The position numbers and the translations under genes were made by a program. Below, piece after piece: positions 1-64,000 of a DNA stretch of 64,000 nt. The notes under the pieces are model-generated. The model had not been told where the DNA came from and did not search any database. It saw only the letters and a program-made list of their open reading frames with translations. This stretch comes from a bacterium (GTDB lineage Bacteria > CG2-30-53-67), in contig CAKKPE010000138.1 of the NCBI GenBank assembly GCA_919901565.1, positions 11,936 through 75,935 on the forward strand. Reading direction: 5' to 3'. How positions within the stretch are numbered: the stretch's first letter is position 1; every line of letters starts with the position of its first letter.

Positions 1-748
1 GCGAAGATCCAGAACCCTGAACCGAAGGCTGACCAATCGCTTTTTTTTTCCCAGGATTTCCAGAATCATTGCCGTGTCTGAGGCTGTGCGACAGGATGTA
101 CTCCTGGCGAATCGATACCTGGATCCGGAGAAAATCGTGGTCATACACAATGGGATCAATCTGGATCGATTCCCGCTTCGTACTGGAACAGAACAAAGGG
201 AGACATGGCCGGTCCTCGGGACCGTAGGCAGACTGGTCCATACCAAGGGACAGATCTATCTTCTCAGGGCATTTGCTGAAGTGATAAAAGTTTTTCCCCA
301 TGCACTCCTGTTATTTGCCGGTACCGGGCCACTGTTGAAAGATCTGGAACAGGAAACGGAAAAGCTAAGCATTGTGTCTCGTGTCCGTTTCCAGGGTTTC
401 CAGGAGGATGTTCCAAAGTTTTTGAACGGTCTTGACCTGTTCATCTTCCCATCCCTTGCCGAAGGGCTTGCGCTCTCCGTGCTGGAGGCCATGGCGACCG
501 GAATTCCCGTGATTGCCTCCAAGGTTGGAGGCATTCCTGAGATTTTGCAGGGGCAGCCGTGCGGCCGTCTCGTAGAACCCCGGGATGTAGCAGGGCTGGC
601 GCAAGCCATTGTGGATCTGCTTTCCAAAGGCGAGCAAAGGCTCATCGAGATGGGCCGCCCGGGGCGGAAGCGGGTGGAGGAAACCTTCAGCTTGAGAAGG
701 ATGGCCAACGATACTGAAAGACTCTATTTGCAGGTGACCGGATCGTGA
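1..748 (+). CDS. Glycosyltransferase family 1 (GT4), C-terminal part; 5' end lies outside the window
   Basis: The frame stays open back to base 2. The sequence IIAVSEAVRQD...VVIHNGINLDRF...FPSLAEGLALSVLEAMATGIPVIASKVGGIPE is a typical GT4 C-terminal domain (E-x7-E region). Confidence 0.8.
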   Translation, partial: RRSRTLNRRLTNRFFFPRISRIIAVSEAVRQDVLLANRYLDPEKIVVIHNGINLDRFPLRTGTEQRETWPVLGTVGRLVHTKGQIYLLRAFAEVIKVFPHALLLFAGTGPLLKDLEQETEKLSIVSRVRFQGFQEDVPKFLNGLDLFIFPSLAEGLALSVLEAMATGIPVIASKVGGIPEILQGQPCGRLVEPRDVAGLAQAIVDLLSKGEQRLIEMGRPGRKRVEETFSLRRMANDTERLYLQVTGS

Positions 749-1647
749 TGGGGCGGCTGTTTATGTATCCGAGTATTGATCACGGGAAGCAGGCGATGAT
801 CCCGGTGCGGTTCGGGGCATTGCAGGGTTACATTTGTAAAAACTTATTCTCCCCGGCCCTTGAAAAACTTCTGGAGAATCCGGATCTGCTGTTCCAAGGA
901 TCGGATGCGCGGATCGTCAAGCAGATGGGGAATACACGTACAGTAAGGTTCTCCGTTGAAGAGGATGAATTTCTTTTGAAGCACTATCTTTCCCGAGGAT
1001 GGGGTCAGTCGCTCCTGGGGCCCTTCAGGGGGAGCCGGGGGCGAAAGGCCATGGGCAGTGCGGCCCTGTTTGCATCACGAGGTGTTCCGACACCTCAACC
1101 GATCGCTCTACTGGAAAAAAGAGAGCTCTTGCTTTCCAGTGAGAGCTATCTTCTGTTTGGGTTTCACGAGGATCTGGAGACGCTTTACCAGATGAACGGG
1201 AGGCTGGGTGAAGAGAGGTTTCTGAATACCGGCCTGTTGGATCAGGTGGGACGAGACGTGCTAAAGATGCATAGAGCGGGCTTGTATCATGGAGACCTGA
1301 AATGGTCAAACATCCTGGTTTCAGAAAACAACAAAGGGATCGGGGCGCTGGTAGACCTCGATGGGGCGGGAACGCTTGGATTCGGTAGAAAAGATAAAAT
1401 GGCCATGGACCTCAGTCGGTTCTTGGTGGATCTCTATGAGATTCTGACAAACAGAAGGTCCGGTACAGAGATGTTCCTCAGGGGCTATCTGAAGGAATGT
1501 GGCGAGTCCAGCGGAAAAATCATGAAACTGCTGAATCTGGTCGAACAAAAGGTCGCAAGGAAGCTCAAGGAACACTCGAGGGCCAGGGGCCATGACATCC
1601 GGCTGGCGCCGGGAGAGATCACGGGAGTTTTAAATCATCCCATATAG
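745..1647 (+). CDS. Lipopolysaccharide kinase, Kdo/WaaP family
   Basis: The motif LKMHRAGLYHGDLKWSNILV is the catalytic loop of the Kdo/WaaP/InaA kinase family. The start overlaps the upstream glycosyltransferase stop (ATGA). Confidence 0.7.
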   Translation: MMGRLFMYPSIDHGKQAMIPVRFGALQGYICKNLFSPALEKLLENPDLLFQGSDARIVKQMGNTRTVRFSVEEDEFLLKHYLSRGWGQSLLGPFRGSRGRKAMGSAALFASRGVPTPQPIALLEKRELLLSSESYLLFGFHEDLETLYQMNGRLGEERFLNTGLLDQVGRDVLKMHRAGLYHGDLKWSNILVSENNKGIGALVDLDGAGTLGFGRKDKMAMDLSRFLVDLYEILTNRRSGTEMFLRGYLKECGESSGKIMKLLNLVEQKVARKLKEHSRARGHDIRLAPGEITGVLNHPI

Positions 1648-1865
1648 CAGAGAATATTCGGTAACACTTTAAAATTCAGGGTTCAATGCAGGGGGAAAAG
1701 GGAGGACGGGAACAGGATTTTCCTTCTCCCCTTGGGGAGAAGGTTAGGATGAGGGGGCTCTTTCCGGTCAACCCCTCACTATTTCCCTCTGCCTATCATG
1801 GGGAAGAAGGCCTTTTTACGACTTAATCTACAGTTCAACTTAAACACGAAAGAGCAAATATATCT

Positions 1866-3053
1866 ATGTCTTTGAACGAGGATAAGAGATCTCAAAGATT
1901 GCGTATCGCTCTGGTGATGCGCGATTATTCTCAGGGCAGGGGAGGCGCGGAGCGGTATTTTGTGAATCTGAGCCGGGCCCTTGCAGCCATGGGGCATGAA
2001 GTCCACATCTTTGCGGCTGTGTTCACCGGGCCGCAAGAGCATGGAATCCATTTCCACAGGGTGCCCATGATGGCGAAGCCGGCCTTCCTGCGGCTCCTGA
2101 GTTTTTTTCTGAATGCAAGGCGTATGGTCCGGGAGTATCGGGACCGGCTGGATGTGGTGCAGTCCCTGACCATGGTCTATCCCAGTGACATCTTCCGGCT
2201 TGGAGGAGAGGTTCAGAAAGAATGGATGAAAATCCGGTGCCCTTCTCTGATTTTAAGGGTATTAAAATTCATCTTCAGCCCGGTCTATATTCTGAATCTT
2301 TACCTCGAAAGAAACATCATGGATCTGAATAACACCAGGGAAATCATCACGATCTCTGCGCTGGAAAAAAAGATCCTGCTTCAATACTATGACTATCCCG
2401 AAGACCGGATTACCGTTGTGTACAATGGTGTGGACCATCGGCAGTTCCATCCCGGCGTGAAACAATACCGTGATTTGCTTCGTAAGGAGCTTTGCATCAT
2501 GGATTCTGAACTTGTCGGGCTCTTTTCTGCGAACAATTTTCATAGGAAAGGTCTTGACGCTGTGATTGCAGCACTGCCGCTTATCCCGAAAGAAAAGCGC
2601 TCCAGGATTCTAGTGATCGGGAGGGGAAAGGCTTTTTCGTACCAGAGGCAGGCGAGGCGTCTCAAGGTTTCGGACTCGATCCTTTTCATCGGGCCGGTTG
2701 ACGATCCGGAAAGATTCTACGGTGCATCGGATTTTCTTGTACTGCCGAGCCGCTATGACTCGTTCGGGAACGTGCATCTGGAGGCGCTGGCCTGCGGGCT
2801 TCCTGTGATTACCACGAAAATGGCTGGAGGCTCAGAGGTGGTGAGGCCGGGAGAGACCGGCTTCGTTCTTGACGGAACGGACAGGATCGAGGCTCTTGCG
2901 GACGCCATGATTCGTTTAGGGGATCCCGGCCTCAGAGAGCAGATGGCCAGGCTGGCACCGGTGACGGTTCAGGATTTTACCTCCGAGAAGAATGCCAAAG
3001 AGACCCTGAACGTGCTGCAACGGGTGCTCCGGGGAAAATCTCCCCTGTCATAA
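1866..3053 (+). CDS. Glycosyltransferase family 1 (GT4)
   Basis: The N-terminus GGAERYFVNLSRALAAMGHEVHIF and the C-terminus LPSRYDSFGNVHLEALACGLPVITTKMAGGSEVV match GT4. The sequence GAAAGAG precedes the ATG. Confidence 0.85.
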   Translation: MSLNEDKRSQRLRIALVMRDYSQGRGGAERYFVNLSRALAAMGHEVHIFAAVFTGPQEHGIHFHRVPMMAKPAFLRLLSFFLNARRMVREYRDRLDVVQSLTMVYPSDIFRLGGEVQKEWMKIRCPSLILRVLKFIFSPVYILNLYLERNIMDLNNTREIITISALEKKILLQYYDYPEDRITVVYNGVDHRQFHPGVKQYRDLLRKELCIMDSELVGLFSANNFHRKGLDAVIAALPLIPKEKRSRILVIGRGKAFSYQRQARRLKVSDSILFIGPVDDPERFYGASDFLVLPSRYDSFGNVHLEALACGLPVITTKMAGGSEVVRPGETGFVLDGTDRIEALADAMIRLGDPGLREQMARLAPVTVQDFTSEKNAKETLNVLQRVLRGKSPLS

Positions 3054-3067
3054 GAGGTTGATGGATT

Positions 3068-4084
3068 ATGCGGATTGCATTCCTTGTCAAGGGGTTGGAC
3101 ACACCGAGGACGAGATATCGTGTCACGCAGTACTTGCCATACCTCGAAGAGAAGGGGGCCGCGGCTAAGGTAATCGATATCCCACACAGCCCGGTCAAGA
3201 GATGGAGCGTTTTTCAGACTCTGGGTAATTATGATGTAGTGGTTATTCAAAAAAAATTATTCAGCATTCTGGACTTTCACCTCTTGAGAAAGAGGGTTAG
3301 GCGGCTGATATTCGATGTGGACGATGCCGTGATGGTGAAGCCGGGCCCTGTGCCTCATGAATCGTGGAGACGAAGAAGGCGTTTTGAAAGGACCGTGAAG
3401 GGATGTGATCTTGTATTTGCCGGGAACTCCTATCTCTCGTCAATGGTCGGAAATCTGGGTGCCCGGTCGATCCTGGTTCCGACCTGCATTGATCTGGACC
3501 GGTATCCGGCGCCAGACCATAAACGGTCTCGTGGAGATAGGATCCTCCATCTCGGCTGGATCGGCTCCCGAAGCACCCTCCCGCATCTTGCGGATCTTGC
3601 CCCGGTATTCCTGGGCCTATCCAAAACCTCGATGCCCATGGACCTGACTATCATATGCGATACTTTCCTGGATAACGTTGGGATACCGGTAAGGAAAAAG
3701 ACATGGTCCAAAAACACGGAAGTCGCAGACCTCATGGAGCTTGACGTCGGTCTTGCCCCGCTGCCGGAAGATGCATGGACGCGCGGCAAGAGCGCGACCA
3801 AGGTTATACAGTACATGGCCGCCGGATTGCCGGTGGTCTGTTCTCCGGTCGGGGCGAATGCAGATATTGTTCGTGACGGTGTGACAGGGTATTATGCAAG
3901 AAACCCCGATGAATGGGTTGATAATATTTTACATCTGGCCAAGGATCCGGAGGCACGGGCCCGGATGGGAAGAGAAGGAAGGAAACTTGTAGAAGATTCC
4001 TATTCTGTCCAGGCGGTTTTTCCCAGTATGTATGTCGGGTTGGAAGGGTGTTCCGGGTTCCCGGAATCTGGAGGTTTAACGTGA
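3068..4084 (+). CDS. Glycosyltransferase family 1-like
   Basis: The C-terminal region KSATKVIQYMAAGLPVVCSPVGANADIVRDGVTGYY is typical of GT1 enzymes. Confidence 0.7.
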   Translation: MRIAFLVKGLDTPRTRYRVTQYLPYLEEKGAAAKVIDIPHSPVKRWSVFQTLGNYDVVVIQKKLFSILDFHLLRKRVRRLIFDVDDAVMVKPGPVPHESWRRRRRFERTVKGCDLVFAGNSYLSSMVGNLGARSILVPTCIDLDRYPAPDHKRSRGDRILHLGWIGSRSTLPHLADLAPVFLGLSKTSMPMDLTIICDTFLDNVGIPVRKKTWSKNTEVADLMELDVGLAPLPEDAWTRGKSATKVIQYMAAGLPVVCSPVGANADIVRDGVTGYYARNPDEWVDNILHLAKDPEARARMGREGRKLVEDSYSVQAVFPSMYVGLEGCSGFPESGGLT

Positions 4085-5070
4085 GCCTTAAATGCCGAAT
4101 CTGCAGTAACATGGATGGGAATGTCTCATACGAGGTAAGAGAGATGATGTTCGGCACGCTGGAAGAATTCGAATATTTCAAATGCGGCCGATGCGGTTGC
4201 CTGCAGATCAAGGAAATCCCGGAAAACCTGAATGCCTATTATCCCAAAGATTATTATTCATTTGTCGGCTATTCAAAGTATTCAAAGCGGGCACGCCGTG
4301 GTTTGAAGCGTTGGTTCGACACCATGCGATTGGAATATCACATAACCGGGCGAGGTCTCGTTGGAAGGTTGGCCGCTCTGAGGGTAAAACCGCCCAAATA
4401 TATTGTCTGGGTCCGGGAGACCGGTATATCCCGTGACTCCAGGATACTGGACGTGGGTTGCGGCAGCGGAAAGCTCCTGGTGAAAATGAGTCTGGCGGGT
4501 TTCCGCCAATGCACGGGTATTGATCAATTCATAGAGAAGTCCGTGGAGTACCCGGGTGGTGTGAAGGTTATCAGACAGGACCTCTCCAGTCTTGCAGAGG
4601 ACACGGAAGAGAAATTCGATCTCGTCATGTTCCACCACTCCTACGAACATGTTCCGGATCCATATTCCACATTGCAGGCGGCAGCGAGACTTATCACGCC
4701 GGGCGGCTGGATTCTGATGGAGATTCCCCTTTCGGACTCAGAAGCCTGGGAAACGTATCGGGAAAGGTGGGTGCAGCTCGACGCTCCCCGTCATCTGTAC
4801 CTGCATACCCGGAGAAGCATGGAGCTTTTAGCGGCGCATGCAGGCCTTTGCATCAAGAAGGTAGTGTATGACTCCTCGGAGTTTCAGTTTCTTGGGAGCG
4901 AACTTTACACAAGGGGCGTCCCGCTGACAGCGGCAAAGAAAAAGAAGCTTACTAATTTTTTCAACAAGAGAGAAATCCAGGCCTTCAAGGAAAGGGCAAA
5001 AGAAGTGAACAATCTGGGCAGAGGGGATCAGGCTACATTCTTTATGGTGAGAAAAGAATGCAATCCATAA
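4081..5070 (+). CDS. Class I SAM-dependent methyltransferase with an N-terminal CxxC...CxxC zinc ribbon
   Basis: The zinc-ribbon pattern is CRICS...CGRCGC. The SAM motif is ILDVGCGSGKLL. The likely start is GTG at 4081, preceded by GGAGG; the ORF frame opens at 4048. Confidence 0.7.
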   Translation: MSLKCRICSNMDGNVSYEVREMMFGTLEEFEYFKCGRCGCLQIKEIPENLNAYYPKDYYSFVGYSKYSKRARRGLKRWFDTMRLEYHITGRGLVGRLAALRVKPPKYIVWVRETGISRDSRILDVGCGSGKLLVKMSLAGFRQCTGIDQFIEKSVEYPGGVKVIRQDLSSLAEDTEEKFDLVMFHHSYEHVPDPYSTLQAAARLITPGGWILMEIPLSDSEAWETYRERWVQLDAPRHLYLHTRRSMELLAAHAGLCIKKVVYDSSEFQFLGSELYTRGVPLTAAKKKKLTNFFNKREIQAFKERAKEVNNLGRGDQATFFMVRKECNP

Positions 5071-6104
5071 AAGAAAAAGTTTACGACCTTTCCGAGATAC
5101 CTATTGAACACGCGGCGTCGCTGAGATGGATGCTCCTGGCCATCGACCAGCAGCCTCTATTAAAACTCATAGGAGCCAAGAGGAAGTTTTCGCGCGACAG
5201 CCTTCTAAAAGTTATAGAACAGGCAGCGGCTGACAACCACATCCAGGCGGTGAAAGGGCGCCTGCGTGACGGCACGATTGAAACCTTTGTCAATCGCGTT
5301 TCGTTTCCCGCTGAGTTTCCCGCTTTTCTCGGCAAGGTTGCCGCCGGCAAGGCAGGCCTTTCTATATCCTGGCTTCGTCACATTCTCCAATGCAGAGGGA
5401 AAAGACGGCGGACATACAGGCAGAAGGCCCTTCACTACATTTGCTCGCACCCGGTATTTCTTAGCATGGCCGAGTGGTTCTGCAGGGATCCCGATGCATA
5501 TATCAGGCTGGCTGATGCAAGCTGGTTCAGCCCAATCCAGATCCATGGGGAGATCCGGAGTCTTTTAGATTTGCTTGCAGGCGGAAAGCCAAAAGATGTG
5601 CTGGAAATAGGAACCAGCAAGGGGGGAAGTCTCTATCTGTTCACCAAAGTTGCCGATCCTTGCGCCACACTGGTGACAGTCGATCTCAAAATCATTAATA
5701 AAAAATTGCTGCAATCATTTACGCGTAAACAGCAGCGTATTGAACTCATCGAAGCCAATTCGACGGTACATGGGACCATTGCCAGGATCCGTGAAATCTT
5801 CCCTGAAGGCGTGGATCTCCTGTTTCTTGACGGTGACCACTCATACGAGGGCGTCAAGAAAGATTTTGAGATTTACTCAACACTTGTACGGCCTGGCGGC
5901 TGGATTGTCTTTCATGATATTGTAGAAGACAACGACAGCCGCTATGGAGTCTGTACAGGGGGGTGTTCCGGCGGTGTTCCGGCCTTCTGGCAGGAGATCA
6001 AAAAACATTTCCGGCACGTGGAGTTTGTGGACCACCCTGAGCAGGACGGCCTCGGCATCGGGGTGTTGTTTGTCCCGGAAACAGGTATTGGCATCAACAA
6101 GTGA
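5058..6104 (+). CDS. SAM-dependent methyltransferase (Methyltransf_24/CmcI-like fold)
   Basis: Motifs VLEIGTSKGGSLYLF and LFLDGDHSYEGVKKDFEIY are typical of class I O-methyltransferases in polysaccharide clusters. Confidence 0.6.
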   Translation: MQSIKEKVYDLSEIPIEHAASLRWMLLAIDQQPLLKLIGAKRKFSRDSLLKVIEQAAADNHIQAVKGRLRDGTIETFVNRVSFPAEFPAFLGKVAAGKAGLSISWLRHILQCRGKRRRTYRQKALHYICSHPVFLSMAEWFCRDPDAYIRLADASWFSPIQIHGEIRSLLDLLAGGKPKDVLEIGTSKGGSLYLFTKVADPCATLVTVDLKIINKKLLQSFTRKQQRIELIEANSTVHGTIARIREIFPEGVDLLFLDGDHSYEGVKKDFEIYSTLVRPGGWIVFHDIVEDNDSRYGVCTGGCSGGVPAFWQEIKKHFRHVEFVDHPEQDGLGIGVLFVPETGIGINK

Positions 6105-6117
6105 CCAGGAGGAGAGG

Positions 6118-7044
6118 GTGAATTCGAACCGGCCGCTCGTATCCGTTACCATACCGGCTTACAATCATGAATTTTATGTCCAGACTGCTATTGAAAGTGT
6201 GATCAAGCAGTCGTATGAGAACATAGAATTGATTGTTATTGATGATGGTTCCACGGATAAGACAGCGGACAAGATCAGGGAATCCTGCGAAAAATACAAG
6301 GGAAGAATACGGTTTGTCCCGCAAAAAAACCAGGGACTCATACGGACGCTGAATCTCGGTTTATCCCTTTCAAAAGGGGAATACTGGTGCCAGATGGCAT
6401 CGGATGATTTTATGGATGAGCGTAACATTGAGATAAAGGTCCGTTTTCTTGAGGAGCACAAAGAATTATACGCTGTTTGTTCCGATGCGTCTTGCCTTCG
6501 GCCTGATCAAACCGTCTCGAGGATGATCCCGGAAAAGGTGAAACCGGATCCGCTGCGGGTGGATCAAGTCAGAGATATTTTCCAGGTCAAGATGTTCTTC
6601 CCGAGCTTATTATTTAGAAAAAATGTTTTTAACCGCATTGGGAACTTTGACGAGTCCATGCGATACTACGAAGACATTGACATGAAGCTCCGGCTTCTGC
6701 TCTATTGCAAGGTCGGATATATTGATGAACCCCTTCTTACCTGGAGGTCTCACGGTTCGAACACGTCGCATCAGGCGCTCCTTCGCCGGAAAGAGAGAAT
6801 AATTGCCTATGAAAAGTTTTTTACTTTGCCGGAACTGCAGAGCCATAATCACTTGAGAAGGAAGATGCTGGGAAACGAGCATTACAAATATGCGCGATCC
6901 CTGGTCCAAAGCAAGGCATCTGACCCTGACCATACGGTCTCCTGGTATCTGCGCCGCTCGCTTTTCCATTTCCCATTCAGGTACAAGGGATATTACTATC
7001 TGCTCAAGTGCTCACTCCAAAATCTTTATACGATGAAAAAGTAG
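6118..7044 (+). CDS. Glycosyltransferase family 2
   Basis: The GT2 signature is VSVTIPAYNHEFYVQTAIESVIKQSYENIELIVIDDGSTD. The start is probably GTG at 6118 after GGAGAGGG, rather than the overlapping ATG at 5944. Confidence 0.8.
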   Translation: MNSNRPLVSVTIPAYNHEFYVQTAIESVIKQSYENIELIVIDDGSTDKTADKIRESCEKYKGRIRFVPQKNQGLIRTLNLGLSLSKGEYWCQMASDDFMDERNIEIKVRFLEEHKELYAVCSDASCLRPDQTVSRMIPEKVKPDPLRVDQVRDIFQVKMFFPSLLFRKNVFNRIGNFDESMRYYEDIDMKLRLLLYCKVGYIDEPLLTWRSHGSNTSHQALLRRKERIIAYEKFFTLPELQSHNHLRRKMLGNEHYKYARSLVQSKASDPDHTVSWYLRRSLFHFPFRYKGYYYLLKCSLQNLYTMKK

Positions 7045-7092
7045 CAGAACCGAGGTTCATGGTTTTGCTGCCTGGCCAGGGGGGATATATAG

Positions 7093-8292
7093 TTGATGTC
7101 AATATTCAATAAGCAAAAAACGTATCTTGTAATCAATCTGTTGCTGGAGATCTCGCTTTATATTTTTCCCGCCACGCTTCTTTTTAGATGGTCTCATGCG
7201 AATGCCATTTGCGTTTGGATTTTTGTGCTTTATTTAACAAGTCTCTCGACCGGGAGAAGTCTTCCTCAATTTGTTTCACCCCTGAGTCTGCCGGTCTTTC
7301 TTTTTTTATTGGCCGTTTTTATTCCTTCCATAATTACAATAGGCCTGGCAGATACCTGGAGAGAAGGGAAACATGTCTTATATAGCATTGGTATTTTCTT
7401 TATATACGTGGACCAGATCAGCCGTCAACCCGTTATTTTAAAAAGGTCTCTTCTTTCGTTGATGATGTTTTCGACTTTCCTGAGTTTGGATTCTTTCTTC
7501 CAGTGGTTCACCGGCAAGGATATCATAGGCATGGAACTGTTTGGAGGACGCTGTACGGCCGTCTTTGTCAACCCGAATTACCTCTGTTTCTTTATCTCAG
7601 GAACCATACCGGTTCTTTTCTTCCATCTGCAAGAAACCACAAATGTATGGTTCAAGATCTTAGATCTGCTATTGCTGATCTTTGCCTATATGACGATTAT
7701 GCTCGCCGGAGCAAAAACCGGTTTTTCCGTTATGGTTTTATTTTTTATTTTTTATCTTGTTCAGGAAAAGAAGAAAGAAGCATGGGCACTGACCGCCTTA
7801 GGATTGGGGACGATGGTGCTTTTTTTTTATGACCCGATAGGTATTAAGAATCGGTTTTTGGAATTTTATCTGCATGGGGATGACAGGTGGAGCCTTTGGA
7901 TGCAAACCTACACTGTTTTTATAAAACCGCATCAATTATTAGGGATGGGGTTGGACACGTTTAAGGCTATCTATCCTGCTGTAAAAATAAGTGGAATATC
8001 CTACTCAGCTCCTCACAATGTTTATCTGGAAATCTGGCAGACATCCGGCATTATTGCACTTTGTTTTTTTGTCTATATATCGTTTAAAACCATAGCCTTG
8101 AGTATGATGCAAATCCGTAAACAAAGAATTTACGTGTATCTGTTCATCTCCATCGTGATGTTATTTATTACTTCGGCAGTGAGCATTCCTGTTTTTTCTA
8201 AATATTTCTCATTCTATTTCTGGCTTTACCTCGGACTTTTTGCAGGTGCCATGCAGATCCATCCGGCAACGGAGAACAGCATGGGGGGCTAA
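7093..8292 (+). CDS. O-antigen ligase/polymerase-like (Wzy_C family) integral membrane protein
   Basis: The protein has about 10-12 hydrophobic helices and a large loop in the second half. It lies between glycosyltransferase genes. Confidence 0.65.
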   Translation: MMSIFNKQKTYLVINLLLEISLYIFPATLLFRWSHANAICVWIFVLYLTSLSTGRSLPQFVSPLSLPVFLFLLAVFIPSIITIGLADTWREGKHVLYSIGIFFIYVDQISRQPVILKRSLLSLMMFSTFLSLDSFFQWFTGKDIIGMELFGGRCTAVFVNPNYLCFFISGTIPVLFFHLQETTNVWFKILDLLLLIFAYMTIMLAGAKTGFSVMVLFFIFYLVQEKKKEAWALTALGLGTMVLFFYDPIGIKNRFLEFYLHGDDRWSLWMQTYTVFIKPHQLLGMGLDTFKAIYPAVKISGISYSAPHNVYLEIWQTSGIIALCFFVYISFKTIALSMMQIRKQRIYVYLFISIVMLFITSAVSIPVFSKYFSFYFWLYLGLFAGAMQIHPATENSMGG

Positions 8293-8323
8293 ACAACAAA
8301 GCCCAAATTTCCCGTGAGTGTAA

Positions 8324-9382
8324 ATGAAAAAAATCTTGATCATCAAACCCAGCTCTCGCGGCGATATCATGCATGCACTCCCTGTGGCCACGGCCATTTC
8401 CCGGCAGGTCCCCGGCGCAGTCATTGACTGGGTGGTGCGGCCCGAGTATGCAGAAATACTGGAAGCACATCCCGCCATTCGAAGGATCTTTCTTTTTGAC
8501 AGGGGGAAATGGTCGAGGTTATCGAGGATGCTGAAAACGTTGCCGGAAATGATCAGTCTGGTCCGCTCCTTGAGACGTGAAAACTACGATGAAGTCCTGG
8601 ACCTGCAGGGGCTCTTCCGAAGCGGCCTTTTATCTTTTCTCTCCGGCTCCAGTCTCCGTTTTGGTTTTGAAAATGCCAGGGAGTTTTCCCCTGTGTTTTA
8701 CAACCGGAAGGTCAAGGTACTAAAAGAGAGGATCCATGCCCTGGAACGGTATCAGCTCTTTTTGAAAGAGATGGGTCTTAAAATGTTGGATCCGGACTAC
8801 GGCCTTAAGCCTTCTGATGATGCATTCAGTTTTGTGGAGAATCTGCTTTCAAAAGCGGGTATCCGTCCAGACCGGCCTTTGATTATTCTGAATCCAAATG
8901 CGAGATGGGAGACCAAGAAATGGATTGCAGAGCGATGGCAGGAACTTGCGAAGCGCCTCGTCACCGAACTGCAGGCCGAGGTCATATTTGCAGGGGGAGA
9001 GGCTGAGGCCAGTGAATGTGACAGCTTGGCCAGGGGCGCAGGTGGGCTAGTGCACAATCTGGCCGGGAAGACCACACTCATGCAGCTTGCCGCTCTCCTC
9101 AAGAAGTCGTCTCTATTAGTGACCTGCGATTCCGGCCCCATGCACCTTTCTGTTGCTGTAGGCACCAGGGTTGTAGCCCTCTTCGGTCCCACGGATCCGG
9201 TCAGGACCGGTCCGTACGGCTCTGAAAACCGTGTCCTTCACAAAGACATGGACTGCTCTCCCTGTTTGAAGCGGTCGTGTCCTGAAAGAACTCATGCCTG
9301 CATGGAAGCCATCACCGTGGAGGAAGTTTTTCAGGAGGTGAAACAAATGATTGTGAAATTGGGGTCAGACACAAATTCGTAG
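8324..9382 (+). CDS. ADP-heptose:LPS heptosyltransferase (GT9)
   Basis: The N-terminus KILIIKPSSRGDIMHALPVATAI and the C-terminus TCDSGPMHLSVAVGTRVVALFGPTDP are GT9 motifs. Confidence 0.8.
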   Translation: MKKILIIKPSSRGDIMHALPVATAISRQVPGAVIDWVVRPEYAEILEAHPAIRRIFLFDRGKWSRLSRMLKTLPEMISLVRSLRRENYDEVLDLQGLFRSGLLSFLSGSSLRFGFENAREFSPVFYNRKVKVLKERIHALERYQLFLKEMGLKMLDPDYGLKPSDDAFSFVENLLSKAGIRPDRPLIILNPNARWETKKWIAERWQELAKRLVTELQAEVIFAGGEAEASECDSLARGAGGLVHNLAGKTTLMQLAALLKKSSLLVTCDSGPMHLSVAVGTRVVALFGPTDPVRTGPYGSENRVLHKDMDCSPCLKRSCPERTHACMEAITVEEVFQEVKQMIVKLGSDTNS

Positions 9383-9424
9383 AAAATGGGTGTCTGAGGG
9401 GCTGTTGAAAAAGTATTTTTCTGG

Positions 9425-9525
9425 TCTGATGCTGTCATTCCCGCGTAGGCGGGAATCCAGGACTCATTGATTCTTGTGGATTCCGGGTCTCGTTTCACTT
9501 GCCCGGAATGACAATCCAGCTTCTG
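9425..9525. repeat. MITE-like element with GTCATTCCCG terminal inverted repeats
   Basis: It contains gctGTCATTCCCGCGtaggCGGGAAT and an inverted end CCCGGAATGACAatcc. A related copy lies at 50236..50335. Confidence 0.5.
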
Positions 9526-9635
9526 TAGCAGACTTTTTCAACAGCTCCTCTGACCCCAATTTCACTCTTTCCTTCCTTACTTTCTTTTTCTTTTCATTCT
9601 CCTATAGTGTCGTGTCAACCTTTTAGTGTCACCCC

Positions 9636-9800
9636 CTCATCCTAACCTTCTCCCCTATGGGGAGAAGGAATTTATTGATTGCCCTAAACCTTGTCCCCAA
9701 AGGAACTGAATCTCCATAATTGTGACACAGTCTCTATTGGGATAAGGGATGTTTGACTTCCTCTCCCCTTGGGGAGGATTGAGGGGGGGATACGTCATTT
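9636..9800. repeat. REP-like GC-rich palindromic repeat family, two copies
   Basis: The copies read CCTTCTCCCCtaTGGGGAGAAGG plus a CCCCCTCATCCTAAC module (9640-9680) and CTCTCCCCttGGGGAGG plus a GAGGGGG module (9760-9790). Confidence 0.7.
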
Positions 9801-9939
9801 TAGACGTGACACGGCACTATAACTTCTTGAATTTTCTCCATCCTTCTCAAATTTAGACTGCATATCTTATATTTTGAACATGAAGGCGCTTTGTTCGCGA
9901 AAAATACATCTATCTGGGGTGTTGTGCCTCAGGTTTATA

Positions 9940-9968
9940 TTGACCTCTTCGCCGTGATTTGTTAATAT
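9940..9968 (+). promoter_or_regulatory. Candidate sigma-70 promoter for the kdsB operon
   Basis: TTGACC, a 17-bp spacer, then TAATAT. It sits about 45 bp upstream of the kdsB ATG. Confidence 0.4.
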
Positions 9969-10013
9969 ATCATTCCGTCCATTAGATACCATAATAATCA
10001 ACAGGTTAGATAC

Positions 10014-10766
10014 ATGACTGTCACCGCCGTGATTCCCGCCCGTTATGCGTCCACCAGGCTTCCGGGCAAACCTCTTCTGAAAATCGGCGGGAAGCCCATG
10101 ATTCAATGGGTCTATGAGCGGGTGGGCCGTGCCTCTCTGGTCCAGGATGTGATCGTGGCCACGGATGACCGCAGGATCCATGATGCAGTGCAGGCCTTCG
10201 GCGGGCGGTGCGTGATGACTTCTCCGAACCATACTACAGGCACGGACCGGCTTGCCGAGGCGGCCGCAGATTTGAAATCCGACATCATCGTTAATGTACA
10301 GGGGGATGAGCCGTTGATCGAGCCCGGGGTCATAGACGCCTGTATCCGACCCATGATGGACGGGGGGGCCTTTCCGGCGGCGACCTCCTGCACGAGGATT
10401 AGGTCCCGGGAGGAGCTTCTCAATCCGGACGTGGTCAAGGTGGTTACGGACCTGGACGGTTTTGCGCTCTATTTCTCCAGGTTCCCGATACCCTGCGACC
10501 GGGATCAAGGCCCGCTTTCGGTGGATCTGTTCCTGAACCAGTTTTTTAAGCATATAGGGCTTTATGTCTACCGGAGGGATTTTCTGCTGGAGTACAGCCG
10601 CATGGCGCCGACGCCGCTGGAGGTCCGGGAAAAACTGGAACAGTTGAGAATCCTGGAAAACGGGTACAGGATCCGGGTGGTGGAAACAAAGTACGATTCG
10701 ATCTCAGTGGATACGGAGGAGGATCTGAGGAGGGTGCAGGATCTCATGAAATCCGGTTCTGTTTGA
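10014..10766 (+). CDS. kdsB: 3-deoxy-manno-octulosonate cytidylyltransferase (CMP-KDO synthetase)
   Basis: The N-terminus AVIPARYASTRLPGKPLLKIGGKPMIQWVYER is the KdsB signature. Confidence 0.9.
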   Translation: MTVTAVIPARYASTRLPGKPLLKIGGKPMIQWVYERVGRASLVQDVIVATDDRRIHDAVQAFGGRCVMTSPNHTTGTDRLAEAAADLKSDIIVNVQGDEPLIEPGVIDACIRPMMDGGAFPAATSCTRIRSREELLNPDVVKVVTDLDGFALYFSRFPIPCDRDQGPLSVDLFLNQFFKHIGLYVYRRDFLLEYSRMAPTPLEVREKLEQLRILENGYRIRVVETKYDSISVDTEEDLRRVQDLMKSGSV

Positions 10767-10859
10767 AGAGTTTAAATCGTTCAAAAAGTTCAAATGGTTC
10801 AATTCGGTTAAACGGTTTAAACGGCTTAAACTATTTGAACGGCTTGAGCAGTTTTATAG

Positions 10860-12521
<1,662 letters not shown>

Positions 12522-12635
12522 GTAAAATAAGTAAGAGGGTTCTAAACAGTTCATTGTGGGTAACGTTCTGTTTTGTAAGCCAGATTGAACGCACATTGAA
12601 ACCGTGGAGTCCAGGATTAGGAGCCAAAGCGCTGA

Positions 12636-12790
12636 GGGCTGTCCCTTCTCCCCCGATGGGGGAGAAGGTTGGGATGAGGGGTAAAGATTCGATTTTCCCC
12701 CTCACCCCTGATTGATACATTCGAGGGCGGGCCTTTGTCCTCTCCCCCCTGCGGGGGAGAGGAGACTTCTCGATGTAAGTCTTCGCCCAC
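12636..12790. repeat. REP-like palindromic repeat cluster
   Basis: It contains CCCTTCTCCCCCgaTGGGGGAGAAGG, GTTGGGATGAGGGG, CCCTCACCCCTGATTGATACATTCGAGGGCGGGCCTTTGTCC and CTCTCCCCCCtgcGGGGGAGAGG. Confidence 0.7.
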
Positions 12791-12943
12791 CAATAGGGGC
12801 AAGGGGACGAGGGAGCAAGAGTAGAAGGTTGAAAGGTTGAAGAGTTGAAAGGTTCAAGGGTTTTTCTTGAGCCTATAAGCTTTGAAATCCTGAAATCCTT
12901 GAGCTTTGGAACCCCGTAACCCTCGATCCGTTCAGCCAAGTGA

Positions 12944-13804
12944 GTGGCAAGAGAACCTGTAGGTACTGACATGACACACAAAGTAAAGATCGGTCCGGTT
13001 ACCATCGGGGGCGGTGCCCCCCTGGTCCTGATCGCGGGGCCCTGCGTGATCGAGAGCGAAGCCATGGTCATGAACACGGCCGAGGCCCTGAAGAAGATCG
13101 CCCTTGATGCCGGGATCCCCCTGATCTTCAAGTCCTCCTATGACAAGGCCAACCGGTCCTCGCACTCGTCTTTCCGCGGGCCTGGCCTGCAAGCCGGGCT
13201 CAGGATTCTGCAGTGGGTCCGAGAGGAATTTTCCCTTCCTCTGATTTCGGATGTCCACACACAGGAGGAGATCGGACCGGCAGCGGAGGTACTGGACGTG
13301 CTCCAGATCCCGGCGTTCCTTTGCAGACAGAGCGATTTCATCATGCAGGTGGCCAGGGCCGGTCGTCCGGTCAATGTGAAGAAGGGTCAGTTCATGGCGC
13401 CCTGGGACATGAAGAATGTGGTGGAGAAGATCCGGCATGCGGGGAACCAGAATGTTTTGATCACAGAGCGGGGGGCCAGCTTCGGATATAACAACCTTGT
13501 GGCGGACATGCGAGCGCTTCCGATCATGCGCGGTTTCGGCGTTCCGGTGGTCTTCGACGGTACGCACAGTGTGCAGCTTCCCGGGGGACAGGGGACCTCT
13601 TCGGGCGGACAGCGGGAGTTTGTTCCATATCTTACGCGTGCGGCCGTTGCCGCCGGAGTGGACGGGATCTTCCTGGAGGTCCACCCCAGTCCCGATGAGG
13701 CGTTGTCTGACGGCCCTAATATGCTGGCGCTGAAAGACCTTCCGGATCTTTTGTCCCAGGTCATGGAGATTGATGCCGTCGTGAGGATAAACAAGGAGCA
13801 TTAA
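12944..13804 (+). CDS. kdsA: 3-deoxy-8-phosphooctulonate synthase
   Basis: The N-terminus [31 protein letters not shown] identifies KdsA. The true start may be the ATG at 12971. Confidence 0.9.
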
Positions 13805-13807
13805 CCC

Positions 13808-13985
13808 ATCACCTCTCTCCTCTCCCCGCGGGGGAGAGGAAGTAAGAAGGGATGCCATCTCTCCCCTTGCGGGAGAGGAAGCAAAGAGGGATACAACCTC
13901 TCCCCTTGCGGGAGGGGAAATAAAGAGAGATACTACCACCATATCCCCTTTCCCCTTGTGTGGGGGTTAGGGTGAGGGGGAGAAA
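13808..13985. repeat. Three tandem CTCTCCCC-N-GGGGAGAG hairpins plus GGGTGAGGGGG module (REP-like)
   Basis: The hairpins ctctccccgcgggggagagg, ctctccccttgcgggagagg and ctctccccttgcgggagggg are spaced about 36 bp apart within the kdsA-kdsD intergenic region. Confidence 0.7.
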
Positions 13986-14994
13986 ACTTCGGATGAGAGA
14001 GCCTATGAAGACCAAAGAAAATCTCGTGATCGCAACCGCCAAAGAGACCCTGAAGATCGAGGCCGAGGCCATTCTCTCCATGATGGACCGGATGAATGAG
14101 AGCTTCGGACAGGCGGTTGAAGCCATATACGACTGCAAGGGCCGGGTGGTCGTGACCGGGATGGGAAAATCCGGCATCATCGCCAGAAAGATCGCCTCCA
14201 CTTTCTCCAGTACCGGGACCCCGGCCTTGTTTTTCCATCCGGCCGAGGGGATACACGGAGACCTGGGGATGATCGTCAAAGGTGATCTGGCCCTGGCACT
14301 TTCCAACAGCGGTGAGACCGAAGAGTTGTCTGTGATCCTGCCCCTGATCAAGCGCCAGGGAAATATTCTGATCGCCATGACCGGGGATCTCGGCTCTACC
14401 CTTGCGAAACGGAGCGATATCGTACTCGATGTGGGGGTAAAGAAAGAAGCCTGTCCTTTGGGTCTCGCCCCTACGGCCAGCACCACCGCTGCCCTGGCCA
14501 TGGGCGATGCCCTGGCCGTGGCCCTGCTGAATAAGAGGGGGTTCAAGGCCGAAGACTTTGCCCTGTTCCACCCCGGCGGGACTCTGGGGAAGAAACTCCT
14601 GATCAAGGTCTCGGATGTGATGCACGTGGGGAATGAAGTGCCCCAGGTCAGGGGCTCTGACCCGATGAAGGACGCCATCTATGAGATCACCTCGAAGAAG
14701 CTCGGGATGACCACCGTCATTGACGGCAAGGGGAAATTCAAGGGGATCATCACCGACGGGGACCTCAGGAGATTCCTGGAGAAAGAGATCGGTTTCAGGA
14801 ATGATCCTCTTTCGAAAAAGGCTGAAGACGTGATGACCAGGAACCCCAAGACCATCGAGGGGGATGCATTGGCCGCTAAGGCCGTCCAGATCATGGAGAG
14901 CTGCTCCATTACCTCTCTGGTCATCCTGAACGATTCAAAGAAACCCATAGGCGTCGTCCATCTGCATGATTTGCTAAAGGCAGGAGTCGTATAA
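13960..14994 (+). CDS. kdsD: Arabinose-5-phosphate isomerase (KpsF/GutQ family; SIS domain plus tandem CBS)
   Basis: The SIS motif VVVTGMGKSGIIARKIASTFSSTGTPA is followed by two CBS-like repeats. The true start is probably internal (MKTKEN). Confidence 0.85.
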   Translation: MGVRVRGRKLRMREPMKTKENLVIATAKETLKIEAEAILSMMDRMNESFGQAVEAIYDCKGRVVVTGMGKSGIIARKIASTFSSTGTPALFFHPAEGIHGDLGMIVKGDLALALSNSGETEELSVILPLIKRQGNILIAMTGDLGSTLAKRSDIVLDVGVKKEACPLGLAPTASTTAALAMGDALAVALLNKRGFKAEDFALFHPGGTLGKKLLIKVSDVMHVGNEVPQVRGSDPMKDAIYEITSKKLGMTTVIDGKGKFKGIITDGDLRRFLEKEIGFRNDPLSKKAEDVMTRNPKTIEGDALAAKAVQIMESCSITSLVILNDSKKPIGVVHLHDLLKAGVV

Positions 14995-15028
14995 CCTTCA
15001 TTTCATTAATCAGAAAAGGAGTCCCGAT

Positions 15029-16210
15029 ATGGTTGAGGCCCGAGAGGTGCAGATGCAATCCGAGATCAGCAGGCTCCTGCTTCATGATTCCAAAGACAGA
15101 GAGAAATTCAGCCGGAAGGTGAATCACCTTGCCGAACGCATGGGAGATGAGCTATATCCCTCAATGCTCTTCACCACAGCCCACCTCGATTTTGAAAAAG
15201 CAGCGGCAAAAAAACACTGGAAAGAGATTCTCCGGCACTGGGAAGGAATGAGCCGTGACGTAAAACGGGATATTGATTTCCGGGTGGCCATGCTCGATTA
15301 TTTTATAGCCATCAACCGGAGGATCAGGAATCCGAAAATCATCGAGATCAAGATCTTCCAGAAGACGCAGCAGGAGACACTGATCGACGAGCTGACCCAG
15401 CTCTACAATTACCGCTACTTTATCAAGAGCCTGGACCAGGAGATCGTGAGGGCGAGCCGATATCATTCCCCCCTGACCCTGGTGATCTTTGATGCGGATG
15501 ATTTCAAACATTACAATGATAACAACGGCCATCTTGCCGGAAACAAGGCTCTGAAAAAGCTTGCCAGGATCATTCAGTCAAGCGTACGGAACGTGGACGT
15601 TGTGGCCAGGTACGGAGGGGAGGAGTTTGCCCTGATTCTTCCGGAGACCAACAAGGAAGGGGGCCTGGTTATTTCCGACCGGATCCGGGAGAAGGTCGAA
15701 AGGAACGCATTCCTGAAAGGTGAGAAGCAGCCGCTCAAGAGATTTACCGTGAGCGGAGGGATCGCCACCTTGAATGTGGATGCAACAATCGGGTCAGATC
15801 TGATCAAGAAGGCCGACCAGGCCCTCTACCGCGCCAAGGCCAGGGGCAAGAACCAGATCGCCCTGTACGTCGACGAGAGGCGGGACTTCGATCGGATCAG
15901 GATCTCCCTTTCGGGCCGGCTCGCCGTGGTTTCGGATACCGGTGATGTGTTTGAGGCCCTGAACATCAGCGTAGGGGGCATCCTGTTCCATTTTCACAAG
16001 GCCATCCCTGTGGGATCCATTCTCCATCTCTCCCTGAATCTTCCCGGACGAAAGAGGCCCATAAACTGCAAGGCCAAGGTCAGACGGGTGGAAGAAGTGA
16101 AAAAGAATAAAACATACGAGATCGGCGTCAGCATCACCCAGATCCGGCAGCCGGAAAAGAACGCACTCAAGCGCTTTATTACTATGTCGGCGGAAAAGAA
16201 AAAAAAATAG
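15029..16210 (+). CDS. Diguanylate cyclase (GGDEF) with a C-terminal PilZ domain
   Basis: The GGDEF core reads RYGGEEFALILPET. The C-terminus RISLSGRL...VGGILFHF...PINCKAKVRRVEE is PilZ-like. Confidence 0.75.
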   Translation: MVEAREVQMQSEISRLLLHDSKDREKFSRKVNHLAERMGDELYPSMLFTTAHLDFEKAAAKKHWKEILRHWEGMSRDVKRDIDFRVAMLDYFIAINRRIRNPKIIEIKIFQKTQQETLIDELTQLYNYRYFIKSLDQEIVRASRYHSPLTLVIFDADDFKHYNDNNGHLAGNKALKKLARIIQSSVRNVDVVARYGGEEFALILPETNKEGGLVISDRIREKVERNAFLKGEKQPLKRFTVSGGIATLNVDATIGSDLIKKADQALYRAKARGKNQIALYVDERRDFDRIRISLSGRLAVVSDTGDVFEALNISVGGILFHFHKAIPVGSILHLSLNLPGRKRPINCKAKVRRVEEVKKNKTYEIGVSITQIRQPEKNALKRFITMSAEKKKK

Positions 16211-16329
16211 CGTTCTCAACAGGATCGTGTGGGTAATAACAGGCAACGAAAAAGCAGGGGCATCCCGGGAGGCATCCCCCACAGGGTTGAGCGAGCAGTC
16301 TGGCATTGAGTCTCTTCTCCCTCATTTGT

Positions 16330-16515
16330 GGGCGAAGACTTAGTGGTACTGTTCATAAATACGGTCGTATTCGAGTGCCGTAGGGCGTTCTCCTCTGCGT
16401 TGTGCTCCTTGCGGTGTACCAGAGGGGTACGCCTCAGTCGCGCGCCTTGATGAGACCGCCCTACGACCATCTCGGTACGTTACCATATTTATGAACAGGA
16501 CCACTTAGATCGAGA
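16330..16515. repeat. Long imperfect hairpin element (~50-bp arms) of the GTGGTnCTGTTCATAAATA family
   Basis: Arm 1 is cttagtggtactgttcataaatacggtcgtattcgagtgccgtagggcg and arm 2 is its imperfect reverse complement. Related sequences lie at 33712..33748 and 50160..50205. Confidence 0.55.
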
Positions 16516-16548
16516 AGTCTCCTCTCCCCCGCAGGGGGGAGAGTCCGG
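16508..16548. repeat. REP-like palindrome (CTCTCCCCCgcaGGGGGGAGAG)
   Basis: It lies immediately 3' of the mazG stop codon. Confidence 0.6.
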
Positions 16549-16549
16549 C

Positions 16550-17338
16550 CTACCCCTTTTCCAGGCGCTTGGCTTCCTCCCAGAGACGGTCCATATCTTC
16601 AAGAGAGAGCGTATGGAGTTTAAGCCCGTTCCGGACGGCGTACTCTTCGATATGCTGGAACCGGGATATGAAACGCTGTGTGGATTTCTTCAGGGCGTCT
16701 TCCGAACTTACACGGATGAACCGGGAGAGGTTCACCAGGGCGAACAGGATGTCCCCGAGTTCGTGTTCCATTTCAACGGGATCGTTTCCATCCAAGGCAT
16801 GTTTCAACTCCTGAAATTCCTCCTCCACCTTCTTGAGGACCTCGGAGGTTTCTTCCCAGTCAAATCCCACGCGGGCGGCCCGGTCCTGCAGACGGCCCGC
16901 CCTGACCAGGGCCGGAAGGGCCTGCGGAATCCCCTCGAGGATAGACCGACGCTCCTTGCCTTTCCTCTCCTCCCGCTTGATCTGCTCCCATCGGTGGAGC
17001 ACCTCTTCGGCATTCTCCGCCTTCTCATCCCCGAACACGTGAGGGTGCCTCCTCAAAAGCTTTTCGTTGATCCCCCGGACCACATCCTCAAAGGAAAAGG
17101 CCTGGTCCTCCTTCCCGATCTGGGAGAGGAAAACGATCTGCAAAAGCAGGTCCCCCAGCTCCTCAGAGACCCGCCCCTTGTCCCCGCTTTCGATGGCCTC
17201 CAGCACCTCGTAGGTTTCCTCGATCAAAAAAGGTTTGAGTGACTCCATGGTCTGCTTCCTGTCCCAGGGGCAGCCCTTGTCCGAGCGGAGGTGTTCCATG
17301 ATCGAGAGAAGCTTGTCCATTCCGGTTTTGTTATCCAT
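16550..17338 (-). CDS. mazG: Nucleoside triphosphate pyrophosphohydrolase MazG
   Basis: The sequence LLSIMEHLRSDKGCPWDRKQTMESLKPFLIEETYEVLEAIE is followed by a second EExxE repeat in the C-terminal half. Confidence 0.85.
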   Translation of the reverse strand: MDNKTGMDKLLSIMEHLRSDKGCPWDRKQTMESLKPFLIEETYEVLEAIESGDKGRVSEELGDLLLQIVFLSQIGKEDQAFSFEDVVRGINEKLLRRHPHVFGDEKAENAEEVLHRWEQIKREERKGKERRSILEGIPQALPALVRAGRLQDRAARVGFDWEETSEVLKKVEEEFQELKHALDGNDPVEMEHELGDILFALVNLSRFIRVSSEDALKKSTQRFISRFQHIEEYAVRNGLKLHTLSLEDMDRLWEEAKRLEKG

Positions 17339-17387
17339 GGAGGAATCATAAAACTTTCAAGGTGCAGAGTCAATAAACGAATTATGC

Positions 17388-17640
17388 TCATTTCCCCCCT
17401 CACCCCCGATTGATAAATTCGAGGGCAGGCCTTTGTCCTATCCTCATGGAAAGAGGAAGTTCAATTGTCCCTTCTCCCCTGAGGGGAGAAGGTTAGGATG
17501 AGGGGGCTCCTTCCGGTCAACCCCTCACCCTTGCCCTCTCCCCATTCATGGGGAGAGGGTAGCTGCTATGGCCTAATTTTTTCTATGTCCCTTCTCCCCA
17601 TGGGGGAGAAGGTTAGGATGAGGGGGTATTATTATTGCTC
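17388..17640. repeat. REP-like palindromic repeat cluster (four units)
   Basis: The units read GTCCCTTCTCCCCtgaGGGGAGAAGGTTAGGATGAGGGGG, CCCCTCACCCTTGCCCTCTCCCCattcatGGGGAGAGGG and ttctatGTCCCTTCTCCCCatGGGGGAGAAGGTTAGGATGAGGGGG. Confidence 0.75.
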
Positions 17641-17782
17641 CTGAAATAACAAGATGTTATTAGAGCATTTTCATACAGTGCTTCTCCAGCCATAGCTCAA
17701 ATGAAAAATCACTTGCGAAAGCATGAAAATATGGCATAGTATTTACAACGGATATTTAAACCAAAGGAGACGAGATTATTGG

Positions 17783-17995
17783 ATCTTTCGTAAGAAAGTT
17801 AAACGGCCGTAGAAATTAAAGATGAAGAATCAAAAATCAAAATGACAGTGTAAAAATCAAATTTATATTTTTCAATTTTTATATTTTGATTTGTCATTTT
17901 GATTTTTTATATTTGACCCTTGATTCTTAAGATGTGCAAGAAATATTTTAATTTCCAATCTCTGTGTGGTTCAACTTAAACACGAAAGAGAGGAT
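17783..17995. mobile_element. ~200-bp MITE-like element: TIR (CTTTCGT..AAGTT.AAC), AT-rich long palindrome, conserved right module GTGCAAGAA...TTTGATTTCCAAT...GGTTCAACTTAAACACGAAAGAG
   Basis: Copies lie at 29120..29325 and 53285..53488. Palindrome-only copies lie at 36838..36930 and 38935..39040, and a right-end-only copy at 1806..1860. Confidence 0.6.
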
Positions 17996-18000
17996 TTGTT

Positions 18001-19365
18001 ATGAGTTTGAAATCCATCAACCCTGCAACCGGAGACGTTCTCAAGGTCTTTGAAGAATGGACCGACGGCAAGGTCCGCGCCACCCTTGAAGACGTGCACA
18101 AGGCCTTCCTGATCTGGCGGGAGGTTTCTTTCGAGCAGAGGGCGGGCCTCATGAAAAAGGCCGCCGGTCTATTGCGATCCCGTCAGGCTGGATATGCAAA
18201 GACCATGGCCCTGGAGATGGGGAAGCCTGTCACGCAGGGGAGGGCCGAGATCGAGAAGTGCGCCCTGGCCTGCGAGTACTATGCAGAACATGCCGCCGGT
18301 TTTTTAAAGGATGAAATCATCGAATCCGGTGCAGGGAAGAGCTATGTCCGCTTTCCGCCGCTGGGTACCATCCTGGCCGTCATGCCCTGGAACTTTCCGT
18401 TCTGGCAGGTCTTCCGGTTCGCGGCCCCGGCATTGATGGCCGGCAACACCGGTGTCCTCAAGCATGCCTCCAATGTGCCGGAATGCGCGCTCGCCATCGA
18501 AGAGGTCTTCAGGGACGCGGGCTTCCCGGAAAATGTCTTTCGTACCATCCTCATCGGATCATCCGGGGTGGGCCCTGTGATCGGGCACCCCCTAGTCAGG
18601 GCCGTGACCCTGACTGGGAGCGAAGCCGCAGGGCGTAGCGTGGCTGAAAAGGCGGGCAGGGCCTTGAAAAAGACCGTGCTGGAACTCGGCGGGAGTGATC
18701 CATTCATTGTGCTCCCGGATGCGGATCTTGCAAATTGTGTTGCTGTAGCGGCCCAGGCCCGCACCATCAATTCCGGCCAGAGCTGCATCGCCGCCAAACG
18801 GTTCATCGTGGCGGACGCAGCCGCGGATGAATTCCTTGGGCTCTTCCGGAAGAGCATGGAGTCCCTGATTGTGGGCGATCCCCTAAACGAGAAGACCCAG
18901 GTGGGGCCCCAGGCGCGTGAGGATCTGATGCGGGAGCTTCACTCCCAGGTTGAAAAATCCATTGGCATGGGGGCCCGCCTCATCACCGGCGGGAAGCCCC
19001 TGGACCGCCCGGGTTATTTCTATCCCCCCACGATTCTTGAAGACGTGAGGCCGGGCATGCCCGCCTTTGATCAAGAGCTCTTCGGGCCCGTGGCCGCGGT
19101 AGTCCGGGCCAAAGACGAAGATGAGGCCATTGATCTCGCCAACCGCACATCATTCGGACTGGGCGCATCCCTCTGGACACGTGATCAACAAAGAGGCGAG
19201 GCGCTCGCGCATCGCATAGAGGCCGGGGCGGTCTTTGTGAACGGCATGGTGGCAAGCGACCCCAGACTCCCTTTCGGAGGGATCAAGGCCTCAGGCTACG
19301 GCCGAGAACTGTCCCACTACGGCATCAAGGAATTCGTAAACATCCAGACCGTATGGATCAAATAA
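18001..19365 (+). CDS. NAD(P)-dependent aldehyde dehydrogenase (succinate-semialdehyde dehydrogenase-like)
   Basis: The catalytic region ELGGSDP...NSGQSCIAAKR and the 454-aa length match the ALDH family. Confidence 0.85.
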   Translation: MSLKSINPATGDVLKVFEEWTDGKVRATLEDVHKAFLIWREVSFEQRAGLMKKAAGLLRSRQAGYAKTMALEMGKPVTQGRAEIEKCALACEYYAEHAAGFLKDEIIESGAGKSYVRFPPLGTILAVMPWNFPFWQVFRFAAPALMAGNTGVLKHASNVPECALAIEEVFRDAGFPENVFRTILIGSSGVGPVIGHPLVRAVTLTGSEAAGRSVAEKAGRALKKTVLELGGSDPFIVLPDADLANCVAVAAQARTINSGQSCIAAKRFIVADAAADEFLGLFRKSMESLIVGDPLNEKTQVGPQAREDLMRELHSQVEKSIGMGARLITGGKPLDRPGYFYPPTILEDVRPGMPAFDQELFGPVAAVVRAKDEDEAIDLANRTSFGLGASLWTRDQQRGEALAHRIEAGAVFVNGMVASDPRLPFGGIKASGYGRELSHYGIKEFVNIQTVWIK

Positions 19366-19723
19366 ATGGCCTGTTCCTGGGTAACCCCAAGGGTGTGACC
19401 CCAAGGGTGTGCAATTGACTGCTGAAGAAACAGCGTCTTTGAGGTTCCATTTTGGAACCTCAAACATTGGAAGAGGCGGCAGAAGATACTTACCGTACGC
19501 CTTCACAGAGAACGGTGTGGTCATGCTTTCCAGCGTTTTGCAATGATGTTTTGAAACGAAATGCGGTTTTTTATTGAAATGCATGTGGTAGCAGTACAAA
19601 TGTGAGTCAAGAGCGCATGACCCCATGAGGGTTCTTTGTCGGTCCTCTATCCCTACATCCTTCCATCCTCCGGAATTATATTGACTTGATCTCTCAATAT
19701 CTGGTAAATAATAGAGATAATAG

Positions 19724-20053
19724 GTGGAAATCAGCAGACACCATGATGAGGGATTAAGAGTGAAGAAAGTTGAAGAAATCAAAAAGACTCTCGAAAAAAA
19801 CAAATCCACGATTCAAAGGCGATTCAAAGTAAAAGAAATCTGTATCTTCGGATCTTACGTCAGAGGGGAATCCAAAGATAAGAGCGATTTGGATATCCTT
19901 GTTGAGTTTTCTCAACCCGTAGGTTTTTTTGCCTTCCTGGATCTCGAGGAATACCTGACCGATTTGCTTGGAGTCAGAGTGGATCTTGTATCGAAAAAGG
20001 CATTGAAGCCTAAGATTGGCAAGAATATCCTGAAAGAGATGATCCCAGTATGA
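19724..20053 (+). CDS. mntA: Nucleotidyltransferase-family antitoxin (MntA-like, type VII TA)
   Basis: The minimal nucleotidyltransferase motif is [24 protein letters not shown]. The likely start is GTG at 19760. The stop overlaps the next start (ATGA). Confidence 0.7.
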
Positions 20054-20310
20054 CAAAAAGGGAGTATGGTGACTACCTTCAGGATATTCTCGATTCCATT
20101 ACCGACATGGACGAATTCGTGCAGGGCATGACATTTGAGACATTCCATAAAGACAAGAAGACAGTGAATGCAGTCATACGGAGCATTGAGATTATAGGTG
20201 AGGCGGCAAAAAACATACCCGCTTCATTCCGAAATCAACATCCAGAAATTCCGTGGAAGAAGATGGCGGGAATGCGCGATAAACTCATCCATGGATACCC
20301 ATCATCCTGA
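20050..20310 (+). CDS. hepT: HepT-like toxin (DUF86, RNase)
   Basis: The DUF86 motif reads [41 protein letters not shown]. There is a 4-bp overlap with the upstream nucleotidyltransferase gene. Confidence 0.7.
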
Positions 20311-20497
20311 CCTTCTCCCCGCAGGGGAGAAGGGACATAAGGAAGAGATCAGGATTAAGATTACGACACAGCCTCGTAGGGGAGAAGTGATCTTCACCGT
20401 TCATCCCCGGATACTCAAGACGAATACTCGTGACATAAAACTCTTGACGTTGCCTGCCTTGAGGATGTCCGCTTGGGGGATAAGATGAACCCGGGTA

Positions 20498-23400
20498 TCA
20501 GGGGCAAAAGGTCCTGCTGTAGCCGCAGGTGAGGCAGAGGTCCCGGTCCGGGCACATCGGGAAAGGGGAGGTGAGGCTCTGGATTTCTCGGACCATGGAG
20601 AGGATCTCTTGTTCAATCGCATCCGGATCGGTCTGCATGGGAAAGGTGACGCCGGGGTGAAGAAAGACGATGGCGGTTTCGATCGGTTCATTGAAGAGAC
20701 GATGCGCGGCCAGGGCATAGGCCGCGAGCTGGAAGCGGTATTCCCCGGCCTTGGATGCGGTTTCAGATTCGACAACCCGGTCGGTCTTGTAATCGATGAG
20801 GGTCAGATGTCCCGCTCTATCACGGAAGAGTTTGTCGATCACCCCCTGGACCTGGCAGGGGCCGAGCTTAAACACGAAGGGTACTTCGGTGAAGACCTCG
20901 GAGGATTTCCGGATATCCTCAGCGGTTTTTGCAGCAGAGAATCGCCTCAGGAGATCAAGGGATTGCACCCGGGCTTCTTTCTTGTCCCCGGCCGGAAGAT
21001 CAATGCGGTGAAGCTCCCGGTCCACAATCGCCGTGAGCGAGGATGTGTCCATGTCCCAGCGCTGAAGGATCCGGTGGACAAGGGTCCCGAGGCTTTTCCC
21101 TCCGGTAGGCGGTAGGTCCTGATCCGGGAGAGATGGTTCCGTGATCCCGCAGAGACATGAAAGCTCATATCCCCTGGGACATTTCCCGAAAGCCAGGAGT
21201 TGCGAGACCGTGAAGCGGCAGGGCCGCGGCGGCACCGGGGCCCGGACCGCCCGGTCGAGCATGGCCAGGGCAGCGTCATGCTCCTGGACCGGGGCCGGCT
21301 CTCCCTGCAGGATTCCCGGGTATGTTTCCATCCAGGTGGGCTCTTCAACGATGCGCTGGTCCGGAGATTTAACTTCAGTGAACACGCGGATCTTCCGGTC
21401 TCCATACGCGATGTCCTGGGGATAATTCTCTTCGGTGATGCCGAAGGCCTGCTTGAGCCAGTCCATGGGTACGGCCGAGTCGGGTTTGGCTTTTTTGGGG
21501 AAGCTTAGCTGTCCGGAGAGGACCAGGAAGTCTTTGGCCCTTGTGGCAGCGACATAGAAGAGCCGCTTTTCTTCATTGACATCATTGGTCCTGCATTCAT
21601 CAATGATCCGCTTGCTGGTGTAGGAATTCCTGAAACTTCCCCTGTCGTCCGGCGTCTGTATCCCGATGCCGATGTCCCGGTGGACCTGGATCGGCCCGGA
21701 CCTGGCCCCGTCCCTGGCCGCAAGATCCGGCAGGAAGACCACGGGGAACTCCAGCCCCTTGGCCCTGTGCACGGTGAGGATGCGCACCGTATCCTGCGTC
21801 TCCTCGTCTACCTGGGATTCGGCCTCACGCGTCTTTTTCTCCATGAGCTCTTCGATATGGCCGACGAAGTCCGAGAGGTCGAAGAACGGTTTGGCCGAGA
21901 ACTCCCGGGCGAAATCCATGAGTTTTTTGAGGTTGGCATAGCGCTGTTTCCCATGCACCGGGTCGGTCAGGATCATGGCCGGGTATCCGGACATATCGAG
22001 GAACCGTCCGATTAGCTCGGGGATCCGGATCCTGTCCCGCACAGATCTCAGTTTTCCGATCATCTCCCTGGCCCGGACCAGTATCCTCCTTTCGGACTCG
22101 TCTATCTTCTCAACCGATTCGGCCCCGCTCAATCCCTGGGACAGGGACTGCTCCCGTGTCATGAAAAACAGGGTCTCGTCCCTGATGCCAGCGCAGGGAC
22201 TGCGAAGGAACCCGGCCAGGGCCGCCTGGTCCTCGGGATAGAGGAGGACCCTTAAGAGATTCAGGACGTCGATGACCTCCTGCTTTTCGAAGAATCCGGC
22301 CCCGCCTATGACCGTGAAGGGGATGCCGAGCTGCCGGAGGGCCCCTTCATAGATCTTGAGCCCGGTCGTGGCCCGGAAGAGGATCGCGATATCACCGAAC
22401 TGCACGGCCCGTTTTTGGCCCGGGGAGAGATAGATCCTCTCTTCTTTGTTTTCGACCATCTCCCGGATGCGGGAGGCGATCCATGCGGACTCCTGCCGGC
22501 GGGTCTCCTCCATGGAGATCTTTTCCCCGTCACTGGACCCGGAGAAAAAGCATTCCACGAAGTGGCCCCCCTCGATACTCCCGAGGTGAGGCTCGAGCTT
22601 TTCGAAGAGGATATCCTCATCTGATTCAGGCCGGGATGGGAAGATCCTGGAGAAGAGGTGATTGAGGAAATGGAGGATCTCTTCCTGGCTCCGAAAATTC
22701 CTGTTCAGGGGGATGACCCCTTCAGGGTCATTCGCCCGGATCTGCTGCTGGAACGCCTGGAACACGGAGACGTCCGCTCCCCGGAATCCGTAGATGGACT
22801 GTTTAGCGTCTCCCACGGCGAAGATGCGACCGGGTTCGTCCCCTGCGATCTGCCGGACGATCTCCATCTGCAGACGGTCCGTATCCTGAAGCTCGTCGAT
22901 GAGAAGTGTCAAAAGCTCCCTCCGGTAAATGTTTCGCACCTCCGGGTTCTGTTTGAGCAGGCCCAGCGCCAGGATCAGGAGGTCGTCGAAGTCTACGGCC
23001 CCCCGTCCGGTCTTTTCCGCACGGTACCGCTCGTTCAAAAGATCGAACTCGGAGATGAGGGCGCGGAGCAGGGCGAGGTCCTGCCGGACCTTATCCTCAT
23101 CGTAGAGCAGGACAAGGCCTGCCGATAGCTCCTTAAGTTCCGAGAGAAGGGCCTTCGCATGTTTCAGCTCCTCTTCTCCCCATTTCTTTTTGCTTCCGCC
23201 TTTCAGGGTTATGGAGGAGAGAGCGGTTAATGCGTCTGCAGAGAGTTCCCTTGAACAAAGGAGGGTGATGGCATTCTGCCGGGTCTTTTCAATCAGGTCT
23301 TCCTGGTCCGGGCAGGAGATTGCTTCAAGGTCCCTGGACATGGATTGCAGCCTGGCCCGGGCATCTGATCGCAGGGGTTCCAGGATCTCCTCATCCGAGA

Positions 23401-23998
23401 GCCCGCGGTACTTATCGGACCAGGCGGAGACGATATCCCGATGTTCCAGCATCCGGACCAGGGTCTCCCGTGTGCGGCGCAGCCCGTACGCAGTGAGGAG
23501 CCGGACCATGGTTTCGGCCTCATGGTTCAGGCGGTCATTGATAAAATCCCGGACGGTCCTGTGAAGGAGGATGATGGTCTCGGTCTGGTTCAGGGTCATG
23601 AAGCTGGGATCGATGCCGGCCTCGATGGCATTCTCTTTGAGCAGGCGGGCGCAGAGGCCGTGAATGGTGTGGATCCAGGCTGAACCCGCGTCCCGGAATC
23701 TCAGCGACCAGATCTCCTTTTCCACAGGATCTTCAGCCAGCGCTATCTTTTTCTGGATCTTGCTGCGGATCTTTTCCTTCATCTGGTTGGCGGCTTTTTC
23801 AGTAAAGGTGATGGCGGCGATCCCGTTGACCTCCATGCCTCCGTGTTCGAGCAGGTAGAGGTACCGGTCCACCAGGACCGTGGTCTTCCCGGAACCGGCC
23901 CCGGCCGAGACGCAGATGTTGCGTCCCAGGGTGGTGATGGCCCGCTTCTGGTTTTCAGTCAGCTGGATATCCTGATGATCGGCTTGTGTTGTGTCCAA
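20498..23998 (-). CDS. addA: UvrD/PcrA-type helicase with a C-terminal PD-(D/E)xK nuclease, AddA/RecB-like
   Basis: Walker A CVSAGAGSGKTTVLVDRY, the UvrD helicase motifs, and the C-terminal nuclease motif LIDYKTD are present. The length is 1166 aa. Confidence 0.8.
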   Translation of the reverse strand: MDTTQADHQDIQLTENQKRAITTLGRNICVSAGAGSGKTTVLVDRYLYLLEHGGMEVNGIAAITFTEKAANQMKEKIRSKIQKKIALAEDPVEKEIWSLRFRDAGSAWIHTIHGLCARLLKENAIEAGIDPSFMTLNQTETIILLHRTVRDFINDRLNHEAETMVRLLTAYGLRRTRETLVRMLEHRDIVSAWSDKYRGLSDEEILEPLRSDARARLQSMSRDLEAISCPDQEDLIEKTRQNAITLLCSRELSADALTALSSITLKGGSKKKWGEEELKHAKALLSELKELSAGLVLLYDEDKVRQDLALLRALISEFDLLNERYRAEKTGRGAVDFDDLLILALGLLKQNPEVRNIYRRELLTLLIDELQDTDRLQMEIVRQIAGDEPGRIFAVGDAKQSIYGFRGADVSVFQAFQQQIRANDPEGVIPLNRNFRSQEEILHFLNHLFSRIFPSRPESDEDILFEKLEPHLGSIEGGHFVECFFSGSSDGEKISMEETRRQESAWIASRIREMVENKEERIYLSPGQKRAVQFGDIAILFRATTGLKIYEGALRQLGIPFTVIGGAGFFEKQEVIDVLNLLRVLLYPEDQAALAGFLRSPCAGIRDETLFFMTREQSLSQGLSGAESVEKIDESERRILVRAREMIGKLRSVRDRIRIPELIGRFLDMSGYPAMILTDPVHGKQRYANLKKLMDFAREFSAKPFFDLSDFVGHIEELMEKKTREAESQVDEETQDTVRILTVHRAKGLEFPVVFLPDLAARDGARSGPIQVHRDIGIGIQTPDDRGSFRNSYTSKRIIDECRTNDVNEEKRLFYVAATRAKDFLVLSGQLSFPKKAKPDSAVPMDWLKQAFGITEENYPQDIAYGDRKIRVFTEVKSPDQRIVEEPTWMETYPGILQGEPAPVQEHDAALAMLDRAVRAPVPPRPCRFTVSQLLAFGKCPRGYELSCLCGITEPSLPDQDLPPTGGKSLGTLVHRILQRWDMDTSSLTAIVDRELHRIDLPAGDKKEARVQSLDLLRRFSAAKTAEDIRKSSEVFTEVPFVFKLGPCQVQGVIDKLFRDRAGHLTLIDYKTDRVVESETASKAGEYRFQLAAYALAAHRLFNEPIETAIVFLHPGVTFPMQTDPDAIEQEILSMVREIQSLTSPFPMCPDRDLCLTCGYSRTFCP

Positions 23999-23999
23999 G

Positions 24000-24275
24000 G
24001 TTGTTTATTCCTTATGTTCCTTCTCCCTTTGGGGAGAAGGAACCCGAAAGTTTTTAATCTTCTCTATGTCCCTTCTCCCCTTTGGGGAGAGGGGACTTGC
24101 GAGGTTCTAATTTTTCTATGTCCCTTCTCCCCTTTGGGGAGAAGGTTAGGATGAGGGTGGCTCTCTTTCCTGTCAACCCCTCACCCTTGCCCTCCCCGGA
24201 GGGGAGAGGGGACTTGTGGTGATAATCTTTTCTATGTTCCTTCTCCCCTTTGGGGAGAAGGGATCTGAGGGTCCA
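24000..24275. repeat. Tandem array of 4-5 REP-like units (ttctatGTCCCTTCTCCCCtttGGGGAGA...)
   Basis: The units are spaced about 55-60 bp apart. The intervening sequences are partly similar to each other, so this is not a CRISPR array. It lies between addA and the DUF559 gene. Confidence 0.7.
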
Positions 24276-24627
24276 CCCCATTTTTTTCATCGATACGTTT
24301 CTTGATGGTTTCATAAACCCCTTCGATATTGTTCAATATTTCCAGATTATTGAACCTTAATATTTCTACTCCTGCTTTGGACAACACTTGTGTTCTGAAT
24401 ATATCTTGCTGTCTCCCATCATCTTCAAAGTGCTGCCCTCCATCTGCCTCGATCCCAAGTTTGTATTCAGCGGGATAGAAGTCCAGTATGTATTCGCCAA
24501 TTGGATACTGCCGCCTGAATTTTACTCCATCCATCTGACGATTTCGTAATATTGTCCAGATTTTCTTTTCCGCATCTGTTTGATTCTTTCGGAGTGACTG
24601 GCATTTATTTATATTTTTCCGTTTCAT
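24232..24627 (-). CDS. DUF559 (Vsr-like endonuclease fold) protein
   Basis: The sequence DAEKKIWTILRNRQMDGVKFRRQYPIGEYILDFY is typical of DUF559. The C-terminus runs into a REP-like repeat. Confidence 0.55.
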   Translation of the reverse strand: MKRKNINKCQSLRKNQTDAEKKIWTILRNRQMDGVKFRRQYPIGEYILDFYPAEYKLGIEADGGQHFEDDGRQQDIFRTQVLSKAGVEILRFNNLEILNNIEGVYETIKKRIDEKNGVDPQIPSPQRGEGT

Positions 24628-24689
24628 GGGTCACCTGCTTTCCCCCCCACCCTTGCCCTCCCCGAAGGGGAGAGGGGACTTGCGAGGAT

Positions 24690-27600
24690 CTAACCTTCCC
24701 GGATTCTGCATACCGGGCTTAACTCACAATAGTCCGGGCACTTTTTTTGCGTTACGGGGAACTTTCCCTGCCGGATCGCCTCCACATATTCCCGGATATA
24801 CCGCATGGAGGCTTCCATGAGTTCTTTGAAGTTCTCGTCGTTCTGGATCTGTGTCTTTTTTTCTCCTGAACGAAGAAGATAAAAAGAGCCGTTCTTCAAT
24901 TCCCGTTGATTGGAGAAGATCGTGCCGGCCCATGCGGCATAGACCGGGAGCTGAAGGCTTTCACCTTTCATGATCTGTGCTGCGCCCGGGGCGCTCTTTC
25001 CGGACTTGTAGTCCACGATGGAGAAGAACGGCTTGTCACCGGACGTGCTGAGGTCGATCCGGTCCACCTTGCCCAGGATCCGGATCTTTCCGGTCTCCGA
25101 ATCCATGGTAAGCGGCTCGGTGCTGGAGATGGGATCGTTCAGCTGGAAGGGTTTCATACCGAAGCAGGCCTCGAAGTGCGACGGCACGTCTCCGGTTTCC
25201 CGGTGTTCCTCGACCTCCTGGTCGATGAACCGGTCAAGGGTCCGGTGGACTTCCTCTTTTCGCACCTCCCATATCTTTCTGTGCCCCGGGATCCCCCTGG
25301 CCTCTGCCCTGTTGAGTTCCTCTTCGGCTGTCCGGTGCATGTTCTTTCTTGCCTGTTCCAGGTTGTCTGCGTTTATGCCCGTGCCGGTCTCCCGGAGATG
25401 CGCGGCATAGAAACGCTGAAGGATCCGGTGATAGAGGCTCCCCAGGTCCCTGGCCTCGACCTCGTCTTCCACCTCTTCCACGGGCTGGACCTTGAGCTCC
25501 CGTTCGCAGAAGTAGGTAAACGGGCATGCCCCGTAGCGCTCGAGCGCTGTGACCGAGAACGGGGCCTCCTGCTCCCGGAGGAGCGCCGCGGCCGCGGCCC
25601 CGAGAAGGCCTGAGTAGGGCCCGTCTCCGCTGTTGCGGTCTTCTGTGACCCGGAGCCCGTGCAGCAGGGGCCAGAGTTTATGCGGCCGTGTCCTCGCCAG
25701 GAGGTTGAAAAGGGAAGGGGCTTCCGGGTTTACGGATGCAGGGCGGCTGAGGTTCAGGAAGGTGTATTCCAGAAGCTCCTTGTCCCTGAAGATATCCTCC
25801 GGATCCGGAAGAGGGTCATTGATGGATACCTCTTTCTTTTCGATTGCGCCCTCTTCGAACAAGCTCCATACGCGGTCCATGAAACGGGAAGAGAGAAGCT
25901 CCCTCCCCTCGGCATCGGTACGGGGATAGGTGAGATACAGGGTCCGGGCCGCTGAGGCGGCGCAGAGGAGAAAGAGGACCTCTTCCTCTTCACGCCGGTG
26001 TGAGGCGAGGGTAATCCACCGGTCCGGGCCAAGGGTTTTGTTCAGAATGATCCGGTCTTTTTCCCTGAAGAGCGGGTCCGGGGGGTGGGCCCGGGGGAAG
26101 ACTTCTTCCACGAGCCCGCCGATAAAGACCACGGGCCTTCTGAGCCCGCGCATGCCGGGTGCGTCCGTGACCAGCACGGCATCTTCGGCCGGCGGGTCGG
26201 GGATGTACTGGGCCTCGGAGAGGGTATGGTTCAGGATGCGCACAAACTCGGAGAGCGGGATATTCATCCCGCTGTGTGAGGCTTCATACTCGCGGACCAT
26301 CTGGGCGAGAAGCTCCCTGAGGGCATCCAGCCCGCGCTGGTCCCGGCGGACCAGACGGAGCTCCGGGCAGGCGGATATCTGTTCCTCCATCCGGAAAGAC
26401 CGGACCATCTCTTCAATGGCCTCCGCGAACCTCCCCGGAGCGGCCTTGCCCGGCAGGGCCTCGATGGTCTTGAACAGGGCCCGAATGATTCTGGCGCAGG
26501 CCTGGTAGTCCCCGATATTTTTTGTACCCTGCTTTATGCGTTCTTCTCTTTTCTCCAGTTCTTCACTCTCCAGGCTTCCCTGCTGAAGCAGTTTCAGGTT
26601 CAGGTCCAGGTACTGTATCCTGGAGGCAAAGCGGCTCTCCCATTCCTCTTTGCCCCCGTGGACCATGGCCTCTCTCGAAAGGATGTCGAAACGTTCCGGA
26701 GGAAGATTCTCCTTGAGCAGAGGCTCGAACCGGATATAGTCTGATCGGATCAGCCGGACCACGGCTTCCCTCCGGTATCCCCCCAATGGGATTTCCAGGA
26801 TTCCCATGACGGTCCGGACCAGGGGGTTGCTTCTCAGGGGAAGGCCGCTCCCCATGCGTATGGGGATGCCGTGGGAGCGAAAGACCTCCGTGACCTTGTC
26901 CTGGTAGTCGCCGAGGCTTCGGAAGACTACGGCGAAATCCTTGAAGGAAAGTCCCTGTCCATATTGGAGCCTGCGGATCTTTCTCGCGATCTCTTCCACC
27001 TCCCGGTAGGCTCCGGGCGAGTTGAGTATCCGGATGGACCCCTTGCACTGGATCCGTGGCGCGATCTCTTCACTGTTGAGAAAATGCTTTCTTAGATGAT
27101 GGAGGGGATCGACCGGATCTTTTTCATCAGCGGAGAGAGGCTTGATTATTGCGTGCGGCCAGACGCTGTCCAGCCGGTCCAGGGTCCGCCGGGTGAACGT
27201 AGAGCCCGGTCCGGTACCATGGACATGTGGCAGGGTGATGAAGATCCCTTCTATGTTCCGGAGCCCGGAGAGTGCGGCAAGAAGACGAAGCTGAATGGGC
27301 GTAAAGTCATAGAATCCTGTGACGAAGATTTTTTGCAGACGGGTCATGGACCCGGGGTTCTGTTCGAGGATTCCCGCTGCGAGCGGGAAGAGATCCTCAC
27401 GGTCCAGCAGGCCCCGGGTCCTGCGCCGGGTTTCGTACTCGTGATAGATTCTTGCCGCCTCGATGATCCTGGGCGAGGCCTGGGCGGAAAGAGATTTTTT
27501 CAGGAACTCCTCTGAAGAGACGCCTCCATCCTTGAGTGTGCGGATGAGGTCGACAACCAGATCCATAAGCCCCCGGGTTTCCCTGACTTCGACAAGGTGC

Positions 27601-27971
27601 TGCAGCGGCATTTCAGCGAGGATCGCCTGGACCATCCACTTGCGGGCAAGGGGGGTGTTCACCCTGCCGGGGAAGGGAGATTCCTGGAAGATCTCCATGC
27701 AGAGGTCGAGAAAGGTCAGTATCCTGAGTCCGATGAACCCGTTGACGCCCTTTTGGGCAAGGATGGCCTCGCGGATGGCTTCGGCCTTGAGGTTGGAGGA
27801 GACCAGGACCATGACCATGTGGCAGCGGTTCTCCGTGACGGCCGGAAGAATTTCATTGAGAATGGTCTGCGTTTTTCCTGAGCCCGGCGGGCCGGTGAGG
27901 ATCTCTACATTGCACATGAGGTCTCTTTGTTCAGGTCCGTTCAAAAGGTTCAAAGAGCTTCTTGTATTCAT
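24690..27971 (-). CDS. addB: AddB-like helicase-nuclease subunit (degenerate helicase plus PD-(D/E)xK nuclease, C-terminal Cys cluster)
   Basis: The P-loop ILTGPPGSGKT, the nuclease motif IVDYKSGK and the C-terminal CPDYCELSPVCR (Fe-S-like Cys) are present. The gene lies upstream of addA on the same strand. Confidence 0.75.
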   Translation of the reverse strand: MNTRSSLNLLNGPEQRDLMCNVEILTGPPGSGKTQTILNEILPAVTENRCHMVMVLVSSNLKAEAIREAILAQKGVNGFIGLRILTFLDLCMEIFQESPFPGRVNTPLARKWMVQAILAEMPLQHLVEVRETRGLMDLVVDLIRTLKDGGVSSEEFLKKSLSAQASPRIIEAARIYHEYETRRRTRGLLDREDLFPLAAGILEQNPGSMTRLQKIFVTGFYDFTPIQLRLLAALSGLRNIEGIFITLPHVHGTGPGSTFTRRTLDRLDSVWPHAIIKPLSADEKDPVDPLHHLRKHFLNSEEIAPRIQCKGSIRILNSPGAYREVEEIARKIRRLQYGQGLSFKDFAVVFRSLGDYQDKVTEVFRSHGIPIRMGSGLPLRSNPLVRTVMGILEIPLGGYRREAVVRLIRSDYIRFEPLLKENLPPERFDILSREAMVHGGKEEWESRFASRIQYLDLNLKLLQQGSLESEELEKREERIKQGTKNIGDYQACARIIRALFKTIEALPGKAAPGRFAEAIEEMVRSFRMEEQISACPELRLVRRDQRGLDALRELLAQMVREYEASHSGMNIPLSEFVRILNHTLSEAQYIPDPPAEDAVLVTDAPGMRGLRRPVVFIGGLVEEVFPRAHPPDPLFREKDRIILNKTLGPDRWITLASHRREEEEVLFLLCAASAARTLYLTYPRTDAEGRELLSSRFMDRVWSLFEEGAIEKKEVSINDPLPDPEDIFRDKELLEYTFLNLSRPASVNPEAPSLFNLLARTRPHKLWPLLHGLRVTEDRNSGDGPYSGLLGAAAAALLREQEAPFSVTALERYGACPFTYFCERELKVQPVEEVEDEVEARDLGSLYHRILQRFYAAHLRETGTGINADNLEQARKNMHRTAEEELNRAEARGIPGHRKIWEVRKEEVHRTLDRFIDQEVEEHRETGDVPSHFEACFGMKPFQLNDPISSTEPLTMDSETGKIRILGKVDRIDLSTSGDKPFFSIVDYKSGKSAPGAAQIMKGESLQLPVYAAWAGTIFSNQRELKNGSFYLLRSGEKKTQIQNDENFKELMEASMRYIREYVEAIRQGKFPVTQKKCPDYCELSPVCRIREG

Positions 27972-29085
27972 CCAGGGCGTAGCGGTCGGTCATGCCGGCG
28001 ATGTAGTCGCAGATGACCCGCTCCTTGCCTGCATGTTCGAACATGCGCTGGTGTTTCTGGGGCAGAAGCGTGGGATTCTCATGGTAGGTCTTGAACAGGG
28101 CGGAGAGGACCATCTTCCCCTTGATCCGCATCCGCTCAACCCGGTAGTGCGTGTAAAGGTTCTGTGAGAGGAACTCCTTGAGCCGGCTGTTCTCCTGCCG
28201 GGTCTCCGGGCTGAAGCAGACCGCAGGGATGTTTTTTTCACGCAGATCGTTGAGGGATCGGATGTCATGCTCCCTGAGCATGGACGTGGAGTGCAGGACC
28301 AGGTCATTGATGAGATAGCCGATGAGAAAACTGATGGCCTGATATTTCTTGCGGGTCTCATCAATGCCCGGGTATAGGGTCTCGATCTGCCGGAATGTAC
28401 GGTCCACAAGAGGGGCAGCTTCCCTGAGTTCGATCAGGTCGAGCAGGCCCGATGTGAGGCCGTCGTCGATGTCATGGTTATTGTAGGCGATCTCGTCGGC
28501 CAGGTTGATGATCTGCGCCTCCAGGGTGGGGACAACGCCCGGAAGGTAGTCCTTCATCTCCGTGATGTCCGGCCGGTCATGGAACGAGGAATGCTTGATG
28601 ATTCCTTCCCGGGTTTCGAAGGTGAGGTTCAGGCCGGAGAAATTGGGGTAGCGCTCCTCCAGTTCTTCCACGATTCGGAGGCTCTGGCGGTTGTGTTCAA
28701 AACCGCCGTGGTCTTTCATCAGCTCATCCAGCAGGTCCTCGCCGGAATGGCCGAATGGGGTGTGCCCCAGGTCATGGGCTAGGGCGATGGCCTCTGCGAG
28801 TTCCTCGTTTAAGCCCATGGCCCGTGCCGTGCCGCGGGCGATCTGGGCCACTTCAAGGGTATGGGTCAGACGCGTTCTGTAATAATCTCCTTCATGGTTT
28901 ACAAAGACCTGGGTCTTGTACTCCAGCCTGCGGAAGGCCGCGCAATGGATGATCCGGTCCCGGTCCCGCTGGAAGTCTGTGCGGGAATCCTTGAAATTCT
29001 CTGAAAAACGCCGGCCCCTTGATGTCTCGCTCCTGGCCGCGTAGGGGGCCAGGTCCGGCCGCTCTTTCTCGTATGCCTGCATCAT
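27931..29085 (-). CDS. dgt: dGTPase-like HD-domain triphosphohydrolase
   Basis: The motifs RDRDRIIHCAAFRRLEYKTQVF and HTLEVAQIARGTARAMGL...LAHDLGHTPFGH identify the family. Confidence 0.8.
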   Translation of the reverse strand: MMQAYEKERPDLAPYAARSETSRGRRFSENFKDSRTDFQRDRDRIIHCAAFRRLEYKTQVFVNHEGDYYRTRLTHTLEVAQIARGTARAMGLNEELAEAIALAHDLGHTPFGHSGEDLLDELMKDHGGFEHNRQSLRIVEELEERYPNFSGLNLTFETREGIIKHSSFHDRPDITEMKDYLPGVVPTLEAQIINLADEIAYNNHDIDDGLTSGLLDLIELREAAPLVDRTFRQIETLYPGIDETRKKYQAISFLIGYLINDLVLHSTSMLREHDIRSLNDLREKNIPAVCFSPETRQENSRLKEFLSQNLYTHYRVERMRIKGKMVLSALFKTYHENPTLLPQKHQRMFEHAGKERVICDYIAGMTDRYALDEYKKLFEPFERT

Positions 29086-29355
29086 AGATTTTCCCCGGAT
29101 GGATGGAAAAAGTGTAGCACAAAATCAGGGCCGTTTAAAGAATAATAGAAATTAAAAATCAAAAATCAAAAATCAATATGACAGAGTAAAAATCAAATTT
29201 TGTATTTTGATTTGTCATTTTGATTTTTTATCTTTGATGTTTGATGCTTCAGGTGCGCAATAAAACCTTTGATTTCCAGTTTTTTACGCGGTTCAGCTTA
29301 AACTCGGAATAGGCAAATATGGCAGATGGATCAGGGGCTTACATCGGAGTTATTG

Positions 29356-30918
29356 TTAAAAGATACTCTGCACCACAGCGCTGATTTTATGCCACGGGAT
29401 CCTGTCAGCCGCTTTCTGCATGCCGTACGATCGGACACAGGCGAGAAAGGCATCGGCTGCAAGGGGGTCGAGCTGCGTGTTGCGGCTCCGGATGATCTCT
29501 TCCACGGCAAAGTCATGCCCTTTGGCCGTCCGGTAAGGGCGGGACGAGGTCATGGCATCATAGGTGTCAGCCACGGCCAGAATCCTGGCCAGCAGGGGGA
29601 TCTCTTCACCTTTGATCCCGTCCGGGTAACCCGTTCCATCAAACCGTTCATGATGGTGCCTGATGATGAGCCGTTCCTCATGGAGGAATTTCAGCGGTTT
29701 GACGATGTTTTCTCCGATCACCGGGTGGGTCCGGATGCTTTCCCACTCAGTATCCGTCAAACTCCCCGGCTTCAGGAGTATGGTGTCCTGGATGCCGATC
29801 TTTCCTATGTCATGGATGAAGCCCGAGAATCGGAGGGTTTCCATCTCGGCCCTGGAACGGCCCATCTCGTTTGCAATCAGGATGGCGAGATCGGTTACCC
29901 GCTGCGAATGGTCTTTGGTATAGAGGTCCTTGGCCTCTACGGCCATGACCAGGGACCTGAGCGTATCGGTCAGGTTCTCGTAGATGCTTTCGTACAAAGC
30001 GTGGTTCTCAATGGCCATGGTAAACTTGGAGAGCATGTTGTTCAGCAGGTGAAGTTCCTTGGCCGAGAATGGCGACGCCTTGGATATGTTCAGGGATCCG
30101 AAGACCTCATCCTTTATGGCCATGGGAAGGGCCAGAAAGTTACTGTTGGTTTTGCCAGCGGCGGAGATAGGGCTCAACTTTCCGGCAGGAATCATCAGGG
30201 TGCGATTTTCCAGTACCGCCTTTCCGATCGCCCCCTCTCTCAGGGGGATCGGGTGGATCAGGTTCCCGTCCCCATGCAGCCGTTTGGGGACCAGCGCATC
30301 GGTCTCCCGGTCTATGATGAGAATCGAGATATCCTCCCCTTTCGTGATGCTCGATGCCATCTCGATCATCCTATCGAAAAGGTCTTCCATGTTTTCTGAA
30401 TGGCAGGCCATCTCGCCTGTGGAATACATGATCGAGAGCTCCTCGATTTTACTCTGCAAATTTTCGTTCAGCTCCTCGATCTTCTTTTTATTTCTGAGTT
30501 CCCCTTCCAGGTACCGGTTTTTTTGCTGAAGGGACTTCTCTCTCAGGGTCCGCGTGATGATATGCTCGATATGCCCCATCTGGAAGGGTTTGGTGATGAA
30601 ATCCGAGGCCCCTTTTTTCATGGATTCCACGGCCAGGGTGATGCTTGGAAAGCCCGTGATCATGACCACTGGCGTTGTGTCACCTTTGGACCGGATGGAT
30701 TGAAGGAATTCAATTCCGTTCATCCTGGGCATGTTCACGTCGGTGAAGATCATCTCGTAAGACCGCTGGCCGGCCCGCTCGATGGCTTCAAGGCCGTCCC
30801 TGCAAAGGTCCGCCTGATAGCCGAGGTGCGTGATCAGGCGTTCGAGCACGGAAAGGTTCTCCTGGCTGTCGTCTATGATCAGGATGGTCTTGGTCTCTTC
30901 CATGGCCTCTTCCCCCAA
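29356..30918 (-). CDS. Response regulator with REC, GAF and HD-GYP domains (c-di-GMP phosphodiesterase type)
   Basis: The REC domain reads ILIIDDSQENL...TDVNMP. The HD-GYP domain reads HSQRVTD...HDIGKIG...HHERFDGTGYP. Confidence 0.8.
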   Translation of the reverse strand: MGEEAMEETKTILIIDDSQENLSVLERLITHLGYQADLCRDGLEAIERAGQRSYEMIFTDVNMPRMNGIEFLQSIRSKGDTTPVVMITGFPSITLAVESMKKGASDFITKPFQMGHIEHIITRTLREKSLQQKNRYLEGELRNKKKIEELNENLQSKIEELSIMYSTGEMACHSENMEDLFDRMIEMASSITKGEDISILIIDRETDALVPKRLHGDGNLIHPIPLREGAIGKAVLENRTLMIPAGKLSPISAAGKTNSNFLALPMAIKDEVFGSLNISKASPFSAKELHLLNNMLSKFTMAIENHALYESIYENLTDTLRSLVMAVEAKDLYTKDHSQRVTDLAILIANEMGRSRAEMETLRFSGFIHDIGKIGIQDTILLKPGSLTDTEWESIRTHPVIGENIVKPLKFLHEERLIIRHHHERFDGTGYPDGIKGEEIPLLARILAVADTYDAMTSSRPYRTAKGHDFAVEEIIRSRNTQLDPLAADAFLACVRSYGMQKAADRIPWHKISAVVQSIF

Positions 30919-30993
30919 AAGAGATTACGTCTGCTGCAGGGCCTTGTTCACGGGTCCGGAATATGCTTCCCCCTGCGGACCTCAGGGGGCCGA

Positions 30994-31632
30994 TCAGAAT
31001 CCGCTGACATTGCCTTTTTTCTTCATCCTCTTCAACTGGGAGATCAGCAGCTCACGATAGCTGACGACCCCGTCACCATGTCTTTCTCCGGGCGGAACAG
31101 GGGCCTGTGGGCCGTAATGATGAGGATCGAAATTCCCCAGGAACAGGCTCTGTTCCCTTTCTTCAAGCTGCTGGATCCGGTTCTGCATGCTGTTAACCCT
31201 TCTGGTGAAGTCGTCGATCTGCTTGAGTACGGCATCCCGTTCCTTTAAAAGGAGGATCTTCTCACAGGCGTTTTTGACCATGATATCCATCTCGGCCAGC
31301 TTGAAAGGCTTGGTGATGTAGTCGTAGGCGCCTTGGTCGATTGCCTTAAGGGCGCTCTCAATTGAGGCATATCCCGTAATGATGATTACGATGATCTCCG
31401 GGTACCGGGCCTTGACAAACCGTAAGAGTTCCATGCCGTCCATGCAGGGCATGTTCAGGTCGGTCAGGACCAGGTCGAAGCGTTCATGCTCAAGGATCTC
31501 TTTGGCCTCCAATCCATTTTGAGCGGTGACGAGTTCTCTCTCAGGATTGGAAAGAAGCCGCAGGAGGACATCCTGCGAAGAGGGCTCATCGTCTATGATC
31601 AGCAGCCTGATCCTGTCTTTATTTTCTGCCAT
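30994..31632 (-). CDS. Single-domain response regulator (REC) with a coiled-coil tail
   Basis: The REC motifs are LLIIDDEPSS and DLVLTDLNMPCMDG...YITKPF. Confidence 0.75.
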   Translation of the reverse strand: MAENKDRIRLLIIDDEPSSQDVLLRLLSNPERELVTAQNGLEAKEILEHERFDLVLTDLNMPCMDGMELLRFVKARYPEIIVIIITGYASIESALKAIDQGAYDYITKPFKLAEMDIMVKNACEKILLLKERDAVLKQIDDFTRRVNSMQNRIQQLEEREQSLFLGNFDPHHYGPQAPVPPGERHGDGVVSYRELLISQLKRMKKKGNVSGF

Positions 31633-31958
31633 GATGTTATGCCTCGGGAACCGCTACCGGATCCTTATCTTTTTTATGATCTCCGAGATGATCTCTTTCC
31701 TGATCTGTTCCCGCCGCCCTTCTTCGGATGTGCTCATACGGCCGGCCGATGCGTCATCTTTTGCATCCGAACATGTTGAATAGGCTGGTTTTTTAAGCGT
31801 TAAAAAGTTTCTGAATGATCGCCCTTTCCTGGAAGAATTCCTGTAGATTCTCAGGATGTTTTGAGTCTGGAAAGGGAGTATCTTCATACACAGCACCCCA
31901 ACGGAACGCGAATATGCTCTCATGTTCTAAGGTTTTATCGTCAGTTGAGCGGGGAAAC

Positions 31959-33569
31959 TTAAGTTTTTTTTGTCCGGACAATGATTTTGAGCAGATCTCC
32001 GGTGTCAGGGTAGAGATTGTAGATGTAGCCGTTGAGTTCGGCGATGTCTCTGGCCTTTTCTGCGGTCCCGTAGAAGTGCTCGGAAATTGACTCAAAGGTG
32101 TCATGTTCCCGGACCTCATAGATCGTGACCTTCCTGGGTTGAAGCTTATCAATATCCGGTTCGCTCATTAAGCGGACGCTGTCAAAGACCTGTTTGAAGT
32201 AGTAATCCGCCAGATCTTTCTTGTCCACGGGTGCAAAGGCCATGAGGATGAGCAGGTTTTTCTTGATGATCATGAAGTGCGCCGTGGTCGAGTAGAAACG
32301 CCCAAGAGAACTCTGGAGTTCATAATTGGCGATGAATGTCGGAATATCGTGAATCACCATTTGCTCTTCCGAGGATCGGCGCCATCCGCTCTGCGACTCG
32401 AACCGGTCCGCCATCTCCCGCAATTTGATGAAATAGTCCTCTCTTGATGTCAGGGATTCAAAGGAGGTATCGTCCTTGGGTTTGGGGGTGGGCCGCTGAT
32501 CGCCGTGCCGAGGATTGCTCCTATGGTCTGATTCAAACGAGGTATTCTCCTTGGGCTTGGTGGTGATGAGCTGCATGAAATAACTTTCGTCCGGTCTCTT
32601 CGAGACCACGGTCCCTTCAGATGAGAAGTTCTCCCAGTGTTCAGGAAAGCGGACGGAAACTCCGGATTCCGCGTTCTGATAGAGATTGTCTTCGAATTCT
32701 CCAAGCTCCGGACGGTTCCCATAGGGCATCCCATCCAGCAGCCGGAGGAATTCCTTGCGGTCGCGTTTTCCCGGCTCCCTGCCTTGAATTATATTCCGGG
32801 CACGGATCTCCGATTTCTCGATCCGTTCAACCGTCTCCGGATGGGATGCGAAGAATCCGTGAAAAACGGTGCGGTCCCTTCCGTGTTCGATCCGGTTCAA
32901 GGTCTTGAGGAACTGGGTGGTGTCCATGGGGTCCCAGCCGGCCTTGAAGGTATATTCCTGGCCGATCTCGTCGGCCTGAAGCTCGCTCTGACGGCCGAAA
33001 CTCTGATAAACCCCTACAAAAAGAAGGTCTATATACTGCTGTAGATAGAACCCCACTTCCCCCAGAAAGACGGTGGCGATCAGGGAGCCGATCTGCAGAC
33101 CCATGGCCCGGACCTGCTGCTGGGCATGGTGCCGGGCCGTGACATGCGCAATCTCATGCCCCACCACACCGGCCAGTTCCGCCTCGGAATTGCACTGCAC
33201 CAGTATCCCCCGGGTCACATAGATATACCCACCGGGTAGGGCGAAGGCATTGATCTCGCCGGAATCAATGACATTAAAATGGTATGTAAAAGGGCGTTTG
33301 TGGGCAACGCTCACCAGCTTTGAGCCCACGGATTGTATGTATTCCTGGAGATCCTTGTTCTCATATCTGCCGTAGAGTTTGGTGACTGCCTTATCCTGCT
33401 CCTCACCGAGCCTGACCTCCTCTTTGGAACTCATCAGCGTGACTTCATATTGGTGTGTAACGGGGTTCCTGGCACAGCCGGAGGGGAAGAACAAAAAGAG
33501 TACGAAGGTAAGGGTCAGGGCGGCAAAGGATATGACCAAGGGTTTCATGGGATCACGAAAAGGATTCAT
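31959..33569 (-). CDS. M48-family zinc metallopeptidase (BepA/YfgC-like lipoprotein) with a C-terminal LysM-like domain
   Basis: The HEIAHV zinc motif lies in an M48 context. An N-terminal lipobox-like sequence FFPSGC is present. The C-terminus YEVREHDTFESISEHFYG...IAELNG is LysM-like. Confidence 0.7.
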   Translation of the reverse strand: MNPFRDPMKPLVISFAALTLTFVLFLFFPSGCARNPVTHQYEVTLMSSKEEVRLGEEQDKAVTKLYGRYENKDLQEYIQSVGSKLVSVAHKRPFTYHFNVIDSGEINAFALPGGYIYVTRGILVQCNSEAELAGVVGHEIAHVTARHHAQQQVRAMGLQIGSLIATVFLGEVGFYLQQYIDLLFVGVYQSFGRQSELQADEIGQEYTFKAGWDPMDTTQFLKTLNRIEHGRDRTVFHGFFASHPETVERIEKSEIRARNIIQGREPGKRDRKEFLRLLDGMPYGNRPELGEFEDNLYQNAESGVSVRFPEHWENFSSEGTVVSKRPDESYFMQLITTKPKENTSFESDHRSNPRHGDQRPTPKPKDDTSFESLTSREDYFIKLREMADRFESQSGWRRSSEEQMVIHDIPTFIANYELQSSLGRFYSTTAHFMIIKKNLLILMAFAPVDKKDLADYYFKQVFDSVRLMSEPDIDKLQPRKVTIYEVREHDTFESISEHFYGTAEKARDIAELNGYIYNLYPDTGDLLKIIVRTKKT

Positions 33570-33683
33570 TACGTTCCACAGGATTGCGGTCTGTACTATA
33601 TACTTTTTTTTGCTTAGATGTCAAACCGGTATTCATCATGCGGGGGACGAGGACTTTTTACGAGTCCGTTAAAGTTGGCAGAC

Positions 33684-33711
33684 AAAAAAAAGAGAGGGGA
33701 AGACCCCTCTC
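33684..33711 (-). terminator. Rho-independent terminator of clpC
   Basis: On the minus strand the hairpin GAGAGGGGtcttCCCCTCTC is followed by a U8 run, 40 bp after the clpC stop. Confidence 0.7.
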
Positions 33712-33749
33712 TTGGTGGCACTGTTCGTAAATATGGTCACGTATCGACG

Positions 33750-36200
33750 TTATGTCTTGGCCTCGCTGAGCTCCTTTTCCGAGACCTCTTCGAAGGCGAG
33801 CTTCTGATTCTGTATGCTGACCCGGATCATCGAGGCCCCTTTGAAATGGCCCTTGAGGATTTCATCAGAAAGCGGGTCGGATATGTGCTTCTGAATGGCC
33901 CGCCTGAGCGGACGGGCGCCATACGATGGCTGATAACCCTTATCGATGATAAAGTCCTTGGCCTCATCGCTCAGGACGATCTTGAACCCTTTATCCTGGA
34001 TCTCGTCATTCAGCTGCCGGAGCAGGATGTCGATGATCGATGCGATATGGTTCTTGTTCAGGGCATGGAAGACGATTACCTCGTCCACCCGGTTCAGGAA
34101 TTCAGGGTTGAAGGTCTTTTTTACGGCAGACATGACCTCTTCCCGGATCTTTTCGGCTGAAGCGGAATCCCCTTCCTTCATGAATCCGAGGGGCGCCCCC
34201 TTGTCGATCTGCCGTGTCCCGAGATTGGAGGTCATGATCAGGACCGTATTGTTGAAATCAATGGTCCTTCCGTAGTTGTCGGTCAATCGGCCGTCGTCCA
34301 GGACCTGCAAAAGGATGTTGAACAGGTCCGGGTGCGCCTTTTCGATCTCGTCCAGGAGCACAACCGAGTAGGGCCTGCGCTTGACCTTTTCAGTCAACTG
34401 GCCTCCCTCTTCATACCCCACGTATCCGGGGGGCGCTCCGGTCAGTCCTGAGACGCTGAAGCGCTCCATGTATTCCGACATGTCGATCCGGATCAGGGCA
34501 TCTTCGCTGTCAAAGAGGAACTCGGCCAGGACGCGGGCCAGTTCGGTCTTTCCCACGCCGGTGGGGCCGAGGAAGATAAAGGATCCGATCGGTTTCTTCC
34601 GGTTTTTCAGACCGGCCCGTGACCGCCGTATGGCGCGGGACACGGCACTGATCGCCTCATCCTGCCCGACCACACGCATGTGGATCGACTCCTCCATGCG
34701 GAGGAGCTTTTCGCTCTCTTTTTCCTCGAGCTTGTAGATCGGCACACCGGTCATCTTGGAGACGATGTAGGCAATATCCTCATCATCGATCTGGGATTTG
34801 GTGGTCTCTCTCTCTTCCCGCCATTCCTGTTGCGCCTTGCTGAACTCTTCCTTCAACTTGTCTTCCTGGTCACGGAAGCGGGCGGCCTTCTCAAATTCCT
34901 GCAGGTGGATATGCAGGTTCTTCTGTTCAGTGACCTCCTTGATTTTGCTCTTTAGCTCCTTGATCTCCGGAGGCAGGGTGAACTTCTGGAGCTTGGACCG
35001 GGACCCGGCCTCATCGATGACATCAATTGCCTTGTCCGGCAAAAACTTGTTGGTGATGTAGCGGTCCGAAAGCCTTGCCGCCGCCTCAATGGCCTGATCC
35101 GTGATCACGGCATTGTGGTGCTCCTCATACCGGCTCCTGAGCCCCTTGATGATCCGAACGGTCTCTTCCACGGAAGGGGCCTGGACATTAATGGTCTGAA
35201 ACCTCCGTTCCAGGGCGCCGTCTTTTTCGATGTATTTCCGGTATTCATCATAGGTGGTCGCGCCGATACACTGGATTTCCCCCCGGGCCAGGGCGGGTTT
35301 CAGCATGTTGGAGGCGTCGAGCGATCCTTCTGCTGCGCCGGCACCGACCAGCGTATGAAGTTCATCTATAAAGATGATGATCTGATTGTTGGAGGAGACG
35401 ATCTCTTTGAGAACGATTTTCAATCGCTCCTCAAACTGGCCCCGGTATTTGGTTCCTGCAACCAGGGAGCCGAGGTCCAGGGCGATGACCTTCCTGTTGG
35501 TCAGGCCCAGAGGAACATCTCCGTTCACGATACGCTGGGCCAGCCCTTCCACAATGGCGGTCTTGCCCACGCCCGGTTCCCCGATCAGGACCGGATTATT
35601 CTTGGTCCTGCGACTCAGGATCTGCAGGACCCGTTCGATCTCTTCGTTGCGCCCCACCACGGGATCCAGTTCCCCTCTGCGGGCAAGCTCGGTGAAGTCC
35701 CGCCCGAATTCATCGAGGGCAGGGGTATTGCTCTTGGGTTTCGGGGTCTTGGACCGGATAGAGGTCTGGTGGAGCAGGTTGATGGTCTGCTGTCTGGCCC
35801 CTAACAGGCTTGCCCCCATACTCCGGAGGATGTTGCCTGCAATCCCTTCCTCTTCACGGACCAGACCCAGCAGGATGTGCTCGGTCCCCACGTAATTGTG
35901 ATTGAGAAGGCGGGCCTCCTCCACGGCCAGTTCGAGGACCTTCCGGGCTTTCGGCGTGAAGGGGATTTCGCCGAAGGTCAGTGTATCCGTTCCCTTGGGC
36001 AGGTTTCTTTCAACCTCGACCCTGAGGTGATCGAGATTGATCCCGAGGTTTTTCAAGACCTTGCCATGCAGTCCTTCTTCATCTCGAAGAATTCCGAGCA
36101 GGATATGTTCCGTGCCCAGGTATTCATGCTGATGTTTCTCCGCTTCTTCACGGGCAAGGATGATGGTCCTTCTTGCTTTATCAGTAAAACGTTCAAACAT
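33750..36200 (-). CDS. clpC: Clp ATPase ClpC/ClpA-family AAA+ chaperone (two Clp_N repeats, two AAA modules, UVR-like linker)
   Basis: The N-terminus [20 protein letters not shown], the two Walker A motifs GEPGVGKT and GPTGVGKT, and the 816-aa length match ClpC. Confidence 0.85.
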
Positions 36201-36949
36201 AATTTGAATACTCCATGATACACAGGTTATAATCTATTATTCTATATTATATTTATGGCATATAAGTGTCAAGTTGTTTCCCCTGCCAAACTGAATGAAC
36301 ATCATAAGAGACGTGATGATATCAGGTGTTATTCATGGGGTTTCTGTTAACCTGTTTCATGAAAGCGGTTGAAGAGAGGCGGTGTGGCTGAATATCCGGA
36401 TAAGTGAAACGCCGCGCCTTTCAGATTATGGTCTTATCCGAACAATGCGGCCCGGCCTGGCTTGATCATCACACAATCCGAACTAATAGAATCTTTTTAA
36501 AGGTTCTGTGGATTTAAAAAGAACCTTGCCGCTGCTTTGCCTGATCCCGTTTATGAAATCGTAAAAATTATGTAACTGTTTGAAATTCAAAGTAATTTAA
36601 GTGATTAAAATATAGGCAAACTGCTCTTTATCCTTGACTGATGCCCTTGCCCTCCGGTTCTTCACACAGATTTTCACAGGCTTTTCACATTTTTTGTGAA
36701 CATCACTCATAACCCTCTAAAATATCATGGGGATTTTTAGATACAGAGATGTGATGGCGTGTGAATCCCGTAAGTCAGGCGGCCGGACGCGGTCCAGGGT
36801 CTCTCGGCCAAAAAAAGTATTTCTTGCACGCATTAAGAATCAAAGATCAAATATAAAAAATCAAAATGACAAATCAAAATATAAAATTTGATTTTTAATC
36901 TGTCATTTTGATCTTTGATTCTTTATCTTTACTTTCTATATCAGAACGG

Positions 36950-37828
36950 TTACCCGATCCAGGTGTGCCAGTCTTCGCTGATATCCCCGCTCAATTTGTA
37001 ACGGAGCATGGCATCCGTGCACGGACATTCGCGTTTGAGCGCATCCAGATGCTTAAGGGTTTTCCTGAGGATTTCCGGAAACAGGGCCAGTGCCTGTTTT
37101 AATTTTTCTCTGTCCCGGGGAGGGAGGGTCCCCTCGAAGAGGACCCCTTTCTCATAGGGGAGCGGGCGCACCCCTTCAGCATAATTAGAGATATAGCAAA
37201 GCGGGGCGTAACAGATTTCAAGCTCACGGGAGAGAAAGGGCTCCGGGACCAGGGTCATACCCACCAGGTCTCCTCCTATCTGTTTCATGTATTTGATTTC
37301 AGCCGGTGTCTCCAGTCTCGGCCCTTCAGTGCAGACGTATGTCCCTTTTTCATGGCAAGGAAGGCCGAGTTCTCCCAATGCCTTTTGAAAGGAGAGGCGG
37401 ATCTCCGGACAGAAAACCGGGTTCTGGCGGATGAAGCCGATTCCTTTCCCTTTAAAGAAGGTAGAGACACGGTTCCGGGTCAGATCGATGAGATCGTCCG
37501 GGAGGATGAGCTCTCCGGGGTGCATGGAGGCGTGGATGGCTCCGGGCCCGGACCATGAAAGAATGCGCTCGGCCCCCAATTCCTTGGCGGCATAAATGTT
37601 GGCGCGGTAATTGACAAAAGGCGCGGTGACATGGTATCCGCTTACACCGTGGCGGGAGAGGAATCCGACATGGGTCCCGGATATCTCCAGAATACGAATG
37701 GGAGAGGCCTCGCCGTAAGGTGTTTGCAGGGTTGCGGTTTCTTTTTCCCGGCCGAATTTTTCTACCGGGATATCGTAGGCCCCGCTTCCGCCGATGATCA
37801 GGGTTTTGATTTTTGGTTTGTTTGTCAT
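36950..37828 (-). CDS. Purine nucleoside phosphorylase family protein, MTAP-like
   Basis: The N-terminus KTLIIGGSGAYD resembles the MTAP IIGGSG motif. It is adjacent to two futalosine-pathway radical-SAM genes. Confidence 0.6.
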   Translation of the reverse strand: MTNKPKIKTLIIGGSGAYDIPVEKFGREKETATLQTPYGEASPIRILEISGTHVGFLSRHGVSGYHVTAPFVNYRANIYAAKELGAERILSWSGPGAIHASMHPGELILPDDLIDLTRNRVSTFFKGKGIGFIRQNPVFCPEIRLSFQKALGELGLPCHEKGTYVCTEGPRLETPAEIKYMKQIGGDLVGMTLVPEPFLSRELEICYAPLCYISNYAEGVRPLPYEKGVLFEGTLPPRDREKLKQALALFPEILRKTLKHLDALKRECPCTDAMLRYKLSGDISEDWHTWIG

Positions 37829-37834
37829 TTCTTT

Positions 37835-38911
37835 TTAAAACCTTTTCAGAATCTGATATATCGTATTCCTTTGTGCCGGTGAAAATCCAGCATCGCGGAT
37901 CAGTCGGATGATTTCCTCGGCGCTCATCCGGTAAGAGACCCCGGTGGCCGAGACCACGTTCTCTTCGATCATGGTGCTCCCGAAGTCATTGGTCCCGAAG
38001 AACAGGGCCACCTGCCCCATCTTGGACCCCTGCGTGACCCATGAGGCCTGGATGTTGTCGACATTGTCGAGAAAGATCCTGGAAACGGAGAGGACCCGGA
38101 GATATTCCACGCCGGTCAGGGTCTTGCCTCCTAATTCGGTGTTGCCTGACTGGTAGCTCCACGGGATAAAGGCGGTAAAACCGCCGGTCTCGTCCTGCAG
38201 GTCCCGGATCCGGACCAGATGCTCTACCACGTCCTCCGGTCTTTCCACGCTTCCGAACATCATGGTGGCCGAGGTCGGGATCGAAAGCCCGTGGGCCTGT
38301 CTCATGACATCGATCCAGGCTTCCTGGCCGATCTTGTTGGGGCTTATTCTGGCCCGGACGCTGTCTACCAGGATCTCGGCGCCGCCGCCGGGAATGGAAT
38401 CGAGTCCTGCCTGCTTGAGCCGGACCAGCACATCCCGGATGGTGATGGAGGACTGGCGGGACAGGTGGACGATCTCGGGGGGAGAGAGAGCGTGTATATG
38501 GATCGGGTACCTCGCCTTGATTTCATGGAAGAGTTCCTCAAAGTATTCAATGGTGAGGTCCGGGTGAATCCCTCCCTGCATCAGGATCTGTGTGCCGTTC
38601 AGCTCCAGGGTTTCTTGGATTTTCCTGAAGATCTCTTCCCGGGCCAGGAGATAGGCGTCCGGGTCTCCTTTGGCGCGGTAGAAGGCGCAGAACCGGCACC
38701 GGTTGATGCAGATATTGGTGTAATTGATGTTCCGGTCAATGATGAAGGTCACGGTCTGGTCCGGGTGTTTACGGCGCCTGCTCATCTGCGCCCACTCTCC
38801 AAGCTCCAGAAGATCGGCCTTTTCCAGCAGGAACAAGCCCTCCTGCGGGGTGAGGCGGGCTCCTTCCCGGATCTTTTCCTCTATCAGCGATAATTTTGAA
38901 GTTGCATTCAT
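37835..38911 (-). CDS. Radical-SAM enzyme of the MqnC/MqnE family (menaquinone via futalosine)
   Basis: The CxxxCxxC motif is CINRCRFCAF. The rest resembles the CofH/MqnC/MqnE fold. Confidence 0.7.
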   Translation of the reverse strand: MNATSKLSLIEEKIREGARLTPQEGLFLLEKADLLELGEWAQMSRRRKHPDQTVTFIIDRNINYTNICINRCRFCAFYRAKGDPDAYLLAREEIFRKIQETLELNGTQILMQGGIHPDLTIEYFEELFHEIKARYPIHIHALSPPEIVHLSRQSSITIRDVLVRLKQAGLDSIPGGGAEILVDSVRARISPNKIGQEAWIDVMRQAHGLSIPTSATMMFGSVERPEDVVEHLVRIRDLQDETGGFTAFIPWSYQSGNTELGGKTLTGVEYLRVLSVSRIFLDNVDNIQASWVTQGSKMGQVALFFGTNDFGSTMIEENVVSATGVSYRMSAEEIIRLIRDAGFSPAQRNTIYQILKRF

Positions 38912-38989
38912 TTCTTCTCTTCTGTGGAATCCTTATAAATCAAAAATAAAATATCAAAGATCAAAAATACAGAGCAAAAATCAAAATTT

Positions 38990-40135
38990 TTAATTGTCAT
39001 TTTGATTTTTGATATTTAATTCTTGATTTTTATCATACCGCCTGATCTCGCGATAAAGCGTATCCCGTTCCACCGGGACCTTGCCGGCTTTTTGAATCAT
39101 CCGGACCAGGGCCTCCCGGGAGAGGGCCTCGGAGGTCATGGCCCCCGCGGCATGGGTGATCTTTTCCTCCACCACGGTGCCGTCTATATCGTCCACACCG
39201 AAAAGGAGCGAGACCTGCGCTATTTTTTCTCCGAGCATGATCCAGAACGCCTTGATGTGGCTGAAATTATCCAGGAAGATGCGGCTGACTGCCATGGTCT
39301 TGAGGTCGTCGAACCCCGTGGTCATTCCGGTCTGCGGGATGCGCGTATTTTCAGGATGAAAGGCCAGCGGGATAAAGGCCTGGAATCCGCCGGTACGGTC
39401 CTGCAGGTCCCTGAGCCTTGACATGTGGTCGATCCGGGCCCTGGTGTCCTCCACATGGCCATAGAGCATGGTGGCGTTGGATTTGAGGCCTGCGGCATGC
39501 ACCGCCTCCATGATCTCGAGCCACTTCTCCCCGGTGATCTTTTCCGGGCAGATGGACTGCCGGACCCGGGGGTCAAAGATCTCTGCGCCGCCTCCGGGCA
39601 GGGACCCGAGGCCCGCCTGCTTGAGTTCCCGCAGCAGGTCCCCGATGGGGAGTCCGGTGATCCGGCTGAGATAGTCGATCTCCACCGCGGTGAAGGCCTG
39701 GATGTGGATATGCGGGAAGCGCTGCCGGAGCGTGGAAAGGAGATCCAGGTAGTAGTCCAGGGTGAGGTGGGGGTGGAGCCCTCCCACGATATGGAACTCC
39801 GTGGCCCCCTCGGCCGCTCCCTGCTCTGCCTTCTGGATGACCTCGGAGAGGTCCATGGTATAGGCGTCCGGATCCTTCTCATCCCGGCTGAAGGCGCAGA
39901 ACGTGCAGCGGTTCACACAGATATTGGTATGATTGATGTGGCGGTTGACGATAAAGTAAGCCAGGTCCCCGTTTTTGGCCCGGCACCGCATGGAGGCGAT
40001 CTTTCCCAGCCGGATCAGGTCATGCGACGCCATCAGGGCCAATGCCTCGTCAGGGCTGATCCGCAGGCCTTCTTCCACCTTGTTCTGAACAATGTCAAGC
40101 AGGTCCATGGTTTGCTCCATTCCGGGTGGAACCAT
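38990..40135 (-). CDS. Radical-SAM enzyme of the MqnC/MqnE family, paralog of the upstream gene
   Basis: The CxxxCxxC motif is CVNRCTFCAF. It is paralogous to 37835..38911. Confidence 0.7.
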   Translation of the reverse strand: MVPPGMEQTMDLLDIVQNKVEEGLRISPDEALALMASHDLIRLGKIASMRCRAKNGDLAYFIVNRHINHTNICVNRCTFCAFSRDEKDPDAYTMDLSEVIQKAEQGAAEGATEFHIVGGLHPHLTLDYYLDLLSTLRQRFPHIHIQAFTAVEIDYLSRITGLPIGDLLRELKQAGLGSLPGGGAEIFDPRVRQSICPEKITGEKWLEIMEAVHAAGLKSNATMLYGHVEDTRARIDHMSRLRDLQDRTGGFQAFIPLAFHPENTRIPQTGMTTGFDDLKTMAVSRIFLDNFSHIKAFWIMLGEKIAQVSLLFGVDDIDGTVVEEKITHAAGAMTSEALSREALVRMIQKAGKVPVERDTLYREIRRYDKNQELNIKNQNDN

Positions 40136-40310
40136 ACCACAGTTGGAGAGGATGAATCAATGAAATGAAACAAGGCATGCTTACGGGGTCAGCATAAAAT
40201 TATAAATATAAGGGAGGCGGCTTATTGTAAAATGGGTGTGGAATAATTTTCTCAAAAGTGGAAAAACTTTTCCTGCATCTATGGGGTCAGGTCTTGCGGC
40301 TTGCTTTTGG

Positions 40311-41162
40311 TCATCGCTCACCCTTTGCGATCCTGCTGATCGTCGAATAATGAAGACCCAGATGGGAGGCGATTTCGGTCTGCCGATACCCATATTGCTC
40401 CACCGCTTTTATGATCAATAGCTGTCTCATCTGTCGGCTCATACGAGTCTCTTCCCGAAAGAGCTTCTCCAACGATGGACGGTGCGCATAACGCTGACTC
40501 CGGGGGATCTCAGGAATATCCTTGCATTTTTTAAGGTAGTCCGACAGCTTCTCGACAAAGCTTTCCTCTCCCAGGAGTGTCTGACCCCGGACCTCGTTCC
40601 ACATTGTCTTCTGTCCAACACCCAGGGATACGAACTGCCGGTACCCCTTTCCCGCTTCGCCTCTTTTCCCGTCAAACTGGCTGAGCACCCAGTCTGTTGT
40701 CAGGCAGGGATGGGGTTTTACCCGTCCTGCTGTGGCAAGGTAACTGGAGAATGCATAGTCCTCGGGCTTCGCAACCATTTTTGCACGAACCGGATTGAGC
40801 ACAACATATCGGCACACTTCAAGAAGGTGGCTGTCCTTCTGGATCAGGATGGCCTTGTACCGGCCCTGAAATATATGGCCTGTTTTTCCATGCCATTTAT
40901 TAAAGCGTTGCGTATAGAGGCCGTTCAGTTGGCGCATGCCGATGGAGAGATTTCCGTCCGGGGTTTCGATGAGGAGATGATAGTGGTTGGTCATGAGGCA
41001 GTAGGCGTGACAAAGCCAATGGTAACGTTTATTCACATGCTGAAGGGCATGGAGAAAGTTGTTGCGGTCCTGATCATCCTTGAATACCGGCTTTTTATCG
41101 TTGCCCCGTGAGGTCACGTGATAGACTGCGCCGGGATATTCTATGCGGAGGGGACGGGCCAT
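40311..41162 (-). CDS. IS200/IS605-like Y1 (HuH) transposase domain fused to a C-terminal HTH; RAYT-like
   Basis: The HuH motif is HYHLLIETP, with QGRYKA downstream. The C-terminal HTH reads YRQTEIASHLGLHYSTISRIAKG. The start is ATG at 41162 (MARPLRIEYPG); the longer ORF to 41450 looks like a spurious extension. Confidence 0.65.
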   Translation of the reverse strand: MARPLRIEYPGAVYHVTSRGNDKKPVFKDDQDRNNFLHALQHVNKRYHWLCHAYCLMTNHYHLLIETPDGNLSIGMRQLNGLYTQRFNKWHGKTGHIFQGRYKAILIQKDSHLLEVCRYVVLNPVRAKMVAKPEDYAFSSYLATAGRVKPHPCLTTDWVLSQFDGKRGEAGKGYRQFVSLGVGQKTMWNEVRGQTLLGEESFVEKLSDYLKKCKDIPEIPRSQRYAHRPSLEKLFREETRMSRQMRQLLIIKAVEQYGYRQTEIASHLGLHYSTISRIAKGER

Positions 41163-41324
41163 AAAAAGACAATAACAAGCGGGAAGGGAAAAGTCAAGCA
41201 GCAAGACCTGACCCTGGGTTTTCGAAGTGAAAAGGGCATTGACGCGGCACAAGAGCCGTTGTATGGTGATCATGAAACCGTTCAACGGTTTAAACAGTTT
41301 AAACGATTTAAATGGTTTTTCCCT

Positions 41325-42092
41325 ATGATCGATATTCACTGTCATATCCTTCCGGGACTGGACGACGGTCCTGAGAATTTTCAGGGGACTCTCGAGATGT
41401 GCCGCATGGCCGTTGACTGTGGGATCACATCTGTTTTTGCGACCCCGCATCTTTACAACAGCCTATTTACGACAAACAGGGCATCGATCCTTGATGTATA
41501 TGAGGAGACCCGGGCGGCCCTTGAATCTGAAGGGGTTCCCTTGAGCCTCTATCTGGGCGCTGATCTGCACCTGGTTCCTGACCTGGGGGAGAAGATATTG
41601 AAAAACCAGGCGCTGACCTTGAATAACAGCCGGTATTTCCTGCTGGAACTTCCGTCTACGATACTCCCGCCGAATTTGGACCAGGTCGTCCAGAAAATGA
41701 TCTCAGACAGTTTTGTGCCGATCATCACCCATCCGGAAAGAAACCCGGTAATCCTGAAACGGGAGGAGATTCTTTTTGACCTGCTGGAGCAGGGGGCCCT
41801 GTGCCAGATCACGGCCATGAGCCTGACCGGGGAATTTGGAAAAGATTGTGAACGTTTTGCCTGCAGGATGCTCGAGGCCGGCGCCGTGCATTTCATTGCC
41901 TCGGATGCCCATTCCACGGGCTGGCGCAAGCCCGATCTTTGCCCTGCGGTCAGCGTGGCCGAACAGATCATTGGAGCAGAGGATGCCCGGCGGTTGGTCA
42001 AGGACTATCCGGAAGCGATCCTTTCCGGGGGAGGCATAGGCCCGGTTTCGGTAAAAAGGCCTCCAAAACCCAAAAGGTTCTGGTTTTTCTGA
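41325..42092 (+). CDS. PHP-family tyrosine-protein phosphatase (CpsB/YwqE-like)
   Basis: The N-terminus MIDIHCHILPGLDDGP is the CpsB signature. Confidence 0.7.
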   Translation: MIDIHCHILPGLDDGPENFQGTLEMCRMAVDCGITSVFATPHLYNSLFTTNRASILDVYEETRAALESEGVPLSLYLGADLHLVPDLGEKILKNQALTLNNSRYFLLELPSTILPPNLDQVVQKMISDSFVPIITHPERNPVILKREEILFDLLEQGALCQITAMSLTGEFGKDCERFACRMLEAGAVHFIASDAHSTGWRKPDLCPAVSVAEQIIGAEDARRLVKDYPEAILSGGGIGPVSVKRPPKPKRFWFF

Positions 42093-42139
42093 GGATTCCT
42101 GTTTAATTTTATTATTTCAGGCCCTTGCCTTTTTTACAC

Positions 42140-42168
42140 TTGACAGATAAAAACATGTTGTATAAGAT
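42140..42168 (+). promoter_or_regulatory. Candidate sigma-70 promoter for gcvH-lpdA
   Basis: TTGACA, a 17-bp spacer, then TAAGAT. Confidence 0.5.
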
Positions 42169-42233
42169 CACCGCGTTTTCGGATATATAGCCGTAGGTAT
42201 ACGAGAAAGAAGGTCTCAACCATTAATAAGGAG

Positions 42234-42632
42234 GTGCTGGGGATGTATCCAGAGGATCTGAAATATTCGAAGGACCATACCTGGGTACGAGTTGAGGATG
42301 ACGAGGGGACGATCGGGATCACGGATTTTGCCCAGGAGAGCCTGGGAGATATCGTCTATGTAGACGTCCCCGAGGAGGATGAGGAGTTTGAGGCAGGGGA
42401 TGAGATTGCCGAGGTGGAGTCTACAAAGGCCACATCTTCGGTCATGAGTCCTGTCAGCGGGACGGTCATCGAGATCAACGAGGATATCGAGGACTCCCCG
42501 GACACGATCAATGAAAGCCCCTACGGGGACGGATGGATCGTGCGAATCAAACTTTCCGATCCATCTGAGCTCAAAGGCCTGATGAGTGCCGATGCCTATC
42601 AGAGTTTTCTGGAGGAAGAAGGCCAGGAATAA
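42234..42632 (+). CDS. gcvH: Glycine cleavage system H protein (lipoyl carrier)
   Basis: The lipoyl-lysine motif is EVESTKATSSVMSPVSGTV. The YSKDHTWVR sequence and the C-terminus are collinear with GcvH. Confidence 0.9.
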   Translation: MLGMYPEDLKYSKDHTWVRVEDDEGTIGITDFAQESLGDIVYVDVPEEDEEFEAGDEIAEVESTKATSSVMSPVSGTVIEINEDIEDSPDTINESPYGDGWIVRIKLSDPSELKGLMSADAYQSFLEEEGQE

Positions 42633-42654
42633 CGGACGGCATCTCTGTGGTATC

Positions 42655-42687
42655 AAAGGGATTCTATAAAGAATCCCTTTTTTTCTG
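42655..42687 (+). terminator. Rho-independent terminator after gcvH
   Basis: The hairpin AAAGGGATTCtataaaGAATCCCTTT is followed by TTTTTCT. Confidence 0.6.
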
Positions 42688-42722
42688 CCATGGCGAAGGT
42701 TTGCAAAGCAAGAGGGAACTGA

Positions 42723-44120
42723 ATGTCTAAACGAATCGTGGTAATCGGCGCCGGGCCGGGCGGGTATGTAGCCGCAATCCGGGCCGCTCAGCTTGGGGCT
42801 GAAGTGACGGTTGTGGAAGATCAGGAGGTGGGCGGGACATGCCTGAACTGGGGATGCATCCCGACCAAGGCACTGGTCTATTCGGCCGAGGCCCTCGCTA
42901 TGGTCCGTCATGCAAAGGATTATGGTGTTGAGATCAGCGGGGATATCACTTTCAGCCTGCAGGCCATGATGGACCGGAAGAACAAGATCGTGGCCACACA
43001 GGTCAAGGGGATCCGCTCCCTGCTCAAGAGCAGCAAGATCCGCCTCATGGAGGGCAAAGGCTCACTTGAGGACGAACGGACCGTGAGGGTCAAGCTCCGT
43101 GACGGGAGTGAAGAGAAGGTTTCCGCAGACTGCATCATTCTGGCCACGGGCTCCCGGCCGGCCAATATCCCCATGTTCCCGTTTGACGGGAAGAGGATTA
43201 TATCGAGTGATGAGGCCCTGCTGCTACAGCAGGTTCCAAAAACCCTGCTCATTATCGGAGCCGGTGTGGTCGGCTGCGAGTTTGCCTTTATTCTGAACGC
43301 ATTGGGGGCCGAGGTGACCATGGTCGAGATGATGCCCCACGCCGTCTCCCTTGCCGATGAGGAGATCTCCATCCTCCTGGAAAGGGAGTTGAAAAAGAGC
43401 AAGATCAAACTCCACTGCAATCAGAAGATCCAATCCGTGAAAGAGGGTGCTGACGGGAAAATGGTCGCAACCCTGGAGAGCGGGGAGAAACTGGTCTCTG
43501 ACCAGGTCCTGGTTTCCATAGGGCGGGCATTCAACACAGAGGGATTGAACCTCGATGGTGTGGGTGTTGCCTGCGGGCCGAGAGGAGAAATCAAAGTCAA
43601 TGACCGCATGGAGACCAATGTTACAGGGATCTATGCCATCGGCGATGTCGTCGGCGGGATCATGCTGGCGCACGTAGCCTCGACCGAAGGGATCACAGCC
43701 ATTGAAAACGCAATGGGAATGGACCGGGCCATGGATTATCGGGTTGTTCCTTCGGCGATATTCACCATGCCTGAGATCGGGATGGTCGGGCTGACCGAGC
43801 AGCAGGCCAGGGAGCAGGGATATGAAGTCCGGATAGGGAGCTTCCCTTACAGAGGGCTCGGCAAGTCCCATGCCATGGGGAAGATCACCGGGATGGCCAA
43901 GATCATCGCCGATGCCAAGACCGACCGGATCCTCGGCATGCACGTCATGGGTGCGCACGCCTCGGACCTGGTCCATGAAGGGGCGGTCATGATGAAGATG
44001 GGAGGGACGGTACGCGATCTCGGAGAGACCATTCACTCACATCCCACACTTTCTGAGGCCGTGATGGAGGCGGCACATGACGTTCACGGGGTCTCCATCC
44101 ATCTCCCAAAGGAAAAATGA
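42723..44120 (+). CDS. lpdA: Dihydrolipoyl dehydrogenase
   Basis: The motifs VIGAGPGGYVAAIRAAQLG...GGTCLNWGCIPTK identify the enzyme. The length is 465 aa. Confidence 0.9.
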   Translation: MSKRIVVIGAGPGGYVAAIRAAQLGAEVTVVEDQEVGGTCLNWGCIPTKALVYSAEALAMVRHAKDYGVEISGDITFSLQAMMDRKNKIVATQVKGIRSLLKSSKIRLMEGKGSLEDERTVRVKLRDGSEEKVSADCIILATGSRPANIPMFPFDGKRIISSDEALLLQQVPKTLLIIGAGVVGCEFAFILNALGAEVTMVEMMPHAVSLADEEISILLERELKKSKIKLHCNQKIQSVKEGADGKMVATLESGEKLVSDQVLVSIGRAFNTEGLNLDGVGVACGPRGEIKVNDRMETNVTGIYAIGDVVGGIMLAHVASTEGITAIENAMGMDRAMDYRVVPSAIFTMPEIGMVGLTEQQAREQGYEVRIGSFPYRGLGKSHAMGKITGMAKIIADAKTDRILGMHVMGAHASDLVHEGAVMMKMGGTVRDLGETIHSHPTLSEAVMEAAHDVHGVSIHLPKEK

Positions 44121-44491
44121 ACATTGGAGAAAAGTCTTGACAGTTCTTTCCTATTTAGGTATTTTACCAGACACTCTTTCGTAAAAATTGAATAAAATTA
44201 ATAAGTTATAAGTAAATTCTAATATTAGAATTTATAATTAATTTTCAGAAATGATCATTATAATTTAATAAATTCAAAGCAATACCTTGTTCACCAGGAG
44301 GGAACGCTTACTCAACTCATTGATAAAGAAAGGGGGGAGAAGAGAAGAAGCAAGGGCATTGGAGAAAAGAGATGAGGGGAAAGAGATCTGATAATGAATT
44401 TTGGTTGAGCAAATCCGTCTTGTAGGATGATGCAATGATGAGTGGGATGTATCGAAAAATTTTATGAAACTTTTCAAGGGAGGGATGATTT

Positions 44492-45541
44492 ATGAGACAT
44501 TTTTTTAAAAGAGGGAGTATTGTTTTTCCCGTTGCATTGGCCCTGATGGTATTCCTTGCCTCTTCAGCTATGGCCAAGGAAGAATTCGGCAGCTTTCAGA
44601 AGGTGATCGAGGCGGATGGGGATTTCACTGAGGCTACGGCCGCCCTGGAACAGAGCATCGCCGGTTCCAAACTTGAACTCCTCGGTAAGATGGACATCAC
44701 GGTTCCGGACAATGCCCAGAAGGCCAGAACCTATGTCCTGACCTCTCCGACATTCAATCAGGCGGCTACGGCCAACGGTTTGGCTTCGGATGCGATTTCT
44801 GTGCTGATCTTGAGGATCGGCGTCTATGAGGCCTACGGCAAGGTGAATGTCAATATCGCCAATCAGGATGCCCTGGCCAATGTCTACTTTGAAGGCGAAA
44901 AGAACAGGGATGCCCTGATGTCCGCTGCAACTGCGGCCAAAAACGAGCTGATCCAGGTAGTCCAGGCGGTTTCCGGTAAAGTTGTAAATAAACAGCAGGA
45001 ACCGATTCGCGGTGCCAAAAAATATCAAGGCTACAACGGGGACTTTCCGGCCCAGATGATGGCCAAGTTCAGGGATTTCAGAAAGAGTCTTCTCCCGTCA
45101 AAAGAAGTGGAAGGGACAACGAGCCTTGATTCGGTCATTGATGACATAAAGAACAACGCCAGCCAGAGCCTTCAGGCCGACCCTGAAAAAGGGTGGAAGA
45201 TCATAGGCGTGAAGAAATTCAACGACAATGTTGCATGGATGGGGATCACCAATACCTATACTGAACTCAAGTGCGTAAACATCAATTCTGATTTCCGGTT
45301 CGGCGATAAGACCGATAACACCAAATATCCGGGAGTGGACCATGCACCCGCCCTTCCCCTCGAACTCGTCATTTTTAAAGCGGATAACGGTAAGTGGCGG
45401 ATCGCTCAGTACGGTGAGATGTGGAGGATGCAGCTTTACTTCTGGGATTCAGGATATGCAGCCTTTGCGAAGAACATGTTAATCCCTGAGAGCATCATGA
45501 ATCAGATTGATGACATGGTTAATGGGAAAGTAAGTAAATAG
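44492..45541 (+). CDS. Secreted protein with N-terminal DUF302-like domain and a C-terminal domain of unknown function (paralog A)
   Basis: A signal peptide is followed by SVLILRIGVYEAYGKVNVNIANQDAL, which resembles DUF302. The C-terminus ends with the W-R-M-Q-L-Y-F-W-D motif shared with the next gene. Confidence 0.5.
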   Translation: MRHFFKRGSIVFPVALALMVFLASSAMAKEEFGSFQKVIEADGDFTEATAALEQSIAGSKLELLGKMDITVPDNAQKARTYVLTSPTFNQAATANGLASDAISVLILRIGVYEAYGKVNVNIANQDALANVYFEGEKNRDALMSAATAAKNELIQVVQAVSGKVVNKQQEPIRGAKKYQGYNGDFPAQMMAKFRDFRKSLLPSKEVEGTTSLDSVIDDIKNNASQSLQADPEKGWKIIGVKKFNDNVAWMGITNTYTELKCVNINSDFRFGDKTDNTKYPGVDHAPALPLELVIFKADNGKWRIAQYGEMWRMQLYFWDSGYAAFAKNMLIPESIMNQIDDMVNGKVSK

Positions 45542-45580
45542 GAATACTGAAAGTTCATTGCCGGTAAGCCCTGCCGTCTT

Positions 45581-46777
45581 TTGACGGCAGGGCTTTTTCT
45601 TTGGCCGGACAATCCACCCTTCGACAAATTTGTTGCACACCAGGATGAAAATAGTTTCTTGTCAACTTTGGAAGCTTGTGATAGATTGCATGAAAATGAT
45701 AGAGGCCTGAATGATTCGGAGGGGTTCATGAGACAACTCAAATGGACATCGTTTTACCTGTTGCTCCTGTTCTTCTATCTGGAGACGCCATCGCATGCTT
45801 TTTTAGACGATTTTCGCAGAGACATCAAGGAGCGGCTGGATCCGGGACAGAGCTACGGTCTTTACCAGAAGGTCCTGGAGGTGGAGGCTCCCTTCGAGTT
45901 CGTCTGTTCAAGAATAGAGACCAATATCAGTCAGTCCGACTGGGAACTCATCTCCAACTGGGACCTGGATGCGCCCGATGTCTGCCATACCCGTGCGAGA
46001 GTCTACCTTCTTCGCAACCAGGACTATGATCGTACGGTCCTTTCCAAGGGGCCCCGTCACCTCATCTTCCTTCCTGTCCGGATCGGGGTTTATGAAGAAG
46101 GGTCCAAGGTCGTGGTGGTATTTACCAATCCCGAGTTCCTTACAAAAGTTTTCTTTGCAGATCTCCCCTTCTCGGAACAGGACGAGATGATCGGCCTGGC
46201 CAAGGAGGTCCGGGAGGATCTGGTCACCTTCTGTGTCAAGGGGATGGAAGGGACCATTCTCACGCAGCAGCTTCCCCCCTTTCGCAATGACCGGGACGTT
46301 CGTTTCTTCTGGAGCCGGTTCCTGGACCATCTGGATATCGTTCAGGCTGTGCCGGTTCGCAAGGATCCTGCCGTGACCCTGAAAGAGGTCTGTGACCGGA
46401 TCGTGAAGACTTCATCCAAAAGCGAATCCGGGTGGAAGGTCATATCCCGCACCATGGTTGAAGACCAGGCCTGTATTCTTGGGGTGACTCAGAAGAATAC
46501 CGAGGACCAGGCGTTGAACTTCAGCGGTTTAAAGTGGCCTGCGATCCTGGGCAGAGAACCCTGCAGCGGGATTTACCACCTGACACAATTCCCCATCGAG
46601 ATTCTGGTCTTCGTGGAAGAGGGCGAGGTCCGCGTCGGGATCCTCGACCAGTTCTGGCGCATGCGGTTCTACCTATGGGACAACCCGTACAGAACCGGAA
46701 GCATCTTTCTTGCACGGGATCCCAATTTTTCAAGCAGGATCTACAAGTCGCTTCTGCAGTTAATCCAGAATCCATAG
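45581..46777 (+). CDS. Paralog B of the DUF302-like secreted protein
   Basis: The DUF302-like region reads LIFLPVRIGVYEEGSKVVVVFTNPEFL. The C-terminus FWRMRFYLWD matches paralog A. The start is uncertain; a hydrophobic segment follows an internal Met (MRQLKWTSFYLLLLFF). Confidence 0.5.
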   Translation: MTAGLFLWPDNPPFDKFVAHQDENSFLSTLEACDRLHENDRGLNDSEGFMRQLKWTSFYLLLLFFYLETPSHAFLDDFRRDIKERLDPGQSYGLYQKVLEVEAPFEFVCSRIETNISQSDWELISNWDLDAPDVCHTRARVYLLRNQDYDRTVLSKGPRHLIFLPVRIGVYEEGSKVVVVFTNPEFLTKVFFADLPFSEQDEMIGLAKEVREDLVTFCVKGMEGTILTQQLPPFRNDRDVRFFWSRFLDHLDIVQAVPVRKDPAVTLKEVCDRIVKTSSKSESGWKVISRTMVEDQACILGVTQKNTEDQALNFSGLKWPAILGREPCSGIYHLTQFPIEILVFVEEGEVRVGILDQFWRMRFYLWDNPYRTGSIFLARDPNFSSRIYKSLLQLIQNP

Positions 46778-46810
46778 CTTTTAAATCTGTCAAAAAAATA
46801 TAAATAAATC

Positions 46811-46839
46811 TTGACATAATCATATACCTGATTTATGAT
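46811..46839 (+). promoter_or_regulatory. Candidate sigma-70 promoter for the FadL-like gene
   Basis: TTGACA, a 17-bp spacer, then TATGAT. Confidence 0.5.
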
Positions 46840-47047
46840 TTCTAAAGATGTATGTTTAAGGTTCTATCCTAACCCTTGAAATAAGAATAGTTTTTTCCGT
46901 TTTTCCTCGATGAAATAAATGGGCGAAAAGCCTGCTTTCGGAGTGGAAAAATGAGGCAAAGGAGGTGATCATCGGGACATAATTAAGATCCTGGTCTTCC
47001 AGGCGGAAGTTCGTCTGCATTCTAACCTTCAAGAAAGGAGGAAGAAC

Positions 47048-48454
47048 ATGAAACGAATACTTTTATCTGCAGGTCTATTTTTATTCCTGTTCTGTTTTGC
47101 CGCAACGTCCTTTGCCACCAATGGTTTTCAATTGATGGGTATCGGCTCCACCCAGAAGGGTATGGGAGGCGCCGTGACCGCTGCGCCTGAAGATGCCATG
47201 ACCGCCATCACCAACCCGGCGGGTATGGCTGTAATCGGCAATCGGGCTGATTTCAACGGTGAGGCCTTCATGCCCAAACGGTCCATGGACTTTACAGAGT
47301 TGCCGGCCAGTCCTTTCATGGGGCCAGGAAAACAGACCTCGGGCGGATCCGAACTCTACGGGATCCCGGCTCTCGGTTGGACAGCACCGGCCTTCGGCCG
47401 TGATAATGTCTTCTTCGGCGGCGGCATGTATGCCACGGCCGGAATGGGAGTGGACTATGATATCACCAACGCAGGCAGTGGGTTTGGCGATGCCGACGTT
47501 TTCACGTCCATCCAGTTCTGGAAGATGCAGCCTACCTTGGCTTGGAAGGTGAACGAGCAATTGGCCCTGGGCGTGGGCGTGGACTTCGATTACCAGCAGG
47601 TGGAGATTAAAGAGGTCTTTGAAGCAGCCGCTTTTGGAGCGTACCCGAGTCTCGGCGCGGGCATAAGCATGGATCTGGGGCGTGCCATCGGGGTTTACGG
47701 AGGTGGTCTTTCTTTAGGCGCCATCTATAAGGTCAACGATATGGTGACCGTGGGTGCCTCTTATATCTCCAAGCAGTGGTTCCCGGACATGAAGTACCGT
47801 TTAGGTTCCGGCGCCGTTAACAACTTCCCCTACAAAGGTTACCTTGCCGATAATACCTCCGAAGGGACATACAAGCTGGACATGCAGTTCCCGCAACAGG
47901 CGGCTATAGGGGTAGCCGTGAAACCCATGGATGCCCTGACTGTGGAACTGGATGTAAAATGGATCAACTGGAAAGATACCCAAGACAAGGTCAAACTGTC
48001 CGGCGATTTTACACTCATTGATGCAAGTGATGCATTAGTTGAACGCATGGGTGGGGCGGCTCCAACTCCAGTTACTGCCTCAAGTATTGATCTTCCCTTC
48101 GGCTGGAAAAACCAGTGGGTTTTCGCAGTGGGCACCCGGTACGCTGTGAACCCGGACCTGACCCTCCGCATCGGGTACAACTATGCCAAGTCTCCCATCG
48201 ACGAAAAAGATGTCTTCAACAATGTTGCTTTTCCGGCCATTGTGGAGCAGCACCTTGGTCTTGGGTTGACCTACAACCTCGGTTCCCATTGGGCCGTTTC
48301 CGGCTCTTATATGAGGGCTTTTAAAGAGGAGCTTTCGGGAAAGAAGGATAATCCTCAGGCGTTCCAGGATGTAGGGTTTGCTTCGGATACCACAAAGACC
48401 AAGATCTCTCTGGAAGAGAATTCTGTAGGCGTTCAGGTTAGTTACCGGTTCTAA
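47048..48454 (+). CDS. FadL/TodX/OmpP1-family outer-membrane hydrophobic-compound channel
   Basis: A signal peptide is followed by GFQLMGIGSTQKGMGGAVTAAPEDAMTAITNPAGMA, the FadL N-terminal hatch motif. The C-terminus ends YRF. Confidence 0.75.
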   Translation: MKRILLSAGLFLFLFCFAATSFATNGFQLMGIGSTQKGMGGAVTAAPEDAMTAITNPAGMAVIGNRADFNGEAFMPKRSMDFTELPASPFMGPGKQTSGGSELYGIPALGWTAPAFGRDNVFFGGGMYATAGMGVDYDITNAGSGFGDADVFTSIQFWKMQPTLAWKVNEQLALGVGVDFDYQQVEIKEVFEAAAFGAYPSLGAGISMDLGRAIGVYGGGLSLGAIYKVNDMVTVGASYISKQWFPDMKYRLGSGAVNNFPYKGYLADNTSEGTYKLDMQFPQQAAIGVAVKPMDALTVELDVKWINWKDTQDKVKLSGDFTLIDASDALVERMGGAAPTPVTASSIDLPFGWKNQWVFAVGTRYAVNPDLTLRIGYNYAKSPIDEKDVFNNVAFPAIVEQHLGLGLTYNLGSHWAVSGSYMRAFKEELSGKKDNPQAFQDVGFASDTTKTKISLEENSVGVQVSYRF

Positions 48455-48488
48455 TTCGTATCTTTTAGTTTTCCGGTAAAATTTATAA

Positions 48489-48527
48489 AATCCCCGGGGG
48501 AGTTCTTCTTCCCCAGGGATTTTTATT
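48489..48527 (+). terminator. Rho-independent terminator after the FadL-like gene
   Basis: The hairpin ATCCCCGGGGGagttcttcttCCCCAGGGAT is followed by TTTTATT. Confidence 0.55.
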
Positions 48528-48611
48528 GACTTGAGGCCGGTTTCCATATTATAGATAGCTCCGGGTAGGAATTACTTCCAGGGTTTAACCAAATCTTAAA
48601 TCGGGACGGAT

Positions 48612-50168
48612 ATGAAAAATCTTGGCTTCAGGAATGTTGGGAATGTTTTCTGGAACCTTCCCACCGGGGCGCTTTATGAGGCGATCGTGAACCGGCGGGA
48701 GGGTCTGGTCGCTCACAAAGGGCCGATTGTGGTCCGGACCGGACATCAAACCGCAAGGACCCGAGAGGACAAGTTCGTGGTCAAGGATTCGGCCACAGAC
48801 CAGCACGTCTGGTGGGGCAAGGAAAACCATCCCTTTGAACAGGAACGGTTCGAATCCCTGTACAACCGTCTCAAGGCATACCTCCAGGGCAAGGATATTT
48901 TTATCCAGGACTGCTACGCCGGTGCGGACCCCAAATACCAGGTCCCGATCCGGATCATCACGGAGAATGCCTGGCACAGCCTTTATGCCCGGAACATGTT
49001 CATCCAGATCCAGGATACGGAGGCGCTCAAGAACCATGTTCCCGAATGCACCATCATCAATGTCCCCCGGTTCCATGCCTTTCCTGAATTCGACGGCACC
49101 CACTCCGAGGCCTTTGTGATCGTCAATTTCGGGAAAAAGATCATCCTCATCGGCGGGACCAGCTATGCCGGGGAGATCAAGCGTTCGTCTTTCACGGTGC
49201 TGAACTTTTCGTTCCTGTCTGAAGAGAACATTCTTCCCATGCATTGTGCCGCCAACACGGGTACCGGTGAACAAGACGATACGGCGATCTTCTTCGGGCT
49301 CTCCGGTACCGGGAAGACGGCGCTCTCCATGTCGTCTGACCGCAGACTGATCGGGAATGACGAACACGGCTGGTCCGATCACGGGGTCTTTAATTTTGAA
49401 GGAGGGTGCTACAGCCGTGTGGCGAACCTGACCTCGGAGACCAATCCCTTCATCTTTCGGTGCACCGAACGGTTCGGCACCATTCTCGAAAACGTATCCA
49501 TGAACATGGAGACCAGGAGGATTGATCTCTCCGATACCACTCTGACCGATAACACCCGTGCAACCTATCACATCTCTCAGATCGAGAATTCAGTGGCCTC
49601 GGGCATGGGCGGGCATCCAAAGAACATCTTCATGCTGACCTGTGATGCATCGGGCATCATGCCTCCGGTGGCCAGACTCAGCACGGAACAGGCCCTCTAT
49701 TACTACCTTTCCGGATATACCTCGAAAATTGAATCGGGGAGGCCGACGGCCACCTTTGATTCCTGTTTCGGCGCCCCCTTTCAGGCCCTATCTCCGCTGG
49801 TCTATGCGAGGATACTGGGAGAGAAGATAGCGAAGCACAATGTCAAGTGCTGGCTGATCAATACGGGCTGGGTCAAGGGCCCCTGCGGCGTGGGAGAGCG
49901 GATCGACATCCGGCTTTCCAGGGCGGTTGTGAAAGAGATCCTCTCCGGGCGGATGGATAAGGCCCGGATGCGCAAAGATCCGGTCTTCGGATTTTCTGTC
50001 CCGGAGCATTGCGAGGGGTTTCCTGTCGAACTCCTCAATCCGAAACAGAATTGGAAGAATTCTTCGGAATATGACGCGCTGGCCCAGGAACTCGCCAAAC
50101 AATTCAAGAAACATCTGGAACAATTTTCCTCGAAAATTCCCGTGGAAATTCGCAAGGCCGGGCCTTAG
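48612..50168 (+). CDS. pckA: Phosphoenolpyruvate carboxykinase (ATP)
   Basis: The kinase motif GLSGTGKT is present, and the N-terminus and 518-aa length are PckA-like. Confidence 0.9.
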   Translation: MKNLGFRNVGNVFWNLPTGALYEAIVNRREGLVAHKGPIVVRTGHQTARTREDKFVVKDSATDQHVWWGKENHPFEQERFESLYNRLKAYLQGKDIFIQDCYAGADPKYQVPIRIITENAWHSLYARNMFIQIQDTEALKNHVPECTIINVPRFHAFPEFDGTHSEAFVIVNFGKKIILIGGTSYAGEIKRSSFTVLNFSFLSEENILPMHCAANTGTGEQDDTAIFFGLSGTGKTALSMSSDRRLIGNDEHGWSDHGVFNFEGGCYSRVANLTSETNPFIFRCTERFGTILENVSMNMETRRIDLSDTTLTDNTRATYHISQIENSVASGMGGHPKNIFMLTCDASGIMPPVARLSTEQALYYYLSGYTSKIESGRPTATFDSCFGAPFQALSPLVYARILGEKIAKHNVKCWLINTGWVKGPCGVGERIDIRLSRAVVKEILSGRMDKARMRKDPVFGFSVPEHCEGFPVELLNPKQNWKNSSEYDALAQELAKQFKKHLEQFSSKIPVEIRKAGP

Positions 50169-50335
50169 TGGTCCTGTTCGTATTTACGAATAGGGACACT
50201 TAGCTCCAATATTGTTCACTTAAGGATAATCGGTCACGAATTTTGTCATTCCCGCAACGATTCTGAGCGGGAATCTGGTTTAAACTGCCTGAAAAACCAT
50301 ATCCCCGATAGAGGCATTCGGGGATGACTTCATCT
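50160..50335. repeat. Two repeat-family members 3' of pckA: a GTGGTCCTGTTCGTATTTACG element and a GTCATTCCCG MITE
   Basis: The first is tagtggtcctgttcgtatttacgaatagggacacttag. The second reads gtcattcccgcaacgattctgagcgggaatc ... cattcggggatgac. Confidence 0.5.
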
Positions 50336-50415
50336 TAACTGAACGGTATTGCACTTAGCTCTCTTAATGGCCGAGGTGATCCAAGGCTTCGTTCTATTCC
50401 AGAAAGGCCGGGAGC

Positions 50416-50937
50416 ATGAAAGAATCCAACCATAAAGAAAATGCACGGCAGAGAGGATCGATATCGGAAACCTTTTTCAAGACGGCAGGGGATGCCGTTA
50501 TCCTGAGCATGGCTTTGAAAAAGGAAGAGTATTCGATCAATCTGTATAAGGCCATGTTCAGCTTTGTGGAGAGAGAAGACTCCAAGTCCATATTGAAAAA
50601 CCTCATCGAAGAAGAGACGGAACATTTCAACCTCTTGCGCGAGGCCTTGGTCATGGGCAGGTATGATAAGATCGGTATCCCCTCGGAGGAGAAGAGCCTT
50701 GAGATGCCGGATTATCTAATCAAGGAAGAGCTTAAAAAGTTCTCCAAACCCGAGGAAATCGTGAAGCTGGCCATCAGGCGTGAAGAGGAGGCCGAGGAGT
50801 TCTATCTAAGCCGCATACATTTTATTGAGAATACCACACTCAAGAACCTCTACCAAAGGCTCGCTCAGGAAGAAACAAACCACCGGCAGAAACTGCTCAA
50901 GGGATACGATGACCTCATGTTCATGCACTTTGCCTGA
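50416..50937 (+). CDS. Ferritin-like/rubrerythrin-type diiron domain protein
   Basis: Two E-x2-H motifs (EEETEH and QEETNH) sit in a four-helix-bundle-like sequence. Confidence 0.5.
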   Translation: MKESNHKENARQRGSISETFFKTAGDAVILSMALKKEEYSINLYKAMFSFVEREDSKSILKNLIEEETEHFNLLREALVMGRYDKIGIPSEEKSLEMPDYLIKEELKKFSKPEEIVKLAIRREEEAEEFYLSRIHFIENTTLKNLYQRLAQEETNHRQKLLKGYDDLMFMHFA

Positions 50938-50946
50938 GCGTATACA

Positions 50947-51126
50947 ATGATGAAATGGTGTGACCTGCATTGTGAAGACGCATCATTCCCGGAAACCTCA
51001 GACGTGGACGGCTCCGGGAGCTGCAGGACGTTCCAGGCCCTCTACTGCAACAAACTCGGCCGGCTGGTCTACAAGAACGATCTCTGCCGCGCAGACCCTG
51101 CTCCAGAGGATGAAGGCGGCGAGTAA
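50947..51126 (+). CDS. Small Cys-rich ORF (59 aa, five Cys)
   Basis: The translation is MMKWCDLHCEDASFPETSDVDGSGSCRTFQALYCNKLGRLVYKNDLCRADPAPEDEGGE. It is below the ORF-track cutoff and has no strong RBS. Confidence 0.3.
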   Translation: MMKWCDLHCEDASFPETSDVDGSGSCRTFQALYCNKLGRLVYKNDLCRADPAPEDEGGE

Positions 51127-51136
51127 ATTCCGTTTA

Positions 51137-53221
51137 TCATTTTCCCCCCGATCTTGATAAGATTCTTTTTACTTCCTTGCTGTCGGTGAGCGGTTTCTTG
51201 CAGGTGTAATTCCTGCAGATATAGGCCGCGGGCTTGCCTGCCAGCGGGACTTTGCCTGCAAGGAAGGGGATGCCGTCCTCGAGTCCGGTTTGACCTTCCG
51301 GTGCAAATGCCACGACCTTGTTGGGGGCAAAGGGCTCCCGGACCGCCCGGACCATGGATTGCGTGGCCGATTCATCCCGTGTCCCGGTCACGGCGATCTC
51401 CATTGGATCGCTTACAAGGAAGTCCAGCGCGGCAAGACTCTGGGCATAGGCATTCGGCGAATCAGCCATGGAACCCGATATCCGCTGCAGGGTCTTGATC
51501 GCGGCCTCTTTCAATGGTGCTTCACCGGTGAATTCAAAGAGCCTGAGAAGGTTGAGCATGGCCACGGCATTTCCCGAGGGCTTGGCGCCGTCGTGGAACT
51601 CCTTGCTCCGGGCGAGGAGCGCAGGATCTCCATCCCGGGTGAAGAAGAAGCCTCCCTGCTCCGAATCATAGAAGTGCTCCATCATGGCCCGGTTGAGCTC
51701 AAAGGCCCTCCGGATCCATTCCGGGTTGAAGGTGGCCTGGTAGAGTTCAATCAACCCCTGTACGAAAAAGGCGTAATCATCCAGGTACGCCGGGATCCCG
51801 GCTTCTCCGTCCCGGTAGCACCGGAGCAGGCCCTGCTCTGTGAGGAGGCGCCGGACCACAAAGCGGGCGGCCTTTTCTGCAGCCTCGGCGTAACGGCGGT
51901 CATCCAGGACCTGGGCCGCATAGGCCATGGATCCGATCATCATGCCGTTCCAGGCCGTGAGGACCTTGTCGTCCCTGTGGGGCCGGACCCTTTGTGACCG
52001 GGCCTCCATCAGGAGCCTCCGGCCCTGAGAGAGGATTTCATTCAGTTCATTGAGGGGGATGTCCTGTTCCATGGCAAACGCCTCGGGCTCGATCCATTGA
52101 TGCAGGATGCTCCGGCCCCCTTCAAAATTTCCGTCCCTGGTCACACCGTAAAACAGGTTGAAGATTTTTGCGTTACCGGGCCCCAGGATGGATTCAACCT
52201 GTTCCGGCATCCAGACGTAGAAGGCCCCCTCCTCCCCCTCGCTGTCCGCGTCCTCCGCAGAATAGAATCCGCCCTCGGGATCGGTCATATCCCTGAGTAC
52301 ATAATCGAGGATCTCCCGTGCAGTTTCTTTGTATTCGGCCTTGCCCGTGACCTGAAAGGCTTCAACATAGACAAGGGAGAGAACCGCATTGTCATAGAGC
52401 ATCTTCTCGAAATGCGGGACCAGCCACTGTTCGTCCGTGGAATACCGATGGAAGCCGCCGCCGATCTGATCGTAGATCCCTCCCCGGGCCATGGACTCAA
52501 GGGTTTTCTCAACCATGTTCAGGGCCTCAGGCGAGCCGGTCCGGTGGTGATGACGAAGCAGGAAGGAGAGGGCCATCCCCTGTGGGAACTTGGGCGCAGT
52601 CCCGAAGCCGCCGTGCACCGGGTCAAAGTTTCTTGCGATTCCCATGAAGGCCCGGTCCAGCAGTTCCGGCCCGATCTTTGCCTGCGTTTCAGCCGAAGCT
52701 GAGCCTCGGATCACCTAGGTCAGCCGGTCCCCGCTTTTTACGACATCCTGGGGGTTCTCTTTCCAGAGTTTTACGATCTTGGGGAGCAGGGTCGTCATTC
52801 CGGCCCGTCCCCACTTGTCCCGCGGAGGGAAGTAGGTCCCCCCGAAGAAGGGTTTGAGGTCCGGCGTGAGAAAGACGTTCAGGGGCCACCCCCCGCCCCC
52901 GGTCAGGGCCTGCACCGCTGTCATGTAGATCTTATCCAGGTCAGGGCGCTCCTCCCGGTCCACCTTGATGCAGATGAAATCGCGGTTCAGCAGGGCTGCG
53001 ACCTCCTCGTCTTCAAAGGACTCCTCTTCCATCACGTGGCACCAGTGGCACGTGGAATATCCGATGGAGAGGAAGATCAGCCTGTTCTCTTTGCGTGCAC
53101 GATTTAGCGCCCCGGCGCCCCATGGATACCAGTCTACGGGATTGTAGGCATGCTGAAGCAGGTAAGGGCTCTTCTCCCCGATCAGGTGATTGGGCCGTCG
53201 GTGGTTTGGCTGCTTGGTCAT
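51137..53221 (-). pseudogene. DUF255/YyaL thioredoxin-domain protein interrupted by one in-frame TAG
   Basis: The N-terminal part (53221..52718) has the thioredoxin motif CHWCHVM. TAG at 52715..52717 is followed in the same frame by GTG and VIRGSAS...GGFGTAPKFPQGMALSFLL, the continuation of the same family. Confidence 0.6.
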
Positions 53222-53491
53222 GGGGTCTCCTTCTCTTTATTGAACCAGAGACGGCGGTTTCCGTCAATTTGAGAGATTATAAAATTTACGGTACTGTCGT
53301 AAGGAAGTTGAATGGCCATGGAAATCAAGAATAAAAAATCAAACATCAAAATGACAAAGTAAAAATCAAATTTTATATTTTGATTTGTGATTTTGATTTT
53401 TTATATTTGATTTTTGATTCTTAAGGCGTGCAAGAAGTCCTTTGATCTCCAATTTTTGCGTGGTTCAACTTAAACAGGAAAAAGGGAAATG

Positions 53492-55324
53492 TTATGCAGG
53501 TGTGACCGGTATCCTGAACTTAAAGCAGGTCCCTTTGCCGTTCTGCTTTTCCACCCAGATCTTCCCGCCGTGTTTGGCAATGATTTCTCTGGATATCGGG
53601 AGGCCCAGGCCGGTGCCCCCTTTGGCGAATTGAACGTCACTTTCGATCTGCTGGAATTTATCAAAGATCATCTCGTGAAACGCCTCTGGGATCCCTGGTC
53701 CTTGATCGGAGACCGAGATCTCGATCCATTCTGCCGGTTCTGCCGTACCGCCGGCCGGGCCAGGCCCCATGGGTGCTCCGGTCTCTTTGATGCACTCGGC
53801 CTCGATCCTGATCTCACCGCCCGGAGGGGAATAGTTGATGGCGTTCTTGATGAGATTTGAAAAAACCTGCCTCAGACGGTTGGGTTCCGCCAGGATGAGA
53901 GGGATCGTATTTTTTATCGTGGAGCTGATCCGGATATCCTTGATCCTGCATTCCCCCTGATTGATCTGTTCAAATTCCAGGACCATCTCCGAGAGGTTCA
54001 CTTTCTGGAAGCGGTAATGGATCATCCCGCTTTCAAGTTTGGTCAGGTCCAGGTAGTCATTGATCAGGGAGGCCATACGGTCCGCCTCCTTGAGGATGAT
54101 CTCGATGAATTCCCGCTTGGTTTTTTCGTCCTCATCCGGGAAGCGCAGGATCAGGTCCGCATAGGCCTTCACAGAGGTGAGGGGCGTCCGGAGATCATGG
54201 GCCACGGTATCAAGGAAATTTGTCTTTTTCCGGTCCTGTTCCTTTAAAGCCTTGTTGGTCTGTTCCAGCTCTTTGGTTCGTTTTCCCACGGCTTCGGCCA
54301 TGATGTTGAATTTCTGCGAGAGGAGGGCGATCTCATCCTTGCCCCTGGACGTGAGCCGGTATTCATATTCGCCTGATGCGACCCGCTCCGCCCCGCGGCT
54401 TAGATCCTCGATGGGTTTCATGATCCGGTATCCGAGGATCATGGCGATCCAAAACGCGGCCCAGACTATCGCCATCCCGGTCAGGATCATGTTCTGTGAC
54501 ATGGATGAGATGATCGTGTCCAGTCCGAGATAGTTCGGTTCGATCAGGATCGGAAGCCCCAGGTCAGGGATCATGGAGCCGATATTCAGAAGCTGTCCCC
54601 GGTTGTCGATTATCTCCTCAGTGTAAAAAGGATCGTCCCTGTTCACCAACTGTTTTTTATACCATTTGTCCAAATAAGACGGGTACTGATCTGTGCGCTC
54701 TCTTACAGCCGGTTCTTCCAACGTGCCGTAAAGCAGGTTCCCGGACCAGTCCCGGATACAGACACAGGTTTCTTTTAAGGGCCCCCGAAAAACCAGATCG
54801 TCCATGATCTGACGGATCCCCAGGAATATGAACCCTTCTCCTGCAAGGGCCCCTGTTTCATCGTAGAACCTCCTGGATACCCGGAGCAATGAGCGTGTCG
54901 GATCTTTCCTGGGGATGATCCGGAATGCAAGGTTTTTGTCTGACGGGTCCAAATCATTCTCCTCCGGTTCGCTGGCCCAATCGGCTGAGGGATCCCCCGG
55001 GGCAAGGAAGGCGGCGTTCATGATGAATTTTGTCTGTAATATATCGAACATATCTTTTTTTTGTTGAAGTGCATTTGTATCGGGGTTCTTTATGTAAAGG
55101 AGAAAGTCATTAAGAGAGAGATCAGCGAGCTCATCTTTACTATTATTCATGATTTGGGTGAACTGTGTGACAATGAACCTGCTGTACTGCATCGTGGTTT
55201 TTTTCTCGAAGGTACGCATCGGCTCCACTATGGAACTGTATGCGGCCAGGCCGTACAGTAAAGCGGTGAGAATGATCAGGAAGATAAAAGATGTGATGAG
55301 TTTGGCGCGGATCTTCATAGCCAT
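53492..55324 (-). CDS. Sensor histidine kinase (two TM segments, periplasmic domain, HAMP, HisKA, HATPase_c)
   Basis: The H-box reads LDTVAHDLRTPLTSV. The G-boxes read VSDQGPGIP and GTGLGLPISREI. Confidence 0.8.
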   Translation of the reverse strand: MAMKIRAKLITSFIFLIILTALLYGLAAYSSIVEPMRTFEKKTTMQYSRFIVTQFTQIMNNSKDELADLSLNDFLLYIKNPDTNALQQKKDMFDILQTKFIMNAAFLAPGDPSADWASEPEENDLDPSDKNLAFRIIPRKDPTRSLLRVSRRFYDETGALAGEGFIFLGIRQIMDDLVFRGPLKETCVCIRDWSGNLLYGTLEEPAVRERTDQYPSYLDKWYKKQLVNRDDPFYTEEIIDNRGQLLNIGSMIPDLGLPILIEPNYLGLDTIISSMSQNMILTGMAIVWAAFWIAMILGYRIMKPIEDLSRGAERVASGEYEYRLTSRGKDEIALLSQKFNIMAEAVGKRTKELEQTNKALKEQDRKKTNFLDTVAHDLRTPLTSVKAYADLILRFPDEDEKTKREFIEIILKEADRMASLINDYLDLTKLESGMIHYRFQKVNLSEMVLEFEQINQGECRIKDIRISSTIKNTIPLILAEPNRLRQVFSNLIKNAINYSPPGGEIRIEAECIKETGAPMGPGPAGGTAEPAEWIEISVSDQGPGIPEAFHEMIFDKFQQIESDVQFAKGGTGLGLPISREIIAKHGGKIWVEKQNGKGTCFKFRIPVTPA

Positions 55325-55485
55325 GAACCCATGGATGGTTCATGCACTTTCCTGCAGGCCCGCGCAATCAGAAAACCGGGTTGACTCAAGGCGCACTCCT
55401 TCCGGCGGTTTTAAATCCCGGCTCGGCTTTCACTTCTCAGCGTGCTTTTTATTGGCCGTGTTCACACCTGCGAACGGATAGGCCG

Positions 55486-55648
55486 GTCAATAACCCACCG
55501 AAGAGGTGATGACAAAGACCGCTCCCCAGAGGAGAAGAAAGATCCGAAGGGGCGTCACCAGTTGAGAGAGCAGGAAGCTGGCCGCGATGAAACAGCCCCC
55601 CAGAACGGTCCGGATTTCCCGGTCGATTTTTCCCATGTTTTTGACCAT
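55486..55648 (-). CDS. Small DUF2892 (YgaP-like) membrane protein, about 53 aa
   Basis: The translation MVKNMGKIDREIRTVLGGCFIAASFLLSQLVTPLRIFLLLWGAVFVITSSVGY holds if the C/G run near 55617-55622 reads cccgg. It is not in the ORF track because it is shorter than 60 aa. Confidence 0.4.
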
Positions 55649-55788
55649 GATTTTTTCCGCGCCCTACCCCCGATCGGGCCTGTCCTCCGACTTGATCGGG
55701 GGATCGGAGGGCATGCTTGATCGGGCAATCCACCCTTCGACAGGCTCAGGGTGACAATTGTCATGGTGAGCTTGTCGAACCATTTAAA

Positions 55789-56319
55789 TTATGGTTTCAA
55801 AGCCCTTTCAATGGCCCGGGGGCTGAAGCCTCTGAAAATCGTTCCATCGATATCAATGACCGGGATTCCCGTATATCCATTCGACTTCTCAAGCATTTCC
55901 TGGAGCCCTTTTCTATCTTTTTCTACGTTGACTTCGGTGTACTCGATCCCGTTTGTGACGAAGAAACTCTTCGCCTGTCTGCACGCCGGTCACCAGTCGG
56001 CCATATAGAGGATGACCTTGTGCTGCTTTGCCGCCCCTGCCTGCTGATCATCCTCTTTTGGTGTGCTTTGAAGCGACGGCACCTCCCCGGCCTGTTTTCC
56101 TGGGGCGCTCACCGGGGTTGGGTCGAATCGCACACTCCCCTTATGCTCTACCTTATCGAAATCCACGGCTTTTTCTTTAAACATTTCCGGAATTTTTTTA
56201 GGGTCGTCGGTGAAGTGGGTCTGCCCGGAATCATCCACCCATTGATAGATCGCAGTACTCGAAACCGAGGAGAACAGGCAAAAAAACACTGTAATGACAA
56301 CGAGATCACGAAATTTCAT
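55789..56319 (-). CDS. Candidate selenoprotein: DUF4124 domain fused to a glutaredoxin-like fold with U-P-A-C at the redox site (in-frame TGA at 55990..55992)
   Basis: The N-terminus has a signal peptide and AIYQWVDDSGQTHFTDDP (DUF4124). After the UGA the same frame reads PACRQAKSFFVTNGIEYTEVNVEKDRKGLQEMLEKSNGYTGIPVIDIDGTIFRGFSPRAIERALKP, an NrdH/Grx-like fold. A hairpin GGCGAAGaguuuCUUCGUC begins 14 nt after the UGA. Confidence 0.5.
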
Positions 56320-56411
56320 AGTTTCTCCTTTTTTACTGGGAAAAGGAACAGACGATTTTCTGATTTATTATAACCTTGCCGGTGAAACGGAATCAACCGA
56401 AAAAGATGATT

Positions 56412-57437
56412 TCAGACAGGGATCCGGAACCGGTCCAGATCCGGGTCGGCAATCGGCGCTGAAACAGATAAAACCTCTTCTTTTTCATGGAGATAAAGCC
56501 TCACACTCCCCGCTCCCCGGGCATGGGCGTATTTGAGCATGATCCGGGCGATCAGCTCCCTGTCCTTATGCTCCATCCTGCCGAGGGCCGCGCAGCTTGG
56601 ACCATTGAAATCCTCGGGGATAAAGAGCGGGTGTTTCCCTTTCGCGAAGGATTCGATCCGGTTGTTTTCTTCCTCGTCCCTGCCCACGATGATCTTGAGT
56701 TCCGGGCTGAGCCGCAAGTGCCGACCGGTCTTGAGGAGCCGGATCTCCTCCATGTCAAAGGTCTCCTGGTACAGGAACAGGTCCCTGAGCCTTGCCGCGA
56801 AGATGGCATCCGTGAGCAGACAGCCCCCGGCCGGGCAGGGATAGTCCTTGATCGAGAACTCATCCGCGAGCTGTATCTGCACCTTCCTGCTCCGGCCCGA
56901 GATGGAGAGAAGCCTGCTCCGGTCCACGATGCCTTGTTCTTCCGGGAGCGTGGGTTCCATGAACCCGGCGGAGAGCGGCCTTAAAATCCTCTGCTTGAGC
57001 CCTGACTCCCGGTCGATCAGGTTCATGGCGTCCCTCCTCTGAGACATGGGGCGCTGCCCCAGGACCTCCCCGGTGATCAGGAAGGTTGCTCCGATCTCCT
57101 CCATGAATGCCGCGGCCCTCTTGTGCATGAAGATCCGGCAGTCCAGGCAGGGGTTCATATGTTTCCCGTAGCCGAACTTCGGGTTCCTGATCATCTCGAT
57201 ATACTCTTTGTCCACGTAGATCAGCCTGGCCGGGATACCGAATTCCTTGGAGATCCGGGCCGCCTCATTGCCGCAGCCGTTCTTTCGGTTGCAGCAGCAG
57301 AATGGGGTCTTGAAATTGATGGCCGTGACCTCGATCCCCTGCATCAACATGAGTTTCACAGCGAGGGTGCTGTCGAGCCCCCCGGAAAGGAGGGCCACGG
57401 CCTTCTTGTTCATTATAAAGGCATGCTTTCCAGACAT
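56412..57437 (-). CDS. PP-loop ATP pyrophosphatase, ThiI-like (no THUMP domain)
   Basis: The PP-loop ALLSGGLDS and the ThiI-like motif ITGEVLGQRPMSQ are present. Cys pairs occur at NPCLDC and CPAGGC. Confidence 0.55.
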   Translation of the reverse strand: MSGKHAFIMNKKAVALLSGGLDSTLAVKLMLMQGIEVTAINFKTPFCCCNRKNGCGNEAARISKEFGIPARLIYVDKEYIEMIRNPKFGYGKHMNPCLDCRIFMHKRAAAFMEEIGATFLITGEVLGQRPMSQRRDAMNLIDRESGLKQRILRPLSAGFMEPTLPEEQGIVDRSRLLSISGRSRKVQIQLADEFSIKDYPCPAGGCLLTDAIFAARLRDLFLYQETFDMEEIRLLKTGRHLRLSPELKIIVGRDEEENNRIESFAKGKHPLFIPEDFNGPSCAALGRMEHKDRELIARIMLKYAHARGAGSVRLYLHEKEEVLSVSAPIADPDLDRFRIPV

Positions 57438-57740
57438 AAAAACTCCTTTTTCTTCTCATAACCATAAAGAATGGAGGCAGCAAAGTCAAGGATAAGGCTC
57501 GGAATTTATACCGTAACTATAAAAGATTAATTTTTTTGTTGACTTATTTTGAGAAAAGTAATAAGACTTCTTAAGTCACATCTATTCAGCATTATTTCTA
57601 GATATTTCATCTCTAAAATTGCAGCCGCTTTTCCAAAAAAGAAGTTCTGTAAAAAATACCGGGATCAGTCCGCCTTTTCTTAAAGAGGATGGATTGAAGA
57701 AATTTTTAACAATATTAAACGTCCTACGAGGAGACGGGAA

Positions 57741-60700
57741 ATGAAGAAAAGACACACTTTGCTTGGTTTGAAAATATTCGTAGTTTACTTGCTGGTTCTC
57801 CTGAACACTGCAATGCCTTCCTGGGCTCTCGACTCGGATGGAGATGGCATTGATGATGGCCTGGACAACTGTCCCAATACCTATAATCCCTCTCAGATAG
57901 ATCTGGATAGTGATGGGATGGGTGATGCATGTGATGACTATACAGACTCTCTCGATCAGTCCGTTTGGATGACTTTCCTTTCATCCGCCACAGCTCCGGA
58001 AAGTTCAATCTCTCCACAGGATATAACTTCCAGGATGAAGGACAGTTTGCTGTTTAATGAAGAATTTATCGTGCAGAAAAATAAGGGGAAATATTATACC
58101 TTGAGTTTTCGCTCCGACCTCGAAGCAAGCGGTCTTTCATCTCTTTATTTGAGTATCTATGTGAATATATACGGAGGGCCGACACAAACGGCGCACCTAT
58201 ATGCCTATAATGCCGACGGTGATTTAGTGAATACGTCCTTGGCATTGCAGTACACGCTTAACCAGGGGTGGAATGATCTGGATGTTGGCCCGTTTCTTCC
58301 GTTAATGCAAGGATTCGGGTTTGTGAAGTTCAGGGTCTACGCCACAGTCAGCAACGCTTTCGCGGTTTCCGAGGCGTACTTTACCGGAGACCTGCTTGTG
58401 CGAGAAGAACCAAACCAGGCCCCTGTGGCCGCCGCAAACGGTCCTTATAGCGGAATTTCCGGCGTTCCCATTTCATTTCGTAGTAACGGCTCGAATGACC
58501 CTGATGCGAATGCCATCACATTTCTTTGGGATTTTGGAGATGGTTCGACATCCACGGAAGCCAATCCGACATATACCTACACCTCAGCCGATACCAACAC
58601 CGTCACCCTTACAGTAACGGACTCGAAAGGGCTGTCAGATACCGACACGACCACCGCCACCATATTCAACAGCTCCTTCGAAACCATAAAACCCACCGAT
58701 GCATTCAACTCCGAAGGCTGGACAAACTCGTATAACGGCTATGACGCGGATATGAATTCTTACAGCTATGTAAAATCTCCCGCTGCAGTACCATCCATAT
58801 CCTTCGGCGGATCTGCCTCCGGTGAATCAACAAACGCATGGCAGAGCAAGCTTAACTATTGGAATGCAGCATGGCTATCCATTACTTTCGAGGCGTCGTC
58901 CGCAGCCAAGAAGGATGACTTGATCGAGATTGTAATCACAGACCGGAACGGAAATATAAAACATACAATGGTTGCCCCAACGCCGCAAGTCTGGCCCAGA
59001 CAAGAACTTGTTAAGAAACTGAATATGTCGGACTGGGGGGATGGGTTCAGTAGCATCGCTAATCTGCGGGTGCGAATCAATGGGTACAGAAAAAAAGGGG
59101 CGGACGGTGCGCAACCCAGGGTTTACGACGTTCATATCGATGGAGACGCTGCACCGGATACGAAGACCTATACGAGAGGCGTGTACAATGTGCTCCCATT
59201 AGACTCAACTGATTTATCAGTTGATTTTTCGCCCGCAGAAATCACGAATGTGGATTCCGATGATGATAAGAGGGTATCCCTATTTGCGCCATCCAATCAA
59301 TACCCAATGCACCTCTTCAAGCAAAAGGCCCCCTCCCACAATGTATCAATTATGTGGAACGGTCAGATCAGTCAGGGAGGAGTTGAGGCTTATGCACAAT
59401 CGTTTACGCCTAATCACTCGGGTGACCTCACTGCAATAAGAATATTTTTTGAAAAAACAGGGCAGCCCGGCGGGTTGTTGAGAGTCCGAGTGAAATCTGA
59501 ATTGGGCGGCGTCATTCTTGCCGAGAGCAATCCTGTAGCAGAAGCTACTCTTGATATAACTGGAAGTTGGAAGGCATTCACTTTTGCTGATCCTGCACCA
59601 TTGGTGGCGGGAAACACATATTATATAGAGATATGGCGGGATCAGGCAGACTTTATCAATTTTCCTGAATTAGTGATAAGGAGTTGTTCAGACATCCAGG
59701 CTTCTGCATGGCCGCGTAGTAATGGAGATTGGCCAGACATTACTACGTCCTCTCCCGACCCCATTTTGTTTGAGGTTGATTTAAATAATACTTTAGAGGT
59801 TAGTACCCTTGGGTGTATTATACCTATCACACCCGAGAGATCCATTTATGGCCTTGATTGGAGGAACATCTACCTGGAAGCTTATAACCGAACCACCTCT
59901 TCCTGGGTTCAGTTGGATACGGCCTTGTATGATGGTTCAACGACCGATGTTGACCTTTCCGGAACGGTGATTTTAGATGATTATTTCGATACGAACAACT
60001 GGATTGCTGTCAGGGTTTATTCGGATACCAACCCGCAGAGGGGATATAGCTTGGGCACGGACATGATAGGGATTGCTTCAGTAAGTGGAGAGATTAAAGT
60101 CGATCCTTTATTTTTGGATTTTGGATATCAGCAGACGGGTAGCGTGTCATCTTTGAACCTTGCAATATCCAATCTCGGCATGCTGGATTTGATGATCGGG
60201 ACAATTTTCTCTCCTTCAGCACCGTTCTCGGTTTCCTCTGATGGCTGCTCAGGCCAGACACTCGCTCCCTTGGCATCTTGCACTGTCACGGTAGCATTTA
60301 ATCCAACGTCTGAGCAGGCATTTTCAGATACCATGATCATCACTTCCAATGATCCCAATCATCCGAACATCACGGTGAATCTTAATGGGGTCGGAATCGT
60401 TCCATTGGCTTCTTTGACAGGAATGGTCACGGACTTATTGTCCGGCTTGCCATTGTCAAACGTTATGGTCGACGTGACCGATTCGCTGACCATGCATTCA
60501 GCAACCACCGATTCCAACGGCACCTACACCATGACCGGCTTGGCCGAAGGTAGTTTCACAGCAACTTTTTCAAGGTCCGGTTATGTGCCGCAGACAGCAA
60601 CCGGCACATTGACCGCGGGGGATACACAAACGTTTGATGTGCAGCTGAGCCCTGTCCAGGCCCTCAGCATTTCCATCACATCTCCGGCGGACGGCTCGGT

Positions 60701-62936
60701 CTTCAACTCATCTCCTGCTGCCGTGACAGGCACAGTGACAGACAATGCATCCGTCACGGTGAACGGTATTCCCGCTGTGCTCTCCAACGGCACCTTTACG
60801 GCTTTGATTGACCTCGCCGAGGGGACGAATACCATCACGGCATCTGCCTCGGACACATACGGCCAGACCGCATCGGACAGCATCACGGTGACCCTTAGCA
60901 TTTCGCAGGCTCCGATAATAAGCAATATTACGGTGACCGGCATCACCGCGGATTCAGCCGTCATCACATGGACCACGGACCAGCCCGCGGACAGCCTGGT
61001 GGACTACGGAGAAACAGTATCCTATGGAACCCAGGCCGCCGATTCAAACCTGGTCACGGCCCACGCCATCACTTTAAGCAGCCTGAATCCTGGTACGGCC
61101 TATCATTTCAGAGTCACATCCAAAAACGCAGAGGGCCTTTCCTCCTCATCCGGGAACAGCACCTTTACCACCCAAGGTGCTTTGTTTAATGCAGTAGCCC
61201 TTGGAGATTACGGCAATGTCACGGTCATGGAAGTGACCGGGAGCTATGATGCCGGTAATCCTGATGGTACCATAAACGATTCTCCGAGGCAGGCCATCGC
61301 AAAGGAGTTCTACAAGAATCATGCGGACTCTTATGACTTTCTTGTGATCTTTTCCAGCTTTGACTTCACCATGCCCGAACCTGCCGCAAAGGCATTCTAT
61401 CTCGAGGTTAAAAATGATACCCAGGGGATCGGAAAACTGCTTTTTAATAACTCCGGCCTGTACGGGAGCTCAAAACTCCAGGGCATCATAGATATGGGCA
61501 ATATCACAGCCATTATTTCGAATCCTGTTGACCCTATGTCCGATGATACCATTTCTACCCTTGCACATGAGCAGATGCACAGATGGGGTGCAAGTATTAA
61601 GTTCAGAGACGCATACGGTAATGATAGCACCGCACTTCTTGGAAAAGACGGGACCCACTGGAGCTTCCTGCTTAACTCCTATGCATCGGTTCTTTACGGC
61701 AATGACTGGATGGATAATGGAGACGGCACCTTCACATCCACAGGCGGCAGTAAATATTACAGTCCTCTTGATTTGTATCTCGCAGGTTTTTATGACAAAA
61801 CACAGGTTCCTCAGATGCTTCTTATTGATAATCCATTGATTGATGCAACAGGATTGCCTGAGGTCGGTGCAACGATTTCAGGGATCGCACGATACATCAC
61901 GATAGATGATATTATAGCGTCGGAAGGAGAGAGAATTCCAAATGTCTCCACATCACAAAAGCCCTTTAAAACAGCTTTTATACTGATAACAAGACCGGGG
62001 ACATTCGACAGCAATGTATTGCCCGGCATTGAGACAATAAGGAGCGCATGGGCAGGAAGATTTACAGAACTTACACATGGCAAGGGTATGATAATGGATA
62101 TTGCTCCATCAATTGCATTAGCTATCGGTTCTCCTTCGGATGGTGAAACGATAGCTGAACCTGAAGTGACAGTCAAAGGCGCTGTTATCAATAACACAGG
62201 GAATGAGACAGGAGTGATAGTAAACGGTATTCCTGCAACAGTATACGGCACGCAGTTCATAGCTGAAGATGTCCCATTGACAGAAGGATCAAATACCATT
62301 ACAGTCACAGCGACAGATACGGCTGGTATTGCGGCAACATCATCAATACCCGTGAACGCGGTGACAACCGGCGATTATATAAAGCTCTATTCCAATATGG
62401 AATCGGGAATATTACCTCTTGAATCAACATTAAAAATTGACGGCTCCTTCAGTATCACAAACTCAGGCTTGAATATAACTGGCCCCGTACAGCCAACAAT
62501 TCTCTTGTCAAGTGCTGATGAATATAGAGTTAAATTCATTGCTGAGGGAATCTATTTCATAACAGCGAGTACAACCGGACCTGATAATAATATCTATCAG
62601 GATACAATCGCGGTAATGATTTTCAATAAGACGCAGCTTGACGAACTTCTTAAAATGAGATGGGAGAGTATGAGGGGGCAGCTTTCAAGTCAGGATGTTG
62701 ATGGCGCGGTAGGATATTTCGAGACAAATTCTCATGAAGTATATAGGAATCAATTTACGGAATTATCATCCATTCTGCCTATCATAGGCAATGATATGGG
62801 ACAAATTCAATTGCTTACAATTAAAGATAATAGAGCCGAGTACGAAATAATTGTCACGAGGAATAGTGTTACATATTCTTTCAATCTCTTGTTTGTTAAA
62901 GATGTAAATGGATTCTGGAAAATAAGGAAATTCTAA
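57741..62936 (+). CDS. Giant secreted multidomain protein (1731 aa): TSP type-3 Ca-binding repeats, PKD, choice-of-anchor-D-like, CarboxypepD_reg-like, Ig-like, FN3, HExxH motif
   Basis: A signal peptide is followed by [36 protein letters not shown] (TSP3). The PKD domain reads [13 protein letters not shown]...[12 protein letters not shown]. The FN3 reads [23 protein letters not shown]. The HExxH motif is [10 protein letters not shown]. The region has lower GC. Confidence 0.8.
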   Translation: [1731 protein letters not shown]

Positions 62937-62942
62937 AATAGT

Positions 62943-63605
62943 TTGAAATGGAGGATTAAAGTGCGAAACATATTTTTATTGGCTTTAATAATTGGATCTA
63001 TGTTTGTAAATGGAGTAACAAAAGGTTATGCAGGTGGATGGTTGGTTTATAGCAAACCGGAATTTAAAGGGAAGGTTATAGACGCGGAGACGAAAGAACC
63101 GATAGAAGGAGCCGTTGTAGTAGCGGTGTACAGCAAGCAAGCTATCAGGGTTGCACCTGAGTCGGTGGGTATTACTATTGATGTCAAAGAAAGTCTTGCA
63201 GATAAAGACGGGAATTTCCGTATTCCGTCATACATAACAATAATAGACCCTTTTGCATGGAGTAAGCCGGTAACATTTATCATCTTTAAACCTGGATACG
63301 GCAGTTTTCCGGACTGGAGGGTACGTCCTCCCAAGGGCATGAGCATGGAAATAACCTTCGAGAAATTTTTCTCAGGTGAGGTAGGAGTTGAAAAAGAGGT
63401 ATGGGTTACTACTGATCCATGGAAGATTGGCTCAGAGTCTAAAAAAGAAAAGGTTGTTTTTGGCGTTGTTGAACTGCCTAAATTGAAGACGAGGGATGAG
63501 AGATGGAAGGCAAGTATGGTAGGCATAACAGGTTATACTTCAAAGGAATTGCCGCTTTTATATAAGGCACGCGATGAAGAAGATAAAACATTAGGCATAA
63601 AATAG
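62943..63605 (+). CDS. Secreted hypothetical protein (CarboxypepD_reg-like beta-sandwich motif)
   Basis: A signal peptide is followed by GKVIDAETKEPIEGAVVVAVY...KDGNFRIP. There is a 7-bp gap after the giant gene. Confidence 0.45.
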   Translation: MKWRIKVRNIFLLALIIGSMFVNGVTKGYAGGWLVYSKPEFKGKVIDAETKEPIEGAVVVAVYSKQAIRVAPESVGITIDVKESLADKDGNFRIPSYITIIDPFAWSKPVTFIIFKPGYGSFPDWRVRPPKGMSMEITFEKFFSGEVGVEKEVWVTTDPWKIGSESKKEKVVFGVVELPKLKTRDERWKASMVGITGYTSKELPLLYKARDEEDKTLGIK

Positions 63606-63617
63606 GGGAAAAACCAT

Positions 63618-64000
63618 ATGAAGAAGATATTCTTGAAAATATTTATTGCCTTAATATCTTTGTTTGTGTATGGAACAAATAGTGATGCATTAAATGTTAT
63701 GACTCATAAAGCAATAAATACTTATATTTCACAAAATATACTAAATGGAGTTTCTTTGGATATATATTCAAAAACCCAATTAGGATTCGGAAATGGTATA
63801 AAAGAAGAGTTTAACTCTTTAATGATATGGGAATGGCTTCGTGACGGTGGTGAATACGAAGACATTCCTTACTGGTACACTCCTTATTTTCGTTCTGTTA
63901 ATCACTTCCATAATCCGTTGAACGATCAAGGGTATAGTGGTTTTTGGGGTACCGGGATTATGTCCGGTATATCTTCCATGCAATGGGCATTATTGCCTCA
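63618..64000 (+). CDS. Secreted protein, Zn-dependent phospholipase C-like N-terminus (partial, runs off the window)
   Basis: A signal peptide is followed by VMTHKAINTYISQNIL...NHFHNP, which resembles the PLC N-terminal Zn-site region. No stop lies in the window. Confidence 0.4.
   Translation, partial: MKKIFLKIFIALISLFVYGTNSDALNVMTHKAINTYISQNILNGVSLDIYSKTQLGFGNGIKEEFNSLMIWEWLRDGGEYEDIPYWYTPYFRSVNHFHNPLNDQGYSGFWGTGIMSGISSMQWALLP

What the first reader, a model, noticed from the sequence alone, without database searches (positions are those of the whole stretch)
17388..17640. Dispersed REP-like GC-rich palindromic repeat family present at 10 or more intergenic sites
- Core hairpins CCTTCTCCCC-N2-4-GGGGAGAAGG or CCTCTCCCC-N3-4-GGGGAGAGG recur with companion modules GTTAGGATGAGGGGG, CCGGTCAACCCCTCACCCTTGCCCTCTCCCC and CCCTCACCCCYGATTGATAMATTCGAGGGCRGGCCTTTGTCC.
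- Sites: 1716-1800, 9636-9800, 12636-12790, 13808-13985, 16508-16548, 17388-17640, 20306-20340, 24000-24275, 24636-24690.
- Many sit immediately 3' of stop codons (mazG, hepT, addB, the WaaP-like gene) or inside operons (kdsA-kdsD).
- This is REP/REPIN-like behaviour.
- An IS200-like HuH (RAYT-like) gene lies in the same window (40311..41162).
- The repeats may act as terminators, mRNA stabilisers or recombination hotspots. They also create long spurious ORFs and are hazards for misassembly.
Basis: seen in the sequence. Interest (0 to 1): 0.6.

Follow-up and report, generated by a model that had tools for sequence, protein, structure and literature searches.

The report
Triplex-motif repeats tied to DUF559 nuclease
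The GC-rich repeats are real and belong to the known BoxC/"triplex-motif" repeat family (not classical REPs moved by the nearby RAYT-like gene), and here and in many other bacteria the same units bracket a small DUF559 endonuclease gene, which may be the long-missing partner enzyme of this family.

Summary
Sixteen CTCCCC-N-GGGGAG hairpins lie in nine intergenic clusters between 1.7 and 24.7 kb, against 0.13 expected by chance.

The unit is not a plain palindrome. It is a three-block motif: a pyrimidine arm, its complement, then a mirror copy (for example CCTTCTCCCC-N3-GGGGAGAAGG-TTA-GGATGAGGGG). That is the architecture of E. coli BoxC/PIT/TMECO "intrastrand triplex" repeats.

All three blocks covary, C:G*G to T:A*A, at two or more positions, both within the window and across more than 100 genomes from many phyla.

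The RAYT-like gene at 40311-41162 carries its own, unrelated flanking inverted repeat and is not linked to these units.

An apparently intact DUF559 (Vsr-like) endonuclease gene at 24232-24627 sits inside the largest cluster. DUF559 genes elsewhere, including E. coli ycjD, are typically bracketed by such units in inverted orientation. The 95-nt doublets have the same two ends as a DUF559 element, separated by about 14 nt instead of the gene.

Close relatives show filled and empty sites, and hepT is truncated at a unit.

The repeat is a sequence variant of a known kind. The DUF559 link appears to be unreported and can be tested.

The parts
1722..1756 (+). Triplex-motif (TM) unit, type 1: CCTTCTCCCC-TT-GGGGAGAAGG-TTA-GGATGAGGGG. 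First half of a doublet. Lies 74 nt after the stop of the WaaP-like kinase gene.
1772..1810 (-). Decayed inverted partner unit of the doublet (CCCCTCAC-TATTT-CCCTCTGCC...GGGGAAGAAGG).
9633..9668 (-). TM unit, type 1, inverted orientation (CCCCTCATCC-TAA-CCTTCTCCCC-TAT-GGGGAGAAGG). Lies in the GT9-kdsB spacer, inside a 219-nt stretch bracketed by 15-nt inverted repeats (9603-9617 / 9807-9821).
9760..9789 (+). Decayed unit: hairpin CCTCTCCCC-TT-GGGGAGG followed by ATTGAGGGGGGG.
12644..12681 (+). TM unit, type 1, with a TTG loop 2. Lies in the pyrG-kdsA spacer. Independent Logan contigs end in its hairpin loop at 12661.
12697..12762 (-). Inverted TM unit whose loop 2 is expanded to about 30 nt. 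With 12644-12681 it forms a doublet.
   Evidence: (D15); expanded loop 2 also seen next to DUF559 genes
13805..13840 (-). TM unit, type 3 (TCCTCTCCCC / GGGGAGAGGA / AGGTGATGGG). Starts 1 nt after the kdsA stop. The 92%-identity relative L200 has the perfect form, AGGTGAGGGG.
13820..13936 (+). Tandem array of 3 x 39 nt, made of hairpin-only copies, in the kdsA-kdsD spacer. Present in L200. Absent in L201 and L202.
   Evidence: (D10)
13945..13980 (+). Decayed unit ending in TTA-GGGTGAGGGG, just upstream of kdsD.
16522..16543 (.). Hairpin-only copy 6 nt after the mazG stop. It is part of a 339-nt spacer that is only 12 nt in relative L200. The adjoining module is interrupted by a 160-nt MITE-like insertion (16344-16503).
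17394..17459 (-). Decayed inverted unit with expanded loop 2. Homology with relative L200 stops exactly at 17387/17388.
   Evidence: (D15)
17470..17505 (+). TM unit, type 1. First half of the best-preserved doublet.
17521..17559 (-). TM unit, type 2, E. coli-like (CCCTCTCCCC / GGGGAGAGGG / CAA / GGGTGAGGGG). Inverted partner of 17470-17505.
17590..17625 (+). Solo TM unit, type 1.
20298..20333 (-). TM unit, type 1, with third block GGATGATGGG. That block encodes the last codons and the stop of hepT (20050-20308), which ends at Pfam profile position 95 of 120.
24014..24270 (+). Array of five hairpins between addA and the DUF559 gene:
- hairpin-only copies at 24019-24040, 24072-24092 and 24240-24260;
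- a type 1 unit at 24123-24158 (+);
- an inverted type 2 unit at 24177-24211 with a 1-nt deletion.
   Evidence: (D4, D5, D7, D8)
24232..24627 (-). DUF559 (PF04480) Vsr-like PD-(D/E)XK endonuclease gene, 131 aa. Family-invariant residues are present. Its last residues (PSPQRGEGT) are encoded by hairpin 24240-24260.
24643..24677 (-). Type 2 unit with the same 1-nt deletion as 24177-24211 (a direct repeat of it, 89% identical). Lies 15 nt upstream of the DUF559 start and immediately after the addB stop.
   Evidence: (D8)

Best explanation
**What it is.** The repeats are BoxC/PIT/TMECO-type 'intrastrand triplex motif' (TM) units. Each unit has five parts in order:
- a 10-nt pyrimidine block (Y);
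- a short loop;
- the complement of Y (R1);
- a 3-nt loop;
- a third block (R2) that is the mirror image of R1, with T at one A position.

As single-stranded DNA such a unit can fold into a hairpin with R2 laid antiparallel on R1. This is a purine-motif triplex.

In the window the units occur in five forms: solo units, inverted doublets, hairpin-only remnants, tandem arrays, and units with an expanded loop 2.

**Proposed role.** They are not RAYT-mobilised REPs. I propose they are the terminal inverted repeats, and the gene-less derivatives, of a compact selfish element of about 0.5 kb. Its only gene is a DUF559 (Vsr-like PD-(D/E)XK) endonuclease. One such gene, with the family's invariant residues, lies at 24232-24627 inside the largest cluster.

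**Shown:**
- the three-block architecture;
- covariation of all three blocks;
- the cross-phylum distribution;
- gain and loss between close relatives;
- the DUF559-TM bracket architecture.

**Inferred:**
- The nuclease recognises or cuts the folded or doublet form and thereby drives copying (homing-like or repair-mediated).
- Arrays and hairpin-only copies arise by slippage or recombination between units.
- The effects on neighbouring genes (hepT truncation, spurious ORFs, SD-like and ATG/GTG-containing R2 blocks) are by-products.
For: **Identity**
- The unit matches the architecture of the E. coli TMECO list and pattern. It also occurs as two-subtype inverted doublets, as in E. coli.

**Triple covariation**
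- In the window, all 9 complete units carry the R2 that fits their own R1, across three subtypes.
- In viral contigs the R1/R2 combinations were GG 78, AA 2, mixed 0.
- In genomes with R1 = ..AAGG, R2 was A in 119 cases and G in 9. Most of those 9 have a C-type Y block.
- Among units not selected by the search pattern, the triplex score is bimodal: 68 of 549 score 9-10 out of 10, against 0.3% in the control.
  - Position 8: C:G*G 56, T:A*A 7, T:A*T 2.
  - Position 10: C:G*G 55, T:A*A 12.
- Further covarying variants occur in GC-rich loci.
- Mirror repeats cannot be homogenised by recombination, so this needs selection.
- The A/A variant removes two of the four G-runs, which argues against a G-quadruplex.

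**Dynamics**
- Filled and empty sites occur between relatives with 80-92% KdsA identity.
- E. coli shows filled, empty and collapsed alleles at one locus.
- hepT is truncated at a unit.

**DUF559 link**
- In TM-selected loci, 5 of the 6 DUF559 hits lie within 150 nt of a unit, in five different lineages.
- The common order is TM (G-rich strand) - gene - TM (C-rich strand).
- E. coli ycjD ends in a TM-like hairpin, with TMECO #9 168 nt downstream.
- In DUF559-selected viral loci, 21 of 31 have TM-like units in the flanks: 2.66 per kb against 0.61 per kb elsewhere. The 5' unit typically starts 153-173 nt before the conserved motif.
- 76 of 120 DUF559 homologues have TM-encoded termini, against 0 of 120 KdsA and 0 of 120 RAYT-like controls.
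- Three low-GC contigs each have a TM unit just upstream of the DUF559 gene, and two of them also have one just after its stop. All but one or two of their GC-rich hairpins lie there.
- A Caulobacter DUF559 protein causes SOS induction in vivo (PMC12907096).
- The Vsr/DUF559 group includes a homing endonuclease (PMC3424549).
Against: - No cleavage, binding or mobility data exist for any DUF559 protein on TM DNA.
- Published in vivo DMS footprinting did not detect the triplex in E. coli (PMC4666352).
- With a strict TM detector only 1 of 33 DUF559-selected viral loci scored. The higher figure relies on a relaxed detector and on reading flanks by eye. Many of those loci are orthologous, giving about 11 of 18 independent lineages.
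- One locus (L241) has the opposite polarity.
- About a third of the DUF559 genes examined have no TM flank.
- A lone PD-(D/E)XK nuclease cannot carry out strand transfer.
- No target-site duplication or clean insertion boundary was seen.
- The flanking units of the window's own DUF559 gene are degenerate, and the two type 2 copies are direct rather than inverted repeats.
- Only 64 kb of this genome was available, and every copy lies in its first 25 kb.
Confidence: 0.62

Rival explanations
1. TM units and DUF559 are separate entities. The units spread or persist by some other route, such as replication slippage, host repair or an unknown transposase. The DUF559 gene is a free-standing homing-type or cassette gene that prefers to land in the spacer of TM doublets, or is retained there because the flanking units supply a ribosome-binding site and a 3' hairpin.
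For: - Most TM units have no DUF559 gene nearby: 5 of 118 loci do.
- E. coli has 23 units and one ycjD gene.
- The third block contains SD-like GAGGGG and ATG/GTG just upstream of DUF559 starts.
- The group includes a homing endonuclease.
- A remnant of a second ycjD 3' end lies between units in K-12.
Against: - In the low-GC contigs all but one or two of the GC-rich hairpins in each are the ones next to the gene. The units therefore travel with the gene rather than pre-exist there.
- Different DUF559 lineages have different, cognate flank variants at a near-constant distance.
Confidence: 0.22
2. These are classical REP/REPIN elements, mobilised in trans by the RAYT-like Y1 transposase at 40311-41162.
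For: - The gene passes the NCBIfam REP_Tyr_transpos cut-off.
- The repeats are intergenic palindromes with inverted doublets.
Against: - The gene's flanks carry a different 25-nt inverted repeat, found only there in the window.
- The same flank motif accompanies homologues in a contig that has no TM units.
- 0 of 120 homologues have TM-encoded termini.
- No GTAG/CGTC head is present.
- The same TM sequence occurs across many phyla, unlike lineage-specific REPs.
Confidence: 0.04
3. The hairpins are selected for a function in RNA, as transcription terminators, attenuators or 3' mRNA stabilisers.
For: - Many copies follow stop codons.
- In other genomes the units are enriched between convergent genes: 29 of 62 against 76 of 325 background gaps.
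- The hairpins are stable, about -10.6 kcal/mol each.
Against: - Only one hairpin is followed by a T-run.
- There is no orientation bias relative to transcription (13 against 10).
- Copies also lie in a divergent promoter region (17388-17640) and inside operons.
- There is no Rfam match.
- Conservation of the third block is not explained by an RNA hairpin, and purine-motif triplexes do not form in RNA (PMC4666352).
- The E. coli units showed no promoter or terminator activity.
Confidence: 0.1
4. The copies are a local segmental duplication confined to this region, or an assembly artefact.
For: All copies lie in the first 25 kb of the window.
Against: - An independent ENA contig is 99.98% identical over 17.8 kb.
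- The flanks of the copies are unrelated genes.
- The same subfamily occurs at a non-homologous locus in related metagenomes and in more than 100 genomes.
Confidence: 0.02

Closest known systems
E. coli BoxC / PIT elements / TMECO intrastrand triplex motifs (Hoyne et al. 2000; Holder et al. 2015, PMC4666352)
   Same: - Three-block Y - loop - R1 - 3-nt loop - R2 architecture with 9-10-nt blocks.
- TTA as the commonest second loop.
- T at the same position of the third block.
- Intergenic location in both orientations.
- Inverted doublets made of two subtypes.
- Association with local rearrangements.
   Different: - The dominant unit here has a compensated triple change (C:G*G to T:A*A at position 8). 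A second subtype has one at position 10.
- No unit matches the published strict consensus.
- Some units have a 30-nt loop 2.
- Units also form 39- and 52-nt tandem arrays.
- The host is an unclassified groundwater bacterium, not a proteobacterium. KdsA relatives are labelled Nitrospirota, Nitrospinae or Deltaproteobacteria.
REP / REPIN elements with RAYT transposases
   Same: - Short GC-rich intergenic palindromes.
- Solo units and inverted doublets.
- A small nuclease gene bracketed by the units in inverted orientation, while most copies are gene-less.
   Different: - No GTAG/CGTC head.
- A third, mirror-repeat block is present.
- The bracketed gene is a PD-(D/E)XK (Vsr-like) DUF559 endonuclease, not an HUH Y1 transposase.
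- Near-identical unit sequences are shared across phyla.
Vsr-fold homing endonucleases (I-Bth0305I family) and Vsr
   Same: DUF559 is placed in the same PD-(D/E)XK group (PMC3424549). It is a small, stand-alone nuclease gene with a patchy, selfish-looking distribution.
   Different: It is not inside an intron or intein. It is flanked by structured repeats. No target or activity has been defined for it. Vsr itself is a mismatch-repair nickase linked to Dcm.
MITEs
   Same: The doublets are short, gene-less, inverted-repeat derivatives that look like internally deleted copies of a gene-bearing element.
   Different: No target-site duplication was seen. There is no recognised transposase.

Membership tests
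BoxC / PIT / TMECO triplex-motif repeats | Three consecutive blocks: a pyrimidine block, its reverse complement, then a mirror copy of the purine block. Short loops (3-6 nt and 3 nt). | tested here: met
   Nine complete units score 9-10 out of 10 on triplex compatibility. The R1-N3-R2 pattern matches 8 times, with 0.02 expected.
BoxC / PIT / TMECO triplex-motif repeats | Published strict consensus: CCCTCNCCC-N3-6-GGGNGAGGG-N3-GGGNGAGGG. | tested here: not met
   0 matches in the window. Type 1 differs by the compensated A/T triple. The type 2 unit has a longer first loop.
BoxC / PIT / TMECO triplex-motif repeats | Intergenic location, no strand bias, and inverted doublets pairing two subtypes. 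| tested here: met
   compare.
BoxC / PIT / TMECO triplex-motif repeats | Forms an intrastrand triplex as single-stranded DNA (shown by CD/NMR for the E. coli sequence). | not testable with these tools
   Only indirect support: covariation of all three blocks. The folding tool models Watson-Crick pairs only.
REP / REPIN - RAYT | Conserved GTAG or CGTC tetranucleotide at the 5' end of the palindrome (from the literature on REPs; my own knowledge). | tested here: not met
   Units start with CC[CT]TCTCCCC and are preceded by variable sequence.
REP / REPIN - RAYT | RAYT gene flanked by the cognate REPs in inverted orientation. | tested here: not met
   The flanks carry an unrelated 25-nt inverted repeat found only there. 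The homologue locus L199 has no TM units. 0 of 120 homologues have TM-encoded termini.
REP / REPIN - RAYT | Dispersed intergenic copies, often as inverted doublets (REPINs). | tested here: met
Intrinsic terminators | GC-rich hairpin followed directly by a T-run. | tested here: not met
   Only hairpin 9646-9668 qualifies. Overall 18 sites were found against 17.5 expected.
DUF559 (PF04480) Vsr-like endonuclease (gene 24232-24627) | Pfam model match above the gathering score, and conserved family residues. | tested here: met
   PF04480: 117.1 bits against a cut-off of 20.6. PDB 3HRL: E = 1.5e-17. Invariant D49, E60, D62 and H66 in the alignment.
MITE | Terminal inverted repeats plus a target-site duplication, with a related autonomous element. 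| tested here: inconclusive
   The doublets share both ends with TM-DUF559-TM elements. No duplication is visible at filled versus empty sites.

The most novel reading that the evidence does not exclude
BoxC/triplex-motif repeats and DUF559 endonucleases form a widespread repeat-nuclease partnership that has not been recognised before. It resembles REP-RAYT but is built on a Vsr-like PD-(D/E)XK nuclease.

- The about 0.5-kb unit TM - DUF559 - TM is the autonomous element.
- The 95-nt doublets and solo units are its gene-less offspring.
- The three-way covariation is the first evolutionary evidence that the intrastrand DNA triplex, or a protein reading that fold, matters in vivo.

If true, this would explain the origin and spread of BoxC, described in the 1990s and still without a function. 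It would also assign a role to E. coli ycjD.
Probability: 0.4. Interest if true: 0.8.

Novelty: new variant of a known kind. Interest (0 to 1): 0.55.

Why it matters
BoxC/PIT/TMECO repeats have been known for about 30 years. There is still no accepted function, partner protein or mode of spread for them, and DUF559 is a large family of unknown role.

Two results here bear on that.

1. All three blocks of the unit covary, across phyla and at several positions. This is hard to explain without selection on a three-stranded fold or on something that reads it.
2. DUF559 genes, including E. coli ycjD, are bracketed by these units. This gives a concrete enzyme to test.

There are practical consequences too. 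The units break assemblies, extend or truncate gene calls (hepT, kdsD, DUF559 tails such as PPHLNPLPKGERK), and mark sites that differ between close relatives.

Tried and rejected
- **Rfam.** A gathering-threshold scan of the window gave no match.
- **RAYT link.** Tested and rejected.
- **Terminator idea.** Tested and not supported.
- **Larger MITE with its own terminal repeats.**
  - GAGRCTGTGTCRYAAT is no commoner than chance in the window.
  - TATAGTGYCGTGTCA occurs only at 9603/9807.
  - Left as an isolated observation.
- **Metagenome scan with the doublet spacer.** It returned nine stretches that are a single locus in two alleles. This shows a second genomic site but gives no copy number.
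- **The search for related loci with a DUF559 alignment.** I replaced it with a back-translated DNA pattern.
- **Strict TM detector on DUF559-selected loci.** It found only 1 of 33. Reading the flanks showed that many units have a hairpin inside loop 2, so I used a relaxed detector with an internal control.
- **Looking for target-site duplications.** None was seen in the window versus L200, or at E. coli hrpB-mrcB.
- **E. coli ycjD region as an empty-site test.** Uninformative, because an RND-pump island replaces the sequence in B2 and O157 strains.
- **G-quadruplex reading.** Considered and rejected because the type 1 variant destroys two of the four G-runs.
- **Neighbour-gene clustering.** The largest cluster was a spurious high-GC antisense ORF and was ignored.
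Full report
**1. The observation**

- The hairpin core CTCCCC-N(1-8)-GGGGAG occurs 16 times, against 0.13 expected from shuffles.
- The longer pattern GGGGAGARGG-N3-GGRTGAGGG occurs 8 times, against 0.02 expected.
- All copies lie between 1.7 and 24.7 kb. There are none in 25-64 kb.

Pfam and NCBIfam scans give the gene map:
- an LPS-core cluster, then kdsB, pyrG, kdsA and kdsD;
- a GGDEF-PilZ gene and mazG;
- an aldehyde dehydrogenase;
- mntA and hepT;
- addA, a DUF559 gene and addB.

Every repeat cluster is intergenic. One unit arm supplies the last codons of hepT.

The window comes from a groundwater metagenome. An ENA contig from the Hainich site is 99.98% identical over 17.8 kb. Two independent Logan contigs end exactly in the loop of hairpin 12648-12664. 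So the repeats are real and do break assemblies.

**2. Anatomy**

The 'companion modules' are parts of one unit. The unit is Y (10 nt, pyrimidines), loop 1, R1 (the reverse complement of Y), a 3-nt loop 2, and R2. R2 is the mirror image of R1, with T at one A position.

Three subtypes occur in the window:
- Type 1: CCTTCTCCCC / GGGGAGAAGG / GGATGAGGGG.
- Type 2: CCCTCTCCCC / GGGGAGAGGG / GGGTGAGGGG.
- Type 3: TCCTCTCCCC / GGGGAGAGGA / AGGTGA(T)GGG.

Each of the nine complete units carries the R2 that fits its own R1.

Units occur in five forms:
- solo units;
- inverted doublets at 1722-1810, 12644-12762, 17470-17559 and 24123-24211;
- hairpin-only copies;
- tandem arrays of 3 x 39 nt at 13820-13936 and of about 52 nt at 24014-24270;

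**3. What it is**

A full-text search for the core sequence led to Holder et al. 2015 (PMC4666352). Their E. coli TMECO units were earlier called BoxC and PIT elements. An example is CCCTCGCCCC-TTT-GGGGAGAGGG-TTA-GGGTGAGGGG.

Those units share with the window's units:
- the same three blocks;
- the same TTA loop;
- the same T in the third block;
- intergenic location;
- the same habit of forming inverted doublets from two subtypes.

For the E. coli sequence, that paper reports or cites earlier work showing:
- a stable intrastrand purine-motif triplex for the isolated strand in vitro;
- no triplex signal in vivo;
- no promoter or terminator activity;
- increased local genomic variability.

The window's units do not match the published strict consensus. 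The difference is informative: type 1 differs by a change in all three blocks at one position.

**4. Covariation**

- In viral contigs, the four possible R1/R2 combinations at that position were GG 78, AA 2 and mixed 0. The AA units had T in the Y block.
- In species-representative genomes searched with R1 fixed as ..AAGG, R2 had A in 119 cases and G in 9. Most of the 9 had a C-type Y block, so they look like singly mutated GG units.
- I also examined units in those loci that were not selected by the search pattern.
  - The triplex-compatibility score is sharply bimodal: 68 of 549 hairpin readings score 9-10 out of 10, against 0.3% in a positional control.
  - Two positions switch cleanly between C:G*G and T:A*A.
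  - Position 8: 56 against 7, plus 2 T:A*T.
  - Position 10: 55 against 12.
- GC-rich loci add further covarying variants.

Three inferences follow.
- A mirror repeat cannot be kept in step by recombination, so selection must act on the three-block relation.
- The A/A variant removes two of the four G-runs. This argues against a G-quadruplex.
- Purine-motif triplexes do not form in RNA. This points to DNA.

The same 23-mer class occurs in Gamma-, Alpha- and Deltaproteobacteria, Omnitrophota, Chloroflexota, Verrucomicrobiota, Planctomycetota, Bacteroidota and CPR bacteria.

**5. The RAYT idea**

The gene at 40311-41162 does pass the NCBIfam RAYT model. Four results count against a link to the repeats:
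- It is flanked by its own 25-nt inverted repeat (40284-40308 and 41190-41214), which occurs nowhere else in the window.
- The same flank motif accompanies three homologues in another contig that has no GC-rich units.
- None of 120 homologues has repeat-encoded termini.
- The units lack the GTAG/CGTC head of REPs.

The behaviour is REP-like, but membership in REP/RAYT fails.

**6. Function in RNA**

- Only one hairpin has a T-run, and terminator-like sites are not enriched.
- There is no Rfam match.
- In other genomes the units are about twice as common as expected between convergent genes. They show no orientation bias relative to transcription.

That pattern is what tolerated insertions show.

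**7. Dynamics**

Relatives found through KdsA homologues give natural comparisons.
- In a 92%-identity relative (L200), the GGDEF-mazG spacer is 12 nt against 339 nt here.
- Homology upstream of mazG stops exactly at 17387/17388, the left edge of the finding.
- The kdsA-kdsD array is present in L200 but absent in the 86% and 80% relatives.
- hepT ends at profile position 95 of 120, exactly at a unit.

In E. coli, the hrpB-mrcB doublet exists as three alleles:
- a filled allele;
- an empty allele;
- an allele collapsed to a single hairpin, which shows how hairpin-only copies arise.

The lineage-specific doublet spacer also occurs in JGI metagenomes, at a locus with no homology to the window.

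**8. The DUF559 lead**

Clustering the genes next to TM units in the 118 genome loci picked out DUF559.
- Five of the six DUF559 hits lie within 150 nt of a unit. The hosts are Dyella, a Chloroflexota MAG, Pontibacter, a Verrucomicrobiia MAG and a Peribacteria MAG.
- The window's own DUF559 gene (24232-24627) sits between two copies of a type 2 unit and ends inside a hairpin.
- The shared layout is a unit with its G-rich strand upstream, 0-60 nt of spacer, the ORF, then a unit in the opposite orientation at or after the stop.
- In E. coli K-12, ycjD ends in a TM-like hairpin. TMECO #9 lies 168 nt downstream in the spacer toward fabI, with a remnant of a second ycjD 3' end in between.

Reciprocal tests started from DUF559 rather than from the repeat:
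- A back-translated DUF559 pattern found 33 viral-contig loci.
  - A strict detector scored only one of them.
  - Many flanks carry lineage-specific units with a small hairpin inside loop 2.
  - A relaxed detector finds them in 21 of 31 distinct loci, typically starting 153-173 nt before the conserved motif.
  - Their density is 2.66 per kb in the flanks against 0.61 per kb elsewhere.
- Among the 120 closest DUF559 clusters in the protein collection, 76 have tails or heads that are translations of the unit. Examples are PPHLNPLPKGERK, PSPQSSPQRGEE, PLTLILSPKGRG, ..SPSP* and MRG/VRG.
  - The figure is 0 of 120 for KdsA homologues and 0 of 120 for RAYT-like homologues.
- In three low-GC contigs a TM unit lies just upstream of the DUF559 gene, and in two of them another lies just after its stop. 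All but one or two of the GC-rich hairpins in each contig lie there.

The doublets in the window pair a type 1 unit with an inverted type 2 unit. These are the same two ends implied by the 'MRG' heads and 'PPHLNPLP' tails, separated by about 14 nt instead of a gene.

Background on the protein family:
- DUF559 is a Vsr-like PD-(D/E)XK nuclease.
- It is grouped with a homing endonuclease.
- A Caulobacter member causes SOS induction in vivo.
- I found no paper linking DUF559 to these repeats.

**9. Reading**

With high confidence, the finding is a sequence variant of the known BoxC/TM repeat family and is not a RAYT-dependent REP.

With moderate confidence, these units are the ends and the gene-less derivatives of a compact DUF559 element.
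- The association and the architecture are shown.
- The mechanism is inferred: the nuclease would act on the folded or doublet form, followed by repair-mediated copying.
- The main rival is that DUF559 merely homes into pre-existing doublets.

Weak points:
- No biochemistry exists.
- No target-site duplication was seen.
- About a third of DUF559 genes lack such flanks.
- One locus has reversed polarity.
- The DUF559-selected sample is non-independent.
- The relaxed detector is permissive.
- Only 64 kb of this genome could be examined.

Noticed in passing
17814-17963, 29145-29284, 53318-53457, 36838-36950, 38938-39030; boxes at 1833-1854, 17969-17990, 29291-29312, 53463-53484: A second, AT-rich palindromic repeat family (AAAATCAAAATGACA...TGTCATTTTGATTTT). 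Several copies are followed by a conserved GTTCAACTTAAACACGAAAGAG box 4-14 nt before the ATG of a + strand gene. It may be a shared leader or promoter module (D1/D2/D11).
   Followed up: no
10780-10863, 41271-41327, 12826-12910; L200:1-45, L201:2440-2520: Tandem repeats with a 9-nt period, such as (TTTAAACGG)n and (GGTTGAAAG)n, often with an inverted partner. They lie in spacers upstream of genes. Relatives carry (GGGTCAAGG)n at the same spacers.
   Followed up: no
16344-16503: A MITE-like 160-nt insertion with terminal inverted repeats TGGTACTGTTCATAAATA and a CTTAG duplication. It is nested in a repeat module whose intact copy is at 12760-12790.
   Followed up: partly
9384-9562; L202:1895-2010: A MITE-like element with 31-nt inverted ends, containing GTCATTCCCGCGTAGGCGGGAATCC. 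The same motif lies in the pyrG-kdsA spacer of an 80% relative.
   Followed up: no
40284-41214: The RAYT-like Y1 transposase gene has a C-terminal HTH and its own 25-nt inverted repeats.
- The family is 70-80% identical across thousands of metagenome proteins.
- Three copies lie within 5 kb in contig L199, each with the conserved upstream motif CTATAGGGTCAAGTCTT.
   Followed up: partly
20050-20308: hepT of the MntA/HepT toxin-antitoxin pair keeps the Rx4HxY motif. It lacks the last ~25 positions of the Pfam profile, and its last residues come from a repeat arm.
   Followed up: partly
L214 (IMG/VR contig), 1060-aa ORF: A DUF559 core and a TM-like unit lie in frame inside a ValRS-like ORF. This may be an insertion into a housekeeping gene.
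   Followed up: no
L254/L255/L256 (E. coli hrpB-mrcB spacer): The K-12 TM doublet is absent in strain AR_0104. In strain 07_3636 it has collapsed to a single hairpin without the third block. About 150 of 5426 genomes lack most of it.
   Followed up: yes
L212 / L257 (E. coli fabI-ycjD region): About 2,080 of 5,426 E. coli genomes (for example S88 and O157:H7) lose homology to K-12 about 40 nt before TMECO #9. In S88 a TetR gene plus an RND efflux island follows.
   Followed up: partly
L246:1-4939: In one ENA contig the valS and uvrB genes upstream of a TM-DUF559-TM element are each called as two ORFs. These may be frameshifts or insertions.
   Followed up: no

What the first reader, a model, noticed from the sequence alone, without database searches (positions are those of the whole stretch)
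17783..17995. ~200-bp AT-rich MITE-like element whose right end abuts real start codons
- Structure: imperfect TIRs (left cTTTCGTaagaaAGTTaAAC; right GTTcAACTTaaacACGAAAGag), a near-perfect AT-rich palindrome of about 90 bp (aatcaaaaatcaaaatgacaN...tgtcattttgatttttgat), and a conserved right module (GTGCAAGAAaT...TTTGATtTCCAATcT.TG.GTGGTTCAACTTAAACACGAAAGAG).
- Full copies: 17783-17995, 29120-29325, 53285-53488. Palindrome-only: 36838-36930, 38935-39040. Right-end-only: 1806-1860.
- At 17995 and 1860 the element ends 6-12 nt before the ATG of real genes (ALDH and GT4) and supplies the purine-rich RBS.
- It also contains a TTGATT/TTGATC -35-like hexamer.
- At 29325 and 53488 the same end points antisense into the HD-GYP regulator and histidine kinase genes.
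- Possibly a portable promoter/RBS cassette or an antisense-RNA source.
Basis: seen in the sequence. Interest (0 to 1): 0.6.

Follow-up and report, generated by a model that had tools for sequence, protein, structure and literature searches.

The report
Gene-less IVS-type hairpin repeat, cross-phylum
The AT-rich repeat is real, but its core is not private to this genome: it is the gene-less form of a small hairpin cassette that elsewhere carries a "23S rRNA intervening-sequence" four-helix-bundle gene, it occurs almost unchanged in many bacterial phyla, and one copy here has wedged itself between a gene's original ribosome-binding site and its start codon.

Summary
There are six copies or fragments, all intergenic, about 20% G+C in a 52% G+C window, and none is expected by chance.

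The interpretation needs revising.
- The roughly 100-bp palindrome is built of tandem 7-nt units (ATCAAAA / TTTTGAT). A 26-nt stretch of it occurs exactly in at least 95 contigs, labelled as about 17 phylum-level groups.
- In members of one PF05635 subfamily (23S_rRNA_IVP, "four helix bundle protein") the same two arms bracket the gene, and its start codon lies inside the left arm. The window copies are the ORF-less counterparts. In the sample, ORF-less outnumber ORF-bearing copies about 24 to 1.
- Relatives with the same gene order lack the element at three sites, so the copies are insertions.
- Upstream of the ALDH gene the element sits between the native AAGGAG and the ATG, and its right end now supplies the only nearby Shine-Dalgarno-like tract.
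- A conserved native promoter lies upstream of the element. The "portable promoter" and "antisense source" ideas are therefore unnecessary and untested.

The likely molecular behaviour is co-transcription into a 36-38-bp AU hairpin that RNase III would cut, as in 23S IVSs. This is inferred, not shown. How the element moves is unknown.

The parts
17774..17997 (+). Full copy A. It comprises the left outer arm, the AT-rich heptamer-repeat palindrome, the right module and the right outer arm. It lies in the 5' leader of the succinate-semialdehyde dehydrogenase gene (ATG at 18001).
   Evidence: nhmmer 17769-18001, E 7e-62. It folds as one long hairpin. It is absent from the same leader in relatives L116-L119.
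17784..17804 (+). Left outer inverted-repeat arm of copy A (TCTTTCGTAAGAAAGTTAAAC).
   Evidence: pair I6: 21 nt, 76% complementary to 17969-17989.
17814..17925 (.). Core palindrome of copy A, the part conserved across phyla. Its arms are tandem 7-nt units (ATCAAAA / TTTTGAT) around ATGACA...TGTCAT.
   Evidence: I1-I4; 36 pairs, 20% G+C, stops in all frames on both strands; 7-nt periodicity; 26-nt core in at least 95 contigs.
17969..17989 (+). Right outer inverted-repeat arm of copy A. It is the start of the exact 22-mer 17969-17990 that recurs at 1833-1854.
17984..17994 (+). Purine tract GAAAGAGAGGA at the right end of copy A. It ends 6 nt before the ALDH ATG and is now the only Shine-Dalgarno-like sequence within reach.
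   Evidence: sequence; comparison with relatives. Homologues are also 454 aa, so the start codon is correctly placed.
17713..17769 (+). Context retained upstream of copy A: the native ALDH promoter-like site (TTGCGA 17713-17718, 16 nt, CATAGT 17735-17740) and the native Shine-Dalgarno AAGGAG (17764-17769). AAGGAG now lies 231 nt from the ATG.
   Evidence: 'ATGGCATAGT' and AAGGAG are conserved in L116 (78% aa identity) and L117-L119 (73%). In those loci AAGGAG lies 6-7 nt from the ATG.
53272..53495 (+). Full copy B. It lies in the spacer between the histidine-kinase gene (stop codon 53492-53494, minus strand, inside the last bases of the repeat) and the DUF255/thioredoxin-like gene (start 53221, minus strand).
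   Evidence: (E 9e-67).
29112..29320 (+). Copy C. It has the core and the right module but lacks the left outer arm. It lies in the spacer between the response-regulator/HD-GYP gene (stop 29356, minus strand) and the HD-domain hydrolase gene (start 29085, minus strand).
   Evidence: E 5e-59.
36814..36940 (-). Copy D, in inverted orientation. It has the core and about 25 nt of the right module. It starts about 10 nt after the stop codon of the PNP_UDP_1 gene (36950, minus strand).
   Evidence: E 5e-33. It is absent downstream of the orthologous gene in L102 and L103.
38931..39034 (.). Copy E, core only, at the mqnE/mqnC junction. It replaces the last codons and stop of MqnE, which now ends ...RRYDKNQELNIKNQNDN* at a stop codon inside the element (38990).
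   Evidence: In L103 and L104 the two genes overlap by 11 nt. L102 has a 37-nt spacer. L101 has a different palindrome at this point.
1798..1857 (+). Right-module fragment with no palindrome. It ends 11 nt before the ATG (1866) of a GT4 glycosyltransferase gene and directly follows a GC-rich REP-like repeat.
   Evidence: E 0.004 for the 60 nt; the 22-mer 1833-1854 is exact.

Best explanation
The repeat is the ORF-less form of an 'intervening-sequence-type' hairpin cassette.

**What the cassette is.** The complete cassette is a ~120-residue four-helix-bundle gene (Pfam PF05635, 23S_rRNA_IVP) enclosed by two inverted arms. Each arm is a run of tandem 7-nt units, and the start codon lies inside the left arm. 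In the window the gene is missing and the arms are joined, giving a 36-38-bp AT-rich palindrome of about 100 bp. In three copies this core sits at the tip of a longer, lineage-specific hairpin (outer inverted repeat plus 'right module').

**Shown.**
- The copies are insertions. Relatives with the same gene order lack them.
- They lie in spacers next to stop or start codons, in either orientation.
- They carry stop codons in all six frames, so an insertion at a gene end costs only a short tail, as seen in MqnE.
- At ALDH the insertion separated the native Shine-Dalgarno from the ATG, and the element's own purine tract replaces it.

**Inferred.**
- The copies are transcribed with their neighbours from native promoters and fold into long AU hairpins. 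By analogy with 23S IVSs, RNase III would cut these hairpins and uncouple the flanking cistrons.
- The family behaves as a selfish, horizontally spread element.
- How it moves is unknown. The PF05635 protein acting in trans on the heptamer arms is the obvious candidate.
For: **Repeat is real.** It is far from chance.

**Spread.** The contigs come from CPR groups, Chloroflexota, Nitrospirae, Omnitrophota, Planctomycetota, Chlamydiae, Gamma- and Deltaproteobacteria and others, and several MAGs have 3-8 hit contigs.

**Link to PF05635.**
- The same arms bracket PF05635 ORFs in L012, L029 and L090 (intact), L093 (internally deleted), L094 (frameshifted), L105, L106 (between gatA and gatB) and L108-L115.
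- 27 of 38 subfamily proteins begin MQND, which is ATGCAAAATGACA, the arm sequence. Five begin MT.(K/Q)N, which is ATGACAAATCAAAAT.
- The subfamily has 2899 clusters at E <= 1e-10.
- Of 99 occurrences of the 26-mer, 3 carry an intact ORF, 1 a decayed one and 95 none.
- An HMM built only from the window copies hits these cassette arms.

**Parallel with a documented 23S IVS (PMC4990558).** The Coxiella IVS has inverted repeats forming the stem, tandem heptamers before the S23p start codon whose number varies between strains, and RNase III excision. Here heptamer number also varies between near-identical loci L108, L109 and L114.

**Empty sites.** These are the mqnE/mqnC junction and the PNP-clpB spacer and the ALDH leader.

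**Family habit.** Only 3 of 77 elements are spanned by a long ORF. Flanking ORFs are co-directional in 44, convergent in 4 and divergent in 5. There is no strand bias in folding energy (20 of 44).

**Hairpins.** They have 36-38 pairs, dG of -24 to -32 kcal/mol and stops in all frames. 25 of 34 family members fold better than half-shuffled controls, with median z of -3.2.
Against: - No PF05635 gene lies in the window, and the rest of the source genome could not be searched. A partner in trans is therefore unverified.
- Whether the ORF was lost from the hairpin or gained by it rests mainly on two decaying intermediates (L093, L094).
- RNAalifold finds no consensus structure across phyla. Some lineages, such as Dehalococcoidia, have poorly complementary arms. 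The conserved feature may therefore be the heptamer arms rather than the hairpin.
- No copy of this family was seen inside an rRNA gene.
- RNase III cleavage and co-transcription are analogies, not observations.
- No target-site duplication or defined end could be established.
- The outer modules were found only in the window and in L068. They may be a separate repeat.
- MAG taxonomic labels can be wrong through mis-binning.
Confidence: 0.7

Rival explanations
1. It is a classical MITE: a deletion derivative of a DDE-transposase insertion sequence. The transposase would mobilise it in trans by recognising the outer terminal inverted repeats (CTTTCGT...AGTTAAAC / GTTCAACT...ACGAAAG).
For: - It is small, ORF-less and multi-copy, with 21-nt imperfect terminal inverted repeats.
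- It shows insertion polymorphism against relatives.
- Short-read assemblies break inside it (L096; L068).
Against: - No target-site duplication is recognisable.
- Two of five palindromes lack the outer repeats, and one lacks the left one.
- The only ORF-bearing relatives of the conserved core encode PF05635, which is not a transposase.
- The outer module was found in only one other contig (L068) and in no metagenome record.
- No transposase lies in the window next to any copy.
Confidence: 0.12
2. It is a portable expression cassette kept for its function. An outward promoter and Shine-Dalgarno at the right end would drive ALDH and GT4 and make antisense RNAs against the 3' ends of the HK and RR genes.
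For: - The right end carries a purine tract 6-11 nt before an ATG in all four copies that have it.
- The ALDH copy has demonstrably replaced the native Shine-Dalgarno.
- Sigma-70-like matches are enriched in the element: 8 found against 1.4 expected. TTGATT-16-TATATT in the right arm is shared by copies A and B.
Against: - The native ALDH promoter-like site, conserved in three lineages, is retained upstream.
- The right-module hexamer TTGATT/TTGATC has no conserved -10 partner.
- Promoter-like matches are expected in 20% G+C DNA and differ between copies.
- The family inserts in either orientation and mostly between co-directional genes.
- The HK and RR geometry is simply a spacer position.
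- Survival of only those insertions that preserve translation would give the same picture.
Confidence: 0.1
3. It is a host-selected cis element rather than a mobile one. Candidates are an intercistronic RNA processing or stability hairpin, a terminator, or an array of sites for a DNA-binding protein, with conservation due to that function.
For: - A 26-nt core is held exactly across phyla.
- The copies lie between co-directional genes.
- The hairpins are long and stable.
- The 7-nt periodicity would suit a repeat-binding protein.
Against: - Orthologous sites in close relatives lack it.
- It is unrelated to the function of the flanking genes.
- It shows no orientation preference and no strand bias in stability.
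- It has no G+C-rich stem or T-tract, and the terminator scan found none.
- There is no Rfam match even at E of 5.
- RNAalifold gives no consensus structure.
- Its composition is foreign to a 52% G+C genome.
Confidence: 0.08
4. The ~215-bp 'full copy' is not one element but two. On this reading a lineage-specific hairpin repeat (outer arms plus right module) received the cross-phylum AT-rich palindrome in its apical loop, much as 23S IVSs sit at the tips of helices 25 and 45, and the composite then spread. This concerns architecture only and is compatible with the best explanation.
For: - The right module occurs without a palindrome at 1798-1857, and the palindrome occurs without outer arms at 38931-39034.
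- Cross-phylum conservation stops at the core, HMM positions ~50-155.
- The core lies exactly at the tip of the outer stem.
Against: - The junctions between core and outer parts are the same in copies A, B and C, and partly in D and L068. A single composite that later suffered truncations explains the data equally well.
- No outer module with an empty loop was found.
Confidence: 0.3

Closest known systems
23S rRNA intervening sequences carrying an S23p/PF05635 ORF (Coxiella burnetii, Leptospira; PMC4990558)
   Same: - Inverted repeats form a long stem.
- Tandem heptamers lie at the 5' side around the ORF start, and their number varies between strains.
- A PF05635 four-helix-bundle ORF sits in the loop of the complete form.
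- Distribution is sporadic and suggests horizontal transfer.
- ORF decay is seen.
   Different: - The copies here lie in spacers of protein-coding operons, not in helix 25 or 45 of 23S rRNA.
- The window copies have no ORF.
- The heptamer is ATCAAAA rather than GACAGAT.
- Copy number is high, and the sequence is held across phyla.
- RNase III excision is not shown.
Correia elements (NEMIS) of Neisseria. The comparison rests on general knowledge, not on a test here.
   Same: - They are ~100-200-bp ORF-less palindromic insertions with terminal inverted repeats.
- They lie in spacers next to genes and are co-transcribed into hairpins that RNase III cuts.
- They are sometimes reported to provide promoter elements.
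   Different: - Correia elements are confined to one genus, have a TA duplication and defined 26-bp ends, and carry an IHF site.
- Here there is no definable duplication, the arms are heptamer repeats, the family crosses phyla, and an ORF-bearing relative encodes PF05635.
REP/BIME and ERIC-type intergenic palindromes. The comparison rests on general knowledge.
   Same: - They are short, imperfect palindromes in transcribed spacers between co-directional genes.
- They occur in many copies per genome.
- They can affect mRNA stability.
   Different: - REPs are G+C-rich, lineage-specific and tied to a RAYT (IS200/IS605-like) transposase.
- This core is 20% G+C and crosses phyla.
- The window does hold a separate G+C-rich REP-like family.
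Avd / PF05635 proteins of diversity-generating retroelements, and the uncharacterised pentamers PDB 2RLD and 2GSC
   Same: The ORF of the complete cassette belongs to the same Pfam family. Its nearest solved relative is 2RLD (E 7e-13).
   Different: No reverse transcriptase, template repeat or variable repeat lies near any cassette examined. The function of stand-alone PF05635 proteins is unknown.

Membership tests
23S rRNA IVS element (S23p/PF05635 type) | Flanking inverted repeats that form a long stem | tested here: met
   36-38 pairs in each window copy; 25 of 34 family members fold better than half-shuffled controls.
23S rRNA IVS element (S23p/PF05635 type) | Tandem heptameric repeats in the arm next to the ORF start, variable in number | tested here: met
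   lag-7 autocorrelation of 0.56-0.76; copy number differs among L108, L109 and L114.
23S rRNA IVS element (S23p/PF05635 type) | PF05635 ORF in the loop | tested here: not met
   There is no PF05635 ORF in the window. The feature is met in homologous-arm cassettes elsewhere, so the window copies are ORF-less relatives.
23S rRNA IVS element (S23p/PF05635 type) | Location in helix 25 or 45 of a 23S rRNA gene | tested here: not met
   The window has no rRNA. No 23S or 16S signature was found in any of the loci fetched by then, L001-L098. The copies lie between protein-coding genes.
23S rRNA IVS element (S23p/PF05635 type) | Excision from the transcript by RNase III | not testable with these tools
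   This needs RNA end mapping or an in vitro cleavage assay.
MITE (non-autonomous DNA transposon) | Terminal inverted repeats, small size, no ORF, many copies | tested here: met
MITE (non-autonomous DNA transposon) | Target-site duplication flanking each copy | tested here: inconclusive
   The ends are AT-rich repeats. Comparison with empty sites fixes the insertion points only to within a few bases. No duplicated flank is seen. GAGATTAT, shared by two left flanks, looks like element sequence.
MITE (non-autonomous DNA transposon) | A transposase-encoding parent with the same termini | tested here: not met
   The ORF-bearing relatives encode PF05635 only. No transposase adjoins any copy. The full source genome could not be searched.
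Correia / NEMIS | Neisseria-type 26-bp ends, TA duplication, IHF site | tested here: not met
   The sequence is unrelated. No WATCAANNNNTTR match is kept across copies (inspection).
Intrinsic terminator | G+C-rich stem followed by a T run | tested here: not met
   There were 0 terminator-like sites in the three element regions. The stems are 18-21% G+C.
Sigma-70 promoter carried by the element | -35 and -10 hexamers with 16-18-nt spacing, conserved between copies, with a transcription start | tested here: inconclusive
   TTGATT-16-TATATT (9 of 12) is shared by copies A and B. Copy C has other matches. No start-site data exist. The native promoter is retained upstream of copy A.
Any Rfam family | Covariance-model match | tested here: not met
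   There were no hits at gathering score in the window. There were no hits at E <= 5 on the element, and only chance-level hits on a complete cassette.

The most novel reading that the evidence does not exclude
PF05635 four-helix-bundle genes enclosed by subfamily-specific tandem-heptamer inverted repeats may form a distinct class of mobile element that crosses phyla. On this reading:
- the long-unexplained 23S rRNA 'intervening sequences' are merely its rRNA-resident members;
- the pentameric protein recognises the heptamer arms of its own cassette, as DNA or RNA;
- that protein mobilises or maintains both the complete cassettes and the far more numerous ORF-less derivatives, such as the five in this window.
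Probability: 0.3. Interest if true: 0.85.

Novelty: new variant of a known kind. Interest (0 to 1): 0.62.

Why it matters
The origin and mobility of 23S rRNA intervening sequences and the function of the widespread PF05635 "four helix bundle" proteins have been open since about 1990. PMC4990558 still calls the functionality and origin of IVSs unclear.

This window links three things:
- a multi-copy ORF-less hairpin in ordinary operons;
- a large PF05635 subfamily whose start codon lies in the same hairpin arm;
- the IVS architecture.

That link gives a tractable system:
- the same arms occur with and without the gene;
- filled and empty sites are available in related genomes;
- there is a clear candidate protein-nucleic-acid pair to test.

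It also matters for annotation and assembly. These elements break short-read assemblies, extend or truncate gene ends (MqnE here), and can displace a ribosome-binding site (ALDH here).

Tried and rejected
- **Metagenome scans for the right module.** The first found nothing. The second, degenerate scan gave two hits, both inside coding sequence and judged to be chance. The outer module was found outside the window only in L068.
- **blastn of the element.** There was no match against plasmids or phages. The low-complexity filter may contribute. IMG/VR held only 2 exact core matches, so the family is not mainly phage-borne.
- **Rfam.** Searches at gathering and at permissive thresholds found nothing. 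No tRNAs were found.
- **Sigma-54 reading of the right module and of ATGGCATAGT.** The spacing and the -12 GC are not met, by inspection.
- **IHF consensus.** It is not kept across copies.
- **Strand-specific RNA selection.** There is no bias in folding energy towards the sense strand (20 of 44). RNAalifold gave no consensus structure. Transferring one copy's fold to the alignment was abandoned, because register slips among heptamers make column pairing unreliable.
- **Target-site duplications.** None could be defined.
- **PF05635 remnants.** None were found in the window or in the longer loops of other loci. Only L093 shows one.
- **rRNA context.** None of the fetched loci lies in an rRNA gene.
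- **Literature.** Searches by sequence, family name and topic found no description of this family. The searched library is incomplete.
Full report
**1. The observation**

The window is 52% G+C. The element at 17783-17995 is about 20% G+C. BLAST of 17760-18010 against the window recovers these copies:
- 53294-53496 (78% identity over 219 nt);
- 29146-29312 (75%);
- 36814-36938 (inverted, 81%);
- 38931-39031 (78%);
- an exact 22-mer at 1833-1854.

Pattern searches with up to 3 mismatches find the same sites, against 0 expected in dinucleotide-preserving shuffles. An nhmmer model built from the three full copies finds no further copy in the window.

The outer pair is 17784-17804 / 17969-17989 (21 nt, 76%), and the core arms are 40-44 nt at 73-81%. 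The whole ~215-nt unit folds into one long hairpin, with the outer arms closing it. Each core alone forms 36-38 pairs with dG of -24 to -32 kcal/mol. All copies lie between ORFs with good Pfam support.

**2. The core is not specific to this genome**

I took a 26-nt stretch of the right arm, TTGTSATTTTGATTTTTKATMTTTRA, and scanned one genome per species of GTDB. By the submitters' labels these are:
- many CPR/Patescibacteria groups;
- Dehalococcoidia and Chloroflexia;
- Nitrospirae, Omnitrophota and Phycisphaerales;
- Chlamydiae, Actinomycetota, Aminicenantia and Latescibacterota;
- WOR-3, Deferribacteres and Bdellovibrionales;
- Gamma- and Deltaproteobacteria;
- one Pacearchaeota bin.

Several MAGs contribute 3-8 contigs each. 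Flanking genes differ from locus to locus, and host G+C ranges from 31 to 56%, so this is neither one contaminating sequence nor vertical descent.

In nearly all loci the matched arm has an A-rich partner arm 20-180 nt upstream. 25 of 34 such hairpins fold better than controls in which each half was shuffled separately, with median z of -3.2. Only 2 matches occur among 2.9 million viral contigs. Rfam has nothing, even at permissive thresholds. Full-text searches by sequence and by topic found no description.

**3. What the arms belong to**

In L012, L029 and L090 the two arms enclose a 123-126-residue ORF that matches Pfam PF05635, 23S_rRNA_IVP ('four helix bundle protein'), at E of 1e-19 to 1e-21.
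- The start codon lies inside the left arm (...AAAATCAAAATGGAAAATGACAGTGCAAAA...).
- The right arm begins directly after the stop codon.
- L093 holds an internally deleted copy and L094 a frameshifted one.

A search with the L029 protein finds 2899 clusters at E <= 1e-10. Members looked up on their contigs have the same arms. These are L105, L106 (inserted between gatA and gatB of a Sedimentisphaerales MAG) and L108-L115. Of 38 subfamily proteins, 27 start MQND, which is ATGCAAAATGACA, the arm itself. Five start MT.(K/Q)N, which is ATGACAAATCAAAAT. The association is therefore built into the gene and is not an accident of neighbouring insertions.

Among 99 occurrences of the 26-mer, 3 have the intact ORF, 1 a remnant and 95 none. 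The ORF-less form is the common one. The window has no PF05635 ORF.

**4. A general architecture, and its known relative**

Other PF05635 genes that happen to lie in the fetched loci are also flanked by inverted repeats made of tandem ~7-nt units, but of different sequence:
- CATGAAA in L029 4923-5291;
- AATTAGG in L006;
- AAACATN in L005.

The window arms show the same 7-nt period. The number of units differs among the near-identical loci L108, L109 and L114.

This matches what is published for the Coxiella burnetii 23S rRNA intervening sequence (PMC4990558, read):
- a stem formed by inverted repeats;
- tandem heptamers (GACAGAT) just before the S23p start codon, two or three depending on the strain;
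- an S23p (PF05635) ORF undergoing decay;
- excision by RNase III.

The window repeat is thus best placed as an ORF-less, non-rRNA relative of IVS-type cassettes. It is not a member of the 23S IVS class in the strict sense. None of the loci scanned (L001-L098) lies in an rRNA gene, and the window copies lack the ORF.

**5. The copies are insertions**

MqnE homologues identify contigs with the same gene order, mqnE-mqnC-PNP-clpB.
- In L103 and L104 (79% identity) mqnE and mqnC overlap by 11 nt.
- In L102 (81%) they are 37 nt apart.
- In the window the core copy 38931-39034 sits there. It has replaced the last codons of MqnE, which now ends ...RRYDKNQELNIKNQNDN* at a stop inside the element. L101, L103 and L102 end ...RRYDNEN*...RRYNVA* and ...RRYPEEDIPIPHL*.
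- L101 (89%) carries a different, G+C-richer palindrome of repeated ~8-nt units at the same junction.

Downstream of the PNP gene, L102 and L103 lack copy D.

Across the fetched loci, only 3 of 77 elements are spanned by a long ORF. Flanks are co-directional in 44, convergent in 4 and divergent in 5. The sense strand is not the more stable one more often than chance (20 of 44). The family therefore prefers, or survives in, spacers of tandem genes in either orientation. Every window core has stop codons in all three frames on both strands. That limits the damage of landing on a gene end.

**6. The claim about start codons**

The ALDH product is 454 aa, like its homologues, so ATG 18001 is the true start.

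In L116 (78%) and L117-L119 (73%) the leader reads as follows:
- a promoter-like site, of which the -10 region 'ATGGCATAGT' is conserved in all three lineages and the -35 hexamer TTGCGA (16-nt spacer) in L117-L119;
- 27-32 nt;
- AAGGAG;
- 6-7 nt;
- ATG.

The window keeps TTGCGA (17713-17718), CATAGT (17735-17740) and AAGGAG (17764-17769). After two more bases the element begins, and the ATG follows its right end.

The native Shine-Dalgarno now lies 231 nt from the start codon. The only purine tract in range is the element's GAAAGAGAGGA (17984-17994, 6-nt spacer). It also shows that the native promoter is still in place, so the whole hairpin should be part of the ALDH leader.

The same terminal tract followed by an ATG is present in copies B and C and in the fragment at 1798-1857, which precedes the GT4 gene. 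Whether this reflects a built-in feature or survival of the fittest insertions cannot be decided here.

**7. Promoter and antisense ideas**

Sigma-70-like matches are more frequent in the element than in shuffles: 8 against 1.4 in 17300-18100. No terminator-like site is present.

At HK and RR the right end faces the stop codons. This is because the element occupies the spacers HK to DUF255 and RR to HD hydrolase on the minus strand. These ideas remain untested and are not needed to explain the layout.

**8. How it most likely works**

*Shown.* The repeat is a multi-copy, ORF-less, hairpin-forming insertion. It is homologous to the arms of PF05635 cassettes, and it lies in transcribed spacers. 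One copy has altered a protein C-terminus and another has displaced a ribosome-binding site.

*Inferred.*
- The copies are transcribed with their neighbours and form 36-38-bp AU helices. Such helices are the kind of substrate RNase III cuts in 23S IVSs, and cutting would separate the fates of the upstream and downstream cistrons.
- The element spreads horizontally as a selfish unit.
- The mechanism of movement is unknown. Each PF05635 subfamily seen here has its own heptamer, which makes the protein the natural candidate for recognising the arms, but nothing here tests that.

*Unresolved.* I could not tell whether the ~215-bp unit is one element or the cross-phylum core nested in the loop of a lineage-specific hairpin. 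The junctions are identical in copies A-C and in L068. The modules also occur separately, at 1798-1857 and 38931-39034.

**9. Verdict**

The finding is real and more interesting than a private MITE. Its core belongs to a family that crosses phyla and is tied to the IVS/PF05635 cassette. I found no description of that family in the searched literature.

I rate it a new variant of a known kind, an IVS-type hairpin element that is ORF-less and lies outside rRNA. Interest is 0.62. Confidence in the identity is about 0.7. Confidence in the RNase III step is lower, and I make no claim about the transposition mechanism.

Noticed in passing
window 1722-1757, 9632-9670, 12640-12681, 13947-13980, 17470-17506, 17521-17559, 17590-17626, 20298-20337, 24014-24261, 24642-24679: There is a second, unrelated repeat family. 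It is a G+C-rich palindromic unit of about 38 nt (CCCTTCTCCCC..GGGGAGAAGGTTAGGATGAGGGGG), single or clustered, in intergenic positions, and looks REP/BIME-like. It lies just upstream of both the 1798-1857 fragment and copy A. The Logan contig L096 ends near one of these repeats and, at its other end, inside the AT-rich element.
   Followed up: partly
L101 1185-1375: In the closest relative (MqnE 89% identical), the mqnE/mqnC junction holds a different palindrome made of repeated ~8-nt units (gggtcccagggttcaagggttccag ... cttgaaccctggaatcctcgaaccc). It sits at the same place as window copy E. The junction seems to be a hot spot for hairpin insertions of this architecture.
   Followed up: partly
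L029 4923-5291; L006 1607-2002; L005 2513-2989; L031 7698-8000: PF05635 genes of other subfamilies are flanked by inverted repeats built of other tandem ~7-nt units (CATGAAA, AATTAGG, AAACATN). This suggests that each protein subfamily travels with its own heptamer.
   Followed up: partly
L108, L109, L114 (3' arm after position 1878): Near-identical loci from different hot-spring metagenomes differ only in the number of TTTTGAT/ATTTGAT units in the right arm. The arms therefore gain and lose units quickly, as reported for the Coxiella IVS.
   Followed up: no
window 52715-52717: The DUF255/thioredoxin-like gene is split by an in-frame TAG (...DRLT*VIRG...) into ORFs 52715-53221 and 51137-52714. 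The orthologue in L103 is a single 741-residue product. This could be a pseudogene, a sequencing error or a read-through site.
   Followed up: no
window 36210-36700 (minus strand), compared with L102 9700-10385 and L103 13300-13928: The long clpB leader has two conserved features across the three genomes. One is a near-consensus TTGACA-17-TATAAT promoter. The other is a conserved block of repeated TGTGAAAA/TGTGGAAA motifs about 450 nt upstream (ttcacaaaaaatgtgaaaagcctgtgaaaatctgtgtgaag), which could be a regulator-binding array or a small RNA.
   Followed up: no
L003, L011, L019, L025, L034, L044, L058, L075 (MAG CAZPNF01): In one uncultured-bacterium MAG the AT-rich arm is followed in at least 8 contigs by the same ~70-nt sequence (tctttgatttctcttatgtgcatgcatgataaatacacttattaaaaacttgactcaaaatttcaaatta). 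This is another lineage-specific outer module attached to the same core, parallel to the window's right module.
   Followed up: no
window 17390-17443 and 12692-12745: There is a further 54-nt direct repeat (91% identical) in two intergenic regions, next to the G+C-rich palindromes.
   Followed up: no
L056, L059, L074, L095: Nearly identical loci carrying the core are binned as Minisyncoccales, Saccharibacteria and a Pacearchaeota archaeon. This could be a shared mobile contig or mis-binning, so the archaeal occurrence should not be taken at face value.
   Followed up: no

What the first reader, a model, noticed from the sequence alone, without database searches (positions are those of the whole stretch)
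40311..41162. RAYT-like Y1 transposase with a C-terminal HTH in a REP-rich genome
- The protein has HuH (HYHLLIETP) and the QGRYKA Tyr motif of IS200/RAYT-type single-strand transposases.
- It also carries a C-terminal DnaA-C/Trp-repressor-like HTH (YRQTEIASHLGLHYSTISRIAKG).
- It is not flanked by IS608-like hairpin ends here.
- The upstream divergent region carries GTTTAAAC tandem repeats.
- It is a candidate for the enzyme that mobilises the REP-like family.
Basis: partly seen in the sequence, partly recalled or inferred. Interest (0 to 1): 0.5.

Follow-up and report, generated by a model that had tools for sequence, protein, structure and literature searches.

The report
TIR-flanked tyrosine transposase gene (TIRtron)
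This is a 931-bp unit made of a RAYT-like single-strand-DNA transposase gene with a DNA-binding tail, bracketed by 25-bp inverted repeats; the kind was described in 2013 but never tested experimentally, so it is a new example, not a new thing.

Summary

The catalytic Tyr is Y119 (RYVVLNP), not the Tyr of QGRYKA. The gene does have ends: 25-nt terminal inverted repeats (40284-40308 and 41190-41214, 22/25 complementary) starting GGGTCAGGTCTTGC.

The same repeat core flanks most relatives examined (55 motif-defined units across about 80 loci, 46-80% aa identity). Its variable inner part co-varies between the left and right ends.

This matches the published TIRYT/"TIRtron" class (Di Nocera 2013), which is TnpA_Y1 subclass 2.1 (Quentin 2018) and RAYT Group 1.

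- One metagenomic contig carries three 98.4-99.6% identical ~945-bp copies.
- A syntenic relative lacks the gene.
- The REP-like hairpins of this window are unrelated to the repeats, lie more than 15 kb away and are absent from other TIRYT loci. The REP-mobiliser idea is not supported.
- The GTTTAAAC repeats lie outside the unit.

One unplanned observation: short "stutter" arrays (flank + GGGTCA) abut about 21% of repeat tips in relatives.

The parts
40284..40308 (.). Right (gene-distal) terminal inverted repeat. It reads GGGTCAGGTCTTGCGGCTTGCTTTT from the outside on the + strand. With the preceding G (40283) the tip is GGGGTCAG, which fits GGGGWSAS.
   Evidence: I1: 25 nt, 88% complementary, 881 nt apart; two matches, 0 expected; the same core flanks relatives.
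40311..41162 (-). TIRYT gene, 283 aa plus stop. Residues about 10-165 form the Y1/HUH RAYT-like core, 166-240 a conserved middle region with a flexible stretch at 190-220, and 244-279 the HTH.
   Evidence: AF2 model with pLDDT 82; 4ER8 is the best structural match; single copy in the window.
40977..40985 (-). Codons of the HUH motif, H60-Y61-H62.
   Evidence: aligned to the H59-M-H61 positions of 4ER8, residue numbers counted by hand from the alignment; H60 is invariant and H62 invariant or nearly so in the alignments.
40806..40808 (-). Codon of Y119, the inferred catalytic tyrosine (RYVVLNPVRA).
   Evidence: aligns to Y115 of E. coli TnpA_REP; Y115F is the catalytic mutant; invariant in A2.
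40326..40433 (-). Codons of the C-terminal helix-turn-helix (residues 244-279).
   Evidence: HTH_23, 7.1e-06, above the cut-off; three helices at 243-255, 261-268, 272-279; pLDDT about 85; phage repressor-type HTH families.
41169..41197 (-). Promoter-like site TTGACT-17-TATTGT with TG before the -10. The -35 lies inside the left repeat, and the -10 ends 6 nt before the ATG, with no Shine-Dalgarno sequence.
   Evidence: The same geometry (TTGnnn, 16-18 nt, TAnnnT, 4-9 nt, start codon) is present in 33 of 53 related units. Consensus match only; no expression data.
41190..41214 (.). Left (promoter-side) terminal inverted repeat. It reads GGGTCAGGTCTTGCTGCTTGACTTT from the outside on the - strand.
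40185..40192 (+). Solo copy of the repeat tip (GGGGTCAG), 98 nt outside the right repeat and in the same orientation. It sits where similarity to the TIRYT-less relative L092 appears to stop, judged by eye from a poorly aligned intergenic region.
   Evidence: (D9). A single case; an 8-mer in one orientation within 100 nt is expected about 0.0015 times.

Best explanation
The locus is a 'TIRtron': a compact unit of about 931 bp (40284-41214). It consists of one gene for a TIR-associated tyrosine transposase (TIRYT = TnpA_Y1 subclass 2.1 = RAYT Group 1) between two 25-bp terminal inverted repeats.

Shown:
- The protein has a RAYT/TnpA_REP-type HUH fold with intact H60/H62 and Y119, plus a C-terminal HTH.
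- The repeats begin with the family-wide core (G)GGGTCAGGTCTTG. Their variable inner halves match each other within an element far better than between elements.
- In at least one other genome the whole unit exists as near-identical copies in different flanks.
- A syntenic relative lacks it.

Inferred mechanism:
- The unit is a low-copy, autonomous insertion-sequence-like element.
- The HTH tail tethers the (probably dimeric) enzyme to the two tandem half-sites GGTCA|GGTCT of each repeat.
- The HUH/Tyr centre nicks and rejoins DNA at or near the repeat tips, as its relatives do on single-stranded DNA.
- Because the -35 of the gene's own promoter lies inside the left repeat and the mRNA is probably leaderless, binding of the protein to that repeat should shut off its own synthesis and keep copy number low.

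In this genome the copy looks like an intact, single, possibly still active insertion between the mqnE-like and cpsB-like genes. It acts on its own ends, not on the REP-like hairpins.
For: - Catalytic residues.
- Repeats in the window.
- Repeats in relatives: an unbiased inverted-repeat search found (G)GGGTCAGGTCTT-type repeats in most of 68 loci at 41-77% aa identity. Motif-based pairing found 54-55 units with a modal length of 925-927 bp.
- Left/right co-variation at repeat positions 12-26: 74% identity within an element against 44% between elements.
- Mobility: three copies 98.4-99.6% identical over 942-946 bp in different flanks in L009. L092 has mqnC-mqnE, a 242-nt gap and cpsB with no TIRYT. 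There are 77-80% aa identity relatives in Nitrospirota contigs. Homologues occur on 28 plasmid records, including a repeat-flanked copy on a Legionella adelaidensis plasmid.
- Promoter inside the left repeat.
- Literature: TIRYT/TIRtron and GGGGWSAS (PMC3733652); subclass 2.1 with HTH_23/HTH_28/Bac_DnaA_C tails and no REPs (PMC6006769); the equivalence with RAYT Group 1 (bioRxiv 10.1101/2020.03.09.984088).
Against: - No biochemical or genetic experiment on any member of this subclass was found.
- Only one copy is present in the 64-kb window, and the rest of the genome could not be examined.
- The intergenic DNA of the 'empty-site' relatives is too diverged to define an insertion point or target duplication.
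- One relative (P0257) sits at the same locus in all 10 places shown (24 contigs read) from different samples. RAYT Group 1 has only about 6% duplicated members (PMC5581495). Many copies therefore behave like stable residents.
- Y1 enzymes characterised so far use hairpins in single-stranded DNA, not terminal inverted repeats, so the chemistry at the repeats is extrapolated.
- HTH binding to the repeat and autorepression are pure inference.
Confidence: 0.65

Rival explanations
1. Domesticated RAYT that mobilises the genome's GC-rich REP-like hairpins. The enzyme would cut and paste the CCTTCTCCCC-loop-GGGGAGAAGG elements in trans.
For: - The protein passes the NCBIfam RAYT model and resembles TnpA_REP structurally.
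- The window is rich in such hairpins.
- Some hairpin arms (GGGGAGAG) fit the loose GGGGWSAS motif.
- Only one copy of the gene is present in the window.
Against: - Cognate REPs normally flank their RAYT. Here the flanks are unrelated repeats that occur nowhere else in the window.
- The nearest hairpin is more than 15 kb away, and all 16 lie between 1.7 and 24.7 kb.
- Zero strict-pattern hairpins were found in about 400 kb of other TIRYT loci.
- GGGGWSAS is so loose that about 16 matches per 64 kb are expected by chance.
- Published surveys found no REPs with this subclass.
Confidence: 0.07
2. An immobile, host-retained gene. The HUH/HTH protein would serve a cellular role (for example processing of single-stranded DNA at forks, or regulation), and the inverted repeats would be its operator sites rather than transposon ends.
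For: - The full length is strongly conserved, including the middle region (mean column identity 72% in 102 sequences).
- It is single copy here.
- P0257 sits at the same locus in all 10 places shown (24 contigs read).
- Group 1 RAYTs have low duplication rates.
- The promoter is embedded in the left repeat.
Against: - An operator role does not explain a matching repeat at the 3' end of the gene in most relatives.
- It does not explain three near-identical ~945-bp copies in different flanks, presence on plasmids, absence from a syntenic relative, or 77-80% identity across phyla.
Confidence: 0.2
3. A decaying relic of an insertion sequence that is no longer active in this genome.
For: The two repeats differ at 3 of 25 positions. 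The left tip reads AGGGTCAG rather than GGGGTCAG. There is one copy in 64 kb.
Against: - The ORF is intact with all conserved catalytic residues and is 80% identical to its closest full-length relatives.
- 22/25 is the commonest left/right match in the family.
- The promoter-like site is intact.
Confidence: 0.08

Closest known systems
TIRYT / TIRtron (Di Nocera, De Gregorio & Rocco 2013, BMC Genomics 14:522); TnpA_Y1 subclass 2.1, subgroup 2.1.2 (Quentin et al. 2018, BMC Genomics 19:475); RAYT Group 1 (Bertels et al. 2017)
   Same: - RAYT-like Y1/HUH core.
- A longer protein with a conserved C-terminal HTH (HTH_23 type).
- A gene bracketed by terminal inverted repeats carrying GGGGWSAS (here GGGGTCAG).
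- No REPs next to the gene.
- Low copy number, occasional duplicates and plasmid copies.
   Different: Nothing essential. This copy comes from an uncultured bacterium whose closest CpsB relatives are labelled Deltaproteobacteria. Its C-terminal domain gives no Bac_DnaA_C signal. Placement in subgroup 2.1.2 rests on domain architecture, not on a tree with the published sequences.
E. coli TnpA_REP (RAYT, PDB 4ER8) and REPtrons
   Different: - TnpA_REP is 165 aa with no HTH.
- Its flanks are REP hairpins with a GTAG tag, present in hundreds of copies genome-wide.
- Here the flanks are non-palindromic 25-nt repeats found only at the gene, and each arm alone does not fold.
IS200/IS605 family (IS608, ISDra2 TnpA)
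   Different: IS200/IS605 elements have subterminal hairpins and no inverted repeats, a TnpA of about 130-155 aa without an HTH, and often a tnpB gene. None of these applies here.

Membership tests
TIRYT / TIRtron (= TnpA_Y1 subclass 2.1 = RAYT Group 1) | Y1/HUH catalytic core of the RAYT type (HUH motif plus catalytic Tyr in the YxxxNP helix) | tested here: met
TIRYT / TIRtron (= TnpA_Y1 subclass 2.1 = RAYT Group 1) | Additional conserved C-terminal domain with an HTH (Bac_DnaA_C, HTH_23 or HTH_28) | tested here: met
   HTH_23 at 26.1 bits against a cut-off of 24.6, residues 244-279; HTH_23 in 7 of 11 and HTH_28 in 4 of 11 diverse relatives.
TIRYT / TIRtron (= TnpA_Y1 subclass 2.1 = RAYT Group 1) | Gene flanked by terminal inverted repeats instead of REP hairpins | tested here: met
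   25-nt arms at 40284-40308 and 41190-41214, 22/25 complementary; no significant local hairpins.
TIRYT / TIRtron (= TnpA_Y1 subclass 2.1 = RAYT Group 1) | Repeat carries the motif GGGGWSAS | tested here: met
   The right tip is GGGGTCAG (40283-40290). The left tip is AGGGTCAG (7 of 8). The family consensus is GGGGTCAGGTCTTG.
TIRYT / TIRtron (= TnpA_Y1 subclass 2.1 = RAYT Group 1) | Phylogenetic placement among the published subclass 2.1 / Group 1 sequences | not tested
Assignment rests on architecture and repeat motif.
Canonical RAYT / REPtron (RAYT Groups 2-3, E. coli TnpA_REP type) | Gene flanked by its cognate REP/REPIN hairpins, which are also dispersed in many copies in the genome | tested here: not met
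   The flanking sequence occurs only twice in 64 kb, both at the gene. The arms do not fold. The window's REP-like hairpins differ in sequence and lie more than 15 kb away.
IS200/IS605 | Subterminal imperfect hairpins at both ends, no inverted repeats, short TnpA (about 130-155 aa), often with tnpB | tested here: not met
   Fold z-scores +0.45 to -1.39; 25-nt inverted repeats present; protein of 283 aa; no neighbouring tnpB-like ORF.
DnaA domain IV-type HTH (Pfam Bac_DnaA_C) | Match to PF08299 | tested here: not met
   Absent from the hit list at E<=1 for this protein and at E<=0.01 for 11 diverse relatives. The literature reports it only for part of subgroup 2.1.2.

The most novel reading that the evidence does not exclude
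TIRtrons may be an unrecognised insertion-sequence family with its own mechanism: an HUH/Tyr enzyme guided by an HTH to double-stranded terminal repeats.

- In relatives, about 21% of repeat tips are abutted by tandem 'stutters' of [8-11 nt of flank + GGGTCA], against 0.8% at control positions.
- These would be in vivo footprints of repeated cutting and rejoining at a fixed site between the two half-sites GGTCA|GGTCT. On the other strand this is a C|T step, the dinucleotide cut by E. coli TnpA_REP.
- A second break would lie about 10 nt outside the tip, so the true termini would be subterminal to the repeats, as in IS608.

No such footprint is described in the papers found. The window copy would then be an intact member, with a solo tip at 40185 as its only scar.
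Probability: 0.3. Interest if true: 0.6.

Novelty: new member of a known kind. Interest (0 to 1): 0.3.

Why it matters
This subclass is very abundant. It is one of the largest groups of RAYT-like genes, yet no member has been studied experimentally.

It combines a single-strand-DNA HUH nuclease with an HTH and double-stranded-looking inverted repeats, so its mechanism is an open question. The conserved core GGGTCAGGTCTTG, the promoter inside the left repeat and the stutter footprints give concrete, testable predictions for cleavage sites and regulation.

For annotation of this genome the practical point is narrower. The gene is a self-contained, probably mobile unit. It should not be used as evidence that the REP-like hairpins have a resident RAYT.

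Tried and rejected
- Second copy in the window: tblastn found only a weak hit (E 0.04, 4543-4728) inside a methyltransferase-like ORF, judged spurious.
- Defence-system reading: no PADLOC hit.
- Phage origin: PHROGs matched mainly generic HTH regulator families through the C-terminal HTH, plus one weak core hit to a family of unknown function.
- Known RNA near the ends: no Rfam hit at E<=1.
- IS608-type hairpins: not significant.
- DnaA-like HTH binding the 9-bp GTTTAAACN repeats: rejected. There is no Bac_DnaA_C signal. The repeats lie outside the unit and recur upstream of pyrG without a transposase. Relatives lacking the TIRYT carry other short tandem repeats at the same spot.
- First AF2 run with 18 close sequences gave an unusable model (pLDDT 51). 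The 102-sequence run worked.
- Profile search of PDB sequences found nothing. Only the N-terminal half as a single sequence reached 4ER8, at E 0.098.
- Defining exact termini and target duplication failed. The empty-site relatives are not alignable in the intergenic region. P0257 and P0273 look-ups returned one context each. The Legionella element has a single full copy in PLSDB.
- A position-specific target motif outside the tips was not found.
- The exact 283-aa product is not on record. The source annotates a 320-aa product (P0001) from an upstream start that reads across the left repeat.

Full report
**1. What is there**

Window 40311-41162 (- strand) is an intact 283-aa ORF starting MARPLRIEYPGAVYHV.
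- It matches Pfam Y1_Tnp (residues 13-120, 4.6e-12) and HTH_23 (244-279, 26.1 bits against a cut-off of 24.6).
- It passes NCBI's REP-associated tyrosine transposase model NF047646 (94.2 bits against a cut-off of 80).
- It is the only copy in the 64-kb window. A weak tblastn hit at 4543-4728 lies inside a methyltransferase-like ORF and is spurious.
- Its G+C content (52.2%) equals that of the window.

**2. Protein anatomy**

An AlphaFold2 model built on 102 family members has a mean pLDDT of 82. Residues 10-185 are confident, 190-220 are flexible, and a three-helix C-terminal bundle spans 243-279.

The sequence alignment to 4ER8 gives these pairings:
- NHYHLL pairs with EHMHCI, the HUH motif.
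- IFQGRYKA pairs with IWQPRFWE.
- CRYVVLNPV pairs with VDYIYINPV.

The last Tyr is Y115 of TnpA_REP, whose Y115F change is the catalytic mutant (PMC8266576). The catalytic residue here is therefore Y119.

No Bac_DnaA_C signal was found in this protein or in 11 diverse relatives. The tail is a generic HTH_23/HTH_28/HTH_3-type motif. There are no PADLOC hits. PHROGs matched mainly generic HTH regulator families through the C-terminal HTH, plus one weak hit over the core to a family of unknown function.

**3. The ends**

The gene is bracketed by a 25-nt inverted repeat, 40284-40308 and 41190-41214. Read inward from each end it is GGGTCAGGTCTTGC(G/T)GCTTG(C/A)(T/C)TTT, with 22 of 25 positions complementary.
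- The pattern has exactly these two matches in the window. No shuffle out of 100 gave any match.
- The right arm starts 2 nt after the stop codon. The left arm ends 27 nt before the ATG. The unit is 931 bp.
- Neither end folds into a hairpin better than shuffled sequence (z-scores +0.45 to -1.39), and Rfam finds nothing.

So "no IS608-like hairpins" is correct, but "no ends" is not.

A sigma-70-like site, TTGACT-17-TATTGT with an extended -10 TG, lies on the gene's strand at 41197-41169. Its -35 is inside the left repeat, and its -10 ends 6 nt before the ATG with no Shine-Dalgarno sequence. This suggests a leaderless transcript.

**4. Relatives**

Both protein searches were capped at 8000 candidates and all of them scored below the E-value limit (1e-3 and 1e-10). 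The 120 best listed hits were 59-80% identical over the full length and included Nitrospirota.

Seven genome loci and 80 metagenome loci were fetched.
- An inverted-repeat search that used no motif recovered flanking repeats beginning (G)GGGTCAGGTCTT in most of the 68 loci that had enough flank on both sides. The relatives in the full set of 70 loci range from 41 to 77% aa identity.
- Motif-based pairing gave 54-55 units with a modal length of 925-927 bp. The distance from tip to start codon is 45 or 52 nt. The left/right match is usually 21-24 of 25.
- The first 12 or so positions are nearly invariant across the family. Positions 12-26 vary between elements but match within an element: 74% against 44% identity. 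Both arms are therefore kept alike.
- The promoter geometry seen in the window recurs in 33 of 53 units.
- A copy on a Legionella adelaidensis plasmid from a cultured isolate (46% aa identity) has the same repeats.

**5. Is it mobile?**

*For mobility:*
- Contig L009 carries three copies that are 98.4-99.6% identical over 942-946 bp in different flanks, plus a fragment.
- L002 and L074 each carry two different units.
- Homologues occur on 28 plasmid records.
- A relative whose CpsB is 76% identical has the same mqnC-mqnE / cpsB-gcvH neighbourhood, with a 242-nt intergenic region and no TIRYT (L092).
- Cross-phylum identity of 77-80% is high for vertically inherited genes.

*Against, or limiting:*
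- Only one copy is present in this window.
- The intergenic DNA of the empty-site relatives cannot be aligned well enough to define an insertion point or a target duplication.
- One relative (P0257) sits at the same locus in all 10 places shown, out of 24 contigs read from different samples.

**6. Comparison with what is known**

The literature search shows this architecture has been described.
- Di Nocera et al. 2013 named RAYT-like genes flanked by terminal inverted repeats TIRYTs, and the units TIRtrons. They noted the shared motif GGGGWSAS (PMC3733652). The window's right tip is GGGGTCAG.
- Quentin et al. 2018 placed 20 of the 26 TIRYTs in TnpA_Y1 subclass 2.1. Its subgroup 2.1.2 carries C-terminal Bac_DnaA_C, HTH_23 or HTH_28 domains and has no REPs nearby (PMC6006769).
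- A later preprint equates this subclass with RAYT Group 1 of Bertels et al. 2017. Group 1 is the largest RAYT group. [quoted passage not shown]
- No experimental work on any member was found.

All testable defining features are met (see the membership table). Placement on the published trees was not tested.

**7. The REP question**

The window holds a GC-rich hairpin family, CCTTCTCCCC-loop-GGGGAGAAGG, often extended to a 23-bp stem with TTAGGATGAGGGG. Sixteen copies match a relaxed hairpin pattern, all between 1.7 and 24.7 kb.
- These hairpins do not resemble the 25-nt repeats beyond a G run.
- None lies within 15 kb of the gene.
- A narrower form of the hairpin pattern, which catches only 4 of the window's 16 copies, has no match in about 400 kb of the other loci fetched, nearly all of which carry TIRYT relatives.

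The proposal that this enzyme mobilises them is therefore unsupported. It cannot be excluded without the whole genome.

**8. The GTTTAAAC repeats**

The 9-bp tandem repeat at 41284-41318 is real. It lies outside the unit, directly upstream of the cpsB-like start codon (41325). A similar array lies upstream of pyrG at 10779-10845. Relatives without the TIRYT carry other short tandem repeats at the same position (TGACAAC x3 in L092). These repeats are a separate feature.

**9. Unplanned observation: stutters**

In relatives, the DNA just outside the repeat tips often consists of 2-5 tandem units made of a few flank bases plus the first bases of the tip. An example is caggagaatgGGGTCA|caggagaatg|GGGTCAGACC.
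- With the test "7 flank nt + GGG recurs within 70 nt, at most 1 mismatch", 43 of 206 tips are positive. Controls gave 19 of 2286 random positions and 86 of 10419 other GGG positions.
- The copied tip part is most often exactly GGGTCA (15 of 44 cases; 5-8 nt in 24). The copied flank is 8-11 nt in 25 of 44 cases.
- The Legionella plasmid shows the same thing, so it is not a metagenome-assembly artefact.
- The junction falls between the half-sites GGTCA|GGTCT. On the other strand this is a C|T step, the dinucleotide at which E. coli TnpA_REP cuts.
- The L009 copies share 8-12 nt beyond the tip on both sides. This hints that the true termini lie about 10 nt outside the repeats.

The window copy has no adjacent stutter. 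It does have a solo GGGGTCAG at 40185-40192, 98 nt outside the right repeat and in the same orientation. It sits about where similarity to L092 appears to stop; that breakpoint was read by eye from a poorly aligned intergenic region. I regard these stutters as possible footprints of nicking and rejoining at the tips. The mechanism is unresolved, and no fixed target motif was found.

**10. Verdict**

The interpretation as a REP mobiliser or domesticated RAYT is not supported.

The locus is a new member of a known but experimentally untouched class, the TIRtron. It is most likely a low-copy, self-regulating, IS-like element. Confidence in the class assignment is about 0.9. Confidence in the full mechanistic statement is about 0.65.

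Noticed in passing
Related loci, e.g. L054:480-550, L055 (right end), L052 (right end), L016:3876-3935, L017:2890-2948, L088, L095:2860-2900: Tandem 'stutter' arrays of [8-11 nt flank + GGGTCA] sit immediately outside the repeat tips. They occur at 43 of 206 tips against 0.8% at control positions, and also on a cultured Legionella adelaidensis plasmid. They are not mentioned in the papers found.
   Followed up: partly
window 40185-40192: A solo GGGGTCAG tip motif lies 98 nt outside the right repeat in the same orientation, about where similarity to the TIRYT-less relative L092 appears to end (judged by eye). The empty sites of L091 and L092 contain CATGACCCGC, and L094 contains TGGGGTCAAGCAT.
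   Followed up: partly
window 41284-41318 and 10779-10845: 9-bp tandem repeats (GTTTAAACN) lie directly upstream of the start codons of the cpsB-like gene and of pyrG. Relatives carry different short tandem repeats at the cpsB position (TGACAAC x3 in L092).
   Followed up: partly
window 1717-1810, 9631-9668, 12645-12780, 13805-13937, 16503-16543, 17457-17627, 20293-20346, 24013-24261, 24643-24689: A GC-rich REP-like hairpin family (CCTTCTCCCC-loop-GGGGAGAAGG, extendable to a 23-bp stem with TTAGGATGAGGGG) includes BIME-like clusters (39-nt x3 at 13819-13937; 52-nt x2.5 at 24013-24145). It is confined to the first 25 kb of the window. No cognate RAYT is present in the window.
   Followed up: partly
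window 17810-17963, 29145-29284, 36814-36939, 38934-39036, 53318-53457: An AT-rich palindromic element of about 126-140 nt (AAATCAAAATGACA...TGTCATTTTGATTT) occurs in five copies in both orientations, up to 91% alike. Three of them are followed by a conserved 22-mer, GTTCAACTTAAACACGAAAGAG, which is also found at 1833.
   Followed up: no
window 41163-41273 / protein P0001: The public annotation of this gene (320 aa, 'MAG: transposase [bacterium]') starts 37 codons upstream and reads across the left repeat and promoter. Family alignments support the 283-aa start M(A/S)RPLRIEYPG.
   Followed up: yes
L004:4860-4922 and 5861-5923: A more distant relative (42% aa identity) is flanked by a much longer, 63-nt inverted repeat of different sequence (CTGATTCAACCCCGGGGTCGGAGCACGCGG...). 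It still contains GGGGTCGG.
   Followed up: no
L096-L105 (protein P0257): The identical TIRYT protein sits in the same radical-SAM / spermine-synthase-like neighbourhood in all 10 places shown (24 contigs read) from different samples. It is a stably resident single copy.
   Followed up: no

Follow-up and report, generated by a model that had tools for sequence, protein, structure and literature searches.

What might two secreted proteins of a fold family that lacks an assigned function do beside an outer-membrane channel of the FadL family? The question is raised by three neighbouring genes, X1 (ORF1), X2 (ORF2) and fadL, in the 64,000-nucleotide stretch of bacterial DNA analysed here (the window; Table 1). 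An earlier note on this DNA had placed three ORFs at 44492-48454, all of which are present on the + strand, and had proposed a periplasmic system binding or processing a hydrophobic compound; this is still the best general reading of the locus, whereas the catabolism of aromatics or fatty acids finds support in no gene context. The more specific reading preferred here, with a probability of about 0.4, is that free octanoate or lipoate enters by way of the FadL channel and a periplasmic carrier and serves the lipoylation of GcvH or LbpA.

Table 1. Genes and sequence features of the locus (window coordinates)
Feature	Position	Strand	Details
GcvH, canonical glycine-cleavage H protein (lipoyl carrier)	42234..42632	+	PF01597 2.4e-45
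Dihydrolipoyl dehydrogenase (Lpd)	42723..44120	+	TIGR01350 543.9, cutoff 408.8
X1 promoter-like site	44137..44165	+	TTGACA-17-TATTTT, 10/12 consensus positions
Purine-rich stretch in ORF1 leader	44319..44388	+	87-88% purine
X1 (ORF1), secreted tandem-DUF302 protein	44492..45541	+	349 aa
X1 layout (residues)			Signal peptide ~1-28; N-domain ~31-174; conserved linker 183-196; C-domain ~200-343
Intrinsic terminator 3' of X1	45566..45595	+	13-bp stem, 9 G-C pairs, T tract
X2 promoter-like site	45659..45687	+	TTGTCA-17-TAGATT, extended -10 TG
X2 (ORF2), divergent X1 paralog	45728..46777	+	349 aa from ATG 45728
fadL promoter	46811..46839	+	TTGACA-17-TATGAT, 11/12 consensus positions
Conserved CAAAGGAGGTGAT box in fadL 5' leader	46957..46969	+	Columns invariant in 5-relative alignment
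FadL/TodX/OmpP1-family outer-membrane channel, LipY-like	47048..48454	+	468 aa
Terminator-like hairpin 3' of fadL	48496..48514	+	Weak consensus match

X1 and X2 are indeed paralogs, as had been claimed (26% identity over 297 aa, BLASTP E 9e-32), and both carry export signals, judged by eye, with predicted cleavage between MRHFFKRGSIVFPVALALMVFLASSAMA and K in X1 and between MRQLKWTSFYLLLLFFYLETPSHA and F in X2. The length of 349 aa given for ORF1 stands, but the 398 aa given for ORF2, counted from TTG 45581, correspond simply to the longest possible reading. The true ORF2 start is most likely the ATG, because a GGAGGGG Shine-Dalgarno sequence lies close upstream of it, because 14 full-length orthologue clusters span 343-370 aa (mostly 349), and because TTG 45581 falls within the terminator hairpin of X1 while the conserved X2 promoter sits in the supposed 5' extension. 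X1, X2 and fadL form three separate transcription units and not a single operon; their own promoters and the terminator are conserved in relatives. At the X1 promoter, CTTGACAG and the -10 region are kept in four relatives, hairpins of differing stem sequence occupy the position of the X1 terminator in six, and the -35 element and a TGTGTTACATT-type -10 element of the X2 promoter are likewise retained. The strong promoter attributed to fadL holds up, its -35 element being kept in four relatives and CTTGAC and the T/A positions of its -10 element being invariant across five sequences. The CAAAGGAGGTGAT box further downstream resembles the genuine Shine-Dalgarno region. The ORF1 leader is ~325 nt long and AT-rich (38% G+C); the 68-nt polypurine tract described in it (44321-44388) is purine-rich (87%) but not purely purine, and has the highest purine content of all 68-nt windows in the 64 kb, ~4.6 SD above the mean. 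This G/A-rich run is retained in relatives and gave no match in Rfam.

The assignment of the third gene to the FadL family is borne out by a match to PF03349 that spans model positions 3-421 of 421 (147.6 bits, cutoff 29.7, E 5e-43). Like other FadL/TodX/OmpP1 channels, the protein combines this full-length match with a signal peptide (predicted by eye to be cleaved after ATSFA and before TNGFQL), an NPAG hatch (AITNPAGMAV, residue 56) and a C-terminal aromatic residue (...VSYRF); it differs from them by scoring far below the E. coli FadL cutoff, so that a long-chain fatty acid FadL of the E. coli type was rejected (NF007988, 26.1 bits against an equivalog cutoff of 585). We know of no characterised FadL-family channel with a dedicated periplasmic partner. 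Its closest known counterpart may be LipY of sulfur oxidisers, to which it would be equivalent: in Thioalkalivibrio sp. K90mix the gene order is lipS1-slpl(AB)-lipT-lipS2-lipY, and the FadL gene at that position has already received the name lipY, its product being described as a "putative fatty acid transporter" (Tanabe et al. 2023, PMC10332631). The role of LipY is itself putative, and that paper mentions no DUF302-type gene 3' of lipY. In Thiohalospira halophila and in the metagenome-assembled genome L092, fadL stands at exactly the lipY position and so matches by synteny. The window FadL is 47-48% identical to these lipoate-operon FadLs, which directly follow lipS2 (loci L089 and L092). 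Relatives that are just as similar (45-52% identical, in one comparison 47-52%) occur among unrelated neighbours (L090, L093), and similarity therefore does not single out LipY. By position, the window gene was rejected as a lipY, since LipY adjoins lipoate-assembly genes, whereas here gcvH-lpd lie upstream, with no lipoate ligase or LipS genes among the ORFs scanned.

As to the X proteins, the literature gives no function for any DUF302 protein, as the earlier note had said, and no published description of a DUF302 partner was found. In predicted structure, X1 shows the DUF302 fold in each of its halves, including the alpha/beta fold of solved DUF302 proteins, and the two-domain model reaches a pTM of 0.84. 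The DUF302-like N-domain claimed for both paralogs is thus upheld by fold; by Pfam it is found in X2 only (PF03625, 26.8 bits, cutoff 23, N-domain only), X1 having no Pfam match and none to PF03625 even at E<=1, a level reached by just 5 of 43 family members. The shared C-terminal domain, taken earlier for a distinct entity, is modelled as a second DUF302 fold whose sequence has diverged until similarity to PF03625 is undetectable, and the W-R-M-x-x-Y-x-W-D motif noticed in it is invariant in 43/43 sequences. Solved DUF302 proteins (1J3M from Thermus thermophilus, 1Q9U from Geobacillus, 7TJ1 from Brucella) are single domains of ~126-131 aa, whereas X is a secreted 349-aa two-domain fusion with a conserved linker. 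TT1751, after which the fold is also named, is a dimer; each X is read as a fused DUF302 pair, which may pack as an intramolecular version of such a dimer, and the high pTM of the two-domain model would fit this. The invariant Arg, Tyr, His, Glu and Trp residues, R79-x-Y81 among them, are compatible with a site for a specific ligand or partner. X2 is the divergent member: its homologues form only 15 clusters, each at least 64% identical, and are confined to the source lineage. It retains 39 of 106 family-conserved positions, lacks the conserved linker motif and, entirely, the GDGPAKMMAKF motif, and carries extra invariant cysteines (C86, C249, C279).

The gcvH and lpd genes are conserved neighbours upstream of the module, with synteny in eight relatives, and the order in Nitrospirota is gcvH-lpd-X1-X2-fadL. 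Lpd combines Pyr_redox_2 and Pyr_redox_dim domains; GcvH scores 160.3 against TIGR00527 (cutoff 115.85), while the GcvH-like proteins of Woeseiaceae and of L079 score 74 and 104, below that cutoff. No lipoate ligase, LipS, sHdr or Sox genes were found among the window ORFs scanned. The window module was accordingly rejected as an accessory of an sHdr-LbpA cluster, for lack of shdr genes and because its GcvH passes the true-GcvH equivalog.

Whether the paralogs occur with FadL elsewhere had been singled out as decisive for their partnership, and the pairing does recur in other phyla. Some 30 gammaproteobacterial loci (Woeseiaceae, Chromatiales) have the order shdr-lbpA-arsR-fadL-X, with FadL in 29/29 of the shdr-lbpA-arsR-X loci that include upstream DNA; in one (L042), coding regions overlap at lbpA/arsR and at arsR/fadL. 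The adjacency extends over separate lineages, differing gene orders and two FadL subfamilies that are mutually 22-29% identical. In T. halophila DSM 15071 and L092, the order is radical SAM-LplA/B ligase-FAD protein-radical SAM-fadL followed by a gene for a ~300-aa secreted protein. These two proteins (50% mutual identity) are remotely related to X (N-domain hhalign E 5.7e-6 and 4.9e-4) and have in common with it an H-x-P-x-L-P-x-E-V/L-L-V motif. X also lies 3' of lbpA-slpl(AB)-lipS1-lipS2 in two loci (L059, L079) and 3' of lipoate-ligase and radical-SAM genes in another (L085), and every FadL-X pair found adjoins a lipoyl-carrier or lipoate-assembly gene. Lipoyl-carrier proteins, lipoate-assembly genes and sulfur oxidation genes (sHdr, Sox, DsrE) keep reappearing as neighbours across related contexts.

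The locus may encode an envelope uptake route, in which X1 and X2 would carry the cargo of the FadL channel through the periplasm. The likeliest cargo would be free octanoate or lipoate, supplied in the cytoplasm to the lipoate:protein ligases acting on GcvH (here) or LbpA (in sHdr sulfur oxidisers); ligand binding by X, the identity of the cargo, the direction of transport and a contact between X and FadL are all points that we infer. The proposed role would be analogous to that of LolA and MlaC, periplasmic carriers of lipids or hydrophobic cargo, as a soluble shield between the membranes; their folds, however, are unrelated to X, and no inner-membrane ABC partner is in evidence here. Several points weigh against the octanoate/lipoate reading. 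Among them are the lack of lipoate ligase, sHdr and Sox genes among the window ORFs scanned and the equally similar FadLs in unrelated contexts. C8 acids may cross without a FadL channel, and the two most conserved X motifs have low model confidence. Moreover, X occurs without FadL or lipoate genes in three contexts, namely soxYZAXB-yeeE-X-MBL-TauE (5 loci), with DsrE/rhodanese/ArsR/multihaem cytochrome genes (3 loci) and beside a Sel1-repeat protein gene (~27 loci).

The main rival, possible though rather unlikely, holds that the cargo is hydrophobic zero-valent sulfur (S8, organic polysulfanes), imported by FadL, carried or processed in the periplasm by the tandem-DUF302 protein, moved inward by YeeE/SoxT-type import and oxidised by sHdr-LbpA. 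X stands in shdr operons 3' of a BigR/sHdrR-like ArsR repressor, adjoins soxYZAXB, split yeeE and TauE genes as well as DsrE, rhodanese and DsrE2, and lies 5' of an FeS/NrfD and molybdopterin oxidoreductase pair; the invariant cysteines beside the conserved His in the X2 subfamily would also suit sulfur. Genes for single-domain periplasmic DUF302 proteins are known from sox clusters (Acidithiobacillia, Thiobacillus, Sulfitobacter), including clusters of organisms without SoxCD (PMC5037610, PMC11034169). They share the fold family of X and a neighbourhood (sox and YeeE/YedE) like that of X in three Woeseiaceae loci, but encode ~190 aa in one domain, where X has two, with no FadL partner reported. 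For Chlorobaculum tepidum, the transport of hydrophobic sulfur chains has been suggested as the task of a FadL protein (bioRxiv 10.1101/172254), and one paper (PMC11582611) describes the route of sulfane sulfur into the cytoplasm as unknown. Against sulfur stand the window neighbours, a canonical GcvH and Lpd without sulfur genes, the lack of an invariant cysteine in the main X family, the lipoyl-carrier or lipoate-assembly genes beside all FadL-X pairs, and the absence of FadL from the sox and DsrE contexts.

The uptake of a hydrophobic carbon source (long-chain fatty acid, aromatic or alkane) with no tie to lipoate or sulfur, the idea of the earlier note, is improbable. Characterised family members such as FadL and TodX carry long-chain fatty acids, aromatics or similar hydrophobic substrates, and related channels sit in unrelated contexts; yet none of the ~90 loci examined has beta-oxidation, oxygenase or further catabolic genes next to it, and what recurs beside them are lipoyl-protein and sulfur genes. 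It is just as doubtful that X is a periplasmic enzyme, for example a polythionate or polysulfide hydrolase or lyase, linked only indirectly to FadL. Its invariant polar residues are unusually dense (E53, R79, Y81, Y112, N124, Q168, R173, S266, H284, E291, R312, D319), 40-46% identity is retained from one phylum to another, and a sox-cluster DUF302 protein was speculated to be possibly a trithionate hydrolase (PMC5037610). However, the literature gives no catalytic activity for any DUF302 protein, and the close linkage to FadL, in which genes overlap, speaks for a partnership in transport. Least probable by far is a periplasmic metal binder, e.g. for Cu(I), although the Met/Trp/His-rich GDGPAKMMAKF and GEMWRMQLYFWD motifs may be reminiscent in composition of Met/Trp/His Cu(I) sites such as that of CusF. 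One paper lists DUF302 next to CusF in a set of genes that co-occur with a further protein in Acidithiobacillia (PMC10512742), but no metal-resistance or metal-transport gene appears in any context examined, and the first of these motifs is wholly absent from X2.

Octanoate or lipoate uptake for GcvH/LbpA lipoylation is therefore retained as the preferred reading. A broader proposal, that tandem-DUF302 proteins serve FadL channels as dedicated shuttles in the periplasm, carrying octanoate/lipoate or hydrophobic zero-valent sulfur from the outer to the inner membrane in bacteria dependent on sHdr-LbpA, is put forward tentatively. If true, it would provide the first soluble partner for FadL channels and the first function for the DUF302 fold, which is widespread and structurally solved but to which the literature has not yet assigned a function. 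The sLpl(AB)-LipS1/S2 lipoylation pathway begins with free octanoic acid (PMC10332631), and the source of this required octanoate lacks an explanation. The pair of FadL and tandem-DUF302 protein, present in a cultured organism, T. halophila DSM 15071, is a concrete candidate for the octanoate-supply step or for sulfur delivery.

The three plus-strand open reading frames lie where the earlier note had placed them, and the paralogy it had claimed for the first two products, X1 and X2, is borne out (BLASTP, 26% identity over 297 residues, E 9e-32); the export signals on these two proteins and on the third were read by eye from the sequence. The third is indeed a FadL-family protein, matching PF03349 with 147.6 bits across the whole model as a full-length FadL/TodX/OmpP1 channel whose mature form begins with TNGF, carries the NPAG motif in its hatch and ends in YRF; orthology to E. 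coli FadL is ruled out (26 bits versus a cutoff of 585). The 398 aa first given to X2 are to be shortened, as the better start is the ATG at 45728 and yields 349 aa. Ahead of this ATG stands a ribosome-binding site, GGAGGGG, the 14 full-length clusters of orthologues measure 343-370 aa, and the upstream TTG falls inside a terminator hairpin, with a conserved promoter inside the supposed 5' extension.

The C-terminal part of about 180 aa had been described as a domain of its own; it is a second, strongly diverged DUF302 domain. The hhalign test for duplication, comparing the N- and C-terminal halves, gives a short 21-column match (P 0.0065) at the LRIGVYE / LPLELVIF strand and is not conclusive, so that a fold comparison of the halves was needed. 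Pfam's DUF302 model recognizes the N-terminal half of X2 (26.8 bits), nothing in X1 and just 5 of 43 family members, and a sequence-profile search of the PDB returned no significant match. Model confidence is low for two highly conserved segments, the linker NGDGPAKMMAKFR and the motif GEMWRMQLYFWDSGY, which could serve as a lid or as a surface that binds a partner.

The 661 homologues of X1 are without exception unnamed or "hypothetical" and about 345-355 aa long, and those of Nitrospirota share 40-46% identity with those of Gammaproteobacteria. An exhaustive profile search of 1.84 billion representatives found only 165 clusters at 50% identity, with many fragments; this tandem-DUF302 family (X) is small and sharply defined. 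The paralog X2 is restricted to its lineage, with 15 clusters, each at least 64% identical; it keeps 39 of the 106 family-conserved positions and is devoid of the linker motif. Its cysteines C86, C249 and C279 are invariant and absent from the main family, from which another two or three cysteines, nearly invariant in the X2 subfamily, are also missing; one of these cysteines stands in P-C-S-G, five residues ahead of the family-invariant His. They could form disulfides, or a site that binds sulfur or a metal.

With three promoters and one terminator, the reading of the three genes as a single operon was dropped. Such promoter- and terminator-like sites are no more numerous in the region than chance would give. 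In alignments with Nitrospirota relatives, however, each of the three promoters keeps its -35 and -10 elements, and hairpins of other sequence occupy the place of the X1 terminator. Because the promoters are conserved and the terminator position is kept, the genes are taken to be transcribed separately: the "module" is three conserved genes, each its own transcription unit. The "polypurine tract" reported ahead of X1 is 87% purine and so does not deserve the name in full, but no other 68-nt stretch of the 64 kb is as rich in purine. It belongs to an AT-rich leader of about 325 nt whose purine-rich core has many GGA/AGGGG motifs; six relatives retain the G/A-rich run while the remaining leader diverges, and the run could act as a regulatory RNA element or bind a protein. 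An Rfam scan of the leaders and locus gave sub-threshold chance matches only, and no riboswitch. About 80 nt 5' of the FadL start, a CAAAGGAGGTGAT box, invariant in five relatives, is similar to the true Shine-Dalgarno region; it opens no consistently conserved small ORF.

Comparison of 93 loci, classified by tblastn with neighbour proteins named by Pfam, sorts the surroundings of X into several types. Type A (8 loci, Nitrospirota relatives) reads cpsB-gcvH-lpd-X1-X2-fadL, with FadL in the five reaching far enough; type A' (3 loci, a related lineage) has multihaem cytochrome, DsrE, rhodanese, ArsR and DsrE2 genes round a single X and no FadL. Type B, from Woeseiaceae and Chromatiales, reads hdrA-shdrH-hdrC2-hdrB2-hyp-lbpA-arsR-fadL-X-(SufS-like, 570-580 aa), where lbpA encodes the GcvH-like lipoyl carrier of sHdr sulfur oxidisers; it counts 29 loci with FadL, one truncated FadL-X locus (L040) and seven truncated X-(SufS-like) loci, and FadL is present in every one having upstream DNA. 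In one type B locus, L042, lbpA overlaps arsR and arsR overlaps fadL by a few bases of coding sequence, and X begins 7 nt after fadL; lbpA, arsR, fadL and X thus form one operon there. Type C (about 27 loci; Sulfuricaulis, Muproteobacteria and others) has a secreted Sel1-repeat protein then X; type D (5, Woeseiaceae) has soxY-soxZ-soxA-(soxX)-soxB, two half yeeE genes, X, metallo-beta-lactamases and TauE; type E (4, unclassified bacteria and Marinimicrobia) reads lbpA-slpl(AB)-lipS1-lipS2-...-X-(FeS/NrfD fusion)-(molybdopterin oxidoreductase). The ArsR regulator is BigR/sHdrR-like. By NCBIfam cutoffs, the GcvH-like proteins in types B and E score too low, as LbpA would, and both GcvH and Lpd of the window are canonical; since GcvH passes the canonical equivalog and Lpd is canonical too, the reading of this GcvH as an LbpA is ruled out. 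Among some 38 ORFs scanned elsewhere in the window (three very large ones excluded), there were no sHdr, Sox, Dsr or lipoate genes.

Several neighbours recur. In almost every Woeseiaceae shdr locus, X is directly followed by a SufS-like class-V aminotransferase gene, whose product lacks a signal peptide and scores under every cysteine-desulfurase equivalog cutoff. The Sel1-repeat gene directly 5' of X takes the place of FadL in Sulfuricaulis, Muproteobacteria and Acidiferrobacterales, and its product may be a protein partner of X. In L079, L082 and L085, X is followed by a fused 4Fe-4S/NrfD membrane protein and a molybdopterin oxidoreductase (Psr/Soe/Ttr-like), with a GmrSD restriction enzyme gene inserted between the two in L079. 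Small proteins adjoin X, lbpA or X' (the remote relatives of X described below) in three different cluster types.

Features of the window and of relatives' loci (L numbers)
Feature	Position	Strand	Remark
X1	44492-45541	+	349 aa
ORF2 as first read	45581-46777	+	398 aa from TTG
X2	45728-46777	+	from ATG 45728; 349 aa
FadL gene	47048-48454	+	468 aa
Sigma-70-like site before X1	44137-44165		sequence scan
Sigma-70-like site before X2	45659-45687		sequence scan
Sigma-70-like site before FadL gene	46811-46839		11/12 consensus positions
X1 leader	44166-44491		purine-rich core 44319-44388
Terminator after X1	45566-45595		13-bp stem
CAAAGGAGGTGAT box	46957-46969
SufS-like aminotransferase gene	L036 8013-9749; L042 8105-9817		about 35 other loci
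SufS-like aminotransferase gene	L075 4023-5771	-	sox locus, adjoins yeeE genes
Secreted Sel1-repeat protein	L004 6952-7692		about 26 other loci; PF08238 1.6e-40
FeS/NrfD and molybdopterin oxidoreductase genes after X	L079 8398-9999, 12847-14996; L082 6896-8503, 9945-12794; L085 8077-12084
Small proteins	L089 9547-9972; L079 6531-6977; L042 4250-4678		about 141-148 aa, no Pfam match
IS200-like Y1 transposase with C-terminal HTH_23	40311-41450	-	between MqnE/MqnC-like radical SAM genes and cpsB
DsbH/DUF255-thioredoxin and GH88-like gene	51137-53221	-	stop codon at 52715-52717
ATP-dependent PEP carboxykinase	48612-50168
GGDEF diguanylate cyclase fused to C-terminal PilZ c-di-GMP receptor domain	15029-16210
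Very large ORF	20498-23998	-	1166 aa
Very large ORF	24690-27971	-	1093 aa
Very large ORF	57741-62936	+	1731 aa

Around the three genes, the transposase is missing at that place in the relatives' loci L001 and L091. The PEP carboxykinase gene lies between the FadL and rubrerythrin genes in the window, L008 and L091; in L001, L007 and L011 rubrerythrin directly follows FadL. The DsbH-like gene, a single 741-aa ORF in L001, is split in the window by an in-frame TAG with a GTG directly after, which could mark a pseudogene, an error of sequencing or a genuine split; selenocysteine is ruled out, the codon being TAG.

Many relatives of the window's FadL exist at 44-53% identity; one of them (47%) is from Thiohalospira halophila DSM 15071, a sulfur oxidiser in culture. 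The order there is hdrB2-lbpA-dsrE-lbpA-radical SAM-LplA/B ligase-FAD protein-radical SAM-FadL-(303 aa)-(141 aa)-LplA-like, and a gammaproteobacterial MAG (L092) has the same arrangement of ligase-FAD protein-radical SAM-FadL-(DUF302-flagged protein). The proteins encoded 3' of these two FadL genes (X') are 50% identical to one another, and that of T. halophila has a signal-peptide-like N-terminus. Their alignment with the N-domain of X (hhalign E 5.7e-6 and 4.9e-4) and a common C-half motif, H-x-P-x-L-P-x-E-V/L-L-V, show them to be remote relatives of X. By position, both FadL genes are lipY, the last gene of the Thioalkalivibrio K90mix operon lipS1-slpl(AB)-lipT-lipS2-lipY, whose pathway starts from free octanoic acid and in which lipY is assigned, in a figure legend, as "putative fatty acid transporter"; Tanabe et al. 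2023 leave the gene after lipY unmentioned (PMC10332631). FadL relatives as similar to the window's as the lip-operon ones have other, unrelated neighbours. Type B FadL is a separate subfamily, 22-29% identical; X-type proteins thus pair with two FadL subfamilies.

Every pairing of FadL with an X-type protein (types A and B, Thiohalospira, L092) has a lipoyl-carrier gene or a lipoate-assembly operon adjacent. Taken together, a channel of the fatty-acid type, a periplasmic fold that binds small molecules and a ligase pathway in need of free octanoate would make an uptake route for octanoate or lipoate, a tentative reading to which we give a probability of about 0.4; the cargo, its binding and the direction of transport are inferred, not experimental. 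The main rival, which seems rather unlikely, is that FadL and X take up or handle hydrophobic zero-valent sulfur. It draws on the sox, DsrE and Psr/Soe-like contexts of X, on single-domain DUF302 genes inside sox clusters (PMC5037610, PMC11034169), on earlier speculation about a Chlorobaculum FadL protein (bioRxiv 10.1101/172254) and on the acknowledged gap in the route of sulfane sulfur into the cytoplasm (PMC11582611). Since LbpA and its lipoylation genes themselves belong to sHdr clusters, the two readings are not independent of each other. A generic hydrophobic carbon substrate and a role of X as an enzyme are lesser candidates, as is metal binding by X, a minor rival that no context supports.

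DUF302 is a fold of unknown function previously noted in sox clusters (PMC5037610, PMC11034169). No paper in the literature searched ties DUF302 to sHdr or lipoate, and none describes the tandem-DUF302 family, its systematic pairing with FadL or its occurrence in loci for shdr, lbpA, lipoate assembly and sox. This family and its pairing provide DUF302 with a function that can be tested and a missing transport step with a candidate, with a cultured organism to hand.
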